Shown: positions 1-41,937 of the stretch, piece by piece
How the letters are laid out: each line of letters opens with the position of its first letter
Position numbering within the stretch: position 1 is the first letter of the stretch
Assembly (NCBI GenBank): GCA_964237255.1
Contig: CAXSIG010000001.1
Location: 1-41,937 of the forward strand
DNA length: 41,937 nucleotides
Direction: 5' to 3'
Source: an uncultured Bryobacteraceae bacterium
GTDB lineage: Bacteria > Acidobacteriota > Terriglobia > Bryobacterales > Bryobacteraceae
Translations under genes and position numbers: made by a program
The notes under the pieces: generated by a model
Told to the model about the DNA's origin: nothing
The model's database searches: none
The model's input: the letters and a program-made list of their open reading frames with translations, nothing else

Positions 1-15
1 TCCCGTCGCCCGGTC

Positions 16-53
16 CTTAGCGTACGTAAATTTCCCTTTCTTGAACTGTCCCC
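16..53. mobile_element. Tn3-family-type 38-bp terminal inverted repeat; the CCCC outer end faces into the window and the transposon interior lies to the left
   Basis: Sequence is cttagcgtacgtaaatttccctttcttgaactgtcccc. Its reverse complement matches 41883-41920 at 37/38. The GGGG...ACGCTAAG layout is typical of Tn3/Tn21-family IRs. ATGTT follows at 54-58. Confidence 0.75.
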
Positions 54-199
54 ATGTTGCGCGTGATCTCTCGGTGCCGTCGATCATAAAGCCGCGTTGT
101 ACGCGGGTCCGAATACCCGGCCAGGCGCTGCACGTCCTTGAGCGGGACGCTCTGCTCGAGCAGATCGGTAATGGTGGTGAAGCGGAAGAATGGGGTGAG
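54..199 (-). pseudogene. C-terminal remnant of a second tyrosine recombinase, split by the IR element
   Basis: The minus-strand translation is LTPFFRFTTITDLLEQSVPLKDVQRLAGYSDPRTTRLYDRRHREITRN. It is collinear with the C-terminus of the intact integrase (HSFRATGITTYLKNGGRVEVAQQIAGHESARTTGLYDRRDDEVSLDEVERIVI). No N-terminal part is present. Confidence 0.7.
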
Positions 200-210
200 A
201 GTTGTTCGGT

Positions 211-708
211 TTACTCCTCAACAGCTTTCTGAAAGCGGCCGTAGTCGTTCACGATTGCTTGGGAGAGTTCGTAGAGATGCCGCAGCAAATCCTCGGTTCC
301 AAAAAACTCGATGCGAAGCTCGCCCGGTTTTAAATGGATTCCCGCCGGCAGATCCTTCATCGCGCGGGAGTGCACATCCGGCGCCGTTGCAATCCGAACT
401 TTCCGGCCGCGGGCAAGTTTCTGATGCCGCTCCAGGTCTTCAAGCAGCCGCACCCGGCGCTCACGTTCAAAACGATAATCTTCGCCGGCGTGGATTTCCT
501 CCAGGCGAGAGATGAGTTGCTCGCGGCCGATGAGAAAAGTCTTGCCGGTTTGGTAGCCGCCGAAATGGGAAAGCAAATTAATAGCTTGACGACGCTGAAC
601 GCCAAAGAGCTTCTCGATAACGGGGCGGTCCAGAACCGTCGTATCAAGCGCACCAAGGTCTTCAAGAATTTCTGGAACTCGTAGCAGCCATTGAGGTTTA
701 GCAGGCAC
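211..708 (-). CDS. hypothetical protein (165 aa)
   Basis: Clean ORF that is divergent from the integrase module. I recognised no family. Confidence 0.55.
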   Translation of the reverse strand: MPAKPQWLLRVPEILEDLGALDTTVLDRPVIEKLFGVQRRQAINLLSHFGGYQTGKTFLIGREQLISRLEEIHAGEDYRFERERRVRLLEDLERHQKLARGRKVRIATAPDVHSRAMKDLPAGIHLKPGELRIEFFGTEDLLRHLYELSQAIVNDYGRFQKAVEE

Positions 709-739
709 GTCAGGAGTCTTCTATTCTTTACTATGTTAG

Positions 740-844
740 TGCACAGTTGTGCATTATAAAAAAACGAGGCTGTCGGAGGTAAAGAAGTTTGGCTCCCCCT
801 TTCCATATTTCTCTATGCATCATAAAGGACGTTATGATACATAG
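740..844. promoter_or_regulatory. divergent intergenic region with two inverted repeats (possible operators)
   Basis: The first repeat is tgcaca-gt-tgtgca at 740-753. The second is ctatgcatcataa-N6-ttatgatacatag at 813-844 (12/13). An AT-rich tataaa-like box lies at ~755. Confidence 0.35.
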
Positions 845-977
845 TAAGCTGGAACGAAGAGCGGCCTCCAAGAGGCAGACTTGGTAATCAATCCACCTCA
901 ACCCGGGTTGATTTCTATGGAGGAATGGTTAGTTCCTTTTGGGTTGAAGGCCGCGGGAAGAGATCTAGCAAATACGT

Positions 978-1253
978 TTGGAAAAATATATGGGGCTTCA
1001 AACCAAGGTGGATGAACTGCTGGAATTACGAAAAGAACCTAGCGGGCTCCGCTACTACCTGGCAGGTGAGCCGGTTCATGCCGGCGACTTGCTGGAAATT
1101 CTGCTCGACGATGGCTCCTGGGCTCTTGGCCGGTATGAATGGAATTATCAAAATGGTCAGTGGCCCTGGTTCTACGTGGACACCGACTCAGGGAGCATGA
1201 TCGATCTGAACCCGGAACGCTCTCGTCTTCGTTGGCCCCAGAAAAACTTATGA
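978..1253 (+). CDS. small DUF5348-like protein, translationally coupled to the integrase
   Basis: 91-aa ORF whose stop overlaps the integrase ATG (ATGA at 1250-1253). The GDLLEILLDDGSWALGRYEW pattern resembles small proteins found next to phage-type integrases. Confidence 0.55.
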   Translation: MEKYMGLQTKVDELLELRKEPSGLRYYLAGEPVHAGDLLEILLDDGSWALGRYEWNYQNGQWPWFYVDTDSGSMIDLNPERSRLRWPQKNL

Positions 1254-2233
1254 GCGAGATTATTCCGGCGCCGGAAGAACGGAAACTTCACACTCTTGGA
1301 TTCAGTAGCATTCCGAGCATCATCGCCGCTGCCGGCGATCGCGCGTCGTTCCGGTTTGTAGAATTTTTTACGGCGAACATCCGGAATCACAATACACGGG
1401 TTTCCTACGGCCGGGCGCTTCGCGACTTCTGCATCTGGTGCGAAGAGCGCGGGCTTCAGCTCGCAGATTTGAATCCGGTAATTGTCGCTGGCTATATCGA
1501 GCTTCTGGACAAAGAACGCGGCTACTCGAAGCCGTCGGTGAAACAGCATTTAGCCGCGATACGAATGCTCTTTGATTATTTGGTCACCGGCGGCATCGTT
1601 CGGATGAACCCCGCAAGTTCAGTTCGTGGGCCAAAGTACAGCATCAAGCGCGGAAAGACTCCTGTCCTTACCGCCGAAGAAACAAGGCAACTTCTCGACT
1701 CGATTGAAACCGACACCATCATCGGACTCCGCGATCGAGCGCTCATCGGCTTGATGGTTTACACGTTTGCGAGAATTTCGGCAGCGGCCTCGATGCGTGT
1801 AGAAGATTATTTCCAAGCCGGGAAACGCTGGCGCTTTCGCTTCATGGAAAAGGGTGGAAAGCATAATGAGGTAGTCGCCCATCATAATGCCGAAGCTTAC
1901 ATGGATGCTTACGTTGAAGCGGCCCGAATCTGGGAACAAAAGAAGTCTCCGCTCTTTCGCACGATCGACCGGAAGCTTCTGCTTTCTGATCGACCGATGA
2001 ACAGAACTGACGCGCTTCGCATGGTGAAGCGGCGGGCTTTAGCGGCTGGTCTTTCCGCTACAACTTGCAATCACTCGTTTCGCGCTACCGGCATTACAAC
2101 GTATCTGAAGAACGGCGGCCGCGTTGAAGTGGCGCAGCAAATTGCTGGGCACGAATCAGCTCGAACCACCGGCCTTTATGATCGGCGAGATGATGAAGTC
2201 TCGCTCGATGAGGTAGAGCGTATTGTCATATGA
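1250..2233 (+). CDS. tyrosine recombinase / phage-type integrase
   Basis: The C-terminal catalytic region contains HSFRATGIT and GHESARTTGLYDRR (H-x-x-R ... Y). I place the start at the internal ATG 1250 (MSEIIP) rather than the ORF-track start at 1139. Confidence 0.85.
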   Translation: MSEIIPAPEERKLHTLGFSSIPSIIAAAGDRASFRFVEFFTANIRNHNTRVSYGRALRDFCIWCEERGLQLADLNPVIVAGYIELLDKERGYSKPSVKQHLAAIRMLFDYLVTGGIVRMNPASSVRGPKYSIKRGKTPVLTAEETRQLLDSIETDTIIGLRDRALIGLMVYTFARISAAASMRVEDYFQAGKRWRFRFMEKGGKHNEVVAHHNAEAYMDAYVEAARIWEQKKSPLFRTIDRKLLLSDRPMNRTDALRMVKRRALAAGLSATTCNHSFRATGITTYLKNGGRVEVAQQIAGHESARTTGLYDRRDDEVSLDEVERIVI

Positions 2234-2297
2234 AGTGAAGTAACGAAAAGATCCAAGCACCCTTAAAGCAGTAAACCTCACGGCTACACTAGCGTGA

Positions 2298-5200
2298 TCA
2301 CCCCAGGAACCGTTCCTCGTTTCGGATTCTCCAAAGGCGGGCCTGTGTTTCGCCACGAACAACTTCATGGTCTGCCCATCGTCGAATTGCAGATAGCGAA
2401 TGTGTTTGAAACACACGTGCTCTGTCTGCCTCTGTTTGGTGGGTCTCAGCAATATCCCCTGAATACATCTGAAACCGGTGAGTCGCGACTACAAAGCGCT
2501 CAAAGACAGACTCGTCATCGCCCCAGTTTGTAAGAACGTACTCTGTAAGAGGATGTACGGTCGGTTCTTGACTGGCATTAACAGAGGGCGAGAGCAAAAA
2601 TGTGGCAACTGCCCTTGCTCCTTCAATGCCTGTATCAGTCAACCACTGTTTTACCGCTTCCAAAGGCAGAATCTGAAACAGACCCGTGTACTTACCCATT
2701 TGAAGCCGCCAACCCAGTGTTTCGTCCAACAACACTATACCGATTCGTTCCAGAACCAGAACAGAATGCGTCGTTGCCAAAGAAGAAAGAATATTCCAGG
2801 AGTGATTTCGTTTTTCATAATCCTCGCCTGTCAGACCTATGATCGCTACTCTGCACGCTTCGTCTGGATCTTCGAGTGAAAACGTTTGAAGAGCTTTCGA
2901 CCACCAGTAATCCGCCCTATCGTCAACCGGTGCACTAGCTTCTAACACCTGCCACATTGTTTGTCGCTCCTCGGCGTCAAATGGCCTGTTTTTATGCACG
3001 GCAGTGCCGACGAATCGAACAGCTATCTCAATGCTGTGAAGATCTCCAGCTCCAATCAGTAACTTTAAAACGGTCACTACGTCCGCCGGCGTCATTCGAT
3101 CAAAGAGCACCCCTGGGACAAAATTTCGAAGTGCATAAATGGACAACCTTTGCCTCGCTATGAGCCGAAGGGTACGTTCCAGTGCGCGGCTATGCTCAGG
3201 GGCTGAAAGGGCCACCCTATACGCTATTTCGGGGGCTTCCCCTTCGAGACGGTCGAGTAAGATATTGAATTGTTCTGACGGAGCAGAGGAGATAGTTAGT
3301 AACCGATCAATATACCCGCAGGCTAGCGCACTGGAGCCACTTGCTGACGCAGCGTCAAATATTCGCTCCATGTACACAACACCGTTACCTAGACTTGCAA
3401 GCGCCTCACCAACTAGAGAGGCGCTTGCTGCTTCTGGAGAATTGAGATAGGGCAACGCCTGCTCAAAAGTATTGAAATCGAGCGACATTTCTTCAGCGAG
3501 GTGAATAATCTCCGGGGGAAGACCTGGGGCAACGCCTTCTCGCAAAGAATGATGCCACGGCGCTTTGCCGACAATTGCCTTCATTTTCCCTAGAAACTCT
3601 CTCGGCGTAAGCATTTGTAACCACTCAAGTGCAGCGAGGCATGGCGGGTATTCCGCAGCGCTCCCCGCGTTTCCGCACTCATATTGAAGAAAGTCCTCTA
3701 AGGATTCGAGTAAGTTCGGAAGATGGACATCCGGAACCGGGTGGCGTTGAGTCATCTCTCTGAGGGTGGGGAACATTTCATTCGACAACAAATAACGAAG
3801 ATATTTCGAAATCACTTGCCAGGTCTTTTTGCAACTCTCAGTAGTCGCCTCTTCGAGAACCTGCTCGAAAAGCGATAGGACCGATTTTAAACAGTTCTGG
3901 AATTCCTCAAAATCTCGAGGTCTCCAATCCGGTGGTACAAGTTGGCCCGCTACAATAGCAGGGCCGACGACTTTTGTTCCGTGCGAGTTCAACGTTTCTT
4001 CAAGCGCGCCAAGTGCGAGACGCCTTTCTGCTTCATCATTGGACCTAAGCACTCTTTCGAGAAGTTCGATGCGTTCAGCGAAAGGCGTTGCAGAGCCGGA
4101 CAGTTGAATCCTGAACAACTCTTTCCATACTCCCGTTGCATTGTTCCCGATTGATTTCTCAGTTTCTGCTAACGCTAGGCGACGGAGTATTTGCTCGCTC
4201 TGCGGAAAATATTTAGGAATGGCCGCCAGTCGTTCTGCCGTCCATACTAGTCGTCTTCGGCTACCATGCCGTCCTAAACCACCTTTGGTCTCGAACAGTT
4301 CCGCTATTTCCGCCTCGTTAACCAGCGTTACTAAGCGGGGAAAATAGCGATCTGGATCCGTGTTGATTAACACCGCCAGTCGATCAACGACTTCCTCGTC
4401 TGCTAAATCCAGTGATCTTAAATTCGTTACAGATGTCCAAAAAAAGGTGCCCGTGCGGGCTCGAACCTCTGAAGAGGCGCTGCTTGCAACCCGGGCCTGA
4501 AAAGCGGGCAAGAGCAATGGTGGAATCTTACGAAGAAAAGAATCTGGATCATCTCTGATCCACCTACGCCAGGCATTCTCGAATGCGATGCGCGCTATGA
4601 TTTCAGGTGTTATGTAGTAATAACGGGTTGTTCGCGCGACAAAGCCAGGGGTATCGGTTAGCGCAGCGGCCGTTTCACGAACATGTTGCGGCACGTGACC
4701 TGTCAATTCACATAAAGCTTCAAGCTCGTCGGAAACACCCTCGCCAAACCCTACCTTTGAGAGAAGAGACAACGCTTCTATAGCACTCCGGGCCTTCTCG
4801 TCTCGGAAGCGATCCAAGTAATAATCCTGTACGGTAGCTAGACCAGGTCCTAAATCTCCCCTAGATCTAATCTCCGGGTCGTTGTCGCACAAGTCCGCCG
4901 CGAACCTAATGTAGCCGCCAGAAAGCTGGGCGTAGGCGCGGCGTCGATCTGACGAAACAAGGGGAAAGTTTTCTGCTAACACCTGCTCGACGCTTGCTGA
5001 GGACAATTCCTCCAAACGCAGCTCTCCGTCTTCTCCAATCGGTCGTTCACCAGAATTGTCAATGCAAATAACTCGAACACGCTCACTATGGCCGTTAAGA
5101 AGTTTGCCAATGTTTAAACGAGACGTAACAGTACATTCGTCAGCTACCAAAATGCATCGAGTCTTCTGGTCGTTGGCTAATGATCTCGCCACGTTTTCGG

Positions 5201-5975
5201 CGTCATCATCTTTCGTATACAACACCAGGTGTCCAGCGCCGTTTAGACCACGGATTACTTCATACACAAGTCTTGTCTTCCCTACCCCGGCCATTCCCTG
5301 CAAAGGAAGGGTAACCCGGCGGGTTGGCTGTCCGAAATCGATGTGGCCTCTAAGTAACGCTGTCTTGCCGGTCCACGCCTCCAAAGGAACAAATGTTGGG
5401 GTGACTCTGGTAATGTTTCGTGACCACGCATCAAAGAAAAGGACACGGTTGAAAGTGACCTTAAAGTGAGCTGCGAGGACTGCTGGATAGCGATTTGCCC
5501 AAGAAGCTAACTGTGAGGCCGTCACCACACACACTAACGGAGACTCCGGATTTATTCTCCGAGCGTGCTCTGTAAGAACCCCTGCCCATTCTTTCTGTTT
5601 CTCAGGTGGCATGTCGTCACAGATCGCGAGTCGATAGGCATAGCCCTCCGTGATCAGCTTTTTGGCATAGGGTTTGTTCACCTCGTCAATAAGTTGCGAA
5701 TTTGAAACGTCTCTAAACAGCCGGGCCTTGTATTGCCAGCAAGTCCGTTCCAGGAGATAACCTGTCGGGTCACTTTGCATCCCAACCTGCACCTCAGTAT
5801 CAACTCCGCCATCAGAGATGTTGACGCGCAACGAGGTTAAGATGCGGGCTTCTCCTACACCGCAACAATATCCAGTCGCGCGGATAAGGGCGTCAACGAA
5901 TCCCGTAAATGGTGCGCCGCCGCCGCCCCGCAGCATAGTAAGGTCATTATGGTCAACCGTCCACATTTTCACCAT
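2298..5975 (-). CDS. STAND-type P-loop NTPase (1225 aa) with a PD-(D/E)xK-like N-terminal domain and a long helical-repeat C-terminus; Avs/NLR-like
   Basis: Walker A is LPLQGMAGVGKTRL and Walker B is CILVADEC. The N-terminus carries NISDGGVDTEV...CWQYK (a D...QxK nuclease-like motif). About 800 aa of alpha-helical repeat-like sequence lies downstream. Confidence 0.75.
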   Translation of the reverse strand: MVKMWTVDHNDLTMLRGGGGAPFTGFVDALIRATGYCCGVGEARILTSLRVNISDGGVDTEVQVGMQSDPTGYLLERTCWQYKARLFRDVSNSQLIDEVNKPYAKKLITEGYAYRLAICDDMPPEKQKEWAGVLTEHARRINPESPLVCVVTASQLASWANRYPAVLAAHFKVTFNRVLFFDAWSRNITRVTPTFVPLEAWTGKTALLRGHIDFGQPTRRVTLPLQGMAGVGKTRLVYEVIRGLNGAGHLVLYTKDDDAENVARSLANDQKTRCILVADECTVTSRLNIGKLLNGHSERVRVICIDNSGERPIGEDGELRLEELSSASVEQVLAENFPLVSSDRRRAYAQLSGGYIRFAADLCDNDPEIRSRGDLGPGLATVQDYYLDRFRDEKARSAIEALSLLSKVGFGEGVSDELEALCELTGHVPQHVRETAAALTDTPGFVARTTRYYYITPEIIARIAFENAWRRWIRDDPDSFLRKIPPLLLPAFQARVASSASSEVRARTGTFFWTSVTNLRSLDLADEEVVDRLAVLINTDPDRYFPRLVTLVNEAEIAELFETKGGLGRHGSRRRLVWTAERLAAIPKYFPQSEQILRRLALAETEKSIGNNATGVWKELFRIQLSGSATPFAERIELLERVLRSNDEAERRLALGALEETLNSHGTKVVGPAIVAGQLVPPDWRPRDFEEFQNCLKSVLSLFEQVLEEATTESCKKTWQVISKYLRYLLSNEMFPTLREMTQRHPVPDVHLPNLLESLEDFLQYECGNAGSAAEYPPCLAALEWLQMLTPREFLGKMKAIVGKAPWHHSLREGVAPGLPPEIIHLAEEMSLDFNTFEQALPYLNSPEAASASLVGEALASLGNGVVYMERIFDAASASGSSALACGYIDRLLTISSAPSEQFNILLDRLEGEAPEIAYRVALSAPEHSRALERTLRLIARQRLSIYALRNFVPGVLFDRMTPADVVTVLKLLIGAGDLHSIEIAVRFVGTAVHKNRPFDAEERQTMWQVLEASAPVDDRADYWWSKALQTFSLEDPDEACRVAIIGLTGEDYEKRNHSWNILSSLATTHSVLVLERIGIVLLDETLGWRLQMGKYTGLFQILPLEAVKQWLTDTGIEGARAVATFLLSPSVNASQEPTVHPLTEYVLTNWGDDESVFERFVVATHRFQMYSGDIAETHQTEADRARVFQTHSLSAIRRWADHEVVRGETQARLWRIRNEERFLG

Positions 5976-6126
5976 CCACTCTAATCGTTCTAGACAAGCA
6001 CTTTTGGGGATCCAAGAAAAATGAATAGTGCTGTGGCTCCGTCACTAACTTTAGGCTCACCTATTTTGTTTTATCGCCTGCCATCTAGTTCTGATATCAC
6101 TCTCCATATAGGCATGCGGCAACGAA

Positions 6127-6142
6127 CTAAAGATGTCTTTAG
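6127..6142. promoter_or_regulatory. parS-like palindrome, copy 1 (one central mismatch)
   Basis: ctaaagaTgtctttag, located in the intergenic region upstream of the STAND gene. Confidence 0.4.
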
Positions 6143-6233
6143 CTTCCCAACCCGCGCTGGGTCTACGGACCATTTCGCCCGTGTGCGACCTCGATTCGGG
6201 CGGAGCATCGGAGAGAAAAGAGGAGGTCGCCGG

Positions 6234-7364
6234 TTAAATTGGACCTGCAAAGCGGCCGCTTCCTACACCGGGGGCGATGTCTGAGCGCCATAGCTGCTGC
6301 TCCTCTAAAAGAATTTGGTTCTCGGGATCAGCCGCAGTATTGTACTTGGCTATCACCTCCTCCAGCACGCCAGCATCTTTTGAAATTACGTCACTCGCGT
6401 TATAAAGCCAGCATGGGTGAACTTCCGCGCCATTTACTGCGAGTTGGTACACAATTGAGGTGACCATAGACTTGCTCAGGTGTTCAATGGAATACGCGAG
6501 ATCGGGCGGAAGGGAATGAGCGTACCTGTTCATGACGCGATCAATCGCCTCTAAAAATTTATGGTGCTGAGATCCTACCCACTGGCCCCAGGATAGCGGA
6601 GAGGTGACGGGGGCTGGCTTGGAAAAGTCTAGAAAACGCAGCTCTTGAGAAAAGGATGGACTAGAAAGAAAAGCGTGTACAGACCCAAAAGTCTGTTGGA
6701 TTGGGGCTGCGGCTTTGTACATACTAAACAACAGTTCAAGATAGCTGCCGAGCGGCCCTTGTAACGCTAAAAGAGCAGCCGGTAAAAAACTGGATCGAGG
6801 CAAGCCTTCGTCCGTCGTTGCGGATTTCGAATGTTGCCAGACATCTAGCAGGAAATTGGTCAAATCATCATCAATTACGCGCGTAAAGTCGGTAGGTCCG
6901 TTATACTCGCTCCACATACCAGGTTTAGGAAAGCCTTCCTTGAATTGCAACACTTGCCCGAGCTGGACGATTTCATCCTTGGTTCTTGGATTACAAGGCG
7001 CGCTGTTGAAGTAACAGAAAATCTGTGGCGTTCCGTTTTTTTCCCACGCTTGGAAAGCTCTCTTGAACTCATGCTCTGTGCCGGATTGAGACTCATGGGT
7101 CGGAGTGCCAAACCGGCACCACATCACGACAATCACTGCATCGTAATCTTCGATGTGAAGCTTCGAATCTATTAGACCTTGTGGCCCTTCTGGATGAAAC
7201 CCGGGGTATACATCGGTCTCCCAACTTCTAAGCTGGATCACAAAGCCGAGCCGGTCCGCTAGAACTCCATTTAACCGAGCTATGGTTGCGCGGACAGCCT
7301 GTCGCTCCGTCGCCACGTCGCCGGGCGAGGCGATCATTATGTTCAGTTCCCGTTTGGTGTTCAT
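6234..7364 (-). CDS. DUF4062/TIR-like N-terminal domain protein, upstream of and co-oriented with the STAND NTPase
   Basis: Motifs are NIMIASPGDVATERQAV, YDAVIVVMWCRFGT and SGTEHEFKRA...PQIFCYF, matching the DUF4062 pattern. The ORF track extends to 7445, but ATG 7364 (MNTKREL) is more plausible. Confidence 0.6.
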   Translation of the reverse strand: MNTKRELNIMIASPGDVATERQAVRATIARLNGVLADRLGFVIQLRSWETDVYPGFHPEGPQGLIDSKLHIEDYDAVIVVMWCRFGTPTHESQSGTEHEFKRAFQAWEKNGTPQIFCYFNSAPCNPRTKDEIVQLGQVLQFKEGFPKPGMWSEYNGPTDFTRVIDDDLTNFLLDVWQHSKSATTDEGLPRSSFLPAALLALQGPLGSYLELLFSMYKAAAPIQQTFGSVHAFLSSPSFSQELRFLDFSKPAPVTSPLSWGQWVGSQHHKFLEAIDRVMNRYAHSLPPDLAYSIEHLSKSMVTSIVYQLAVNGAEVHPCWLYNASDVISKDAGVLEEVIAKYNTAADPENQILLEEQQLWRSDIAPGVGSGRFAGPI

Positions 7365-7517
7365 GATAAGGGTAGTCTCAGTTGCGGTTACTGCAATCAT
7401 GACATCGGATATCAAGAGGCTCGCTGGCGGCGGAACAAAAAGCACAAGTGCTGGCAGCGATGGCGTGAAAGGGTCTTCAGTTGATCGAGCAAGCTGAACT
7501 CCCTAGCGCGGGAAGAT

Positions 7518-8495
7518 ATGATTGCTCAAATGGCTGACCCCTCTGATAAGTCGCACGACCTGTTAGATTTTCTTCAGCAGACGAGCAACGAAATGGCTTC
7601 GGAATACACCCGTATCCAGAAGCGTGCCACGGAAGATCCAGGAACAGCCGGTGACCAAGGCGAAGAGAATTGGGCACACGTTTTGCGTGAATGGTTGCCG
7701 CAGTCCTATCACGTTGTGACAAAGGGCAGGATCATCAGCCAACAAGGAAAAACCAGCCCTCAAATAGACGTTGTTATCTTACGGGGCACATATCCTCGAG
7801 CGCTTCTCAACAAAAAGCTGTACCTCGCAGCGGGTGTTGCAGCCGCGTTTGAATGCAAGGTAACGTTGAAGGCTTCCCATGTAAAAGAGGCGGTCGAGAA
7901 CTGCACCAACATAAAGAGCTTGTATCCCAGCCAACTGGGCACCCCGTATCAAGAACTACACTCCCCGATCGTCTATGGACTTTTGGCGCATTCGCACTCC
8001 TGGAAGAATGAAGGATCTACACCGGAAAACAACATCGAATCAAAGCTCCGTGAGGAAGATCTTCGAAATGTAAAACACCCACGGGAACATTTGGATTTGT
8101 TGTGTGTCGCTGATCTGGGCACCTGGTCCTCTACTCGGGTGACCTTCGCCAGCCCGAAGTTCATTAAGGAGTGGGCCGTGTTCGAACCGAAATATGGAGC
8201 TGATGGAGCGGCATCGAGTGGCTTTATAGGCAATACGGCCGTTGTCAGCAATCAAGTAGATCAGTTTTCTCCAATTGGGGCATTCCTCTTTTACCTAAGC
8301 CGGAAACTCGCCTGGAGAGATCCAGAACTGCGCAATCTTGCAGAGTATTTTGGAAACGTAAATATCGCTGGATCGGGTCAGGGAGACAGTAGGATATGGC
8401 CCACAACGATCTATAGTGATCAGATTCGGGGACGTGTCGAAGCGTGTTCTTTATCAGGCTCGGATTGGGATGAATGGGGTGTTCAGTTCTTGTGA
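7518..8495 (+). CDS. PD-(D/E)xK-type nuclease-fold protein (325 aa)
   Basis: Motifs are GDQGEENWAHVLREWLP, QIDVVIL and AAFECKVTLK (G-x-x-GE, D, E-x-K spacing). Confidence 0.55.
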   Translation: MIAQMADPSDKSHDLLDFLQQTSNEMASEYTRIQKRATEDPGTAGDQGEENWAHVLREWLPQSYHVVTKGRIISQQGKTSPQIDVVILRGTYPRALLNKKLYLAAGVAAAFECKVTLKASHVKEAVENCTNIKSLYPSQLGTPYQELHSPIVYGLLAHSHSWKNEGSTPENNIESKLREEDLRNVKHPREHLDLLCVADLGTWSSTRVTFASPKFIKEWAVFEPKYGADGAASSGFIGNTAVVSNQVDQFSPIGAFLFYLSRKLAWRDPELRNLAEYFGNVNIAGSGQGDSRIWPTTIYSDQIRGRVEACSLSGSDWDEWGVQFL

Positions 8496-8535
8496 CTAAG
8501 TGCCAGGCCGGGTTCGGGTTGTTGGTTGGCGACGT

Positions 8536-9591
8536 TCACTCGGGCTTCTTATGTCCAGTGCGCCCAGAGGGTTCGATTCCCCCGAGCTTTTTGACTTCTT
8601 TCTCAAAGTCGCTGACGTAATTCCGATCTTCGGTCAGGCGGTACTTCTCGTATTCACCTTCTGCCAATGTCTTTGCAACTTCATGAGAAATCCTCCCAGC
8701 ATTTGTTAGGATTTCGTATTCGTTGAACTGAAGAAATGCGTCTAGCCGACCAATCCATTCGGTCATTCGCATCGGCACGCGGCGCGTGGCCTGAAGTTCT
8801 GCAAAGTCAAGATACATGGACACAATCCGTTCCAACTCTCGAAGTTCCTTCTCTTCCAGGTAGTTTTTTGCGACAGTCACGTCAGATTTTCTGATTCGGC
8901 CTTCAGAGGCTGTTTTCCAGGTAGTCAGGCCCATGTTTGGCTTCGACGAATCGGCACGTTCCGCAACGATCTCTGCGGCGGTCTTCCCGGTGATAGCCCA
9001 ATGTAATTTGTTCTGAACGGTCTTAAAAAACGTTTGCGTGATTTCGGCGTCTGCATCGTAATCGGTGCTGCATTGCTCGTAGATGTCCGTGATCTTGAGA
9101 TAAAAGCGCCGCTCACTTGCGCGAATTGCCCGGATCCGCTGAAGCAGTTCCTCGAAGTAGTCCGCTCCAAACTGCTTGCCCTGCTTTAGTCGCTCATCGT
9201 CCAAAACGAAGCCTTTCACCATGAACTCTCTAAGGGTCTTGGTCGCCCAGATTCGGAACTGGGTCGCTTGGAAACTGTTAACCCTGTAACCGACTGCGAT
9301 CACCATGTCCAGGCTGTAAAAGTCCACCTCACGGGTCACGTCCCGGCCGCCCTCCTTTTGAACTATTCGAATTTTTCGAATAGTTCCCTCCTCCGCTAAC
9401 TCCTTAGAAGCAAAGATCTCTTTACAGTGATAGTTGATGGTATTTACCTCGACACCGAAGAGTTCCGCCATCCGTCGCTGGCTCAACCAGAAGGTTTCTG
9501 TCTGATAGAACACCTCCACCCGGACCCCTCCATTTGGGGTTGTATAGAGAAGGATCTCGCTTTCTGATGGATCTTCGGCCATAATTTGCAC
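8536..9591 (-). CDS. rhuM: RhuM-family protein
   Basis: Full-length similarity to the RhuM pattern: ...FWLSQRRMAELFGV..NTINYH...AVGYRVNS..ATQFRIWAT..L....KGF..DDERLK... Confidence 0.8.
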   Translation of the reverse strand: MQIMAEDPSESEILLYTTPNGGVRVEVFYQTETFWLSQRRMAELFGVEVNTINYHCKEIFASKELAEEGTIRKIRIVQKEGGRDVTREVDFYSLDMVIAVGYRVNSFQATQFRIWATKTLREFMVKGFVLDDERLKQGKQFGADYFEELLQRIRAIRASERRFYLKITDIYEQCSTDYDADAEITQTFFKTVQNKLHWAITGKTAAEIVAERADSSKPNMGLTTWKTASEGRIRKSDVTVAKNYLEEKELRELERIVSMYLDFAELQATRRVPMRMTEWIGRLDAFLQFNEYEILTNAGRISHEVAKTLAEGEYEKYRLTEDRNYVSDFEKEVKKLGGIEPSGRTGHKKPE

Positions 9592-9683
9592 TCTGCCCAG
9601 GGATCGTCATGTTTGGCGCAAAGCGCACAAACGGCTGAAAAGGCCTCAGTTCACCCCGGGGCTATCGTAGCAGTCCCGCCATA

Positions 9684-9869
9684 TCAACAACTTTGAAATT
9701 GTCCAACAACCTGTTGGACATTTGGCTCTCCCGGCCAGGCTTCGGCAAGAGCCCTCATATAAATAAGGTTGGTCCGCCAGAGGCCCTTCATGTGGGGAAA
9801 CTCCGCACGTAAGTCTTTTGCTTTGGCAATTTGCCGGTGAACCCAGTCGATGGAACACCCTCCGGGCAC
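9684..9869 (-). pseudogene. N-terminal fragment of a DUF1016/YhcG-type PD-(D/E)xK protein
   Basis: DLRAEFPHMKGLWRTNLIYMRALAEAWPGEPNVQQVVGQ matches the conserved N-terminal region of that family. The rest of the ~350-aa protein is missing. Confidence 0.6.
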
Positions 9870-9944
9870 TTCGCGTTTTACGTTGGGCTAATGCGTTTTA
9901 GGGACTATCGGCTTCGCTCATTGCCATTTTGAACTCCTTAATTG

Positions 9945-10110
9945 ATCCTCGGCAGCCGAATGTCCTCTTCCTGAACCAATCCATTTTTTCGAACAGTTCC
10001 CCTTCCGCTTGCTCTTTGGAAGCAAGATCTTTTTAGTGTTAGTTGATGTATTCACTCTGACGCCAAACAACTCCAACATGCCTGACTGACAGAACCTTGC
10101 CACATCAAAG
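9945..10110 (-). pseudogene. degenerate fragment paralogous to the adjacent rhuM (approximate coordinates)
   Basis: It encodes ...MLELFGVRVNTSTNT... Its DNA aligns by eye to ~9370-9500 of the intact gene (aagatct.ttt..agtg.tagttgatg.tat..ac). Confidence 0.55.
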
Positions 10111-10325
10111 CCGATTTCAGCTTGGTGCTAATTGACGTGGAAAGTTGTTGATTTTCGGGGGGATTCACAAGGGGGGATTTAGCGGAGCGCTTTAAATCTC
10201 CTCTTGTGGGGGTAGCCGCTCGGGTTTGGCGGCGTAGGGGGAACCGTCCCTGCCCCGGCGTCCCCTTGAGGGGAATGAGAAAGGGTGGCTGGTTCATTGA
10301 AGGTTTCTTTGTCCAGGTCTAACAG

Positions 10326-10345
10326 AACTAAAGACATCTTTAGTT
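10326..10345. promoter_or_regulatory. parS-like palindrome, copy 2 (one central mismatch)
   Basis: aactaaagacAtctttagtt. Confidence 0.4.
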
Positions 10346-10439
10346 TCTCCTTTCGCTGAGCTACGGCTTCATGCAACAGATTGTTGCACAATTAGGTTTC
10401 CCCTTCCCTGCCCTGAATAGAACGTCGCCCTCCTCGTCA

Positions 10440-12146
10440 ATAGCCGCAAGCAGACATGGAGTCTGCACATTAACTGCTAGAAGCGTAAACGCGTGACTGA
10501 CGCTGTGGATGTGGGAGCAGCTCATCTGGAGTAGCTCGTTGCCAAACGAGCAAAAGGGTCTCGGCCTAACCAGCCGGGCTCTCTGAAAAGAGATGGAGCT
10601 GTACCCGTAGAGCCGGATGCATGGAGACATGCTTGTCCGTGCTCGATGGAGGCTCGCGGAAGTAAAGGCCTTTGTTCATGAGCACTAGCTCATCAATGAA
10701 GGAGCAATCTCCGCGTTCTATCCAATTGGCGCTTTGCCGCACCCCAGACGAATGGGGGCGACGGAGAAAGACCGTTGTCTTGCAGGTAAGCAGGGCGAGG
10801 CTTCCGGCCTCTTCCCTGCCCTAAAGCATGGCAATTGGCCATGGTGGTTTAAGTGGGTGATTCCGGCGAAGCCGGGGTAATCCCACACTGGGGGTTCAGA
10901 CCATTCAATGCTCAGTTGAGTGTGGCTGCGTTCTAAAGAACGCATCGGGTGGAAGTCCCGTAAGGTTTGTTCAACCAGTCTGGCATGGGGAGCTTCTGAC
11001 CTCGTAAGAGGCGGAACCGAGGGGGTGACTCCTTTCGGGTTGCGTTCGAAAATAACGCATCGTGAATAGCTCAACCAAAAAGCCCGTAAGGGCAAGCCAG
11101 TCAGTCCGGTCGGAGACGGTACCGAATCGCGACAAGCTGACGAACAGAGGGGTAAGGGAGTGCTTCTTAATTCGATTCCCTGAAATCGCAGTCTCTTAAA
11201 AGAGATAGCGGAAACTATGCTCGGACGGGAGTCCGAAGACATACTGGCGTCAGTTGGGGATCACATCCCCTAGCAACGTGACCGACCGAAAGGCTCTCCA
11301 AAACGGTAGAGCCTTTGAGACGTAGATCATCATTAATCCGGGAAGGAGACAGCGGCCGGAATGGTTTTCCGGTGCCTGTCATTGCAGTAGCGGCTAACGG
11401 TTTGAGGTTTGGCAGTAATGCCGTCTCTCGACCAGTAGCTTCTATGGCAGTGAGGTCAACAGGTGATTAAAAAGCTGCACTCTGGGAGTGGCGCTTCAGT
11501 AGAAGTTCTCGGAAAGAGAAGCGATGCTTCGGCAAGGTAGTCGAAGCTCGTCTCTGGTTCGGTTTGGCAACCGAGCGGCTCGTCTTTTGGGCGCAGAGCG
11601 ACGAAAGAGCGGACGGGTGTTTACCCGTATCCACAGCGTAACCCGGTGGAGAGTCTTTTAGGCTCTCTGCCGGTTCCTTTGGTCAGGCATCACAAGGCGG
11701 TTTTTGCGGAGCACCCTTGGCGGGGTGGTCCGCAAAAATTGCGTTTCGAGCGGTAACGGCACCCTTGCGTCTTGAGCTTGGGGTTAGCGCGAAGTCCGTA
11801 AGGAATTCGTTTCGGAAACGAAGGTTATCGTTCGAAAGGTTGTGATGATCGGGTGACCGCTACCACTAGGTATAGGCAACCTCAAATTAATGAATTAAGC
11901 GCACCGCAGGTGCGTCTTCGTTTTGCGCTTTGCCACGGGAGGGGCAAGAAGCGAAAAACCTGCGGCTTCGGAGCTGGTTCAAAGAACCAGTTACGAAAGT
12001 CGCTCTTGTTCGGCAAGTTGCTATGCAGCTTACCGAACTCGTGGTTCAAAGATTTTGAGTGCTGAACCACAGTGGGCCGCAAAACCCCGCATCAAAAGGG
12101 TTTAAGGCTTCTGGAGAGTGTGCCATACAAACACTCTCCGTTTTTT
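10440..12146 (+). ncRNA. candidate very large structured ncRNA; the 5' boundary is uncertain and lies between ~10.4 and 10.75 kb
   Basis: There is no credible ORF. Hairpins with plus-strand-specific GNRA/UUCG loops are dense, for example 11000-11011, 11082-11093, 11411-11422, 11795-11804, 11506-11520 and 11525-11534. Longer helices lie at 11290-11315, 11701-11738, 11806-11822, 11974-11990 and 12041-12070. The segment ends in an intrinsic terminator. Confidence 0.5.
12113..12146 (+). terminator. rho-independent terminator
   Basis: ggagagtgt-gccatacaa-acactctcc, followed by g and TTTTTT (12141-12146). Confidence 0.75.
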
Positions 12147-12173
12147 GTTCTTTGCACGGCAGCTTGAGGTCAC

Positions 12174-12857
12174 GTGGAATACCGTTTTCTTGCAACTTCC
12201 CTCGAAGGATTCATCCAGCAGTTGGCCGTCGCCTATATCGCACGCGGATATTTCTTTTACGTCACAGGAGTCGTTCCCGAAGGGAAAGACCCCGCTGCAA
12301 TCGATAACAAGCTCCTCGACAAATACAACGTTCGGCTTTCGAAGTTTGCTCGGTATCGAAGGAAGAACCTGGGCCAAGCAAGCGTTCAGTACCTGAGGTT
12401 TGAAAAATTCTTCGTCTTGATAGCTACACATGGACTTCACAACTTTTTTGACGCGGAAGAGAACGGCGGTGAAGGTAGCCGGATTAAAGACGTTCGTCGC
12501 ACTCCGATTCGGTTTGCCGGGTATTCGCTTAGTTGCCGGCGTCGATCCGGGGCCGGTTCAACGCTCGTCTCCCACGTCAGGATTGAACAGGGCATCTATC
12601 TAGAAATCAGAGATACACTTATTGGACTCGCTTCAAATCGCTCGAAGGATTGGCTGGAAAACCAGTTTAAACACTTCCCCTTTGAGCCTTACGCGCCCAT
12701 CAGACGCCAGGCAGCAACAATCTATGCCCGCATCAACAAAGCCCGCGAGGAAGCCTCTCAGGAGCTTTTGAGCTCTTCCTGTTTGCGCGTTCGTCGAAAA
12801 GCTTGCAGCCCGTTTACCTCCACCAATAGCGATAGCTTAAAACTACTGAATTGTTAG
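12174..12857 (+). CDS. hypothetical basic protein (227 aa), GTG start
   Basis: A GAGG lies 5 nt upstream of GTG 12174, which is 28 nt after the terminator. I recognised no family. Confidence 0.55.
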   Translation: MEYRFLATSLEGFIQQLAVAYIARGYFFYVTGVVPEGKDPAAIDNKLLDKYNVRLSKFARYRRKNLGQASVQYLRFEKFFVLIATHGLHNFFDAEENGGEGSRIKDVRRTPIRFAGYSLSCRRRSGAGSTLVSHVRIEQGIYLEIRDTLIGLASNRSKDWLENQFKHFPFEPYAPIRRQAATIYARINKAREEASQELLSSSCLRVRRKACSPFTSTNSDSLKLLNC

Positions 12858-14651
12858 GTCGTCGTCTTCGACGAATTCCCCAATCGCTCTTAAGATCCTT
12901 GTAACCTCGGCATTCGCTAAAATCTGTTCTGTTTTGGTAATTGGTCGCGCGTGCATGGTGCATACTCGGACTGGCATAAGACGAAAGAACGACTCGCGAA
13001 TATTCTCCTTCCGCTGAAACACCTGCTCAAAGACTTCATTCCAGTTGTCGGCTTTTGTAATTAGTCCAGCATACTCTGTAAAGTCTGCATAGTGAATCAG
13101 CCTACTGGGTTCTACGCCGCTGGCAATATCCTTGTCTCTCTTTACCAACCACCCTTTATAGATTTCCCCATTGCCGTGGCAACGAGCCTTCTCCCAGTTC
13201 GTGCCGTATTTATCATTCATTACCCGGTCGATGTATATGCGCAGTTTTCGCTCAAACCGAAGAATGAGCCCGCTGACATCCGTGAGACGTCTTACAAGAA
13301 TTCCCTCTTCATCAATCGGCCTTACCTCCTCTTCTTCCGTAGGGTGACGGACTAGGCCGACATTACTAAGAGCTTCACTAAACGCTGGTTCTGGTAGGTA
13401 AACGAGACCAGGATCAAAACCCCGGTCCTCATAGAACTGTTCTCGGAGGTTTGAATCCGAAAGCATCCGCCAGGGCATTTTTACATCGCGCCAGTCGCCT
13501 AACGCTGATCGAATTGCAGAAACCGGCGAATTATCAAACGGGTTCACTATTTTCGCAGCAGCTGTTAATGAGGATAAGCCGATAAGACTGGCGACTGACA
13601 TGTCAGGTTTTAACCGATCGATCCAAGAGGTATCGATCTGTGCTGCGATAGCCTGCACTTTGGAGACACTAGGTAGGAACTTTTCACTGATGGAGTTGAT
13701 GTTTTCGAGAACCTTCGCAAAACGTACTGTATCGGATTGTTCAAGGGCTCGAAAGTTGGCTAACGTTTTATCCAGGTTCCACGGTTTTGTACCCAACGGG
13801 TCACTGTTTGAGCCCTTAAAAGACAGAACGTCAGAAAACTGCGTTCCCCCTCCGATTAACCTGAGGGTACGATTGCGTTCACGGAGTGCCTCAATATCAA
13901 ACAGCTCGGCCAAAAACGATGTCCGCCGTTTTGCTAACGACAAAAGCGCGTTCTCCCGGAAGTCCAGCATCCGTTTTGTCAACTCCGACATTTCTGTTTC
14001 CCTGGAAATTGGAAAGGGTCTTTGACTCGCGAGGGCTTTAGCCATCGAGAAAGCAGTGTTCTCAAATCGTCGACGTGCATCGTTCATTGCCACCGCGGCA
14101 AGGTTTGCAGTCTCAGAAAACATAGAGTGGTGTTTACAAATCTCGGACTGGAAATCTTCTAAGGAGCAAACGTCGATTGAGACCAGCTTTCCGTGCCTGA
14201 AGTTGTTCCACCACTCAATGCATACCTTCTCCAAAACCTCTTCAGGCCAGAGCTCCAGTTCCTCTGGCTTCAGAAGTGGCTCTGTCGCCAAGTAGGCAAG
14301 AAGGTTCTCTGCAAAAGCTCGCGGAGGCAAATCCTTGTTACAGAGCGGTGAAATCTCTCTGCTATCTTTCATCGTCGTCCCTGTTCTAAACCGAATAGGG
14401 CCATAGTCTCCTGCCGTAATGTCGAAATGTGCCTTGATTCTAAACGGAGCTTTTTGAGGTGTTTCGCTCATACTTTTCACTAGTAGTCTTTCGCCTGCAA
14501 ACACCCATCGTAAAGCAGCACCTGTCCTCTTGTAGCCACTTGTTCCAGTTTCGCTTGGAGCAGAACTAAAGACGTCTTTAGTTTCCCTTCCCTGCCCTTC
14601 AAGCTGATCAAAAATAAAGGCTTGCGCATCCTGTGTTATGCTGTAACACAA
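12843..14651 (-). CDS. HEPN-domain (Swt1-like) protein, up to 602 aa
   Basis: The C-terminus carries ...YGTNWEKA...YADFTEYAGLI...NW...RLMPVRVCTMHARPIT, with an R-x4-H HEPN motif. The N-terminal 60 codons overlap a parS-like palindrome, so the true start may be ATG 14471 (MSETPQ). Confidence 0.6.
   Translation of the reverse strand: MCYSITQDAQAFIFDQLEGQGRETKDVFSSAPSETGTSGYKRTGAALRWVFAGERLLVKSMSETPQKAPFRIKAHFDITAGDYGPIRFRTGTTMKDSREISPLCNKDLPPRAFAENLLAYLATEPLLKPEELELWPEEVLEKVCIEWWNNFRHGKLVSIDVCSLEDFQSEICKHHSMFSETANLAAVAMNDARRRFENTAFSMAKALASQRPFPISRETEMSELTKRMLDFRENALLSLAKRRTSFLAELFDIEALRERNRTLRLIGGGTQFSDVLSFKGSNSDPLGTKPWNLDKTLANFRALEQSDTVRFAKVLENINSISEKFLPSVSKVQAIAAQIDTSWIDRLKPDMSVASLIGLSSLTAAAKIVNPFDNSPVSAIRSALGDWRDVKMPWRMLSDSNLREQFYEDRGFDPGLVYLPEPAFSEALSNVGLVRHPTEEEEVRPIDEEGILVRRLTDVSGLILRFERKLRIYIDRVMNDKYGTNWEKARCHGNGEIYKGWLVKRDKDIASGVEPSRLIHYADFTEYAGLITKADNWNEVFEQVFQRKENIRESFFRLMPVRVCTMHARPITKTEQILANAEVTRILRAIGEFVEDDDLTIQ
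14564..14583. promoter_or_regulatory. parS-like palindrome, copy 3 (perfect 20 bp)
   Basis: aactaaagacgtctttagtt. Confidence 0.5.
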
Positions 14652-14701
14652 AACATCTTTGCTTTAACTTGTTTTAAGTAACCGAGGGAGAAGGAGGTTT
14701 A

Positions 14702-14899
14702 GTGGCGCAGGCAAAAACACCAAAAGCCCGAACGGGCGTCAGTCTTGATGTCGATGTGTTGGCGTACCTAGATGGGGTAGCAAACACCGACGATAGGGAC
14801 CGGAGCTACGTCATCAATCGCATCATCCGTGAATGGGCCCAGTCGAAAGGAAGTCAGATCCCAATCAGTAAAGAAGTGAGGCGTGGAAAAGCAGCCTAA
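14702..14899 (+). CDS. ribbon-helix-helix (CopG/Arc-like) protein
   Basis: GTG start after ggagaaggagg. GVSLDVDVLAYLD...SYVINRIIREW is a typical RHH strand-helix-helix. The ORF overlaps the rep start. Confidence 0.7.
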   Translation: MAQAKTPKARTGVSLDVDVLAYLDGVANTDDRDRSYVINRIIREWAQSKGSQIPISKEVRRGKAA

Positions 14900-16850
14900 T
14901 AGCGAACAAGGAACTTCAACTCCTTTTCAACGAACGAAACCTTTTCGGGGCTTCCCGGAATTTCGCTCGAACGTCCTCTATTGCCCAAAACAGTTCTTTA
15001 CCGTCGTAATCCCCCACTCCTCCGTTAACTGTATTCGCCTCGTTGCGTACATGCTTCGAAAGACCCTTGGTTGGGTTGATGAATCAGGAGAGCCGGTGCG
15101 GGAACAGCACACGGTCTCTTACCGGGAACTTGAAACAACAGCCGGCGTCTCCCATAGCAGGCTTCAAGAAGCGATTGAAGAAGCTCTCAAAGGAAAGTTC
15201 ATCCGCTGCACACAAGCAGCAAAAATTCAGAGCCAAGGCGTTCGTTCGCAGAGTGCTGCTTACGAACTTTCCTGGGATGAAGACCGCTATACGGATGGGC
15301 TTGAAGACTTTCACGGGTTCTACCTTCAACCGACGTACCTCGACCGCGAGGACCAGACAAGAATCGGGAGAAAGAACATCCCGAACATTTTCTTTGACTA
15401 TCTGATTCGAAATGAAAGCCGAAGAGTAATCCGGGTGGTCGGAACGCTTCTTTGGTACAGCATCGATTGGGGAAAGGGCGGGGAGCGGAAAGTTAGCGTT
15501 AGGAAAGCATTAAGAGACCTCGTTGAGCTAACGCACCTTGAACGCTCAAACGTCGTCCGGGCGCTTAATGAAGCGGAAAAGAAAGGCTACGTTGAGCGAA
15601 TCGAGAGAGGCGTCTTTGACCTCTCAGGGAAAAAACAAAGTAGCGCTACCGTTTACGGAATTCAGTGGACTAGCGAATACACCTATACCTACGACGGGCT
15701 TCCGGTCGAGATTGCAGAACGCTCCCAAAAAGCCACACAGCCTAATTTAGTCAACGCTCCCAAAAAGCCACACGGCAGTTTTTCCGGAACGCTCCCAAAA
15801 AGCTTCACGGAAAATGAGGCTGAACGCTCCCAAAAGGCCACACGGAACGCTCCCAAAAAGCCACACGAAGAACGCTCCCAAAAAGCCACTATAAGAATTA
15901 CTAAAAATACTAACTCTAAAACTCTTAACAGCAACAGCACTGAAGACTCCCCTGACCCGGAAACCGCTGCTGCTGTTTTAGAGCTTGTTGAGATTCTCTT
16001 TGAAGCAGGCTTCTTGAAAGCGGAAACCCCGGCAATTATCGCTGAAGCAACGGCTGCCGGGTCCCCTTCAGGCCAAACGGCAAAACAGGTAATACTTTCC
16101 CAAGTGGAGCTACTTCCAAGCCGAACTGCTTCTAAGAGTAAGCTCGGACTACTTCGATCCGCGATCAAAGGAAATTGGCCCGCTCCTGAGGGTATTAAAA
16201 AAACTAAAGACGTCTTTAGTTCTCCCGGAAAGTACTTTGCTGCAAGCTTTTACGCCGGCTATCACGGGAACTTGGATGCCCCGATAAGTGACCCTTCAGA
16301 GCAGGATTCGTCCGCGGGACAAACCTTTCTTGAAAAGCTTAAGACCGGTGAGCCTAGCGTAGAGAATGCCGGAGCGCTCGGTCGAGAGTTTGGAGCTTTT
16401 GTGGCAAAGAAGCACAGCGAAAAGCGGCAGAGCTTCCCTGCCCTAGTTCCTGCAATCCGTCAGTTTGGAGACGAGTTTTTTAGAAGACTAAAATCTGGTC
16501 TTGAAGAGAAGTTTCACTCTGAAGTTTCAAAAGCTCGCTCGCTTCACGTTGAAAAGTCTACCGGTGCTTACCAGGAATACCTCGAGAAAATTTTCAGCAG
16601 ACATGAGCATGAAAACAGCTTGCTGTTTCAAGAATTCTTTGCTGAAGAGGAACAATCGTTAGAGCCCATTCGAAAGAACCGCTTCGGACTTAATGTTGAG
16701 GCGGCGGTAAGAAAGTTCACGTCGCGAGAAAACCGACTTCAGCGCTTTGAAACATTCATTCGCATTTCAGGCTTCGCTAACGACGTGCTTGATTTCTGGG
16801 CTTGGGATCAGAAGCTGAACGAAGAACCATTTAATCAGGAAGAACTATGA
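14883..16850 (+). CDS. putative plasmid replication initiator (655 aa) containing internal iterons
   Basis: It sits between the RHH gene and parA, with ATGA-type overlaps. The N-terminal region is winged-helix-like. Six DNA iterons are embedded in a low-complexity linker (ERSQKAT/NAPKKPH repeats). Confidence 0.55.
   Translation: MEKQPNSEQGTSTPFQRTKPFRGFPEFRSNVLYCPKQFFTVVIPHSSVNCIRLVAYMLRKTLGWVDESGEPVREQHTVSYRELETTAGVSHSRLQEAIEEALKGKFIRCTQAAKIQSQGVRSQSAAYELSWDEDRYTDGLEDFHGFYLQPTYLDREDQTRIGRKNIPNIFFDYLIRNESRRVIRVVGTLLWYSIDWGKGGERKVSVRKALRDLVELTHLERSNVVRALNEAEKKGYVERIERGVFDLSGKKQSSATVYGIQWTSEYTYTYDGLPVEIAERSQKATQPNLVNAPKKPHGSFSGTLPKSFTENEAERSQKATRNAPKKPHEERSQKATIRITKNTNSKTLNSNSTEDSPDPETAAAVLELVEILFEAGFLKAETPAIIAEATAAGSPSGQTAKQVILSQVELLPSRTASKSKLGLLRSAIKGNWPAPEGIKKTKDVFSSPGKYFAASFYAGYHGNLDAPISDPSEQDSSAGQTFLEKLKTGEPSVENAGALGREFGAFVAKKHSEKRQSFPALVPAIRQFGDEFFRRLKSGLEEKFHSEVSKARSLHVEKSTGAYQEYLEKIFSRHEHENSLLFQEFFAEEEQSLEPIRKNRFGLNVEAAVRKFTSRENRLQRFETFIRISGFANDVLDFWAWDQKLNEEPFNQEEL
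15717..15890 (+). repeat. six direct repeats of ~21 bp (iterons), gaacgctcccaaaaagccacac
   Basis: Copies start at 15717, 15752, 15787, 15822, 15845 and 15870. Spacing is 35,35,35,23,25 bp. Confidence 0.8.
16202..16221. promoter_or_regulatory. parS-like palindrome, copy 4 (perfect 20 bp, inside rep)
   Basis: aactaaagacgtctttagtt. Confidence 0.5.
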
Positions 16851-17626
16851 AGGTCATCACCGTCTGTAATGCAAAAGGCGGCTGCGGGAAGTCCACAATT
16901 GCACTTAGCCTAGCAGCGTCTCTTGGCCGAACGCGAGGAAACAAGGTTCTGGTGATTGACATGGACCCTCAGGCCCAGGTCTCAGACTGGCTTCGGGCGA
17001 GTAACGGCTTAAGCATCGAGGGAACCCTGACTTCGGTCTTTCTCAGGGCTGAACGGCTTCAAGACATTGTTAAAGAGACCAGTATTCAAAACGTTTGGAT
17101 CGCACCTGGTTCTCAGCCGCTTGAAAGTATTAGCCATTCGATGACGGAACAGGATGGTTACGAATCGCTCCTAGCAGAGTTCTTAGACCAGCTTCCAAAC
17201 GGGGCATTTAACTATGTAGTGATTGATTGCCCAAATCAAATTTCTCCGCTGATGGAAAATGCAATCGTGCCAACGGACGTATTTGTGGTGCCGATTGAAA
17301 GCACAAAGGCGGTTGCTTCATACGCAAACTTCTTTGCTCTAGTTCAGAAGCTTCGATCGGACGGGAGCTACCGGATGCTTCACGTCTTGAACAAAATCAC
17401 TCTTCAAGGTGTGCGAAAGAGTATTTTGAATTTCATGAGCGAGGAAGGAATCCCGGTTGCAAAGACAGAAATTCGAGACTGCGGCTGGCTTGCCCAGGTA
17501 GACAGATACGGCGGTTCAATTTTTACGTACCGGCCAAACTCGAAGGGAGCGTCAGATATCCCGCTTCTTCAGCAAGAAATTTTGGCCAGCATTCGGCAAA
17601 CAGAACGTAAGGTCGCAAACGGATGA
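16847..17626 (+). CDS. parA: ParA-type partition ATPase
   Basis: Deviant Walker A is VCNAKGGCGKSTIALSLA. ATGA overlaps occur with rep upstream and with parB downstream. Confidence 0.9.
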   Translation: MKVITVCNAKGGCGKSTIALSLAASLGRTRGNKVLVIDMDPQAQVSDWLRASNGLSIEGTLTSVFLRAERLQDIVKETSIQNVWIAPGSQPLESISHSMTEQDGYESLLAEFLDQLPNGAFNYVVIDCPNQISPLMENAIVPTDVFVVPIESTKAVASYANFFALVQKLRSDGSYRMLHVLNKITLQGVRKSILNFMSEEGIPVAKTEIRDCGWLAQVDRYGGSIFTYRPNSKGASDIPLLQQEILASIRQTERKVANG

Positions 17627-18483
17627 GCGAGAACACTGCACCAAAGAACGAAGAAAGAGTTTCGCGGCTGGGGCTCGTTAAGAGCGGAGCCGCTTCAAAC
17701 ATCTCATTAAAAATGCCACGGAGAGGTAAGGTGACGGTTGATTTAGAAGCAATTGTTCCAGACCCAAGAAACGAGCGAAAAGCCTTTCGCGGAATTGACG
17801 AACTTGCAGCCTCGATTGCCAAAGTCGGTATTGTAGAACCGCCGACCGTTGTTCCTATGGATGACGGCCGCTACATGCTTACTACCGGGGAGAGACGGTG
17901 GAGGGCTGCAAAACAAGCGGGCCTAAAACAGATATCAGTCATTATCGGTGATCAGGAAGAGGAGAAAACTCGCCGCGTAAAGAGCCTCGTAAGTAACGTC
18001 CAGCGAGAAAATCTCAGCGCCCTTGAACTGTCCCAGGCCCTTCAGGAGATGAAGGAGGAGAACGGGGACATCAAAACAAACCGGGATCTCGCGGCTTTGG
18101 TTGGAAAAACCGAGCAGTGGGTAGGGCAGATTCTAAAACTTCTAAGCCTTCCTGAAGATATTCAGAATGAGATCCGCGGGGCGAGTATCGTCATTCCTTA
18201 CGAATCCGTTCTTCAGGTCGCACGGGCTGATGACGAGGCATCCCAAAGGGAACTTCTAAAGGAGGTTCTCTCGGGTGCAAGCGTTAGAGCTGTTCGGGAA
18301 CAAGCAAGGAGTTCAAAACCGGCCGCGAAAGGGGCAGGGAAGGGGAGTATCAATTCTACTCAAAAGATTGCAACGTCCAAAGGCTGGGTGATCATTCACT
18401 GCCAAAAGAAAAATGCGAAGAAGGAAGACTACGTCCTCTCGCTTACAGAGGCGCTGAAGGCTGCCCGGAAGCTTGAGGCCTAA
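17623..18483 (+). CDS. parB: ParB-type partition protein
   Basis: The ParB/Srx box is LTTGERRWRAAKQAGL, followed by an HTH region. Confidence 0.85.
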   Translation: MSENTAPKNEERVSRLGLVKSGAASNISLKMPRRGKVTVDLEAIVPDPRNERKAFRGIDELAASIAKVGIVEPPTVVPMDDGRYMLTTGERRWRAAKQAGLKQISVIIGDQEEEKTRRVKSLVSNVQRENLSALELSQALQEMKEENGDIKTNRDLAALVGKTEQWVGQILKLLSLPEDIQNEIRGASIVIPYESVLQVARADDEASQRELLKEVLSGASVRAVREQARSSKPAAKGAGKGSINSTQKIATSKGWVIIHCQKKNAKKEDYVLSLTEALKAARKLEA

Positions 18484-18503
18484 ACTAAAGACGTCTTTAG
18501 TTT
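18482..18503. promoter_or_regulatory. parS-like palindrome, copy 5 (22 bp, at the parB stop codon)
   Basis: aaactaaagacgtctttagttt. Confidence 0.5.
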
Positions 18504-18760
18504 TAGGGAGGAACGGCAAGGTGGTGCACAGCATCAGCGGCCCGTAAATGCTTTATACGAGTTGAAGAAGAGATGGTTGGGGAACAAGGTAGGGCCGCCC
18601 TTAGCAAAAACCGTTTAGGGCCATTTGCGGTTATTTATGGACCAACTATTCGCTGAGCCGCTAAGGTCTCCATCTTGCAGCCTCAACACTCAAGGCTAAA
18701 GCACCACTGAACATGGACGAATGAACAACTGCCTAGTGCGGGTGGGATGAGTAAAGTAGC

Positions 18761-19078
18761 CAGATTGGGAACTCGGAAGAGGAGAGAACCCGAAGGGGAA
18801 AAAGCCTGATCAACAACATTCAGCGCCTAACGGATGAAGAAGCACAACGGCAGATTTTGACTTCCGTCCTTTCGGGGGCAAGTGTTCGAAAGGTGCGGGA
18901 GCAGGTAAAGGCATCAACTCCTGGTAGGGCAGGGAAGCCGGTAGCGAAATCTACCCAAAAGATTGCAACATCAAAAGACTGGGTCTTCGTCCACTGCCAG
19001 AAACAAAATGCGAAGAAAGAGGATTACGTTCTGGCCCTGACTGAGGCGGTTAAGGCGGTTCGCCGACGAGAGAGCTGA
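18761..19078 (+). pseudogene. internally deleted parB paralogue remnant
   Basis: The in-frame translation is IGNSEEERTRRGKSLINNIQR|LTDEEAQRQILTSVLSGASVRKVREQ...STQKIATSKDWVFVHCQKQNAKKEDYVLALTEA. This aligns to ParB residues around IIGDQEEEKTRRVKSLVSNVQRE and to its C-terminal 75 aa. The middle of the protein is missing. Confidence 0.7.
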
Positions 19079-19183
19079 AACTACTGACTTCAGTAACAAC
19101 TGCCAAAAACATCCGGCAGGGGCTTTAAAGACTCGACAAGAGAGGTAGCGCGGTAGTTCGTCATTCCGTCGAGAGGGAAAAGG

Positions 19184-20299
19184 ATGCAAATCGTTTACTG
19201 TGTTATAGCGGTACTCTTCGGCATTAATGTACTGATTTTTGGCCACGAACTTGGCCATTATCTTGTCGGTCGGTATTTTAAGATAGCAATCCCGCGCTTC
19301 ACTGTGGGATTTGGTCCGCGGATACTTGGGGTAACTATCGGTGAGACGCTCTTCGAGTGGAGGCTTGTTCCAATTTGGGGTTTCGTCCAACCCCTTGGTT
19401 TTCTAGGAGCTGATGACCCTAATATTCTAGCTCTTGAATCCGAAAAGCATACTTTAGACGAGGTCATCCGGCGTTTGGGCGAGAGGGAAGGATTTTCTGA
19501 CCAGAAGCTTATATTTTTACAAAGGATTAGTGAGCTTCATTCGCTTTTGGATCCAAGACGTCATTACTACCTACTAAACGGTTGGCTGCAGATACTGTTT
19601 CTCGCCGCCGGCCCCGCTATGAATGTGGCTCTTGCCTTCTGTTTTGTAGGCGTTTCTATCGCAATTGAAGCTCAAGATCCAATGTTTTTTTACGTTCACA
19701 AGTACGCAACCCGTACAGCTCTAAAGAATCCCGAAATCGCTAAAAACGACGACCAGTTTTTTCTAGTTCAGAGAGTGAGTAGCAATCAGCCGATTACAGC
19801 CGCTCCATCGGAGGACAATGTATTGCTTTGCCTTCGCTATAGAAGTAAAGAAAAGACAGAGAAAGTGCCATATGACGGGTCTGCGGCGCTTGCCCTCAGC
19901 GAAGCTCGGCTGTTCACGTTGTCCCAAACCAGTGCTTGTAAATGGGATAACCTCCGTATGTGCCTAGGTGTCCTCGAAGCCAGTGCTGAATTACCTTATA
20001 CTCCGAAGAACAAGAGTGGCTGGCCCCTTCAGAGGTTGGCCTCTGAAATGATTCAGAAGGGATTTATTCGTAGTATGTGTTGGCAGTTTGCGGTTTTCAG
20101 TTTGGGAATAGCCGTTTTCAATCTTTTCCCGGTTCCACCTCTTGATGGGGGAAAAATGGTGTTCTCTCTCCTGAAAGCCATTGGCCTTCCTCTCCCCGCG
20201 ACTGCTATTCTCCGGTTATCGTTGGTGGGAGTAGGAGTAGTAGGGCTGTATCAGCTTGTTACGTTGGTGCAACTAATTAAGCAGTGGCTTATACCCTGA
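19184..20299 (+). CDS. M50-family (site-2 protease-like) membrane metalloprotease
   Basis: It carries HELGHYLV (HExxH) and NLFPVPPLDGGKM (NxxPxxxLDG), with multiple hydrophobic segments. Confidence 0.8.
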   Translation: MQIVYCVIAVLFGINVLIFGHELGHYLVGRYFKIAIPRFTVGFGPRILGVTIGETLFEWRLVPIWGFVQPLGFLGADDPNILALESEKHTLDEVIRRLGEREGFSDQKLIFLQRISELHSLLDPRRHYYLLNGWLQILFLAAGPAMNVALAFCFVGVSIAIEAQDPMFFYVHKYATRTALKNPEIAKNDDQFFLVQRVSSNQPITAAPSEDNVLLCLRYRSKEKTEKVPYDGSAALALSEARLFTLSQTSACKWDNLRMCLGVLEASAELPYTPKNKSGWPLQRLASEMIQKGFIRSMCWQFAVFSLGIAVFNLFPVPPLDGGKMVFSLLKAIGLPLPATAILRLSLVGVGVVGLYQLVTLVQLIKQWLIP

Positions 20300-20335
20300 C
20301 ACCAGGTAGCACCAAGGGTGCCCTAGAATCAAGGG

Positions 20336-21652
20336 ATGCCAAAATCTCTTAGCCGACTCTTCCGTCGAGTCCTTATCGTGTACGCTGGCACGGTAATGGC
20401 ACTCCTTTTTGCGGCATTTGTAAGTGAGGGTATCAGCCTCGAGGCAGCATGGCGATGGGGGCAGTTTGCCAAGTATCCTAGCGTGCTTGCTGCTATACGT
20501 TGGAATCTAAGCCAGGAGGCGGTTTCGCTGTATGGCGTAGGTCTCTCAAACAGCGTAAAGTCACTAGCCGCTTATATCTGTCTTCTAATTACGGGAGGAA
20601 TTGCGTTATGGCGAGCCGTGATAAAAGGCCGTGCAACCTGGATATTTCTGGCTGTGTTGTTGTTCTCAATTGTCCCCGCAGCAAAGAGTGTCAGTCATCT
20701 TCCAGAGAGGCTGTTTGAATGGAAACACGGTTCAAGATATATGGACTCGTTGGTCTCAAAACAACCAATGGCGTTTATAGAAAACAACAAGGTGGGCTTT
20801 AAAGATGCCCATGGGCAGACTGCTATCCCGGCACGTTTTACCTGCGTCCAGGCACCATCTCGTGTATCTGCTGTCCCGGCAATAGTTGTGGACATTAATG
20901 GCAAGAAGACATTGATAGATTATAAGGGAGGCGAACTGTTTCCAGCTATTTATGATGAGCTACCATCCCTGATATTTGATCGCGACTGGATACGAGCCAA
21001 GTATAAAGGCAAGTGGGGATTTATTGATTATCGAGGTAACGAGAGGATTCCATTTAGCTTCGAAGAGTTGGGAGAAATGGGACAGATAACTGCAACAAAA
21101 AAGTTAGCAAGCTTTCGTCAATCCGGGAAGTGGGGGTACGTAAATCAAGCTGGCAAGGTTGTCTTGCCGCCCGTATGGGACGAGGCTTATGCCTTTTACG
21201 ACGGCGTAGCGAGTGTAACGCGAAGTAAAAAGCAATGCTACATTGATCAAACGGGCAAGGAGTTGGTACCGTGCGAATACGACACGGTTGAAGCCACTGA
21301 GCTACGCGCTCCCGGCCGAGGCCTATTCTGGGTTAAGCGTGAGGGGAAAACCGGCCTATACGACACGCAACGTCACAGCTTAGCTATTCCAATGGAGTTT
21401 GGCTCACAGTTAACTAATAGCGAGGTCATGCGGTTACCAGAGGGCTATAGGGTTACACCATCTAAGGACGATCCCAGGCTGAAAGGAGCCGCAGTAGTAT
21501 TTGTAGCGACTGGCCAAAAGCCCAATATCCCTTGGGCGCAGTACAAGGCCGAGCTAAAACAAAAGCTATCTCAGACCGCGTCTGGACCTGCTCGACTGAG
21601 TCGGCAGGCGGAGAACGAAGGCCGGTCACCTTATTGCGCGTCGGTCCGGTAA
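20336..21652 (+). CDS. membrane-anchored WG (KWG) repeat protein
   Basis: The N-terminus has TM segments. Repeats include KVGFKDAHGQ, KGKWGFIDYRGNE and SGKWGYVNQAGK. Confidence 0.7.
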   Translation: MPKSLSRLFRRVLIVYAGTVMALLFAAFVSEGISLEAAWRWGQFAKYPSVLAAIRWNLSQEAVSLYGVGLSNSVKSLAAYICLLITGGIALWRAVIKGRATWIFLAVLLFSIVPAAKSVSHLPERLFEWKHGSRYMDSLVSKQPMAFIENNKVGFKDAHGQTAIPARFTCVQAPSRVSAVPAIVVDINGKKTLIDYKGGELFPAIYDELPSLIFDRDWIRAKYKGKWGFIDYRGNERIPFSFEELGEMGQITATKKLASFRQSGKWGYVNQAGKVVLPPVWDEAYAFYDGVASVTRSKKQCYIDQTGKELVPCEYDTVEATELRAPGRGLFWVKREGKTGLYDTQRHSLAIPMEFGSQLTNSEVMRLPEGYRVTPSKDDPRLKGAAVVFVATGQKPNIPWAQYKAELKQKLSQTASGPARLSRQAENEGRSPYCASVR

Positions 21653-21726
21653 GAATGGCACTAGTTAGACGTTATGATGCATAACAACTAAGACAGCCCT
21701 TCAGAAAACGGTAAAAAAAGGACGCT

Positions 21727-22092
21727 ATGCCAGAACCGATACTCATCCCACCAATCGAGGGGATACGCAAAAAGCTACACAAAGGACTTATAGACTACTT
21801 GGATCAGGATCTCAGGAGTCTAGTTGATAGTAAGAAAATAGAAGCGTGCCAAGGAGGGTTAGAGTATTTGTCGACGAGAGGGCTAAGATCAGAACTCATC
21901 TTTCAGGCCGCTACAAGTCCTGTTACCCGCAGACTGGTGGCGCAGTTTGAGGGTTTAGAGAAATGTTTGCAGCAAAAGGCCTCTGATGTAAGGGCGTCAG
22001 TTAATCAGCAACATCTAATCGCCGAGGAATCCAAAACTGTGGCAGAGGGGCTGAAGATCATACGTGAACGGCAGCAAGCGCCTCGAAACTAG
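21727..22092 (+). CDS. hypothetical protein (121 aa)
   Basis: ORF only. Confidence 0.4.
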   Translation: MPEPILIPPIEGIRKKLHKGLIDYLDQDLRSLVDSKKIEACQGGLEYLSTRGLRSELIFQAATSPVTRRLVAQFEGLEKCLQQKASDVRASVNQQHLIAEESKTVAEGLKIIRERQQAPRN

Positions 22093-22211
22093 AAGCGATG
22101 TACTGAGGTTCCTGCTAATGGACCTGAGGTAATCGTTTTATTCCGGCAGCGTCCCGCGCTGGGGTGGGGCAAGCCGGTAATTGTGACACCCAGCTCTACT
22201 CATCGACCCAG

Positions 22212-22775
22212 CTACTTCTGGGTTGGCTCTTCCTTTGGTTCGAGGCTCAGTTCTGATGGGCATCCTTCCTCGTAAGGGTCCACAAAACACCCCTCGTATT
22301 TCCTGCTTCTGATTACCCAAACTGGCATAACACCGTTAGCTGACTGTATCGCTTGAAGCCGCTGGCTTTGTACAGTGCTTAGAGGAACGGCATAGGCGTC
22401 GACTGCTACAGAGAACGCGGCTCGTTCGTAAAGACTTAGCGCAGCGTCAGCAGATGGGTGGTACTGGAGATTGCGGTAAAGCTTTCGAAGTTCCGCCTGA
22501 AGAGTTGGGTGAGACTGGGGATTCAGATTAACCTCCCGAAGTACACGATTTGCTTGGGCCTTTAGCAGGATCTGATCTGCTTCATTTACCATTTTCTGCT
22601 GCCCTCCGCCATAAAAAGTAAAGAGGTTCACACCAGCGCTGGCACAGGAGAGAATAATCGCAGCAAAACTAATGTAGAGGGTAAGCGTGTTTCGCTGTAC
22701 GACGAAAGCCGATTTGTTCTCTGAAGAGCCGGAAGAACTTCCGGGACGCGGAACATGCTGAAGTGGTGTTTCCAT
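22212..22775 (-). CDS. hypothetical single-TM protein
   Basis: The ORF track extends to 22829, but the internal ATG at 22775 (METPLQ) is more plausible. A hydrophobic segment is ISFAAIILSCASAGVNLF. The gene lies directly downstream of the coupling-protein gene. Confidence 0.45.
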   Translation of the reverse strand: METPLQHVPRPGSSSGSSENKSAFVVQRNTLTLYISFAAIILSCASAGVNLFTFYGGGQQKMVNEADQILLKAQANRVLREVNLNPQSHPTLQAELRKLYRNLQYHPSADAALSLYERAAFSVAVDAYAVPLSTVQSQRLQAIQSANGVMPVWVIRSRKYEGCFVDPYEEGCPSELSLEPKEEPTQK

Positions 22776-22840
22776 GATTGGAAGAGTGTAGCGCAGGCAG
22801 GGGTATGAAGCCTCGTAGCCAGCTATCAATCGCCCTGTGT

Positions 22841-24502
22841 TTAGTCGTCGGAATCCTGTCGTAGACCACCATTAACTTCTTGGAACAGTAGCGGCGGCCC
22901 GTCGTCCTCTCCTAAGTCTTCAAAGAGCGCCTGGATGGAGGCAACCTGCTTGTACCAATCCTCATCTCGGACAAGGGTGAAGTTGTGCGGAAGAATGTCG
23001 CTAGACTCTTCAGCCGCTGGAGTCGATGCGACTACAGGGTGCCTCCAATAGTCACCACCGGGAATCGCATCCCAAGTGGGTAGGGGAGTAGAGTCTCTCC
23101 TAAGGTACTCAGTATGTGGGACCGGCCAGGCAAGGCGAGTGTGATAGGCGAAGTCGTCGGGGCCTAGATCTTTTAGCCACGGGTTTCCCTTGCCAGGAAA
23201 CGGCTTTGGTTCGGTGAACCCCTTCCCCCGCTCGACATAAACGTAGCACTCGCGTTCCGAAGGCGAAGTGAAAAAGAACTTCACCCGCGTGTTCGTCATG
23301 ATTGCCGGTGCAAGATCAAAACCAGTGGCGGTCTTAAGATCGGTCAGACTTTGATTTGCCAGAATGGCGCTGATGCCAAACGAACGAGCATCTTGAAGAA
23401 TACCTTGCAAGTTCTCGCCGGCAACCCGTTGAAGCTCGTCAATTACAAGTACGATGCGTCGTCGATCGGTCGGGTGGTTTTTCTTCCAGTCCTGCGCTGC
23501 AACTCGTAGGTTGAACAGAACGAGCTTTGCAATCTCACCAACGCTGATTGATTCAATTGCTGCTGGAAGCCAGAAGTAAGCGACTTGGCGCTCCCTAATC
23601 ACGTCGGCCATGAAGATAATACTTTCCGTGTTCGAAAGGTGCTCTTCGACACTGGTGAAGAGCTGCCGGTATTCCGTAAGCATCTCGATTACGGAGAGCA
23701 GTTCAAAGGCGTCGGCCTTAGCCTTTGAGTCCGATGTCCCTCTCAGGGCCTCTTTCAACTCGTTATGCAAATCGTCAAAGGAATTGATCGGTGTATCCCG
23801 TTTTAGCGTTTTAGAAAGAATGCTGCGGCTTCGCTCCGTGTAGTAGCTTCGTCCGTAACCTTTGCCGTGGTTTAGACTGAGCGCGTCCATGACGAGCTGG
23901 CAGAGCTGGGCCACGGTTCTGGACTTCCGGTCAAAACCGCGAAACGGATTGAAGCGGTACGTCGGCGCGTCTTTTTCCGTTGTGAAGAACTTGAATTTCT
24001 GTCCTCGGGCTTCGGCCTCTTTTTTCACTGTATGAAAGAGTGCAGCGTCTCCCTTGAGATCTAAAACCACAAGAGGATACGGCTCGGGCAGGGAAGGGCT
24101 GGTGGTCTGCCCGCCGCGCATGAGCTGCATGAGAAGGGACATGATTCCAAGACTGGTCTTTCCGGCGCCGCTTGGACCGACGATGTAGCAGTGCTCCGAG
24201 AGAATGTCCTCATGAAGGAGAAGTGTCGCTGGCTTTGTTTCCTCCCAAGCTCGGCGGTCAATTACGTTGTGGTAGTCGATTGCGTCAGCAAAGTTTGGAG
24301 TTTTTACGCCGACTGCTCGGGGAGCGCGAAAAAGATTCTTGTGGGTTTCCCATCCAATAAAAAGATGCTGTCCCCAAAAGTGCTTTTCTACTCCGGCTTG
24401 GTCGACCAGTCCTGGGTTGCGGCGAACAAACTCCACCCAGTGGTTCCACCACTGAGGAAGATCTTCTTGCCGGGGCGGGGAGACGATCTCGGGATGCTTC
24501 AT
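22841..24502 (-). CDS. type IV coupling protein-like ATPase (TraD/TraG/VirD4 C-terminal type); no TM segment seen
   Basis: Walker A is IVGPSGAGKTSLG and Walker B is IVLVIDELQR. A downstream ARSFGISAILANQSLTDL motif is typical of the TraG-D_C family. Confidence 0.7.
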   Translation of the reverse strand: MKHPEIVSPPRQEDLPQWWNHWVEFVRRNPGLVDQAGVEKHFWGQHLFIGWETHKNLFRAPRAVGVKTPNFADAIDYHNVIDRRAWEETKPATLLLHEDILSEHCYIVGPSGAGKTSLGIMSLLMQLMRGGQTTSPSLPEPYPLVVLDLKGDAALFHTVKKEAEARGQKFKFFTTEKDAPTYRFNPFRGFDRKSRTVAQLCQLVMDALSLNHGKGYGRSYYTERSRSILSKTLKRDTPINSFDDLHNELKEALRGTSDSKAKADAFELLSVIEMLTEYRQLFTSVEEHLSNTESIIFMADVIRERQVAYFWLPAAIESISVGEIAKLVLFNLRVAAQDWKKNHPTDRRRIVLVIDELQRVAGENLQGILQDARSFGISAILANQSLTDLKTATGFDLAPAIMTNTRVKFFFTSPSERECYVYVERGKGFTEPKPFPGKGNPWLKDLGPDDFAYHTRLAWPVPHTEYLRRDSTPLPTWDAIPGGDYWRHPVVASTPAAEESSDILPHNFTLVRDEDWYKQVASIQALFEDLGEDDGPPLLFQEVNGGLRQDSDD

Positions 24503-24504
24503 CC

Positions 24505-25182
24505 CTAACTCGCCTCCGGAGAGATAAACTCTTTGAGGTTTGTTGGTGCCGGTGCAATGTCAAGATGAATTCGGACGTCTGCAAACTGGTCTTTTCGAAT
24601 AAGCCGCTCAAGTTCCTCGCAGCGGTTCTGGTTTTGAAGGAGAACCGCAAGCTGGTAAGTCCCCCGTTCAATCCAGGGAATCAGCCGTTCATCGCTTGCC
24701 GCGTCGTAGGAGCTTTTCTTCAGGGTCGCTAGGAAGGTATTTAGTGAGCTGTTTTCGCTTGGAATAAAAAGGCGAAACACGGTACTGGCGTCGCCGTCGC
24801 TTTGCGCCACATGGACGACATTTCCGCCCTTCGGGGCTCCAAATAGAGTGTCCATCTCAACGTCCGACAGCCGCTTTCGGGGCACCCCACCCATGCAGGA
24901 AAACCACAGCGTAGCCAAATCCTGTGACAAGCCACGAGGCTCCTTTTCTCGGGCGCGATTCACCGGGAACCCTCTCGACTTTGCTCCCTTGGCGGTGAGT
25001 TGATAGTAGCGAAAATTTCCGCTGAGCCCGCGGTCTATGGCCTGAAGCAGGTCTGCCTTCAGAAGCCGGGTGAGGGAATTCTGACAGGAGGACCCCTCCA
25101 GGCAGGCGGTATCAATCACCTTCTTGATGGAGATGGTGTAGCGACCGATGTGGTCGAGAATTATCTGGTCGTGCTTTTCCAA
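24505..25182 (-). CDS. winged-helix protein, possibly replication-relaxation-like
   Basis: The ORF abuts the upstream gene. The N-terminus ILDHIGRYTISIKKVI...LTRLLKADLL is wHTH-like. Confidence 0.4.
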   Translation of the reverse strand: MEKHDQIILDHIGRYTISIKKVIDTACLEGSSCQNSLTRLLKADLLQAIDRGLSGNFRYYQLTAKGAKSRGFPVNRAREKEPRGLSQDLATLWFSCMGGVPRKRLSDVEMDTLFGAPKGGNVVHVAQSDGDASTVFRLFIPSENSSLNTFLATLKKSSYDAASDERLIPWIERGTYQLAVLLQNQNRCEELERLIRKDQFADVRIHLDIAPAPTNLKEFISPEAS

Positions 25183-25824
25183 TCACCAGACCTCATAGGG
25201 GAGCTTCTTCTCATTGCAGTATGCGTGAAACAGAAGCAGTTTCGCCTTTGAGTAGGCTCCCCCAAACTCAACGACGCGCTCCGGCCCGGCTGAGCTCCGG
25301 AGCATAACGTCTGGAAGGCGCTCGAACTTCTCTCGCTTCCGTTCCTGTTTAATCCGTTCTTCAAAGACCCATCCCGACAGAAGTTCTGGGGCGCGGCGGC
25401 GGTACAAAAGATACACCGCTGCCATGTGTATGTCGTGAGTCCTTTCGATTTCCCGAGGCGGCCGTCCGCCGTGTCCCCCAAATCGATTCATCGCAATTCT
25501 TGTCGCAGAGACACATCCCGTGATCACGGGATGCTGGTTCCACCTGGCCTGAAGGGTGTAGGAGGAAGAGCCAAGGTCAGGTTGCGGGTCTCCGGGAGTC
25601 CAGTCGATGACCGGAGCAATCATCTCGATTTCCGGATGAGCAGGAGCCCGCTTAATTTCAACTAGGTTCTCGGCCGCTAGAATCTTGAGTCTGTCGCCTA
25701 CGTTCTGGACTCCGTTTTTGGAATCCGGCCACCAGGTCCGGGCGATTTGTGCGATGGAGAAAACCCGGACGTGCTCAGTCAACGCACGGAGGATCTGAAG
25801 GTCTCTGGAAGTTAGATCCGTCAT
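25183..25824 (-). CDS. replication-relaxation family protein
   Basis: The N-terminus LTSRDLQILRALTEHVRVFSIAQIARTWW is typical of that family. Confidence 0.6.
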   Translation of the reverse strand: MTDLTSRDLQILRALTEHVRVFSIAQIARTWWPDSKNGVQNVGDRLKILAAENLVEIKRAPAHPEIEMIAPVIDWTPGDPQPDLGSSSYTLQARWNQHPVITGCVSATRIAMNRFGGHGGRPPREIERTHDIHMAAVYLLYRRRAPELLSGWVFEERIKQERKREKFERLPDVMLRSSAGPERVVEFGGAYSKAKLLLFHAYCNEKKLPYEVW

Positions 25825-26056
25825 GGAAGTTGATGAAAAACGAGCTTGCGGACGGGGTCTGTCGACCTAATCCAGACCATAAAAGCCCGCATCAAAGTTG
25901 ATTGTAAACCATTGAAGGATAAGGTAATTCGGGGAATAAAGTGGCACAGAACCCCAGGACGCCTAGGAGCAAGGCAATAGCCCGAGCCCTTGTTTTCGTA
26001 TGAAGCAGGGAGGGACGTATTGGCGGTCCTCTAATGTCACCCGGTAATAGGGAACC

Positions 26057-26198
26057 GGGGGTGCAAGGATGCACCCCGCGAAAACCCGAAGGCTGCCGCG
26101 ATGGCAGCCTGAGGACAGGAAGCCCGCGCGCCGCATCACCAATGGCCGTGACGGCCATTGCGGCGCGCAATACCGGGAGGCCCCCAGGATGGGGGCCA
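26057..26198. repeat. structured repeat family A, partial copy 1 (core only)
   Basis: It aligns to 26730-26872 and 28136-28278. Its hairpins are ggggtgca-agga-tgcacccc, ctgccg-cga-tggcag, and gcgcgccgc...aatggcc-gtgac-ggccatt-gcggcgcgc. Confidence 0.8.
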
Positions 26199-26475
26199 CT
26201 ACTCACGGCTTAGTCTGCTGATACCACTCCCGGACTTTGGCTAGTTCCGCGCGGGGGCGAGCGTGAGCGAGCCCCATTAGGGAGGCTCACCTGGTACGCC
26301 AGTACCGGGTGAGGGGTCGCGACCCCTCCTGCACCTTGCCCTAGCAAGGTCAGGAGCAGCCCGAGCCCTAGCTCGGGCATTGCCGTCCAGGGCAGTCACG
26401 CGCCTAGCGTGACAGATAGAGCTTTTTGGGTTGCGTCCAGCAACACAGAAAAGCGGGAGAGCCGGACGCCAAAGG

Positions 26476-26906
26476 CGGCAAGAAAATGGGGCGGGGGAGC
26501 GATTCGCCAGTTGTGGGTGGGAGAGGACTTGCAGCTTTTCCGGCTGGTCTTCTTCCGGATGCTATCGTCTCGAAGAGCGAGCATCCGGAAGAAACCAGTC
26601 AAGCCGGGGGTACCCCCTGGTCGCAGGAAGTTGCGCTCCGTTCAGGAGCCGCAACTGACGAGACTTGGGGGTGGCTTGAAGGAAAAGCTGTCCACTAAAG
26701 GGCGGTGGCGAAAGAGCCGGGGGGCGGCGCGGGATGCGTGATGCATCCCGTCGAAAACCCGAAGGCTGCCGTGACGGCAGACTGAGGACAGGAAGGCCCG
26801 CGCGCCGCATCACCAATGGCCGTGATGGCCATTGCGGCGCGCAATACCGGGAGGCCCCCCGGATGGGGGCCGCGCTAGCTGTTACAGAGAACTCCGGAAC
26901 CAGGTG
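26476..26906. repeat. structured repeat family A, full copy 2 (431 bp)
   Basis: Near-identical to 27883-28312, with one G indel near the start. It contains a 14-bp perfect stem at 26550-26563/26580-26593 and at least 6 further hairpins. Confidence 0.9.
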
Positions 26907-27646
26907 CTAACTTCCCTCAACACTTTTTGAAGGTCGTCAATCTCCGAGGTGTAAAACCAGTTGGCGGTTTCTCTGGAATCCGGAACTGTCATCCGAAGAG
27001 AGAAAAACGGCTCTACGTTAGCCGGTGTAGAGATATAAGCTCTGATAGTTCCACTTTCGAATACCTTTGCCAGGTCATTTGGAGCAAACTCTCGAAGGTC
27101 AAAACTCATCGGCTGAGGGTTCGGGAGTAGTTCGCTAACGAGTGGTCCTTCTTCTAAATTCCAGACAACGGAGGTAATCCTCTCGATGTCTGAAGCTTGA
27201 AAGAGGTAACCCCGTTTCCATCCATCACGGAATTTTATCCAGCGCCAGAATTGAAATCCATATTCGGTGGAATTCGAGAAGCGCAACACATTAGTGTAGA
27301 CTCGCTCCTTTTGGAGCCTCCCTATACAAAACGCCTTCAAAGTTTTTGCCGTTGGAACCATCTCTTCTGCTCTTGCTATAGAGTTCTGGCCCGGATTCAG
27401 TAAAGCTTTTTCAACCGAAACTTCTCTGTTTCCACCCTTTTTTAGCCAGCGCTCGACGCGTTGAATGTCTTGAAAGATGTGATTCGACTGTTCTCCGGTA
27501 GGCCGGTTCCGATAGTCCAGGGACTCTTCTGGCCAGAGATAGTCGAGGATCGTCGACAGGGATTCTCTGACTTCAAGGGGGAGCGATTCCCGAAAGTTAG
27601 TTGGTGTTCCAGACCTTCTGGTGTTTCTTGTACTTCGCTTGTTCAT
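26882..27646 (-). CDS. hypothetical protein (254 aa)
   Basis: ATG 27646 is preceded by ggaga; the ORF track extends to 27745. The last 8 codons lie inside repeat A copy 2. Confidence 0.6.
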   Translation of the reverse strand: MNKRSTRNTRRSGTPTNFRESLPLEVRESLSTILDYLWPEESLDYRNRPTGEQSNHIFQDIQRVERWLKKGGNREVSVEKALLNPGQNSIARAEEMVPTAKTLKAFCIGRLQKERVYTNVLRFSNSTEYGFQFWRWIKFRDGWKRGYLFQASDIERITSVVWNLEEGPLVSELLPNPQPMSFDLREFAPNDLAKVFESGTIRAYISTPANVEPFFSLRMTVPDSRETANWFYTSEIDDLQKVLREVSTWFRSSL

Positions 27647-27882
27647 GTTTTTCTCCGTTAGTGGTGCAAAAAGCGTTGCGTTAATTCGCAATGCTTTTTG
27701 GCGAGGCCTCGCCAGTAAGAGCGGGGTGTGAGCGGTCAAGGCCAATTCGTCGGGAGGGGGATCACCCGGTTTGCAGGCGCAGCCGAAAATCGGGGATACC
27801 CGACGAATTGCCCGTAGGGCTTGGCCTTGACGGCGAGAGGGGCAGAGCCCCTGAGACTAAAGAGTTCTAATCGAGCGAAGCT

Positions 27883-28312
27883 CGGCAAGAAAATGGGGCG
27901 GGGAGCGATTCGCCAGTTGTGGGTGGGAGAGGACTTGCAGCTTTTCCGGCTGGTCTTCTTCCGGATGCTATCGTCTCGAAGAGCGAGCATCCGGAAGAAA
28001 CCAGTCAAGCCGGGGGTACCCCCTGGTCGCAGGAAGTTGCGCTCCGTTCAGGAGCCGCAACTGACGAGACTTGGGGGTGGCTTGAAGGAAAAGCTGTCCA
28101 CTAAAGGGCGGTGGCGAAAGAGCCGGGGGGCGGCGCGGGATGCGTGATGCATCCCGTCGAAAACCCGAAGGCTGCCGTGACGGCAGACTGAGGACAGGAA
28201 GGCCCGCGCGCCGCATCACCAATGGCCGTGATGGCCATTGCGGCGCGCAATACCGGGAGGCCCCCCGGATGGGGGCCGCGCTAGCTGTTACAGAGAACTC
28301 CGGAACCAGGTG
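27883..28312. repeat. structured repeat family A, full copy 3 (430 bp)
   Basis: See copy 2; the offset is 1406 bp. Confidence 0.9.
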
Positions 28313-28549
28313 TTACTTCTCAGAAGTGGGCTCTGCCCCCTTCCGAACCATCCCCTGGGATTTAACGCATTAGGCCAAAGCTGGCAGTTTGATCGTGAAT
28401 GAGTCAGAATGCTGTTCAGCCGTCACGGAAGATAGGGCAATGCAGGGATGCAACCCGAGCGCCGGGACGGGCCGAAGCTGGCGGAGCGGCCACAGTCGCT
28501 CCTCTGGTTTTATCCGCGATTTCCGGGCGCGCCCTTAGCTCTTCTAAAA

Positions 28550-28993
28550 TCAGTATTCCTCTGGAAGAAGAATCGTTGTCGCACTTCGGTCGGATTCGGT
28601 AATCACCCAAAGTTTTTTACCGGCCTTCGTTCTAAATGCTGAGAGGATTCGTAAACCTTGTTCAACGGAGTAGTCGTTTTCGTTCCAGTCGTCGAAAGAG
28701 ATTTCCCCCCAGTCACCGGTTTGGTGCCGGTATATGAATTCAGACGCTTCTTGGTAACAACGTTCCATCGCTGCCGTAGCACCTTCGGTGCAGACAATTC
28801 GTCCGGTGTCGAAAAGCGTTTTGTTAAACCAGCCGCTTGCCCGGAGCACCAGCACCGAATGGAAGATGTGGTCTTTTCTTTCCTCCGGCGAAAGCACTGC
28901 GTAATTGTCGCTCTCTGCTCCGAGGTAATCTAGCATCCGTCTTATGGCTGTGAATTCTTCTTCGCTAAAAAGTGGTTGAACAATCGTTACCAT
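28550..28993 (-). CDS. conserved plasmid/ICE-associated protein (GDWG...TTILLPEEY type)
   Basis: The C-terminal half reads FIYRHQTGDWGEISFDDWNENDYSVEQGLRILSAF....KLWVITESDRSATTILLPEEY. I recognise this as a widespread plasmid-borne family of unknown function, often found near ardC. Confidence 0.65.
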   Translation of the reverse strand: MVTIVQPLFSEEEFTAIRRMLDYLGAESDNYAVLSPEERKDHIFHSVLVLRASGWFNKTLFDTGRIVCTEGATAAMERCYQEASEFIYRHQTGDWGEISFDDWNENDYSVEQGLRILSAFRTKAGKKLWVITESDRSATTILLPEEY

Positions 28994-29078
28994 GTGTTTT
29001 CTCTAAGTGGCAGGGCTACACCCGGCCGTCGTTTTTAATCGCAAAGCGGTAATTGCCTTTTTGCAATTACCGGCTAGG

Positions 29079-29373
29079 CCCACGCCGATGAGTGGGGGAG
29101 GCAAGGGCACAGGCCGGAGTAGCCGGAGGGGAATCACCCACTCTTGAAGCGTGAGCGGAAAGGGCGAAGCGAAAGCGGAGGTCTGCACAAGCGGCTGAAT
29201 GGCCGAGCGGAAGATTGGGGATACCGGCTACGAAGCCGTAGCAGAGCGAAGGGAAGCCTTGACCGCGCCAGGGGCAAAGCCCCTTAGTCTTTGGGGGCGT
29301 TGCGGGGTCCTCCCCGCTAGAAGGGGAAGCGTAAGACGCGAAGCGGCTGAAGCGCGGGGAAGGCTTTCCCCGC
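29079..29373. repeat. structured repeat family B, copy 1 (~295 bp)
   Basis: About 95% identical by eye to 32481-32779. The plus strand is purine-rich, with hairpins ggggc-aaa-gcccc, cgggg-tcct-ccccg and ggggaa-ggct-ttcccc. Confidence 0.85.
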
Positions 29374-29389
29374 TATTTAATACATCTCG

Positions 29390-31501
29390 CTACAAACCGA
29401 ATTTAGTGCTCGACACTGTCTTTGCAAGTTCGTAGTAAAAACCGTAAGCGCGAAGACCAACGATCTCTCCATTTTCAATATTGTCTGCCGGCTCAATCCG
29501 GAGTGTTTGCCCTTTGGATAAATAAATATACCGACCATCAATTGTCTTGAGGGAAGGCTGAGACGGCTCGACTAACTGGATAACTCCGGATGGTAAACGG
29601 ACCTCAATCCGAATGGCATCAAGGACGGTTACCTCGTCTTCCTCTTCTTTCAGCAGGATTTGCTTTGTATTTTTTGGAAGAGAAATTCTGTCCCATCGCC
29701 TCAATCGTTGAGTCAGAATGCCGGTCAGGACTGGACCCTGTCTTTTCCAGGACCCAAGATTTTTAGATCGCGTGTAAACAAACGGGCAACTCCCAGCAGG
29801 GATTCCATACCAGAGCGCTACATTGCCGACACTAGTGCGTGGACGAATCCGTAAAGAAACCCCGCTAATTCGCGCCGATTCCACCTCTATCGAAGGGCCG
29901 TAAATATGTTCTGTTTTCCAAACTGTGTATTCGTGCTCAACCCACTCCGCCCGATTCACGGCGGCTTTGTGAAGATCGGACGCATGTACAATGAGGTGAT
30001 TTAAAGGTTCTAGCTCCACATCTTCGGCCTGTAAAGGAGCATCTGCTTCACGGCGTGCCGCAGCGATACGCTCCTTCCATTCTGTTTCCGCCGCCGAAGT
30101 TTGCTCACCGTATCGAAGAATAATCTGTAACGGAAGAACCGCCTTTTCACCGCGCTTGAGAAGGCCAATATCAAACGGAATAACGCTTACATCCGCATTT
30201 TTTAGAAGGGTCTCATCTTGGCCTCGCTCTCGAAGCGGACCTACGGTGGTTCGAGCGTTGAATGAACTTACGTAAAGTGCTTCTTTACCAAAATTCTCGA
30301 TCACCATTACTCTCAAGGCTAGCGAAGGAAGATCAAGGGATATATCGGATAAGCTGTTGCATTTAGGCCCTTCGAAGTAAGTTGCCGTTCCTAGGTTTGA
30401 AGGTACTCCGGTTTCCGTAAGCTTCCTCCAAAACGCTGCCAGTTCTGATGGATAAAGGTTGAGCTGATTAAGGTCTGAAGCCTCAATTGGTTTGACGAAG
30501 TTGAGTTCTGTAATTTTGCCTTCATACCTTGTGCTACTTCCAAGCCATCTCCATCGTGAAGATGGAAGCATGAGCGCATTACGTTCGTTGAACGCAATGC
30601 TTCTGCCAAGTCCTTCACCCGCAGTGGCAATGAAGATACGTTTGTCCTGAACCAAACGCGCAAGATCTGGATGTTCCGTGTCTCTCGTTCGGTCGTATAC
30701 AGTCCAAAAGGGCGAGTCACGCTCACGGAGAGGAAACCGGCTCGCGTATTCAGAGGCTAAGTCTGTAACGGCGTTCCAGACGTCGTTTCGTACCAGATAA
30801 TATCCAGGGCCGAACACCCTGTTATATGGTTCTGGCAGAGGATGCTGCATCAAGAACGTCTGTAAAGCCGCCCCCTGTAAATCAAAATAGTGGACCTGAT
30901 ATGGAACTTCCGGCGATTCAAGAACAAGTCGTATTGGACTTAGCTTTAAAAGTGAGAAGGAAACGGGTTGCGTATTGCTGGCACCCAACCAGCTAGCACG
31001 CACCGAAAGGCGTCCTGAAACTATTTGTAATGACGATAACGTATCGAAAACAAACGTCCCTTTATCGCTCAAGGTATGTTCAACGACTTTGTTGTCCTGA
31101 AGAACTTCAACAAGAGCATGGTCAATTGGCTCTTGTGTAGAGAACTGGACAATGCCCTTTATAGTTACGGGAGCTGTGGTCGCACGAACGTAGGCCAATG
31201 GAATGAAAATAGCGAAGGCACTAAGCGCTGCGTACCTACAGGAGCGTTGGTCAACAAGTATCTTCTGAGCGGCAGTGATAACACGGCCAAGAAAGAGCTG
31301 AGGGGCTTTATCCAGGTCCTCCTTTCGTGCAATAAGGAGGGCGGCGGTGGCAAAAGCAGTTGTAAAAGCTGCTATCAAACCAGCGGTGGGCGAGGCAAGC
31401 CAAACGATCATTAAAACGTCTAGCGGGAACATCACCAAAAAGAGCATCTGCCATCGACGGTGGTTCATAGCGGCCTCTAAGGGTAAACCATTCTCTAACA
31501 T
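29390..31501 (-). CDS. large membrane-anchored protein of unknown function (703 aa)
   Basis: Long clean ORF with two N-terminal hydrophobic segments. Confidence 0.6.
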   Translation of the reverse strand: MLENGLPLEAAMNHRRWQMLFLVMFPLDVLMIVWLASPTAGLIAAFTTAFATAALLIARKEDLDKAPQLFLGRVITAAQKILVDQRSCRYAALSAFAIFIPLAYVRATTAPVTIKGIVQFSTQEPIDHALVEVLQDNKVVEHTLSDKGTFVFDTLSSLQIVSGRLSVRASWLGASNTQPVSFSLLKLSPIRLVLESPEVPYQVHYFDLQGAALQTFLMQHPLPEPYNRVFGPGYYLVRNDVWNAVTDLASEYASRFPLRERDSPFWTVYDRTRDTEHPDLARLVQDKRIFIATAGEGLGRSIAFNERNALMLPSSRWRWLGSSTRYEGKITELNFVKPIEASDLNQLNLYPSELAAFWRKLTETGVPSNLGTATYFEGPKCNSLSDISLDLPSLALRVMVIENFGKEALYVSSFNARTTVGPLRERGQDETLLKNADVSVIPFDIGLLKRGEKAVLPLQIILRYGEQTSAAETEWKERIAAARREADAPLQAEDVELEPLNHLIVHASDLHKAAVNRAEWVEHEYTVWKTEHIYGPSIEVESARISGVSLRIRPRTSVGNVALWYGIPAGSCPFVYTRSKNLGSWKRQGPVLTGILTQRLRRWDRISLPKNTKQILLKEEEDEVTVLDAIRIEVRLPSGVIQLVEPSQPSLKTIDGRYIYLSKGQTLRIEPADNIENGEIVGLRAYGFYYELAKTVSSTKFGL

Positions 31502-31525
31502 CCTCGGAGAAAAGAGTGGTGCTGT

Positions 31526-32432
31526 CTAAGCCGCGAATTCCGCTCCTGTATTCAAACCGGTGGGAGAAAAAGTATGGAGCCAATCAAGGGCAGCTTGGGC
31601 TTTTGAAGCAGCGGTAAAGATTGCCCGTGAATCGTTTCGAAGAACTTTCAGCCAAGTCTGAACGTAAGCAGCATGGTCTGGGCGGGGTTCGTTACAAAGC
31701 CCAAGGTCAGCGCAAAGAAACGCGGCGCCAAGTTCCGCAATCAGTTCTTCAGCCGCATACGCTTCAGAACCAAAGCGGTTTTTAAGGTCTCGGTCGAGGC
31801 GGTGTTTTGCGGCCGTGAAGTGAATCAGCTCATGGGAGAGAGTTTCGTAAAAAGCGGTAGCTCCTTTGAAGATCTGGAACTGCGGCATCTGAATGTAATC
31901 GCCGACGGCGTTGTAAAACGCTCGGTCTCCGCCGTAGCGAACATCCGGGTTTACACAGGAAATGAAATCGTCCGCGGCCTTAATCCGTTCGACGGCCGGC
32001 AGCTCGGGCATTTCCGGCAGAGAAAAGCCGTCAACCTGGTCGGCGTTAAAAACATTGTAGCCGCGGGCGATTGGGCCAAGCCGCGTTGTTTGCTCCTCTT
32101 CGTCTTCCCGGTCTTCTTTCTCGTTAGTCTGATCTCTGAATTTCCAAAAGATCGATAAACGCTGACTTCTCGCCTTTTCGAACTTGTGCACCAAGCTCTT
32201 GCCACTGTGCGTATGTTGCCCAGATTCCGGAGTGATAAGCTTTCTCCGCTGCCGTTGCCCAGAGGGCCAACACGTTAACGCCTCGATATGCTTTCCGGGT
32301 TACGGCATTCATCGGAATGGTCTGGCTTCGATGCCACGGAAGTTCCCATTTGTCTGCTCCCTGTTCGATGGCCTTAATAATCTGGTCGGTGATTCGTTCG
32401 TAAATGTCTAGTCGCTCTTCTTTGGTTTTCAT
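31526..32432 (-). pseudogene. ardC: ArdC-like antirestriction protein (ssDNA-binding N-domain plus zincin protease domain) with an apparent frameshift near 32160-32175
   Basis: The N-domain, in one frame, reads ITDQIIKAIEQGADKWELPWH...YRGVNVLALW...QVRKGEKSAF. The expected continuation SIFWKF...HELIHFT is in another frame (ORFs 32124..32543 and 31526..32194 overlap). Confidence 0.75.
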
Positions 32433-32480
32433 TGTGTTCGCCTTTTGGTCGTGCGGGTTGTTTTTAAAAAACAACCCCCG

Positions 32481-32779
32481 AGCCCATCGGCGGCGAGATT
32501 GGGGAGGCAAGGGCAATGGCCGGAGTAGCCGGAGGGGAATCACCCACCCTTGAAGCGTGAGCGGAAAGGGCGAAGCGAAGCGGAGGTCTGCACAAGCGGC
32601 TGAATGGCCGCGCGGAAGATTGGGGATACCGGCTACGAAGCCGTAGCAGAGCGAAGGGAAGCCTTGACCGCGCCAGGGGCAAAGCCCCTTAGTCTTTGGG
32701 GGCGTTGCGGGGTCCTCCCCGCTAGAAGGGGAAGCGTAAGACGCGGGAGCGGCTGAAGCGGGGGGAAGGCTTTCCCCGC
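32481..32779. repeat. structured repeat family B, copy 2 (~299 bp)
   Basis: See copy 1. It lies directly upstream of the ardC start. Confidence 0.85.
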
Positions 32780-32871
32780 CTTACGCTTCTATTCACCATG
32801 GACAAGCAGCTCTCGAAGCATCCGGATCTACGGTTCGGTTCTCTCGCACTTTCGATTTATCCGTAGCTCTT

Positions 32872-33186
32872 CTACCGACTCCGGGAACGCTTTTGCTGAG
32901 AAATAGGAGACGAAGGAAGATGTTTTGGTCTGTCAGCGAGAAGTTGTTCAACACGCTGAACAAGTTCTGAAGCCCTCATTTTCATTACGTCTGCAAGGCC
33001 CATTACCGTTCGGAGGGACGGGCTTTTAACCCCTCGTTCCAACTGGCTGATGTAGGTCGGGTGAAATCCGCTTTGAAAGGCTAGGTCTTCTTGCGTCAGC
33101 CCGGCCTTTGTCCGAAATTCCCGCAGCGCCGGTCCAAAAGGGACATCGACTGATTCGACGGATTCTCGGCTGCGTCGTGATTGCAC
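32872..33186 (-). CDS. XRE-family HTH transcriptional regulator
   Basis: AGLTQEDLAFQSGFHPTYISQLERGVKSPSL. Confidence 0.8.
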   Translation of the reverse strand: MQSRRSRESVESVDVPFGPALREFRTKAGLTQEDLAFQSGFHPTYISQLERGVKSPSLRTVMGLADVMKMRASELVQRVEQLLADRPKHLPSSPISQQKRSRSR

Positions 33187-33429
33187 GTGCAGACCGATGG
33201 TGATACGCTCGATACTTTAGTACCAGAGACAATTGTCTTAGTCGCGGGTGCTGGGGAAAGGAGAGACGCATGATTCGGTCCATCGTTAAAGGTGGCGGCG
33301 GCGGTGGTGGAGGCGGTTAAACAGTAGGCGTGTTCCAGATGGAAGTTGTCCAGAGTTCCCAAGTTTTTGATGTAGTAACCAGCCCGGGGCTCGGTACAGC
33401 GCTTAAACGTATCGGGTCCCGGCTTTTAA

Positions 33430-34311
33430 GTGAATGCTGAGCGCCCTGACAATCTCGCCTCATGGGCCAGTATCCTTGGCAGCGTAGTCACGGTTCTTGG
33501 TCTCCTTCAGTCCCAACTCTGGATTACGGTGTTCGGGTTAGCAGTTGTTGGGATTGCTGGTGGCACATTTCTCCTCCTCCAAAAAAACAAAAAGCGTCTT
33601 CTCCTCTCCGGATTTCAGATCGAAGGTCTGAACATAGACTCGTTGAATATTGCGAATTTGAGAAGACGTTTAAACCGAAGCCTCACTGTTCAACGTGCTT
33701 ACCACTTCGCCACAATTGATGGTTCAAATCTCTCCGTGGCCTGGCAGTATGAGGGATTCTGTCGCGTTAAAAGGGAGACTGTAACAGAGTTCAGCATCGA
33801 CGCCGAAAGTAACGTTCCCTTCGATCAGCTTGAGTGTTTTGCATTCGACTTGAAAGAAGATCCTCAGCGGACGCACCGCATTCGGCCGATCTTAGTTGGG
33901 AACGACGGCATCTCAAAGAAGATCGCTGTGCCGTTTTTGACGCCGCTTGTTCAGGACCAGCCGTTTGGAATTGTGCTGAACTGCGTTCTTCCTGGTTGCA
34001 TCGGAAAAGGAGTGCATTACTACACGTCGAGCCTTTCCTTTGAGCAGCAAACAATCCCAGAACTCACCGTTCACCTGGTCTTTGTGAATAGTCCGCCGAA
34101 GTGGTTACGGGTTTACGAATGCGGAACCGGCAAGGCAGTTCTTGCAAACGAACTTCGACCGACAAACGCCGACGGCAACACCTGGGAATACATCGACGAA
34201 GTCTTAAACCCTTCCGGCCAATCGGTCCGAGTCTATCTATACGACGCCGGGGACGAAGGTTTTCCGCGCCCGACAGCTATCCCTTTTAATCAGAAGAAGC
34301 GGTTGCAATAG
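33430..34311 (+). CDS. hypothetical membrane protein (293 aa)
   Basis: It has two N-terminal hydrophobic segments and a GTG start. Confidence 0.5.
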   Translation: MNAERPDNLASWASILGSVVTVLGLLQSQLWITVFGLAVVGIAGGTFLLLQKNKKRLLLSGFQIEGLNIDSLNIANLRRRLNRSLTVQRAYHFATIDGSNLSVAWQYEGFCRVKRETVTEFSIDAESNVPFDQLECFAFDLKEDPQRTHRIRPILVGNDGISKKIAVPFLTPLVQDQPFGIVLNCVLPGCIGKGVHYYTSSLSFEQQTIPELTVHLVFVNSPPKWLRVYECGTGKAVLANELRPTNADGNTWEYIDEVLNPSGQSVRVYLYDAGDEGFPRPTAIPFNQKKRLQ

Positions 34312-34316
34312 CCGAC

Positions 34317-35018
34317 TTAAAGCGTGGGCCGCTGATTGAACAACATTCCCCGTGGGCCGGTCCACTCTTGCCTTCTACGCTGGATCCATTCTGCTAGAGC
34401 GCTTCCTTTAACAACGTGAATCTTCCCATCGAAAACGACTTCGAAATTTGTAGCGGCGGTAGGCGAGGGAAGCTTTGCTTCTGGCTGAGTCTTTGCGTGC
34501 GTGACGTAAAGATGGGCGGCGTCGTAGGTGCTTGTTGCTAAAACATCGATACTAAAACGCTGTCCGGATGCATTAACGACAGTAACCGTGCACCACTTCC
34601 CCGGCACAGGATCAGCATACTCTAAAGGGCGAACATGAGGCGAAGATGAGCCGTTTTGCCCAATCTTTCTAATTTCGCCCACATCAAGACCGAAGGCCAA
34701 GGCTACTTTTCTACACTGTTCATCAGACCATCCGGCGCCGGTCTGTTCGGGCCGCACGTTCCAGTCTTTTGCATGAAAGTAAGTTCGATCCCCGGTAAGC
34801 ACTTCGGCCGTGCCGTCAACAGCGCTGATGAGCGCATCACAGGCAGAGCGCAGAGGTTTTTCTAGAGCGAACTCTTGGCAGAATTTTAGGAGTTGACTCC
34901 GGCCGTCACCAAGCGCTTTTAGGAACTCGTTCTTGTCGGTTTCAGAAAAGCATTGTGGTTTAAAGCGTCTCCGGCCCATCATCACTCCCTCATCAGCGTG
35001 GAACTCTACCAGGAGCAA
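34317..35018 (-). CDS. hypothetical protein (233 aa)
   Basis: ORF only. Confidence 0.45.
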   Translation of the reverse strand: MLLVEFHADEGVMMGRRRFKPQCFSETDKNEFLKALGDGRSQLLKFCQEFALEKPLRSACDALISAVDGTAEVLTGDRTYFHAKDWNVRPEQTGAGWSDEQCRKVALAFGLDVGEIRKIGQNGSSSPHVRPLEYADPVPGKWCTVTVVNASGQRFSIDVLATSTYDAAHLYVTHAKTQPEAKLPSPTAATNFEVVFDGKIHVVKGSALAEWIQRRRQEWTGPRGMLFNQRPTL

Positions 35019-35121
35019 GTAGGCACGTCATCGAAGTGAATATTCGGCTGTCTCTGGAAGATGGCGGCAGCGCTTGTAAGCGCAGAAACGAATCGTTAGA
35101 TTCCCGGCCGGAGCGAAAAGC

Positions 35122-35793
35122 ATGTGCGGCCGGATTATCCAAAGGACCTCGAGAGGTCTCATCATTCAAGACCTTGGAATGGAAGACGACGGTCTGCCTG
35201 ATTCACCACCTCGGTATAACGTTCCACCGGCCAGTTCCATCATGGCTGTTCGCTCAAACTTCGAAGGCGGAAATGAAATCGTCAATCTCCGTTGGGGCCT
35301 CATTCCTTCCTGGGCGAAGGAGGAGAAGATCGGCTGGAAGATGATAAACGCGCGGGCAGAAACGCTTCAGGAGAAGCCGTCGTTTCAGGATGCTCTTAGA
35401 AAACGCCGGTGTGTAATTCCGGTTGACGGATTTTACGAATGGAAGAAAACGGCGGAGGGAAAAACTCCGTACTTCATTCGGACTGCTGACGAGAAGTTGT
35501 TCTATCTGGCGGGCCTTTGGGAGAGCTGGAAATCTCCAGGCGGGGAAACCATCGAATCATGCACGATCGTTACAACTTGCGCATTCGGCGAACTCCTCTC
35601 CCTCCACGACCGAATGCCGGTCATTATTTCTCGTGAGCAAATAGCTTTGTGGCTCGATGCAACGATCCAGAATGTCTTAGAGGTTGAGCCGCTACTTCTA
35701 GTGTTTCCTGCGGACGAAATGAAAGCAACTCTTGTCAGCACTCTTGTAAACAGCCCGAAAAACGATAGCGTGAAGTGCCTTGAAGCAGCCTGA
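35122..35793 (+). CDS. yedK: SOS-response-associated peptidase (SRAP, YedK/HMCES-like)
   Basis: The N-terminus is MCGR (catalytic Cys2). Further motifs are NARAETL..KPSF and CVIPVDGFYEW. Confidence 0.85.
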   Translation: MCGRIIQRTSRGLIIQDLGMEDDGLPDSPPRYNVPPASSIMAVRSNFEGGNEIVNLRWGLIPSWAKEEKIGWKMINARAETLQEKPSFQDALRKRRCVIPVDGFYEWKKTAEGKTPYFIRTADEKLFYLAGLWESWKSPGGETIESCTIVTTCAFGELLSLHDRMPVIISREQIALWLDATIQNVLEVEPLLLVFPADEMKATLVSTLVNSPKNDSVKCLEAA

Positions 35794-35872
35794 GGGGTGG
35801 TTCTAAATTGTTGGCATTCGGTATCTCCGGCTTCAGACTAGACCAACACTTGTGCTTAGGATTTATATAAGA

Positions 35873-36072
35873 CGCGTAGGTATATATACCTACGCGGTCT
35901 TGGGACAAAGCCTGCATTGATGCCCTCCAACATGTTGACTTGTTTATCCGAACTCGGGACAACTCTCCTTGATCGTGCGTAGACATTGGTATATATACCA
36001 ATGTCTATGTAAGAATGGAACTGAGCTCTCAAACGGGGGCTTACGTTGGTATATATACGACGTAGCCCCCGT
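35873..36072. promoter_or_regulatory. three long palindromes sharing a GGTATATATAC(C) centre, upstream of abiEi
   Basis: The three lie at 35873-35896 (24 bp, perfect), 35980-36007 (28 bp, perfect) and 36033-36072 (imperfect). Confidence 0.6.
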
Positions 36073-36093
36073 GCTGGCGGGAAACAAGGGTTT

Positions 36094-36990
36094 ATGGCCG
36101 AATACCGAATTTCGAGAGCGGCGCGGGTTGCTGACGCAGAAAAAAAAATCGTTGACGCGCTGGATGCGACTGGCAAAAGAGTATTCAGCACCCAAGACCT
36201 TGTTAAGCTCTTTACTGAAAATCGTGAGGAGTGGTGGATCCTTGTGCCCGTTACGGCAAAAAAATTCATCAAGTATTTAGAAGATCACCTGAACTTGAAG
36301 AAGATCGTTCTTCAGGGCGAGACCCATACTCAGAAATTCCTCCGCTACCTCTGGAGAGACGTTTCACCGCTCGAAGTCGCGGGCGCAATCAGAGCAACTG
36401 CCTACCTGTGCCATTCAAGCGCTGTTTACATTCACGGCCTCACCGACCAACTTCCGCGGCGGTTATACGTTAACTACGAACAAAGCGTAAAGCCAAAGAG
36501 TGAGGGCGAGCTGCAACAGGCAAACCTGGACCGTGCATTTCGCGGCAAGCAGCGCCACTCAACTTTCGTCTTCGATTACGACGAGTATTCGATTGTTGTT
36601 CTTAGCGGGAAAAACACGAAGAATCTTGAAGTGCGCGTTCAGGCTTTGCCCGGAGGCGGATCGGTTCGAGTCACCGGCCTTGAAAGAACGCTCATCGATA
36701 TTACCGTTCGACCCACCTACGCAGGCGGTGTATTTCAGGTGCTTGAAGCGTTTCGAAGTGCGAAAGAACAAGCCTCGATTTCAACGCTTTTAGCGACCCT
36801 GAAAAAGCTCGACTACGTCTATCCCTATCACCAGGCGATCGGCTTCTACATGCAGCGGGCCGGGTATTCGGAAAAACAGTTTCAACGGTTAAAAGAGCTT
36901 GGAATGCAAGTAAAGTTTTACCTGGCCCATGACATGCGGGAAACCGAGTTTGATTCCACCTGGCAGCTATTCTTCCCAAAGGGAATGTAG
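36094..36990 (+). CDS. abiEi: AbiEi-like antitoxin/transcriptional regulator
   Basis: It has an N-terminal wHTH-like region. The C-terminal ...[17 protein letters not shown] pattern is typical of AbiEi. I place the start at ATG 36094; the ORF track gives 36046. Confidence 0.6.
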
Positions 36991-37821
36991 AGGCTCGATC
37001 TCTCGAAGAACAAACTCGAAGTAGAAGTCGAACTCCTGAAGGTCCTGCTGCACAGTTGCTTGAACGTTCGGCCAGTCGGCTCGATGAAAGTCCCGCTGTT
37101 CATCAAGGTTTCCGAGGATAAATAGTGGGACCTCTTTTGCATCAAAGATCAAGCGGACAAGCTCACGGCTCTCCGGCGAATCGAACGTAAATCCGGCTGT
37201 TGTGACGATGTTGTAGATATCGAGGAAATCTCGCGCTCTTGCCCGTTTTGTATTCCCGGTAGGAGCGTAGTATTCGGTCTGCTGACAGATTGCTCGTACT
37301 TTTTCCAGGGCAATCATTGCCGGCGGATAAACGTAAATCGTGTATGCATCAAGCTCGGCTCGGACTTTTCCTTGCGTGTACTCATGTTTGCTGAAATCGA
37401 CCGTGAAGATTCTTTTCTGGTCTGGCCCAATCACTACCGCTTCGCGGCCGAGCCGAACTCGGTCCGAGCCGTAGGAGCGGTGAAGGGCTTGATTAATCAG
37501 CTTGAACTGAAGCTCGTAGCCGCCCCACCAAGATTTGATCTCGTCTCTCATCACGGAGGGCTTGGGTACGAGCTTTATGTCAAAGGGTTTAAGCTGAACG
37601 GTTTCAAACCGGCGAACAAGCGCGTGCTCCATTCGCTGCCTGGTCTCTTCGATATCCTGAAAATCGTCTTCAAGAGAGAAATCCACGTCCAGGGAGAATC
37701 GATCGCCGATCCGATGGACCAGGCTCATCGCGTTTCCACCCTTCAGAACAAGCTGATCGAAGAAGATGTCGTCGCTGAAAAGCGCGGTTATGGTTAAAAT
37801 TCTGACTTCTTCGAAATTCAT
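36967..37821 (-). CDS. abiEii: AbiEii/AbiGii-family nucleotidyltransferase toxin
   Basis: [28 protein letters not shown] place the start at ATG 37821 (MNFEEV); the ORF track gives 37863. Confidence 0.75.
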
Positions 37822-38026
37822 CAGCAGGGAGCGAGATAAGGGTACCAAGCCCCTACATAGCATAGGAAAAGCTGGTTGAAAGGGCGTGCTGGTTCGGCGT
37901 GCGGAAAACGCAACGCAACGTTTCTGTCAGGCCACAGATTTCCTGGTCGAAACTTCATCCGGCGGCTCGACTCGGTTCCACGTATTCAAGAAACGCTCAA
38001 CGCCGTCAGCACGATATTGTGTCGTA

Positions 38027-39118
38027 ATGGCCAACCCAATACAGCTTACCCTGCTACGCCAAGGGGTTGAGGAATGGAACAAATGGAGAAAAGAGAAGTG
38101 GCGGTTGAATCTGAACCTTATCGAAGCCGATCTCAGCGGAGCTGATCTTAGTGCGGTAGACCTTAGTGAAGTACATCTAAGTGACGCAAACCTTCGGCGA
38201 GCAAGTTTTGCGGACGCCAACCTTGGCGAGGCGTGCTTAAACGGGGCAAACCTCGAAGGAGCAAATCTTCAAAGAGCAAATTGCTATTTATCGCATTTTG
38301 ATTTGGCCAGTCTAGCTGGGGCGAGCCTCTGTTATGCGGATTTGCGTAATGCGAACATACGCGGTGCTGATCTGTGTGGGGCAGATTTAAGCAGTTCGGA
38401 TCTCGACGATGCCGATTTCAGCAGAGCGAAGTTTGGCGAGACCACTTTGGTCGATGTGGATTTGAGCAAGGCTAAAGGATTGGAAACTTGTCAACATGTT
38501 GCGCCCTCGAGTATCGGCCTAGACACCTTCTTCCGATCCAAAGGCAAGATTCCGGATTGTTTTCTCCGAGGTTGTGGTGTTCCCGAACATTTCATCACCT
38601 ACTCGCGGTCACTGGTTAGCAACCCAATCGAGTTCTACTCCTGTTTCATTAGCTATAGCCATGCAGACAAGCCATTTGCCCGCCGGCTTCACGATACGCT
38701 TCAAGGCCGTGGTATACGCTGCTGGCTGGACGAAAAACAGCTTCTACCAGGCGATGATATTTATGAACAGGTGGACCACGGCATTCGACTCTGGGACAAA
38801 GTACTGCTCTGCTGTTCGGAGAAATCGCTGAACAGTTGGTGGGTAGATAACGAGATCGATAAGGCGTTTCAAAAAGAACAGATGCTTATGAGGGAGCGAC
38901 AAAGGAAGATTCTGGCACTCATTCCGCTTAACCTCGACGGCTATCTCTTGAAGGGATGGGAAAACGGCAAAGCGTCGCAGGTTCGCTCTCGCATGGCAGC
39001 CGATTTCCAAGGGTGGGATCAGAGCCACTCCCGATTCGAAGAGCAGGTAGATTGCGTTGTTCGGGCGCTTCGCTCTGATGTTGCTGCACGCGAGGTCCCG
39101 CCGACTTCGCGGCTTTAG
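38027..39118 (+). CDS. pentapeptide-repeat plus C-terminal TIR-domain protein
   Basis: The pentapeptide repeats read ADLSGADLSAVDLSEVHLSDANLRRASFADANLGEACLNGANLEGANL. The TIR domain reads FISYSHADKPFARRLHDTLQGRGIRCWLDE...VLLCCSEKSLNSWWVDNE. I place the start at ATG 38027. Confidence 0.8.
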   Translation: MANPIQLTLLRQGVEEWNKWRKEKWRLNLNLIEADLSGADLSAVDLSEVHLSDANLRRASFADANLGEACLNGANLEGANLQRANCYLSHFDLASLAGASLCYADLRNANIRGADLCGADLSSSDLDDADFSRAKFGETTLVDVDLSKAKGLETCQHVAPSSIGLDTFFRSKGKIPDCFLRGCGVPEHFITYSRSLVSNPIEFYSCFISYSHADKPFARRLHDTLQGRGIRCWLDEKQLLPGDDIYEQVDHGIRLWDKVLLCCSEKSLNSWWVDNEIDKAFQKEQMLMRERQRKILALIPLNLDGYLLKGWENGKASQVRSRMAADFQGWDQSHSRFEEQVDCVVRALRSDVAAREVPPTSRL

Positions 39119-39342
39119 GTGTTGAGAGGGACCGGGCACAAACGCTCATAGATCCTCATTCCTCGACAGAGATCTCCGTTATCTGGGCTGAAACAGAATT
39201 GCCCGTTCTGTTCCAAATCGCGCCGCGGCTTTAGTGACGTTGCGCAAAGGGTCCTTTGTGCAACAGGCTCTTATTGTCGTCGCGCGTCGCGCAAGCACCC
39301 GGTAATTTGTGTAGCATTGTTATCCGAAGGAAGCGTAAAAAA

Positions 39343-39936
39343 ATGAAGTGGAGCCCTCGCGAACTGGAAATGGAAGTGACGAAGATTCTAGTGGAGAATT
39401 TCAGAGAAAGCGTTCACTTGTACGAAAAGTGCATTCTTTGGGCGTTCGGAACGTCTGCTTCTTCAGTGCTGATTGTGATACAGATGCGTAGTCTGGGCGA
39501 CACGGCTATTCAGGGAGCTCACGTAGAGCTCTTGTTCAGCCAAATTGGGCTACACACCGCATGGCTCCTGACTTTGCCTATTTACTTCGTTCTCGGTTTG
39601 TATGCCATGTTCACGGTGGAGAAGGCCCACAACATCATTGAGCTTTTCGATCCGGACATCCGAACTGCCGTAAAATATTATCCGTCGTTCGCGACGGAGA
39701 AGAACAAATTATTTCGCTTGGGGGCACCAATCTTGGGAGTCGTGCTGATGCTCTCGTCGTTGATCTCGGAGTTTGTGCGTGAGGGGCTTCCGAAGTGGAG
39801 AGAAACATTCGGCTGGGCCGGAGGTTTCGTCGTAGCTTTTATCCTCTTTGCTCCGTACTCTGCGATTTGGTGGGAACTGCGGCAGCCACTTGGAGTCCGT
39901 CAGCAGCCAGCTACCGCCACTTTGCCGACGACATAG
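39343..39936 (+). CDS. multi-pass membrane protein (197 aa)
   Basis: ATG 39343 follows aaggaag. It has four hydrophobic segments. Confidence 0.55.
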   Translation: MKWSPRELEMEVTKILVENFRESVHLYEKCILWAFGTSASSVLIVIQMRSLGDTAIQGAHVELLFSQIGLHTAWLLTLPIYFVLGLYAMFTVEKAHNIIELFDPDIRTAVKYYPSFATEKNKLFRLGAPILGVVLMLSSLISEFVREGLPKWRETFGWAGGFVVAFILFAPYSAIWWELRQPLGVRQQPATATLPTT

Positions 39937-40137
39937 TCTCACGTGTTTGCACGCTCTTTAGCGTTCTGAACTACGGAGGGCGGTTTGTCATCGCGACCGG
40001 CAGCCGATGCGTGCCGGGCGGCGTTTCATAACGGTGTGGCCGCGTGGAACAGAATGGCTAATAGTGTTTCTGGATCTGGCATCGCCTGAATACGACGATG
40101 CTTGACACCATCGCCAGAAACGGCGATGTTTGGCCGC

Positions 40138-40834
40138 ATGGTGTATCCCGGAGGAAAAAGCGGCGCAGGCGTCTATCAGACCATCATCAATCTGATGCCC
40201 CCGCATGAGGTCTATATCGAGCCATTCTTGGGCGGGGGGGCGATCATGCGGCAGAAGCGGGCCCTCCGCCCTTAATATCGGCCTTGACCTCGATCTTGCC
40301 GTCATTCGCCAGTGGCAGGCCTGCACCGCCGGAAATGACGATGCAGCGGATCCCATCGCCGGAAATGACGATGACCGGCCCCCCGCCCGTGTTTCATTTA
40401 TTGCCAGCACCGCCAGAAACGGCGATGCATCACCATTCCAGTTCCAGCATGGCGATGGAGTGGCGTTTTTAAAGTCCTATTCGTTCACCGGGCCGGAGCT
40501 TGTCTACTGCGATCCGCCCTACATGCACGAAACACGCGGGCGCACGGACCTTTACCGTTTCGAGATGGACGACCGGCAGCACCGCGAACTTTTGCAGATC
40601 ATCCGGCGCTTGCCGTGCCGGGTGATGATTTCCGGCTACTGGACGGAAACCTATGCCGCCGCGCTGAAGGATTGGAACACGACCACCTTTCAAGCGATGA
40701 CCAGAGCGGGCAGGCCCGCCACTGAATGGCTTTGGTTCAATTTCCCGGAGCCGGTGGCGTTGCATGACTACCGATACCTTGGGGAAGATTTCAGGGAGCG
40801 CGAGCGCATCAAACGCAGCAGCAGTGCTGGGTAG
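40138..40834 (+). pseudogene. D12-class (Dam-like) N6-adenine DNA methyltransferase with an apparent +1 frameshift near 40255-40265
   Basis: The frame from ATG 40138 reads MVYPGGKSGAGVYQTIINLMPPHEVYIEPFLGGGAIMRQKR and stops at 40273. The next frame continues PSALNIGLDLD...VYCDPPYMHE... to 40834. Confidence 0.65.
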
Positions 40835-40837
40835 GTT

Positions 40838-40870
40838 GAACAGTTCGCATGAGAACTGTTTCAATTTCTA
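40838..40870 (+). terminator. possible terminator hairpin after the methyltransferase gene
   Basis: gaacagttc-gcatga-gaactgt(t)ttc forms 9 bp with one bulge. Only a weak U tract follows (aatttct). Confidence 0.3.
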
Positions 40871-40984
40871 TACTAGGAATTAGTTCATCCTCACGAACTC
40901 CGCGCCAACGAGCAGCTTGGCCCGAAGGGGCGCTGCCGCTTTTGAAACAGAATTAGGTATTCTGTTTCAGACGCCCAGCTTGGG

Positions 40985-41150
40985 CTGGTGATAAGCTTTC
41001 TCCGCTGCCGTCGCCCAGAGGGCCAACACGTTAACGCCTCGATATGCTTTCCGGGTGGCGGCATTCATCGGAATGGTCTGGCTTCGATGCCAAGGCAGTT
41101 CCCATTTGTCTGCTCCCTGTTCGATGGCTTTAACAATCTGGCCCGTGAAA
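40985..41150 (-). pseudogene. fragment of an ardC N-domain (about 165 bp, >90% identical by eye to ~32225-32390)
   Basis: It encodes IVKAIEQGADKWELPWHRSQTIPMNAATRKAYRGVNVLALWATAAEKAYH, with no start and no downstream domain. Confidence 0.75.
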
Positions 41151-41180
41151 ACACAATCGCGTGTATCGTGACTAGTCTGG

Positions 41181-41513
41181 CTATGCACCCCAAGTCCGTC
41201 CTGCCCAACCCGCGGCGGCCCCAAACAGCAGCCCCGTGATTATGATCGGACCATAAGCCTTGGTGATGATCGCATCGGGGAGGCTGATCAGCAGACCAAC
41301 AAGCGCGCCCGACAGTGCGGCGGGCCAAGGCAGTGTCACGTGGACGGCCAGAAAGCCAATCGCAAACCGGCTAAAGAAAGCTCCGGTTAAAGCCGTAGTC
41401 TTATCCGGAAACTTCATCGGGAGCATCAACAGCATATCCAGCAGGCCGACGCCCAAGCCGAGCAGAACGCCCAGTATGATTCGGTTCACAAAGGGATCGT
41501 AGCAAACCGGCAT
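41181..41513 (-). CDS. small integral membrane protein (110 aa)
   Basis: It has 3-4 hydrophobic helices (ILGVLLGLGVGLLDMLLML, AIGFLAVHV, LVGLLISL, IIITGLLFGAAAGW). Confidence 0.55.
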   Translation of the reverse strand: MPVCYDPFVNRIILGVLLGLGVGLLDMLLMLPMKFPDKTTALTGAFFSRFAIGFLAVHVTLPWPAALSGALVGLLISLPDAIITKAYGPIIITGLLFGAAAGWAGRTWGA

Positions 41514-41855
41514 CCCCTTGCCTCATATCACGGCTGGCATGCGTAGATTCCTTCTGGGGTCGGCATTGCGGAAATCTGCCATAACAAGCCGAGAGGGGCA
41601 AGGAACCGTTTTAGTAATTCTGTTCAATGGCTCTCGTCGAAAACGGCGATGGTGGATTCTGGCATCCGTCACAACTGGCGATGTCGGCCGGAAATTCGTA
41701 TCGCTGGAAACGGCGATGCTGCAGATGTGATCGTGCATCGCCGTTTCTGGGCGGTGCCAGCTCGAGGTTCCAGCTTTCCCCGATAGCGGCCAGCAATGCC
41801 CGCCGCTCTAACGTCGGCATGGTCTGAAGCCGGTTTACCCAACGCTGCTTTGGCT

Positions 41856-41882
41856 TTACACGGAAATCCGCCCCACCATGTT
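41856..41882 (-). pseudogene. last codons and stop of the split tyrosine-recombinase remnant (continuation of 54-199)
   Basis: The minus strand reads (N)MVGRISV-stop once 41882 is joined to 59 through a single ATGTT. Its length after LYDRR equals that of the intact integrase (14 aa). Confidence 0.65.
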
Positions 41883-41920
41883 GGGGACAGCTCAAGAAAG
41901 GGAAATTTACGTACGCTAAG
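41883..41920. mobile_element. Tn3-family-type 38-bp terminal inverted repeat; the GGGG outer end faces into the window and the transposon interior lies to the right
   Basis: Sequence is ggggacagctcaagaaagggaaatttacgtacgctaag, preceded by ATGTT (41878-41882). Confidence 0.75.
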
Positions 41921-41937
41921 GGACTGCGCGCCTCTAT

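Follow-up and report, generated by a model that had tools for sequence, protein, structure and literature searches.

The plus strand of the window (the whole 41,937-nt stretch of bacterial DNA analysed) carries at ~10450-12146 what we take, with a probability of roughly 90%, to be a circularly permuted (CP) group II ribozyme, followed on the same strand by the gene for a distant homologue of AcpG (12174-12857), the protein usually found with this class. The RNA is not a new class; CP group II RNAs were published in 2021 (Roth, Weinberg, Vanderschuren, Murdock and Breaker, iScience 2021; PMC8637638), and structures of one of them, Comamonas testosteroni Cte 1, have been described (bioRxiv 10.64898/2025.12.30.696962). 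The window copy is part of a large, divergent clade (Planctomycetota, Verrucomicrobiota, Acidobacteriota) that is absent from the published CP set. Because the window RNA shows no sequence similarity to published members and a covariance model (CM) of its clade does not significantly match the Thermus pTT8 member, its assignment to the class is grounded on architecture, short motifs and the adjoining protein, and not on a family-model score. It is known rather than novel because it clearly matches the class in the literature and the Rfam D5-D6 model. An earlier note on this DNA had proposed a giant structured ncRNA of a new class, beyond all named bacterial ncRNAs and devoid of group II hallmarks. 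Its description was sound as to a highly structured, non-coding plus-strand element of ~1.7 kb with a hairpin and U-run just before a gene, and it was right that there is neither a GUGYG 5' end nor an RT ORF. The claims of a new class and of missing hallmarks did not hold: D5, D6 with a bulged branch A, D1-D3, a purine-rich J2/3, an EBS1-IBS1 pairing and the CP splice consensus are all found.

From 5' to 3', the elements are ordered leader, D4 3' strand, P2 module, D5, D6, 3' splice site, linker, 5' splice site GGGCG, D1, D2, J2/3, D3, D4 5' strand and then an extension of ~500 nt (Table 1). D5-D6 (10610-10724) lies 5' of D1-D3 (10759-11612) on one strand, which is the permuted order D5-D6-D1-D2-D3-D4, and the order D5-D6-linker-D1-D3 was found at similar spacing in 59 homologous loci from several phyla. 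A domain-V-type AGC hairpin, reported missing earlier, is present in textbook form within the very interval that had been described. It reads GAGCCGGAUGCAUG-GAGA-CAUGC-UU-GUCCGUGCUC or, with the upper helix split out, GAGCCGGAU-GCAUG-GAGA-CAUGC-UU-GUCCGUGCUC, and this upper helix covaries. The Rfam D5-D6 model Intron_gpII (RF00029) matched the window D5 at 35 bits (E 1.6e-4), and at the homologous site it scored 43.6-52.1 bits in 10 of 11 related loci, above its gathering score of 40. The outcome of the Rfam check was mixed with respect to novelty: no family reached gathering score in the window and none was CP-specific, as a new class would have it, and the sub-threshold D5-D6 match together with the literature speaks against one. 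The bulged branch-point A10720 of D6, 7 nt before the 3' splice site, was invariant in 20 sequences (UUCU-A(10720)-UCCA-AU), and the base pair adjoining the branch site covaried (GC 9, CG 8, UA 3). The published D6 shares this design (..GUUCGACCC-AAUC; PMC8637638). Over the P2-D5-D6 block, 97.9% of cells were paired, versus 74.5% when sequences were shuffled and 34-44% when partners were slid, and the covariation score was 0.589 versus 0.163, the observed value being reached by 0/500 shuffles.

Table 1. Elements assigned to the CP group II RNA and its adjoining gene (positions in the window)
Feature	Position	Strand	Remarks
First conserved hairpin, GCAGAC-AUGGA-GUCUGC	10450..10466	+	marks approximate 5' end; covaries in homologues
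D4 outer stem	10500..10516 with 11624-11639	+	16 bp, 14 compensatory; inverted repeat
CP-specific 5' module	10517..10602	+	helices 1-4, almost every pair compensatory
Closing helix of 5' module	10517-10523/10596-10602	+	
P2 hairpin	10534-10551	+	loop UGCCAA 10540-10545
Hairpin of 5' module	10558-10578	+	
GAAA hairpin of 5' module	10581-10592	+	window-specific
D4 inner helix	10603..10608 with 11613-11618	+	6 bp, 3 compensatory, 98% canonical; directly 5' of D5
Domain V	10610..10644	+	AGC catalytic triad (10611-10613), 2-nt UU bulge, GAGA tetraloop
Domain VI	10647..10724	+	internal loop GGCU/UUCU conserved; helices 6 and 7 covary
3' splice-site dinucleotide AU	10725..10726	+	A and U invariant in 20 sequences; class consensus NU
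Linker between splice sites	10727..10755	+	29 nt, UGGCGCUUUGCCGCACCCCAGACGAAUGG; predicted circular RNA
IBS1 GAAUG	10750-10754	+	linker end
5' splice-site motif GGGCG	10756..10760	+	followed by ACGGAGAAAGAC
Domain I	10759..11342	+	many covarying sub-helices, including GTAA hairpins 11000-11011 and 11082-11093
D1 basal helix	10762-10765/11337-11340	+	
D1 second helix	10841-10849/11325-11333	+	
Conserved D1 motif AUAGCUCAACCA	~11067-11078	+	
EBS1 loop GCUUCUnnnUUC	11162-11174	+	in D1; AAUUC at 11169-11173
Domain II	11345..11483	+	closing helix 11345-11353/11474-11483
D2 hairpin	11355-11373	+	loop able to pair with P2 loop
D2 insertion	11380-11457	+	window-specific; holds GTAA hairpin 11411-11422
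J2/3, purine-rich GGGAGUG	11484..11490	+	judged by sequence
Domain III	11491..11612	+	basal helix 11491-11496/11607-11612; GAAA (11506-11520) and UUCG (11525-11534) hairpins
Clade-specific conserved 3' extension	11640..12112	+	fold z -4 to -5
Extension hairpin	11643-11673	+	
20-bp nested hairpin	11697-11742	+	18 pairs compensatory
Extension strand	11748-11753	+	predicted to pair with 10473-10478 in 5' leader; 6 bp, 3 compensatory
Conserved CCGCUACCNCUAUGAAUUGG block	~11857-11880	+	
Variable hairpins	11899-11915, 11974-11990, 12041-12070	+	
Terminal hairpin and GUUUUUU	12113..12146	+	9-bp stem, 9-nt loop; 8/9 bp compensatory
acpG-like gene	12174..12857	+	227 aa, GTG start, GAGG ribosome-binding site 12165-12168; 28 nt after RNA

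[quoted passage not shown] The clade consensus runs D5-D6, invariant AU, a short linker and then GGGCGAY..GGA.A.AC, in agreement with the published NU / GGGCG. Linker lengths in the clade were 9-189 nt with a median of about 23 (45 loci), and GGGCGAY was missing from six Verrucomicrobial loci. Between the EBS1 loop of D1 and IBS1 at the linker end, covariation was found across 40 distinct loci: 52 pairs formed at two variable positions versus 34.5 ± 4.4 in permuted sets, the observed value being reached in 0/5000 permutations. The best register leaves IBS1 position -1 unpaired, and the window's own duplex has only 4 bp.

Back-splicing catalysis has been shown for five other CP group II members (PMC8637638), and by analogy we infer it for the window copy. 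In the first step, the 2'-OH of A10720 would attack the phosphate between G10755 and G10756; in the second, the freed 3'-OH of G10755 would attack the 3' splice site after U10726. This would release a covalently closed RNA circle of 29 nt (10727-10755) together with a T-shaped branched RNA whose leader-D5-D6 part is joined 2'-5' to D1-D3 plus the extension. On read-through of the terminal hairpin, the acpG-like mRNA would also be attached to the branched RNA.

Short motifs tie the remaining domains to the class. The published counterpart of the conserved D1 motif is UAUAGCUCAAAC, the published J2/3 region reads CUGGGAGAGUG, the P2 loop of published CP RNAs reads UUGCCAA/CUGCCAA, and the D3 motifs GAGUAGGA and UACGAAAG occur in published sequence (PMC8637638). 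Loop-E-like AGUAGAAG / GACGAAAG flank the D3 basal helix, and the same strings appear, on sequence criteria, in a published member. Further motifs in common with published members are AUAGCUCAA, CUAAC.NGGGAAGG, CUGGGAGAGUG..GAGUAGRA and ACGAAAG. The P2 loop has a GCCA (10541-10544) and the D2 loop the complementary UGGU (11362-11365); because these loop positions hardly vary, a P2-D2 pseudoknot is compatible with the data but unproven. The region of homology to published CP RNAs ends with the D4 5' strand (11613..11639), and published CP sequences, for which a 5'-3' pairing is described, stop shortly after UACGAAAG (PMC8637638). The ends of the window RNA pair at the place of D4, and therefore the permutation point is the D4 loop. 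The acpG-like ORF follows this point, and in canonical group II introns it is the D4 loop that carries the protein gene.

At the 5' end, the conserved RNA begins near 10450, close to the start at ~10440 proposed earlier. A conserved GCUAU-like motif just 5' of the first hairpin (~10436-10445) may, on its sequence, be a -10 element; a sigma-70 scan found no promoter. In same-genome and cross-genome copies the shared sequence begins 76-126 nt 5' of the P2 module, corresponding to ~10390-10436 of the window. At the 3' end, the hairpin and U-run at 12113-12146 are present as the earlier note had them, and the terminator scan missed this hairpin because its loop exceeds 8 nt. The top of its stem and its loop (UUGUGCC...AAACAA) are conserved family-wide, the U-run only partly, and it always lies 20-40 nt 5' of the ORF. 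Candidate functions are those of a terminator or attenuator and of a protein-binding site, singly or together.

The 3' third (11640-12146) may not belong to the ribozyme. It could instead serve the acpG-like gene as a cis-regulatory leader or attenuator of its own with an intrinsic terminator at its end, much as the earlier note had suggested as an alternative; this reading is compatible with a CP group II core, and we consider it possible, though short of probable. This third extends past the point where published members stop and ends in a hairpin and U-run 28 nt 5' of the start codon, where a separate promoter would not fit; the distance of 20-40 nt that the hairpin always keeps from the ORF, and the six loci in which RNA and ORF are 2.4-5.9 kb apart, are also in keeping with a leader. 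However, the predicted pairing of the extension strand with the 5' leader would make the extension part of the ribozyme fold, and the incompletely conserved U-run beside a conserved loop points to a binding site more than to a simple terminator.

It is very improbable that the RNA is an altogether new kind of giant structured ncRNA without relation to group II introns. Such a reading would account for the lack of an Rfam family at gathering score, of any sequence similarity to the CP group II RNAs published so far and of a counterpart in the published class for about 500 nt at the 3' end. With respect to similarity, nhmmer and blastn searches of the window with three published CP members found nothing, a negative result weakened by the partial recovery of two of the sequences (730/780 nt and 846/1139 nt), and a CM of the clade P2-D5-D6 yielded from Thermus pTT8 only fragments at E 0.3-1, which is not significant. 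The reading is contradicted by the D5-D6 matches, with canonical D5 and D6 inside the interval, by the class-specific splice-site, J2/3 and D3 motifs, by the EBS1-IBS1 covariation and by the adjoining protein, whose AcpG homology was found with hhalign (see below).

We give equally little credit to a canonical group II intron, or to a chance juxtaposition of two decayed intron fragments, the 3' end of one and the 5' part of another. Here the D5-D6 match to a general group II model would be expected, the RT ORF is absent as in degenerate introns, and the upstream DNA (9.6-10.4 kb) is decayed and ORF-free. However, the arrangement recurs in 59 loci of several phyla, and covariation links the end of the linker to a D1 loop and the RNA 5' end to its 3' end. 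Moreover, GGGCG stands at the 5' splice site in place of GUGYG, the sole GUGUG (10921) lying in a window-specific insertion. Neither D1-D3 5' of 10610 nor D5-D6 3' of 11640 was seen in the register of a normal intron. Rfam group-II-D1D4 models gave no match in the window at E <= 10 and none at gathering score in 11 relatives, and no ORF of 9.6-12.9 kb had an RVT_1 or other Pfam match.

The CP group II assignment is accompanied by consistent signs of a structured, non-coding RNA, and on these points the earlier description was borne out. The small hairpins lie where it had placed them (10581-10592, 11000-11011, 11082-11093, 11411-11422, 11506-11520, 11525-11534 and 11795-11804), and there is no convincing ORF from about 9.6 kb to the GTG at 12174. 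In 200-nt windows, fold z-scores of the plus strand were -1.5 to -5.3 over 10501-12200 and ~0 in both flanks; the MFE was -627.9 kcal/mol on the plus strand versus -531.9 on the minus strand. Compensatory changes were found in 234 of 311 consensus pairs (20-sequence alignment), and 59 other genomes have the region conserved in colinear form. A protein-coding region or pseudogene can be set aside: the 174-aa minus-strand frame at 10718-11242 does exist, but it has no Pfam match and is not kept in homologues, whose longest open frames disagree in strand, frame and position and whose indel lengths show no 3-nt bias (67/155/81 for mod 0/1/2), and substitutions in the helices are compensatory.

The adjoining protein also supports the assignment. 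Its profile aligned with ten published AcpG sequences by hhalign at a probability of 98.1% (E 1.1e-13, 157 columns), whereas a single AcpG sequence (Thermus TTHC007) was not detectably similar to it and tblastn of plasmids found no Thermus copy. No Pfam or NCBIfam family matched the protein, and more than 1169 homologue clusters (E <= 1e-3) were found, none with a Pfam domain or a name. Published AcpG is close to it in size (about 200-260 aa) and is also encoded beside CP group II RNA. To our knowledge, AcpG has so far had no recognised relatives or fold. The AlphaFold2 model (pLDDT 91.6) weakly resembles reverse transcriptases in its predicted fold. The top Foldseek PDB match was a group II intron RT (8h2h_D, E 1.5e-3), with the retron Ec86 RT (7v9x_A, probability 0.99, TMq 0.44), the G2L4 RT and retron Eco2 RT, and then RdRps, telomerase and AbiA among the others; no match reached E <= 1e-3, and all TM-scores were 0.24-0.44. 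The viral structure library returned RdRps. The hhalign comparison of the family profile with nine group II RTs gave a probability of 0.13%, and YxDD was not found in the family alignment, the equivalent hairpin being LRF-xR-FFVLLATHG. Group II intron RTs or maturases are encoded in the D4 loop, as the acpG-like gene is by position, but are about 420-600 aa long versus 227 aa here.

We propose that the AcpG-like protein is an RNA-binding helper of the ribozyme. A bolder view, which we hold to be unlikely, is that in this clade it is a shrunken, catalytically dead descendant of an intron RT acting as a maturase-like partner, and that RNA plus gene form an autonomous 2.1-2.3-kb module, mobile or carried as cargo of defence islands, that spreads across phyla. 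If this were true, the origin of CP group II ribozymes could be traced to an intron that bore an ORF and was opened in D4, and AcpG would gain its first structural classification.

The RNA and the gene occur together. The P2-D5-D6 module was found upstream on the same strand in 59 of the 66 acpG-like loci with enough upstream DNA (E 6e-45 to 6.5e-5), at 1.0-1.85 kb from the ORF in 53 of the 59; members came from Planctomycetota, Verrucomicrobiota, Acidobacteriota and others. In one Verrucomicrobiae genome, the stretch common to two copies is exactly 2262 nt long (96% identity), and copies from different MAGs have only the ~2.1-kb unit in common. RNA and gene thus appear to behave as a unit of ~2.1-2.3 kb that is duplicated and moves between genomes, and this unit is located in an integrative-conjugative, defence-rich island. 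The CP class, among the few large ribozyme classes of bacteria still lacking an assigned biological role, is hereby extended into a large clade not listed before, in which RNA-gene synteny is tight. The features of this clade make it testable whether AcpG is a maturase-like cofactor, whether it is RT-derived and whether the module is mobile. For annotation, the class can be recognised by a sub-threshold Rfam D5-D6 match at the 5' end of a long structured stretch that lacks ORFs.

Among known systems, OLE, GOLLD, ROOL and HEARO/omega RNA are, like the window RNA, large, highly structured and often on mobile elements. Unlike it, none has D5/D6 or splice sites, and their Rfam models gave no window match even at E <= 10. 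Canonical group II introns have in common with the window RNA the D5 hairpin with AGC triad, 2-nt bulge and GNRA loop, the D6 branch A 7 nt from the 3' splice site, the D1 scaffold with EBS1, J2/3, D3 and a two-step transesterification (predicted here). In contrast to their unrotated order, that of the window RNA is rotated, so that its splice sites are internal and reversed; its predicted products are a small circle and a branched RNA, theirs ligated exons and a lariat; its 5' splice site is GGGCG where canonical introns begin with GUGYG; and it has neither an RT/maturase ORF nor an interrupted host gene.

The closest resemblance is to the published CP group II RNAs, which share with the window RNA the domain order, the reversed splice sites NU/GGGCG, the short linker, the bulged branch A, the D6 internal loop and the UN bulge in D5. 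Also in common are the UGCCAA-type P2 loop, EBS1 in a D1 terminal loop pairing with the linker end, the purine-rich J2/3, the loop-E-like D3 base, the 5'-3' end pairing, the absence of an RT ORF and an adjoining AcpG-family gene. The published set comes from Thermus, Firmicutes and Proteobacteria, whereas the window clade comes from Planctomycetota, Verrucomicrobiota, Acidobacteriota and others. The D5 of the window clade is closer to that of canonical introns, with the A of the AGC triad paired and an upper helix of 5 bp; clade relatives pass the Rfam D5-D6 model, and in the pTT8 interval assumed to hold the Thermus copy this model had no match. The window RNA is ~1.7 kb long in total versus ~0.8-1.14 kb in published members, which have no counterpart of the conserved ~300-500-nt 3' extension with its conserved terminal hairpin. 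Finally, the acpG-like gene lies nearly always directly downstream on the same strand in the window clade, whereas its orientation is variable in the published set.

The plus-strand stretch at ~10450–12146, proposed in an earlier note to be a giant structured RNA, is indeed a large and real structured RNA, but not a new class: by its architecture, motifs and accompanying protein it belongs to the known circularly permuted (CP) group II ribozymes. In 200-nt windows, the fold z-score of the plus strand ranged from –1.5 to –5.3 over 10501–12200, while both flanks were at ~0, and the plus strand folded with ~96 kcal/mol better energy than the minus strand. No ORF of note occurs from ~9.6 kb to the GTG at 12174, and the 174-aa minus-strand ORF, already doubted in the note, has no Pfam match. 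Those of the listed GNRA and UUCG hairpins that were checked are in place in the sequence, as is the hairpin with its U-run (12113–12146). The ~850 ORF-free nt directly 5' of the ribozyme (9600–10440; "decayed gene fragments" in the note) are not conserved in homologous loci and have a fold z-score of ~0, except at 10101–10400 on the minus strand (–2.8 to –3.4).

At the gathering score, Rfam gave zero matches in the whole window. Only a relaxed scan exposed D5–D6 (group II domains 5 and 6): the Intron_gpII model matched 10608–10726 (35 bits, E = 1.6e-4; gathering score 40), contrary to the earlier statement that a domain-V hairpin is lacking. At the homologous site, 10 of 11 relatives scored above the Rfam curated threshold (43.6–52.1 bits); the lower score in the window is due to the bulged U in D5 and the large insertion in D6.

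D5–D6 is placed at the 5' end of the structured region rather than at its 3' end. CP group II RNAs, described in 2021, have the order D5-D6-D1-D2-D3-D4 and reversed splice sites with a short linker between them, and their products in vitro are a small circular RNA and a 2'-5' branched RNA (PMC8637638). The window and its relatives agree with this description point by point (see the table). The class consensus mapped by experiment is NU at the 3' and GGGCG at the 5' splice site (PMC8637638); published members carry GGGCGACAAGGAAAC or GGGCGACGCGGAAAG at the latter, compared with GGGCGAC-GG-AGAAAGAC in the window. The strings AUAGCUCAA, CUAAC.NGGGAAGG, CUGGGAGAGUG..GAGUAGGA and ACGAAAG are also common to the window and published members. 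Linker length is 15–86 nt in published members, 9–189 nt across 45 loci of this clade and 29 nt in the window. The CP-specific P2 module is an insertion within the 3' strand of D4. An initial model placed the 5' splice site at the GUGUG of 10921, giving a 194-nt circle. This site was dropped because it lies within a window-specific insertion (10900–10960, missing from 19 homologues), whereas GGGCGAC at 10756 is conserved.

Features of the ribozyme and of the surrounding element in the window
Feature	Coordinates	Strand	Remarks
End-to-end helix	10473-10478 / 11748-11753	+	
End-to-end helix	10500-10516 / 11624-11639	+	16 bp, 14 compensatory
P2 module	10517-10602	+	CP-specific; loop UGCCAA as in published P2
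End-to-end helix	10603-10608 / 11613-11618	+	directly between D3 and D5
D5	10610-10644	+	AGC triad, 2-nt U-N bulge, GAGA loop; covarying upper helix
D6	10647-10724	+	conserved internal loop, invariant bulged A10720
3' splice-site dinucleotide	10725-10726	+	invariant AU, 7 nt after A10720
Predicted circle/linker	10727-10755	+	29 nt
5' splice site	10756	+	GGGCGAC-GG-AGAAAGAC, after variable linker
D1	10759-11342	+	EBS1 loop 11162-11174
D2	11345-11483	+	
J2/3	11484-11490	+	GGGAGUG, purine-rich
D3	11491-11612	+	loop-E-like base AGUAGAAG / GACGAAAG
Nested hairpin	11697-11742	+	20 bp, 18 pairs compensatory
Conserved block	near 11857-11880	+	
Terminal hairpin	12113-12139	+	8/9 pairs compensatory; stem top and loop UUGUGCC...AAACAA conserved
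Tyrosine integrase	1139-2233		
PD-Lambda-4_A-like	2298-5975		
PDC-S60-like/DUF4062	6234-7445		
NucC/PD-DExK-like DUF6602	7518-8495		
RhuM	8536-9591		
HEPN_Swt1	12843-14651		
MarR/AbiEi-like	14883-16850		
ParA/ParB	16847-18483		
Type IV secretion (T4SS) coupling protein	22841-24502		
MPTase-PolyVal, ArdC-like N-terminus	31526-32430		
Pentapeptide-TIR	37886-39118		

For the ORF that follows the RNA (12174–12857, 227 aa, without a Pfam domain), more than 1169 clusters of homologous proteins exist, none of them named. One genome per species was scanned for loci; 334 were obtained and 80 retained, which span Planctomycetota, Verrucomicrobiota, Acidobacteriota, Dehalococcoidia, Nitrospinaceae, Actinobacteria and others. 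In most of these the ORF-free DNA 5' of the gene shows colinear conservation, with up to 86% identity in the D5 block. Of the 66 loci with at least 1.7 kb of sequence upstream of the ORF, 59 have a same-strand match there to R1, a covariance model built for P2-D5-D6 of this clade, and the distance from block to ORF start was 1.0–1.85 kb in 53 of the 59 (1445 nt in the window). At six loci (L038, L032, L033, L065, L040, L013) D5–D6 lies 2.4–5.9 kb upstream of the gene, compared with the usual 1.0–1.8 kb; either RNA and gene have been separated by DNA inserted into the opened D4 loop, or they are not linked at these loci. Six Verrucomicrobial loci (L072, L044, L032, L019, L065, L038) have P2-D5-D6 and no GGGCGAY within 400 nt downstream, which points to a variant of the 5' splice-site motif in this sub-clade.

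In a 20-sequence alignment, RNAalifold assigned 311 pairs to the whole RNA, 234 of them with compensatory changes. Within the P2-D5-D6 block, 97.9% of cells were paired, compared with 74.5% in column shuffles and 34–44% with slid partners; the covariation score was 0.589 versus 0.163, and 0 of 500 shuffles attained the observed value. EBS1 lies in the conserved D1 loop GCUUCUnnnUUC, whose last five bases pair with linker positions –6 to –2. At the two variable positions of this interaction, 52 pairings were counted over 40 distinct loci, compared with 34.5 ± 4.4 when linkers were swapped among loci (0 of 5000 permutations). The signal is confined to this register: earlier trials with unanchored 6-mers and with a 6-nt register whose last position was –1 showed no excess over permutation. 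Nested helices joining the 5' and 3' ends stand in the place of D4, and the permutation point is therefore assigned to the D4 loop, at the opening of which the ORF sits.

By analogy with experiments on other CP members, A10720 would attack the G10755/G10756 junction in the first step, and the freed 3'-OH would attack after U10726 in the second. A 29-nt circle would be released together with a branched RNA, whose 3' arm may carry the message of the downstream ORF. For this copy, the analysis shows the architecture, conservation, covariation, splice-site motifs, EBS1–IBS1 pairing and homology to AcpG, the protein that accompanies these RNAs.

AcpG (Thermus TTHC007) is reported to be conserved, often encoded beside CP group II RNAs and without known relatives (PMC8637638). 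The single TTHC007 sequence showed no similarity to the family of the window protein, and tblastn against plasmids gave no Thermus match. A match was obtained only with a profile of ten AcpG sequences (PMC8637638 Data S3), which hhalign aligned to the window family over 157 columns (98.1% probability, E = 1.1e-13). By this profile match, the ORF is a distant acpG homologue. The AlphaFold2 model of the AcpG-like protein was of high confidence (pLDDT 91.6, pTM 0.83), and a Foldseek search of the PDB ranked only reverse transcriptases (RTs) at the top, with weak scores: a group II intron RT (E = 1.5e-3), the retron Ec86 RT (probability 0.99, TMq 0.44), G2L4 and retron Eco2. RdRps, telomerase and AbiA came after these. 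A viral structure library returned RdRps, also with weak scores. Sequence searches for RT ancestry were negative in PDB sequences (profile search), Pfam (E ≤ 10) and NCBIfam, and the hhalign comparison with nine group II RTs gave 0.13%; its sole alignment sets VQYLRFEKFFVLIAT against the YADD hairpin VNYVRYADDFIITGE, and YxDD is absent from the family alignment. On the predicted structure we hypothesize that the protein may have an inactive, RT-derived palm fold. A further reading, in which it is a maturase-like descendant of an RT, encoded at the D4 position within a mobile RNA-gene module, we consider possible, though rather unlikely.

In one Verrucomicrobiae genome, two copies have exactly 2262 nt in common (96% identity), from ~125 nt upstream of the P2 module to ~190 nt beyond the ORF; copies from different MAGs have only the ~2.1-kb RNA-plus-gene unit in common. 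The two same-genome copies, L044 and L072, have a further 706 nt downstream in common, displaced in L044 by a ~4-kb insertion (6816–10774) right after the common unit. The cultured planctomycete Tautonia sociabilis GM2012 carries two divergent copies of the unit (L010 and L078, 64–70% identity) and is a possible experimental host. A tmRNA gene lies 3.3 kb upstream of the ribozyme in L041 (1087–1438) and a tRNA gene 2.3 kb upstream in L060 (2410–2483), a typical setting for the integration of genomic islands.

Taken as a whole, the window resembles an integrative-conjugative element that carries a defence island (table); PADLOC matched no known defence family to the AcpG-like protein. A D5-like fragment, GGAUGCUUCGAGAGCUGCUUGUCC (context GUAGAUCCGGAUGC...UGCUUGUCCAUGG; R1 E = 0.012), was found at 32800–32823 on the minus strand, within a 1.2-kb ORF-poor gap from an XRE-type HTH ORF to an ArdC-like gene. 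AUC replaces its AGC triad, its upper helix is mismatched, and a relaxed Rfam scan of 31900–33600 returned nothing; the fragment could be what remains of a second CP or group II element, or a chance resemblance. A ~390-nt direct repeat (26484–26871 and 27890–28277, 97–99% identity; partial third copy 26074–26197), G+C-rich and with long palindromes, flanks an ORF without assigned function (26882–27745) and accounts for the GC peak of 0.63 at 26–27 kb.

The terminal hairpin is invariably located 20–40 nt ahead of the ORF. Since its stem top and loop are conserved and the trailing U-run only in part, it is probably more than a generic terminator and could attenuate read-through into the gene, bind the protein, or both. 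A sigma-70 promoter scan of 10200–12900 gave no site.

The evidence for membership in the CP group II class comes from architecture, motifs and protein rather than from a family score. Neither the window nor the Thermus pTT8 interval presumed to hold such an RNA matched a CP group II family in Rfam; at E ≤ 1 nothing relevant was found in the pTT8 interval, and R1 did not match that RNA significantly. Searches with nhmmer and blastn of the recoverable published CP sequences, in copies with characters missing, showed no similarity to the window. Our literature search, which did not reach subscription journals, located only the 2021 paper and the structural work on Cte 1, and no later study that extends the class or AcpG. 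We conclude that this is a real large ribozyme of the known CP group II class, a divergent new member from a large unlisted clade. Published members stop shortly past ACGAAAG, which corresponds to ~11640 in the window; the remaining ~500 nt 3' of this point are conserved within this clade, and the core up to it measures about 1140–1190 nt, similar to the 1139-nt Thermus-type members.

Follow-up and report, generated by a model that had tools for sequence, protein, structure and literature searches.

To our knowledge, what is understood about the fate of the incoming strand in conjugation (early transcription, priming and delayed conversion) comes almost entirely from Proteobacteria and Firmicutes, through their F-like, IncI and rolling-circle plasmids. 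Single-strand promoters of the Frpo and ssi kind were reportedly treated by Masai and Arai in 1997. The sso origins of rolling-circle plasmids, such as ssoA and ssoU of pMV158, are also needed after conjugative entry.

The Frpo and ssi single-strand promoters are found in the leading regions of F-like and IncI1 plasmids (Samuel et al. 2024, PMC11541004). A hairpin in the F leading region blocks complementary-strand synthesis (bioRxiv 10.64898/2026.01.09.698686). Unusual mini-hairpins are a further theme. The DNA oligomer d(GCGAAGC) melts at 76 °C and is nuclease-resistant, a related tandem fragment, CGGCGAAAGCCG, binds SSB poorly, and the RNA version, r(GCGAAAGC), is far weaker, with a Tm of 39 °C (PMC13037366). 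G4 has mini-hairpins of this kind at its complementary-strand origin, as do RSF1010 at ssiA and N4 in its hairpin promoters (PMC13037366).

Here we describe a hairpin-rich repeat, family A, in a 41,937-nucleotide stretch of DNA from an uncultured bacterium of the Acidobacteriota (the window). Its structure, its relationship to an orphan gene and its setting on a putative mobile element are presented, and the functions that it may serve are discussed in light of the systems named above.

Composite structure of the repeat

A sequence-only reading had presented family A as one element of about 430 bp in two near-identical copies. Global alignment of full copy 1 (26476-26906, + strand) and full copy 2 (27883-28312, + strand) bears out the repeats, which differ solely by an extra G at 26493 in copy 1. 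The single element did not stand. Rather than being one element, the 431-bp repeat combines a gene end with two modules, U and core, whose histories differ. In copy 1, module U (26476-26725) is followed by a four-hairpin core (26726-26881; core match 153.5 bits) and then by the last 8 codons and stop of the gene at 26882-27646. Copies 1 and 2 are identical up to 26906-26908 and so share 27 nt of this gene, its last 8 codons and stop. In copy 2 these 27 nt are a remnant of the gene's 3' end that belongs to no gene; no - strand ORF ends beside it at 28288, and a further degenerate stretch follows the remnant.

The diverged third copy is real. A covariance model places it at 26044-26206 (+ strand) with 189 bits (188.7). 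It comprises the core only (HP1-HP4), corresponds to the last ~145 nt of the full copies and is 88-97% identical to their cores. Adjoining it, some 17 codons are left of the end of a paralogous gene (26199-26250, - strand; ending in VREWYQQTKP and a stop), and this remnant was compared with the gene ends of relatives. These three copies, clustered in 2.3 kb, make up the whole family in the window. The claim that the duplicated unit is a gene 3' end plus a structured region holds for copies 2 and 3 alike, and it can be extended, as the same gene family abuts the core hairpins in the related contigs L002, L083 and L006.

The gene between the two full copies (26882-27646, - strand) encodes an orphan protein of 254 aa with a single homologue (47% identical) and no family match. 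It belongs to a small family of genes that always end at a core. The core begins 0-10 nt past the stop codon of a same-family gene in the window, L002, L083 and L006, and copies 2 and 3, which retain gene remnants only, still have them at the core. The family members in L002 and L083 carry WFQ-type C-termini.

Module U (~250 nt) was found in four related contigs (L002, L004, L010 and L083), each time upstream of genes. In L083 and L010 it is nested in another structured module, family B, whereas in the window it is joined directly to the core. Family B modules are located in the window at 29095-29373 (+ strand, upstream of a 147-aa gene) and, as a second copy, at 32501-32779 (upstream of ardC). 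Directly left of copy 2 lies a B-like module (27745-27882, + strand) that includes a CGAGC-GAA-GCTCG mini-hairpin (27870-27882), and the modules follow one another in the same order in L004, L010 and L083. The contigs of relatives end within modules, and the near-identical repeats account for such breaks in assemblies of these elements.

Copies 1 and 2 may have arisen when the gene 3' end, core and leader were recently duplicated and one of the two genes was then largely lost. Copy 3 would be an older relic of the same process of duplication and loss. Read in this way, the repeats show how cargo genes of a leading region get duplicated and lost.

Hairpins and their conservation

Every hairpin named in the sequence-only reading is present at its site, from the 14-bp arms in module U to HP4 in the core. 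All are given here for the + strand of copy 1. The long hairpin of module U (26545-26598) has perfect 14-bp arms (26550-26593) that continue to a C-GAA-G apex, and it is conserved, with compensatory changes, in L002, L004, L010 and L083. It is followed by the hairpin GGGGGTACCCCC (26606-26617) and by AGTTGCG-CTCC-GTTCA-GGAG-C-CGCAACT (26629-26656). In the alignment the last of these is swapped as a whole for a GCGAAGC mini-hairpin at the same position in L002 and L010.

The core contains four hairpins. In HP1 (26730-26750) pairs 4 and 5 covary, A-T with G-C and T-A with C-G. HP2 (26766-26780) extends outward to ~26757-26789, with one pair that is U-A, G-C or A-U and an outer pair that is A-U or G-C. 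In HP3 (26800-26842) the outer stem, GCGCGCCGC/GCGGCGCGC, encloses an inner one, AATGGCC/GGCCATT. HP4 (26853-26871) lies 10 nt from the stop codon of the 254-aa gene; it is constant among the copies and gives no covariation evidence.

The folding energy of the 435-nt unit is -127.4 kcal/mol for the + strand (z = -9.0) and -118.8 kcal/mol for the - strand (z = -8.5), although the G-richness of the + strand confounds a raw comparison of the two energies. None of 100 dinucleotide shuffles was as stable on either strand. Kb 26-27 contains 11 perfect hairpins of 7 bp or more. In the whole 42-kb window there are 44, compared with 8-18 in mononucleotide shuffles.

Compensatory changes in HP1-HP3 are seen across the window and the relatives L002, L083 and L006. 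The example first put forward is right: GGGATGC/GCATCCC in copy 1 corresponds to GGGGTGC(A)/(T)GCACCCC in copy 3. Over four distinct core sequences 99.3% of stem cells are paired, a value that 0 of 500 shuffles reach and that falls to 35-45% in slid controls. The inner stem of HP3 is 100% paired in five distinct sequences of an unfitted MAFFT alignment, and in L083 and L006 it has C-G in place of A-U at two pairs and U·G in place of U-A at one. These figures describe a small set of 4-5 distinct core sequences from 3-4 lineages. On such true double-sided changes in HP1, HP2 and HP3, the hairpins are judged to be kept by natural selection on structure, as had been proposed.

The region does not behave as coding sequence. 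The + strand ORF across the core differs in frame between copies 1 and 3 and meets a stop after 10 codons in L002, and the predicted 84-aa and ~110-aa ORFs bridge modules that are non-contiguous in relatives. This agrees with the earlier view that the ORFs are spurious and the repeat non-coding, as does the lack of any Rfam match. None of the usual explanations (sigma70 hexamers, an Rfam match, a conserved ORF, terminal inverted repeats or target duplications) accounts for the repeats.

A candidate leading region and its strand asymmetry

In our proposal the repeats belong to a plasmid or IME of uncultured Acidobacteriota that can be mobilised by conjugation. A very divergent 213-aa protein (25183-25824, - strand) with a wHTH and a C-terminal domain (AF2 pLDDT 93) is a candidate relaxase of the MOBC / Replic_Relax type. 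Of 28 aligned family members, 7 match PF13814 (best E = 2.5e-9), a domain equated with MobC (PMC5357655). The window protein itself does not match it, and a PDB fold search recognised the wHTH domain alone. Two genes downstream lies a TrwB/VirD4-like type IV coupling protein gene (T4CP; 22841-24502, - strand), and the operon of MOBC-like protein, 225-aa protein and T4CP is conserved.

The putative origin of transfer and its nick would lie at 26395-26460 (+ strand), where a hairpin, GTCACGC-N5-GCGTGAC, precedes a conserved block, ATAG(G)AGCTTTT.GGG...AAAGCGGG. Both hairpin and block are conserved in L002, L004 and L010, and L011 has a GGCGCGC/GCGCGCC stem at the equivalent place. An ardC-like anti-restriction gene split over two frames (31526-32543, - strand) is found 5 kb farther out. 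Its halves are an ArdcN domain (32124-32543) and a metalloprotease domain (31526-32194), and the gene gives profile matches to PF18818 (E = 1.3e-49) and PF08401 (E = 9e-33). Given the candidate relaxase, the T4CP, the oriT-like hairpin and the split ardC, the repeats probably lie in a leading region.

All genes at 26.9-33.2 kb are directed toward the oriT-like site, as are the leading genes of the F plasmid. Anti-defence genes of leading regions are exclusively on the T strand (PMC11541004), and the T strand was therefore taken as the strand that is transcribed on entry. By such general rules the + strand of the window would be the transferred strand. Copy 3 is on the relaxase side of the oriT-like hairpin, which is the last-transferred side, where a function in entry makes less sense.

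Strand asymmetry was measured in 19 loci, covering 42.7 kb on the repeat side of the relaxase gene. GCGAAGC occurs 42 times on the + strand and 5 times on the opposite strand, against dinucleotide-shuffle expectations of 7.1 and 5.0 (p = 2e-8); on the other side of the relaxase gene the counts are 6 and 16. Counted by distinct contexts the ratio is 38 to 4, with 15 loci leaning to the + strand and 0 to the opposite one. The motif caps longer stems of variable sequence. Interior in-stem G·T mismatches outnumber A·C mismatches 26:6 (p = 5e-4; 1:3 on the other side of the relaxase gene), and C(GNA)G triloops are divided 16:3 between the + and opposite strands. Loops favoured by RNA are scarce in the mRNA orientation (C(UUCG)G 2, GNRA 1), with 5 GNRA loops in the + orientation. 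The repeat side has 1.95 hairpins per kb (0.30 in shuffles), and the gene side has 0.57 (0.33 in shuffles). Both this excess of hairpins and the asymmetries extend to relatives whose 213-aa homologue is only ~37-42% identical.

The GCGAAGC, G·T and C(GNA)G biases suggest that the hairpins are tuned to the predicted transferred (+) strand. They also fit the single-stranded activity of the transferred strand that the sequence-only reading had put forward for testing. This is a signal of the element family as a whole. Family A itself contributes a few wobble pairs and one C-GAA-G apex; its core loops (GTGAT, TGA, CGGAT) are not of the GCGNAGC type, and the signal comes mainly from neighbouring modules and relatives. 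The F-plasmid leading region has no such asymmetry, so that the measure lacks validation on a known system. If the signature is true, the bias in GCGAAGC and G·T would be a purely computational mark of transfer polarity and of leading regions, usable on uncultured mobile elements that have no known oriT.

Candidate functions and related systems

Whatever biochemical activity the repeats have, we infer it from their sequence. The best candidate, to which we give not quite an even chance, is that family A is a single-stranded-DNA entry element of the ssi/Frpo kind, acting in priming, as a roadblock or in protection. Under this proposal it would be a composite non-coding module of the leading region, in the DNA that is first into the recipient. 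Its short G+C-rich hairpins would be selected to fold in the + strand, which serves as template for the small leading-region genes and is predicted to be the T strand. On single-stranded entry of the T strand, the hairpin arrays, many of which in the element family are capped by the unusually stable d(GCGAAGC)-type mini-hairpin, would form at once and would withstand SSB coating and nucleases. As single-strand initiation or roadblock elements, or both, they could set where complementary-strand synthesis starts or pauses, and possibly early transcription, around the first-entering genes.

It is unlikely, but deserves most attention among the alternatives, that the core is an mRNA 3'-end element, with hairpins on the - strand transcript that terminate the mRNA of the 254-aa family or shield it from 3' exonucleases; the repeats would then be 3' UTRs of duplicated genes. 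The position of the core right after same-family stop codons, kept even in the remnants, fits well. That the core in four lineages is tied to a single gene family, at its 3' end, is predicted equally by this explanation and by an entry element. Folding of the - strand, moreover, nearly equals that of the + strand. On the mRNA strand of the window and L002, a run of four T follows extended HP2; the sequence there is GGGTTTTCG, and the block, CGAAAACCCGA, is invariant among the copies. With just 4 nt the run is below the threshold of a terminator scan that found nothing in the cores, and in L083 and L006 the arrangement is not conserved, the run lying ahead of a hairpin rather than behind one. 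The pairing also speaks for the other strand: each G·T of the + strand is an A·C mismatch in the mRNA (the closing pairs of HP2 and HP3, the U·G of HP3 in L083 and L006, and the 26:6 overall), loops favoured by RNA are not enriched in the mRNA orientation, and four conserved hairpins in a row exceed what a terminator needs.

Two further explanations are improbable to the same degree. In the first, the repeat is an Frpo-type promoter, in which the long hairpin of module U mimics a duplex on the incoming T strand and lets host RNA polymerase start the leftward genes. Copy 2 has the position and orientation for this: it precedes the 254-aa gene by 237 nt, in what is probably a leading region, and the T strand would be the template (PMC11541004). 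Repeated structured elements of ~300-430 nt also recall the multiple Frpo/ssi copies of F-like and IncI leading regions. A - strand TTGACT (AAGTCAAGCC on the + strand) is invariant in all five U modules. However, no -35/-10 pair with at least 9 of 12 matches to the sigma70 hexamers is present in any copy (25600-33500, both strands), what stands 17 nt downstream of TTGACT (CGCTCT, GTTTTG, CGTTTT or GGTTTT) is not -10-like, and manual reading of the hairpin arms gave no -10-like hexamer. Copy 1 has no downstream gene before the oriT-like site, the structure is a string of short hairpins instead of one long imperfect duplex, and megablast and blastn against the 72,556 plasmids of PLSDB, F-like and IncI plasmids included, gave no DNA match.

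In the second, the repeats have no function of their own and were left behind as genes were duplicated, decayed and recombined in a region of fast turnover, where a conserved intergenic backbone offers homology for the exchange of cargo genes. Gene remnants adjoin copies 2 and 3, the modules are mosaic (U within B in L083 and L010, U fused to the core in the window), relatives' contigs break inside them, and only three copies exist, with 0 matches in 185,579 species genomes. Yet neutral decay would break stems, whereas the substitutions in HP1-HP3 are compensated and 99-100% of cells are paired; the hairpin excess and strand asymmetries are, besides, family-wide.

It is very improbable that the + strand is transcribed, in antisense to the leading genes, into a structured RNA such as an antisense regulator or sRNA. 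Wobble pairs compatible with G·U and the five GNRA loops in the + orientation suit it, covariation supports a folded single strand of + polarity, and an RNA made from this strand would give the same excess of G·T over A·C. No promoter-like site is found on the + strand in or near the copies, however, and the dominant C-GAA-G cap in GCGAAGC is a DNA-specific stabiliser that is weak in RNA (PMC13037366). Rfam membership, also raised by the sequence-only reading, proved negative: covariance models gave no match at gathering score in the whole window, and with E up to 1 the region 25800-29400 yielded a lone chance snoRNA match, inside the gene.

That family A is a non-autonomous mobile repeat of the MITE or REP/BIME type, or a recombination site resembling an integron attC, is scarcely credible: it is repeated, palindrome-rich, intergenic and at gene 3' ends, and a tyrosine recombinase gene is present (1139-2233), but the copy boundaries have no terminal inverted repeats, target duplications or RYYYAAC/GTTRRRY core sites, the three copies all lie inside 2.3 kb, genome, metagenome and viral collections hold no true match, and the recombinase gene is 25 kb off. 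Membership of a MITE or REP-type family, named earlier as an alternative, is not borne out. An integron attC was rejected on size as well, the unit being 431 nt compared with 57-141 nt, in addition to its boundaries and the distance of the only recombinase gene.

Among known systems, REP/BIME elements and intrinsic terminators share with family A the G+C-rich palindromes right after stop codons that recur at several genes. They differ in that the wobble and loop signatures of the repeats favour the non-mRNA strand; the repeats have no proper U tract, as a terminator would, and are not dispersed in chromosomes, as REP/BIME elements are.

The likeness to Frpo and ssi is closer. In both cases repeated, strongly folding non-coding elements of several hundred nucleotides lie among small leading-region genes that are directed at oriT, with the T strand (as predicted here) for template and an anti-restriction gene nearby. 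Unlike Frpo, family A has no -35, -10 or UP elements in a long duplex-mimicking stem, and it is a string of short G+C-rich hairpins where Frpo is one long imperfect hairpin. Sequence similarity to PLSDB plasmids is absent, the host belongs to the Acidobacteriota, and the relaxase is MOBC-like as opposed to MOBF or MOBP.

Like G4 oric, RSF1010 ssiA and the sso origins, the repeats have hairpins clustered in a specific orientation on the single strand, here the predicted T strand, and the element family shares with primase-type ssi the GCGNAGC/CCGAAGG-type mini-hairpin caps that exclude SSB (PMC13037366). The CTG start triplet of G4 oric is not conserved (CTG follows HP2 in the window, CCG in L002), and no cognate primase was identified. 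The CS-6 motif of ssoA, TAGCGT, occurs once, in the oriT-like hairpin of the window, where L002 has CTCGCGT and L004 CAGCGT. The F ssp2 roadblock (Fraikin et al., bioRxiv 10.64898/2026.01.09.698686) is likewise a stable T-strand stem-loop in a leading region, although ssp2 is also a promoter and none is detectable in the repeats. A comparable stall of complementary-strand synthesis, purely hypothetical here, would keep the DNA over the first genes single-stranded for longer.

It is conceivable, if rather doubtful, that these arrays form an undescribed entry module of the leading region: promoter-less T-strand arrays of short hairpins, many d(GCGAAGC)-capped, that mark the first-entering DNA of an Acidobacteriota family of MOBC-like elements and would exclude SSB and nucleases, place primers or pause synthesis by a mechanism unlike that of the enterobacterial sigma70 hairpin promoters. 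Should the arrays act on the T strand, structured single-stranded DNA in the leading region would be a general feature of conjugation, one that reaches a poorly studied soil phylum and that could be built from parts other than those of F-like plasmids, namely stems capped by mini-hairpins in place of recognisable sigma70 promoters.

A composite repeat attached to an orphan gene family

The copies of repeat family A at 26476-26906 and 27883-28312, described as near-identical in the sequence-only reading, differ in a global alignment solely by an extra G at 26493. The identical stretch takes in the final 27 nt of the minus-strand gene 26882-27646 and stops there. The core of the repeat comprises four hairpins, HP1 (26730-26750), HP2 (26766-26780), HP3 (26800-26842) and HP4 (26853-26871). 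A covariance model built from it finds exactly three core copies in the window, at 26716-26882 (copy 1), 28122-28288 (copy 2) and 26044-26206, the last being the diverged third copy that had been proposed. The hairpins listed earlier are all present in the window sequence. The unit folds at -127.4 kcal/mol on the plus strand (z = -9.0 against shuffled sequence) and at -118.8 kcal/mol on the minus strand (z = -8.5). The whole window contains 44 perfect hairpins with 7 bp or more, where 8-18 are expected, and 11 of the 44 fall within 26-27 kb.

When related contigs are compared, the full unit (431 bp) separates into two modules, the leader module U (~26476-26725) and the core (26726-26881), and by this comparison the unit is a composite and not a single element. 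Module U carries a long hairpin with a C-GAA-G apex at its centre and an invariant block, AAGTCAAGCCGGGGGT. It is also found in L002, L004, L010 and L083, each time upstream of a gene and inside or joined to a second structured module, family B. In the window family B occupies 29095-29373 and 32501-32779, and also 27745-27800; its copies are 96-99% identical and stand upstream of the 147-aa gene and ardC. Module U is located inside family B in L083 and L010, and A and B are therefore parts of one larger mosaic leader. The position of the window hairpin 26629-26656 is taken in L002 and L010 by a GCGAAGC mini-hairpin. Module U is also where contigs of close relatives break off (position 1 of L002 and of L004, and the ERZ21986211 contig of 26 kb), which suggests that the module is repeated in those relatives too and breaks short-read assemblies.

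In every case the core adjoins a stop codon, and the gene that ends there comes from one small orphan family, whose member has 254 aa in the window, 170 aa in L002, 149 aa in L083 and 94 aa in L006. The C-termini are related (TWFRSSL, QWFQSQ and AWFQQHCSSPQ before the stop). Homologues of the 254-aa gene amount to one, a 545-bp fragment. In copy 2 such a gene is reduced to 27 nt and a short degenerate stretch, and copy 3 keeps about 17 codons (ending in VREWYQQTKP before the stop). These remnants bear out the earlier view that a gene 3' end was duplicated together with structured DNA, and they indicate that of the three genes at family A copies two have since decayed. The 84-aa and ~110-aa ORFs, suspected from the start to be spurious, are rejected as coding because both span modules that are separate in relatives. 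The frame of the plus-strand ORF in the core also differs between copies 1 and 3, and a stop follows after 10 codons in L002.

Conserved helices and strand bias

Homologues of the core are detectable by sequence in close relatives only. L002 and L003 have one full and one partial copy, and L083 and L006 have reduced versions. Genome, metagenome and viral collections contained no match to two exact or IUPAC patterns from the HP3 region. With a looser 20-mer, 51 genome matches came up, all due to chance according to the covariance model (best 15 bits), and none in the viral collection. True matches to the core were absent from 185,579 species genomes, from the JGI metagenomes and from IMG/VR, and scanning viral contigs with a protein as anchor also found none. 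Megablast and blastn searches of PLSDB, and tblastn with the 213-aa candidate relaxase (25183..25824, minus strand), were likewise negative.

As judged from the alignments, structural conservation of the hairpins is solid. Paired cells make up 99.3% of stem cells in the model-fitted alignment, a value reached by none of 500 shuffles, and slid controls give 35-45%. The helix 1 counts are inflated by a slide of one register that the covariance model introduced into copy 1 at HP1; with the slide discounted, two covarying pairs remain in HP1 and two in HP2, one of the latter seen in three states (U-A, G-C and A-U). In an unfitted MAFFT alignment, five distinct sequences keep the inner HP3 helix 100% paired, with A-U replaced by C-G at two pairs and U-A by U·G at one. 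Neither HP4 nor the outer HP3 stem varies, which leaves both uninformative on covariation. The covariation evidence comes from a small sample, 4-5 distinct sequences of 3-4 lineages.

Strand measures cover the side of the relaxase-like gene that carries the repeats, in 19 loci (42.7 kb), all oriented as the window plus strand. GCGAAGC occurs 42 times in the plus orientation and 5 times in the opposite one, against dinucleotide-shuffle expectations of 7.1 and 5.0 (p = 2e-8). Across the gene, on its other flank, it is found 6 times in the plus and 16 times in the opposite orientation. De-duplication leaves 38 distinct contexts against 4; by locus the ratio is 15 to none. The motif often caps longer stems of 4-8 bp, varied in sequence and unrelated to each other; examples lie at positions 189, 530 and 726 of L013 and 765 of L011, counted from the gene start. 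The bias spans an element family whose 213-aa homologues are ~37-80% identical to that of the window. Transition mismatches within otherwise perfect stems are G·T in 26 cases and A·C in 6 on the repeat side (p = 5e-4), and 1 and 3 on the control side. In hairpins whose stems have 5 bp or more, C-GAA-G in the plus orientation is the most frequent loop, and C(GNA)G triloops number 16 against 3 in the opposite one; loops favoured in RNA are few in the mRNA orientation (C(UUCG)G 2, GNRA 1). Hairpin density is 1.95 per kb on the repeat side (0.30 in shuffles) and 0.57 per kb on the gene side (0.33 in shuffles).

The strand-biased mini-hairpin signature is solid, and is a potential predictor of transfer polarity. 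Family A itself contributes few strand-specific items: the C-GAA-G apex of the U hairpin, a CGAGC-GAA-GCTCG hairpin adjoining copy 2, and several plus-strand G·T pairs that would read A·C in mRNA. The core loops (GTGAT, TGA and CGGAT) are not of the mini-hairpin type. Raw folding energy favours the plus orientation in 15 of 20 loci, a comparison set aside as evidence because G·U pairing is favoured by the G-richness of the plus strand in itself and because the two strands have similar z-scores. Simple hairpin measures detect no asymmetry in the F leading region (G·T 4 vs A·C 3; GCGAAGC 3 vs 2), so the signature is not validated on a known system and is not generic to leading regions.

The oligonucleotide d(GCGAAGC) is a classic DNA mini-hairpin, nuclease-resistant and with a Tm of 76 °C (PMC13037366). 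A related tandem fragment, CGGCGAAAGCCG, has low affinity for SSB, and r(GCGAAAGC), the RNA counterpart tested, has far lower stability (Tm 39 °C) (PMC13037366). Motifs of this type are present at the complementary-strand origin of G4, in RSF1010 ssiA and in the N4 single-strand hairpin promoters (PMC13037366).

The host element and its predicted leading region

The window is a complete 41.9-kb contig of an uncultured Acidobacteriota mobile element, with an integrase, ParA/ParB, a Rep-like HTH protein, several defence or toxin genes and a TrwB-type coupling protein. Homologues of the coupling protein (T4CP; 22841..24502, minus strand) with a named source come from Bryobacterales/Bryobacteraceae and other Acidobacteria MAGs. 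Two genes upstream of it lies the highly conserved 213-aa protein. Pfam Replic_Relax is matched by 7 of 28 aligned members of its family (best E = 2.5e-9), the window protein itself having no match. PF13814 (Replic_Relax) is the MobC relaxase superfamily, whose usual partner is a VirD4 coupling protein (PMC5357655). At a pLDDT of 93 the AlphaFold model is confident; a fold search found PDB neighbours for the wHTH domain only, and a PDB sequence profile search gave no match.

An oriT-like site lies at 26395-26460, upstream of the 213-aa operon. It consists of a hairpin, GTCACGC-N5-GCGTGAC (N5/6 in the form conserved among close relatives), followed by a conserved block, ATAGGAGCTTTT.GGGT...AAAGCGGG. 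Hairpin and block are kept in L002 (about 1985-2045), L004 (about 1130-1185) and L010 (about 3316-3381), and the stem in L011 is GGCGCGC/GCGCGCC. The inverted repeat of an oriT usually lies 5' of the nick region, an arrangement that 26395-26460 fits if the plus strand is cut. The genes from 26.9 to 33.2 kb are all directed toward this site, as are the leading genes of F. Five kb beyond it an ardC-like anti-restriction gene on the minus strand (31526-32543) is split between two frames, with an ArdcN domain in ORF 32124-32543, an MPTase-PolyVal domain in ORF 31526-32194 and a 71-nt overlap; the split may reflect a frameshift, a sequencing error or a pseudogene. Anti-defence genes of leading regions are reported exclusively on the transferred (T) strand (PMC11541004), which we read as the strand transcribed on entry, before its complement is made. 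From these agreeing context features, the repeats probably lie within the leading region, with the window plus strand as T strand.

Further structured sequences surround these genes. The block 25839-25955, directly upstream of the relaxase-like gene, is 74-76% conserved (…TAATCCAGACC…TTGATTGTAAAGCACTGA…), with an equivalent 120 nt in L002-L010, and is probably the promoter/operator of the 213-225-T4CP operon. Palindromes at 27667-27700, 29047-29072 and 32455-32477, each 20-90 nt upstream of the start of a leading-region gene, look like operators. They are perfect or near-perfect and A+T-richer, with 10-14-bp arms (for example CGGTAATTGC-CTTTTT-GCAATTACCG and GGGTTGTTTT-TAA-AAAACAACCC), and related palindromes are present in L002, L004 and L083.

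Elsewhere, a 40-nt terminal inverted repeat, CCTTAGCGTACGTAAATTTCCCTTTCTTGA[A/G]CTGTCCCCA, lies at 15-54 and 41882-41921, 14-16 nt from the contig ends. It is 98% complementary, has no obvious target duplication, and suggests either that the whole 41.9-kb element is TIR-bounded or an assembly artefact. A palindrome, AACTAAAG-ACGT-CTTTAGTT, occurs four times around rep/parAB (10326-10345, with ACAT; 14564-14583; 16202-16221; 18482-18503), probably as parS or operator sites. Six iteron-like direct repeats (AACGCTCCCAAAAAGCCACAC...), spaced mostly by 35 nt, lie at 15715-15897 inside the 655-aa ORF 14883-16850 (MarR-type HTH, Rep-like), where the gene called in relatives is similar in length. A 161-nt stretch of the ArdC N-terminal coding region (32232-32392) recurs with 94% identity near the right contig end, at 40988-41148. 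The cargo includes a pentapeptide-repeat/TIR-domain protein (37886-39118), an AbiEi/AbiEii pair (36046-37863), a Swt1-like HEPN protein (12843-14651), a RhuM-family protein (8536-9591) and an SRAP (SOS-response peptidase) gene (35122-35793), which makes the element rich in defence and toxin functions.

Possible roles and comparison with known systems

The reading we favour, with somewhat less than even confidence and with every functional step one that we infer, is that the modules work on the entering DNA while it is single-stranded, their hairpin arrays marking places where synthesis starts and/or pauses. The arrays would form immediately in the entering strand and would resist SSB and nucleases. 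They could then serve to initiate and/or pause complementary-strand synthesis around the first genes to enter, and perhaps also to start or pause early transcription there. The position of copy 3, on the relaxase side of the oriT-like hairpin, is awkward for such a model.

The main rival, that the core is an mRNA 3'-end element, is unlikely. The core is strictly tied to the gene's stop codon and has a conserved run of four T after HP2 on the mRNA strand, but this arrangement is not conserved in L083 and L006, a proper U tract is lacking, and the wobble and loop asymmetries point away from it. A true Frpo-type promoter is less probable again; position and orientation fit, though family membership fails on a defining feature, as no recognisable σ70 promoter is present on either strand of the copies. 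We regard functionless duplication debris, to be weighed against the conserved helices, as just as improbable. A plus-strand RNA is more doubtful still, and a known RNA is rejected, Rfam having no match at the gathering score or at E up to 1. The least probable candidates are a mobile repeat and an attC-like site: the attC-like reading was rejected, and a MITE or REP element is rejected by the lack of TIRs or TSDs at the three clustered copies and of true matches in the collections.

The closest known systems to the favoured hairpin arrays are Frpo/ssi of enterobacterial leading regions, primase-type ssi, the sso signals of RCR and the ssp2 roadblock. The proposed action of family A is likened to that of ssi/sso signals and of the F ssp2 roadblock (bioRxiv 10.64898/2026.01.09.698686). 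Family A has place, repetition and strand-specific folding in common with Frpo/ssi, sso and ssp2. However, it differs from them in its short G+C-rich hairpins, its mini-hairpin caps and its lack of promoter hexamers, and its host has a candidate relaxase of another type and belongs to another phylum.
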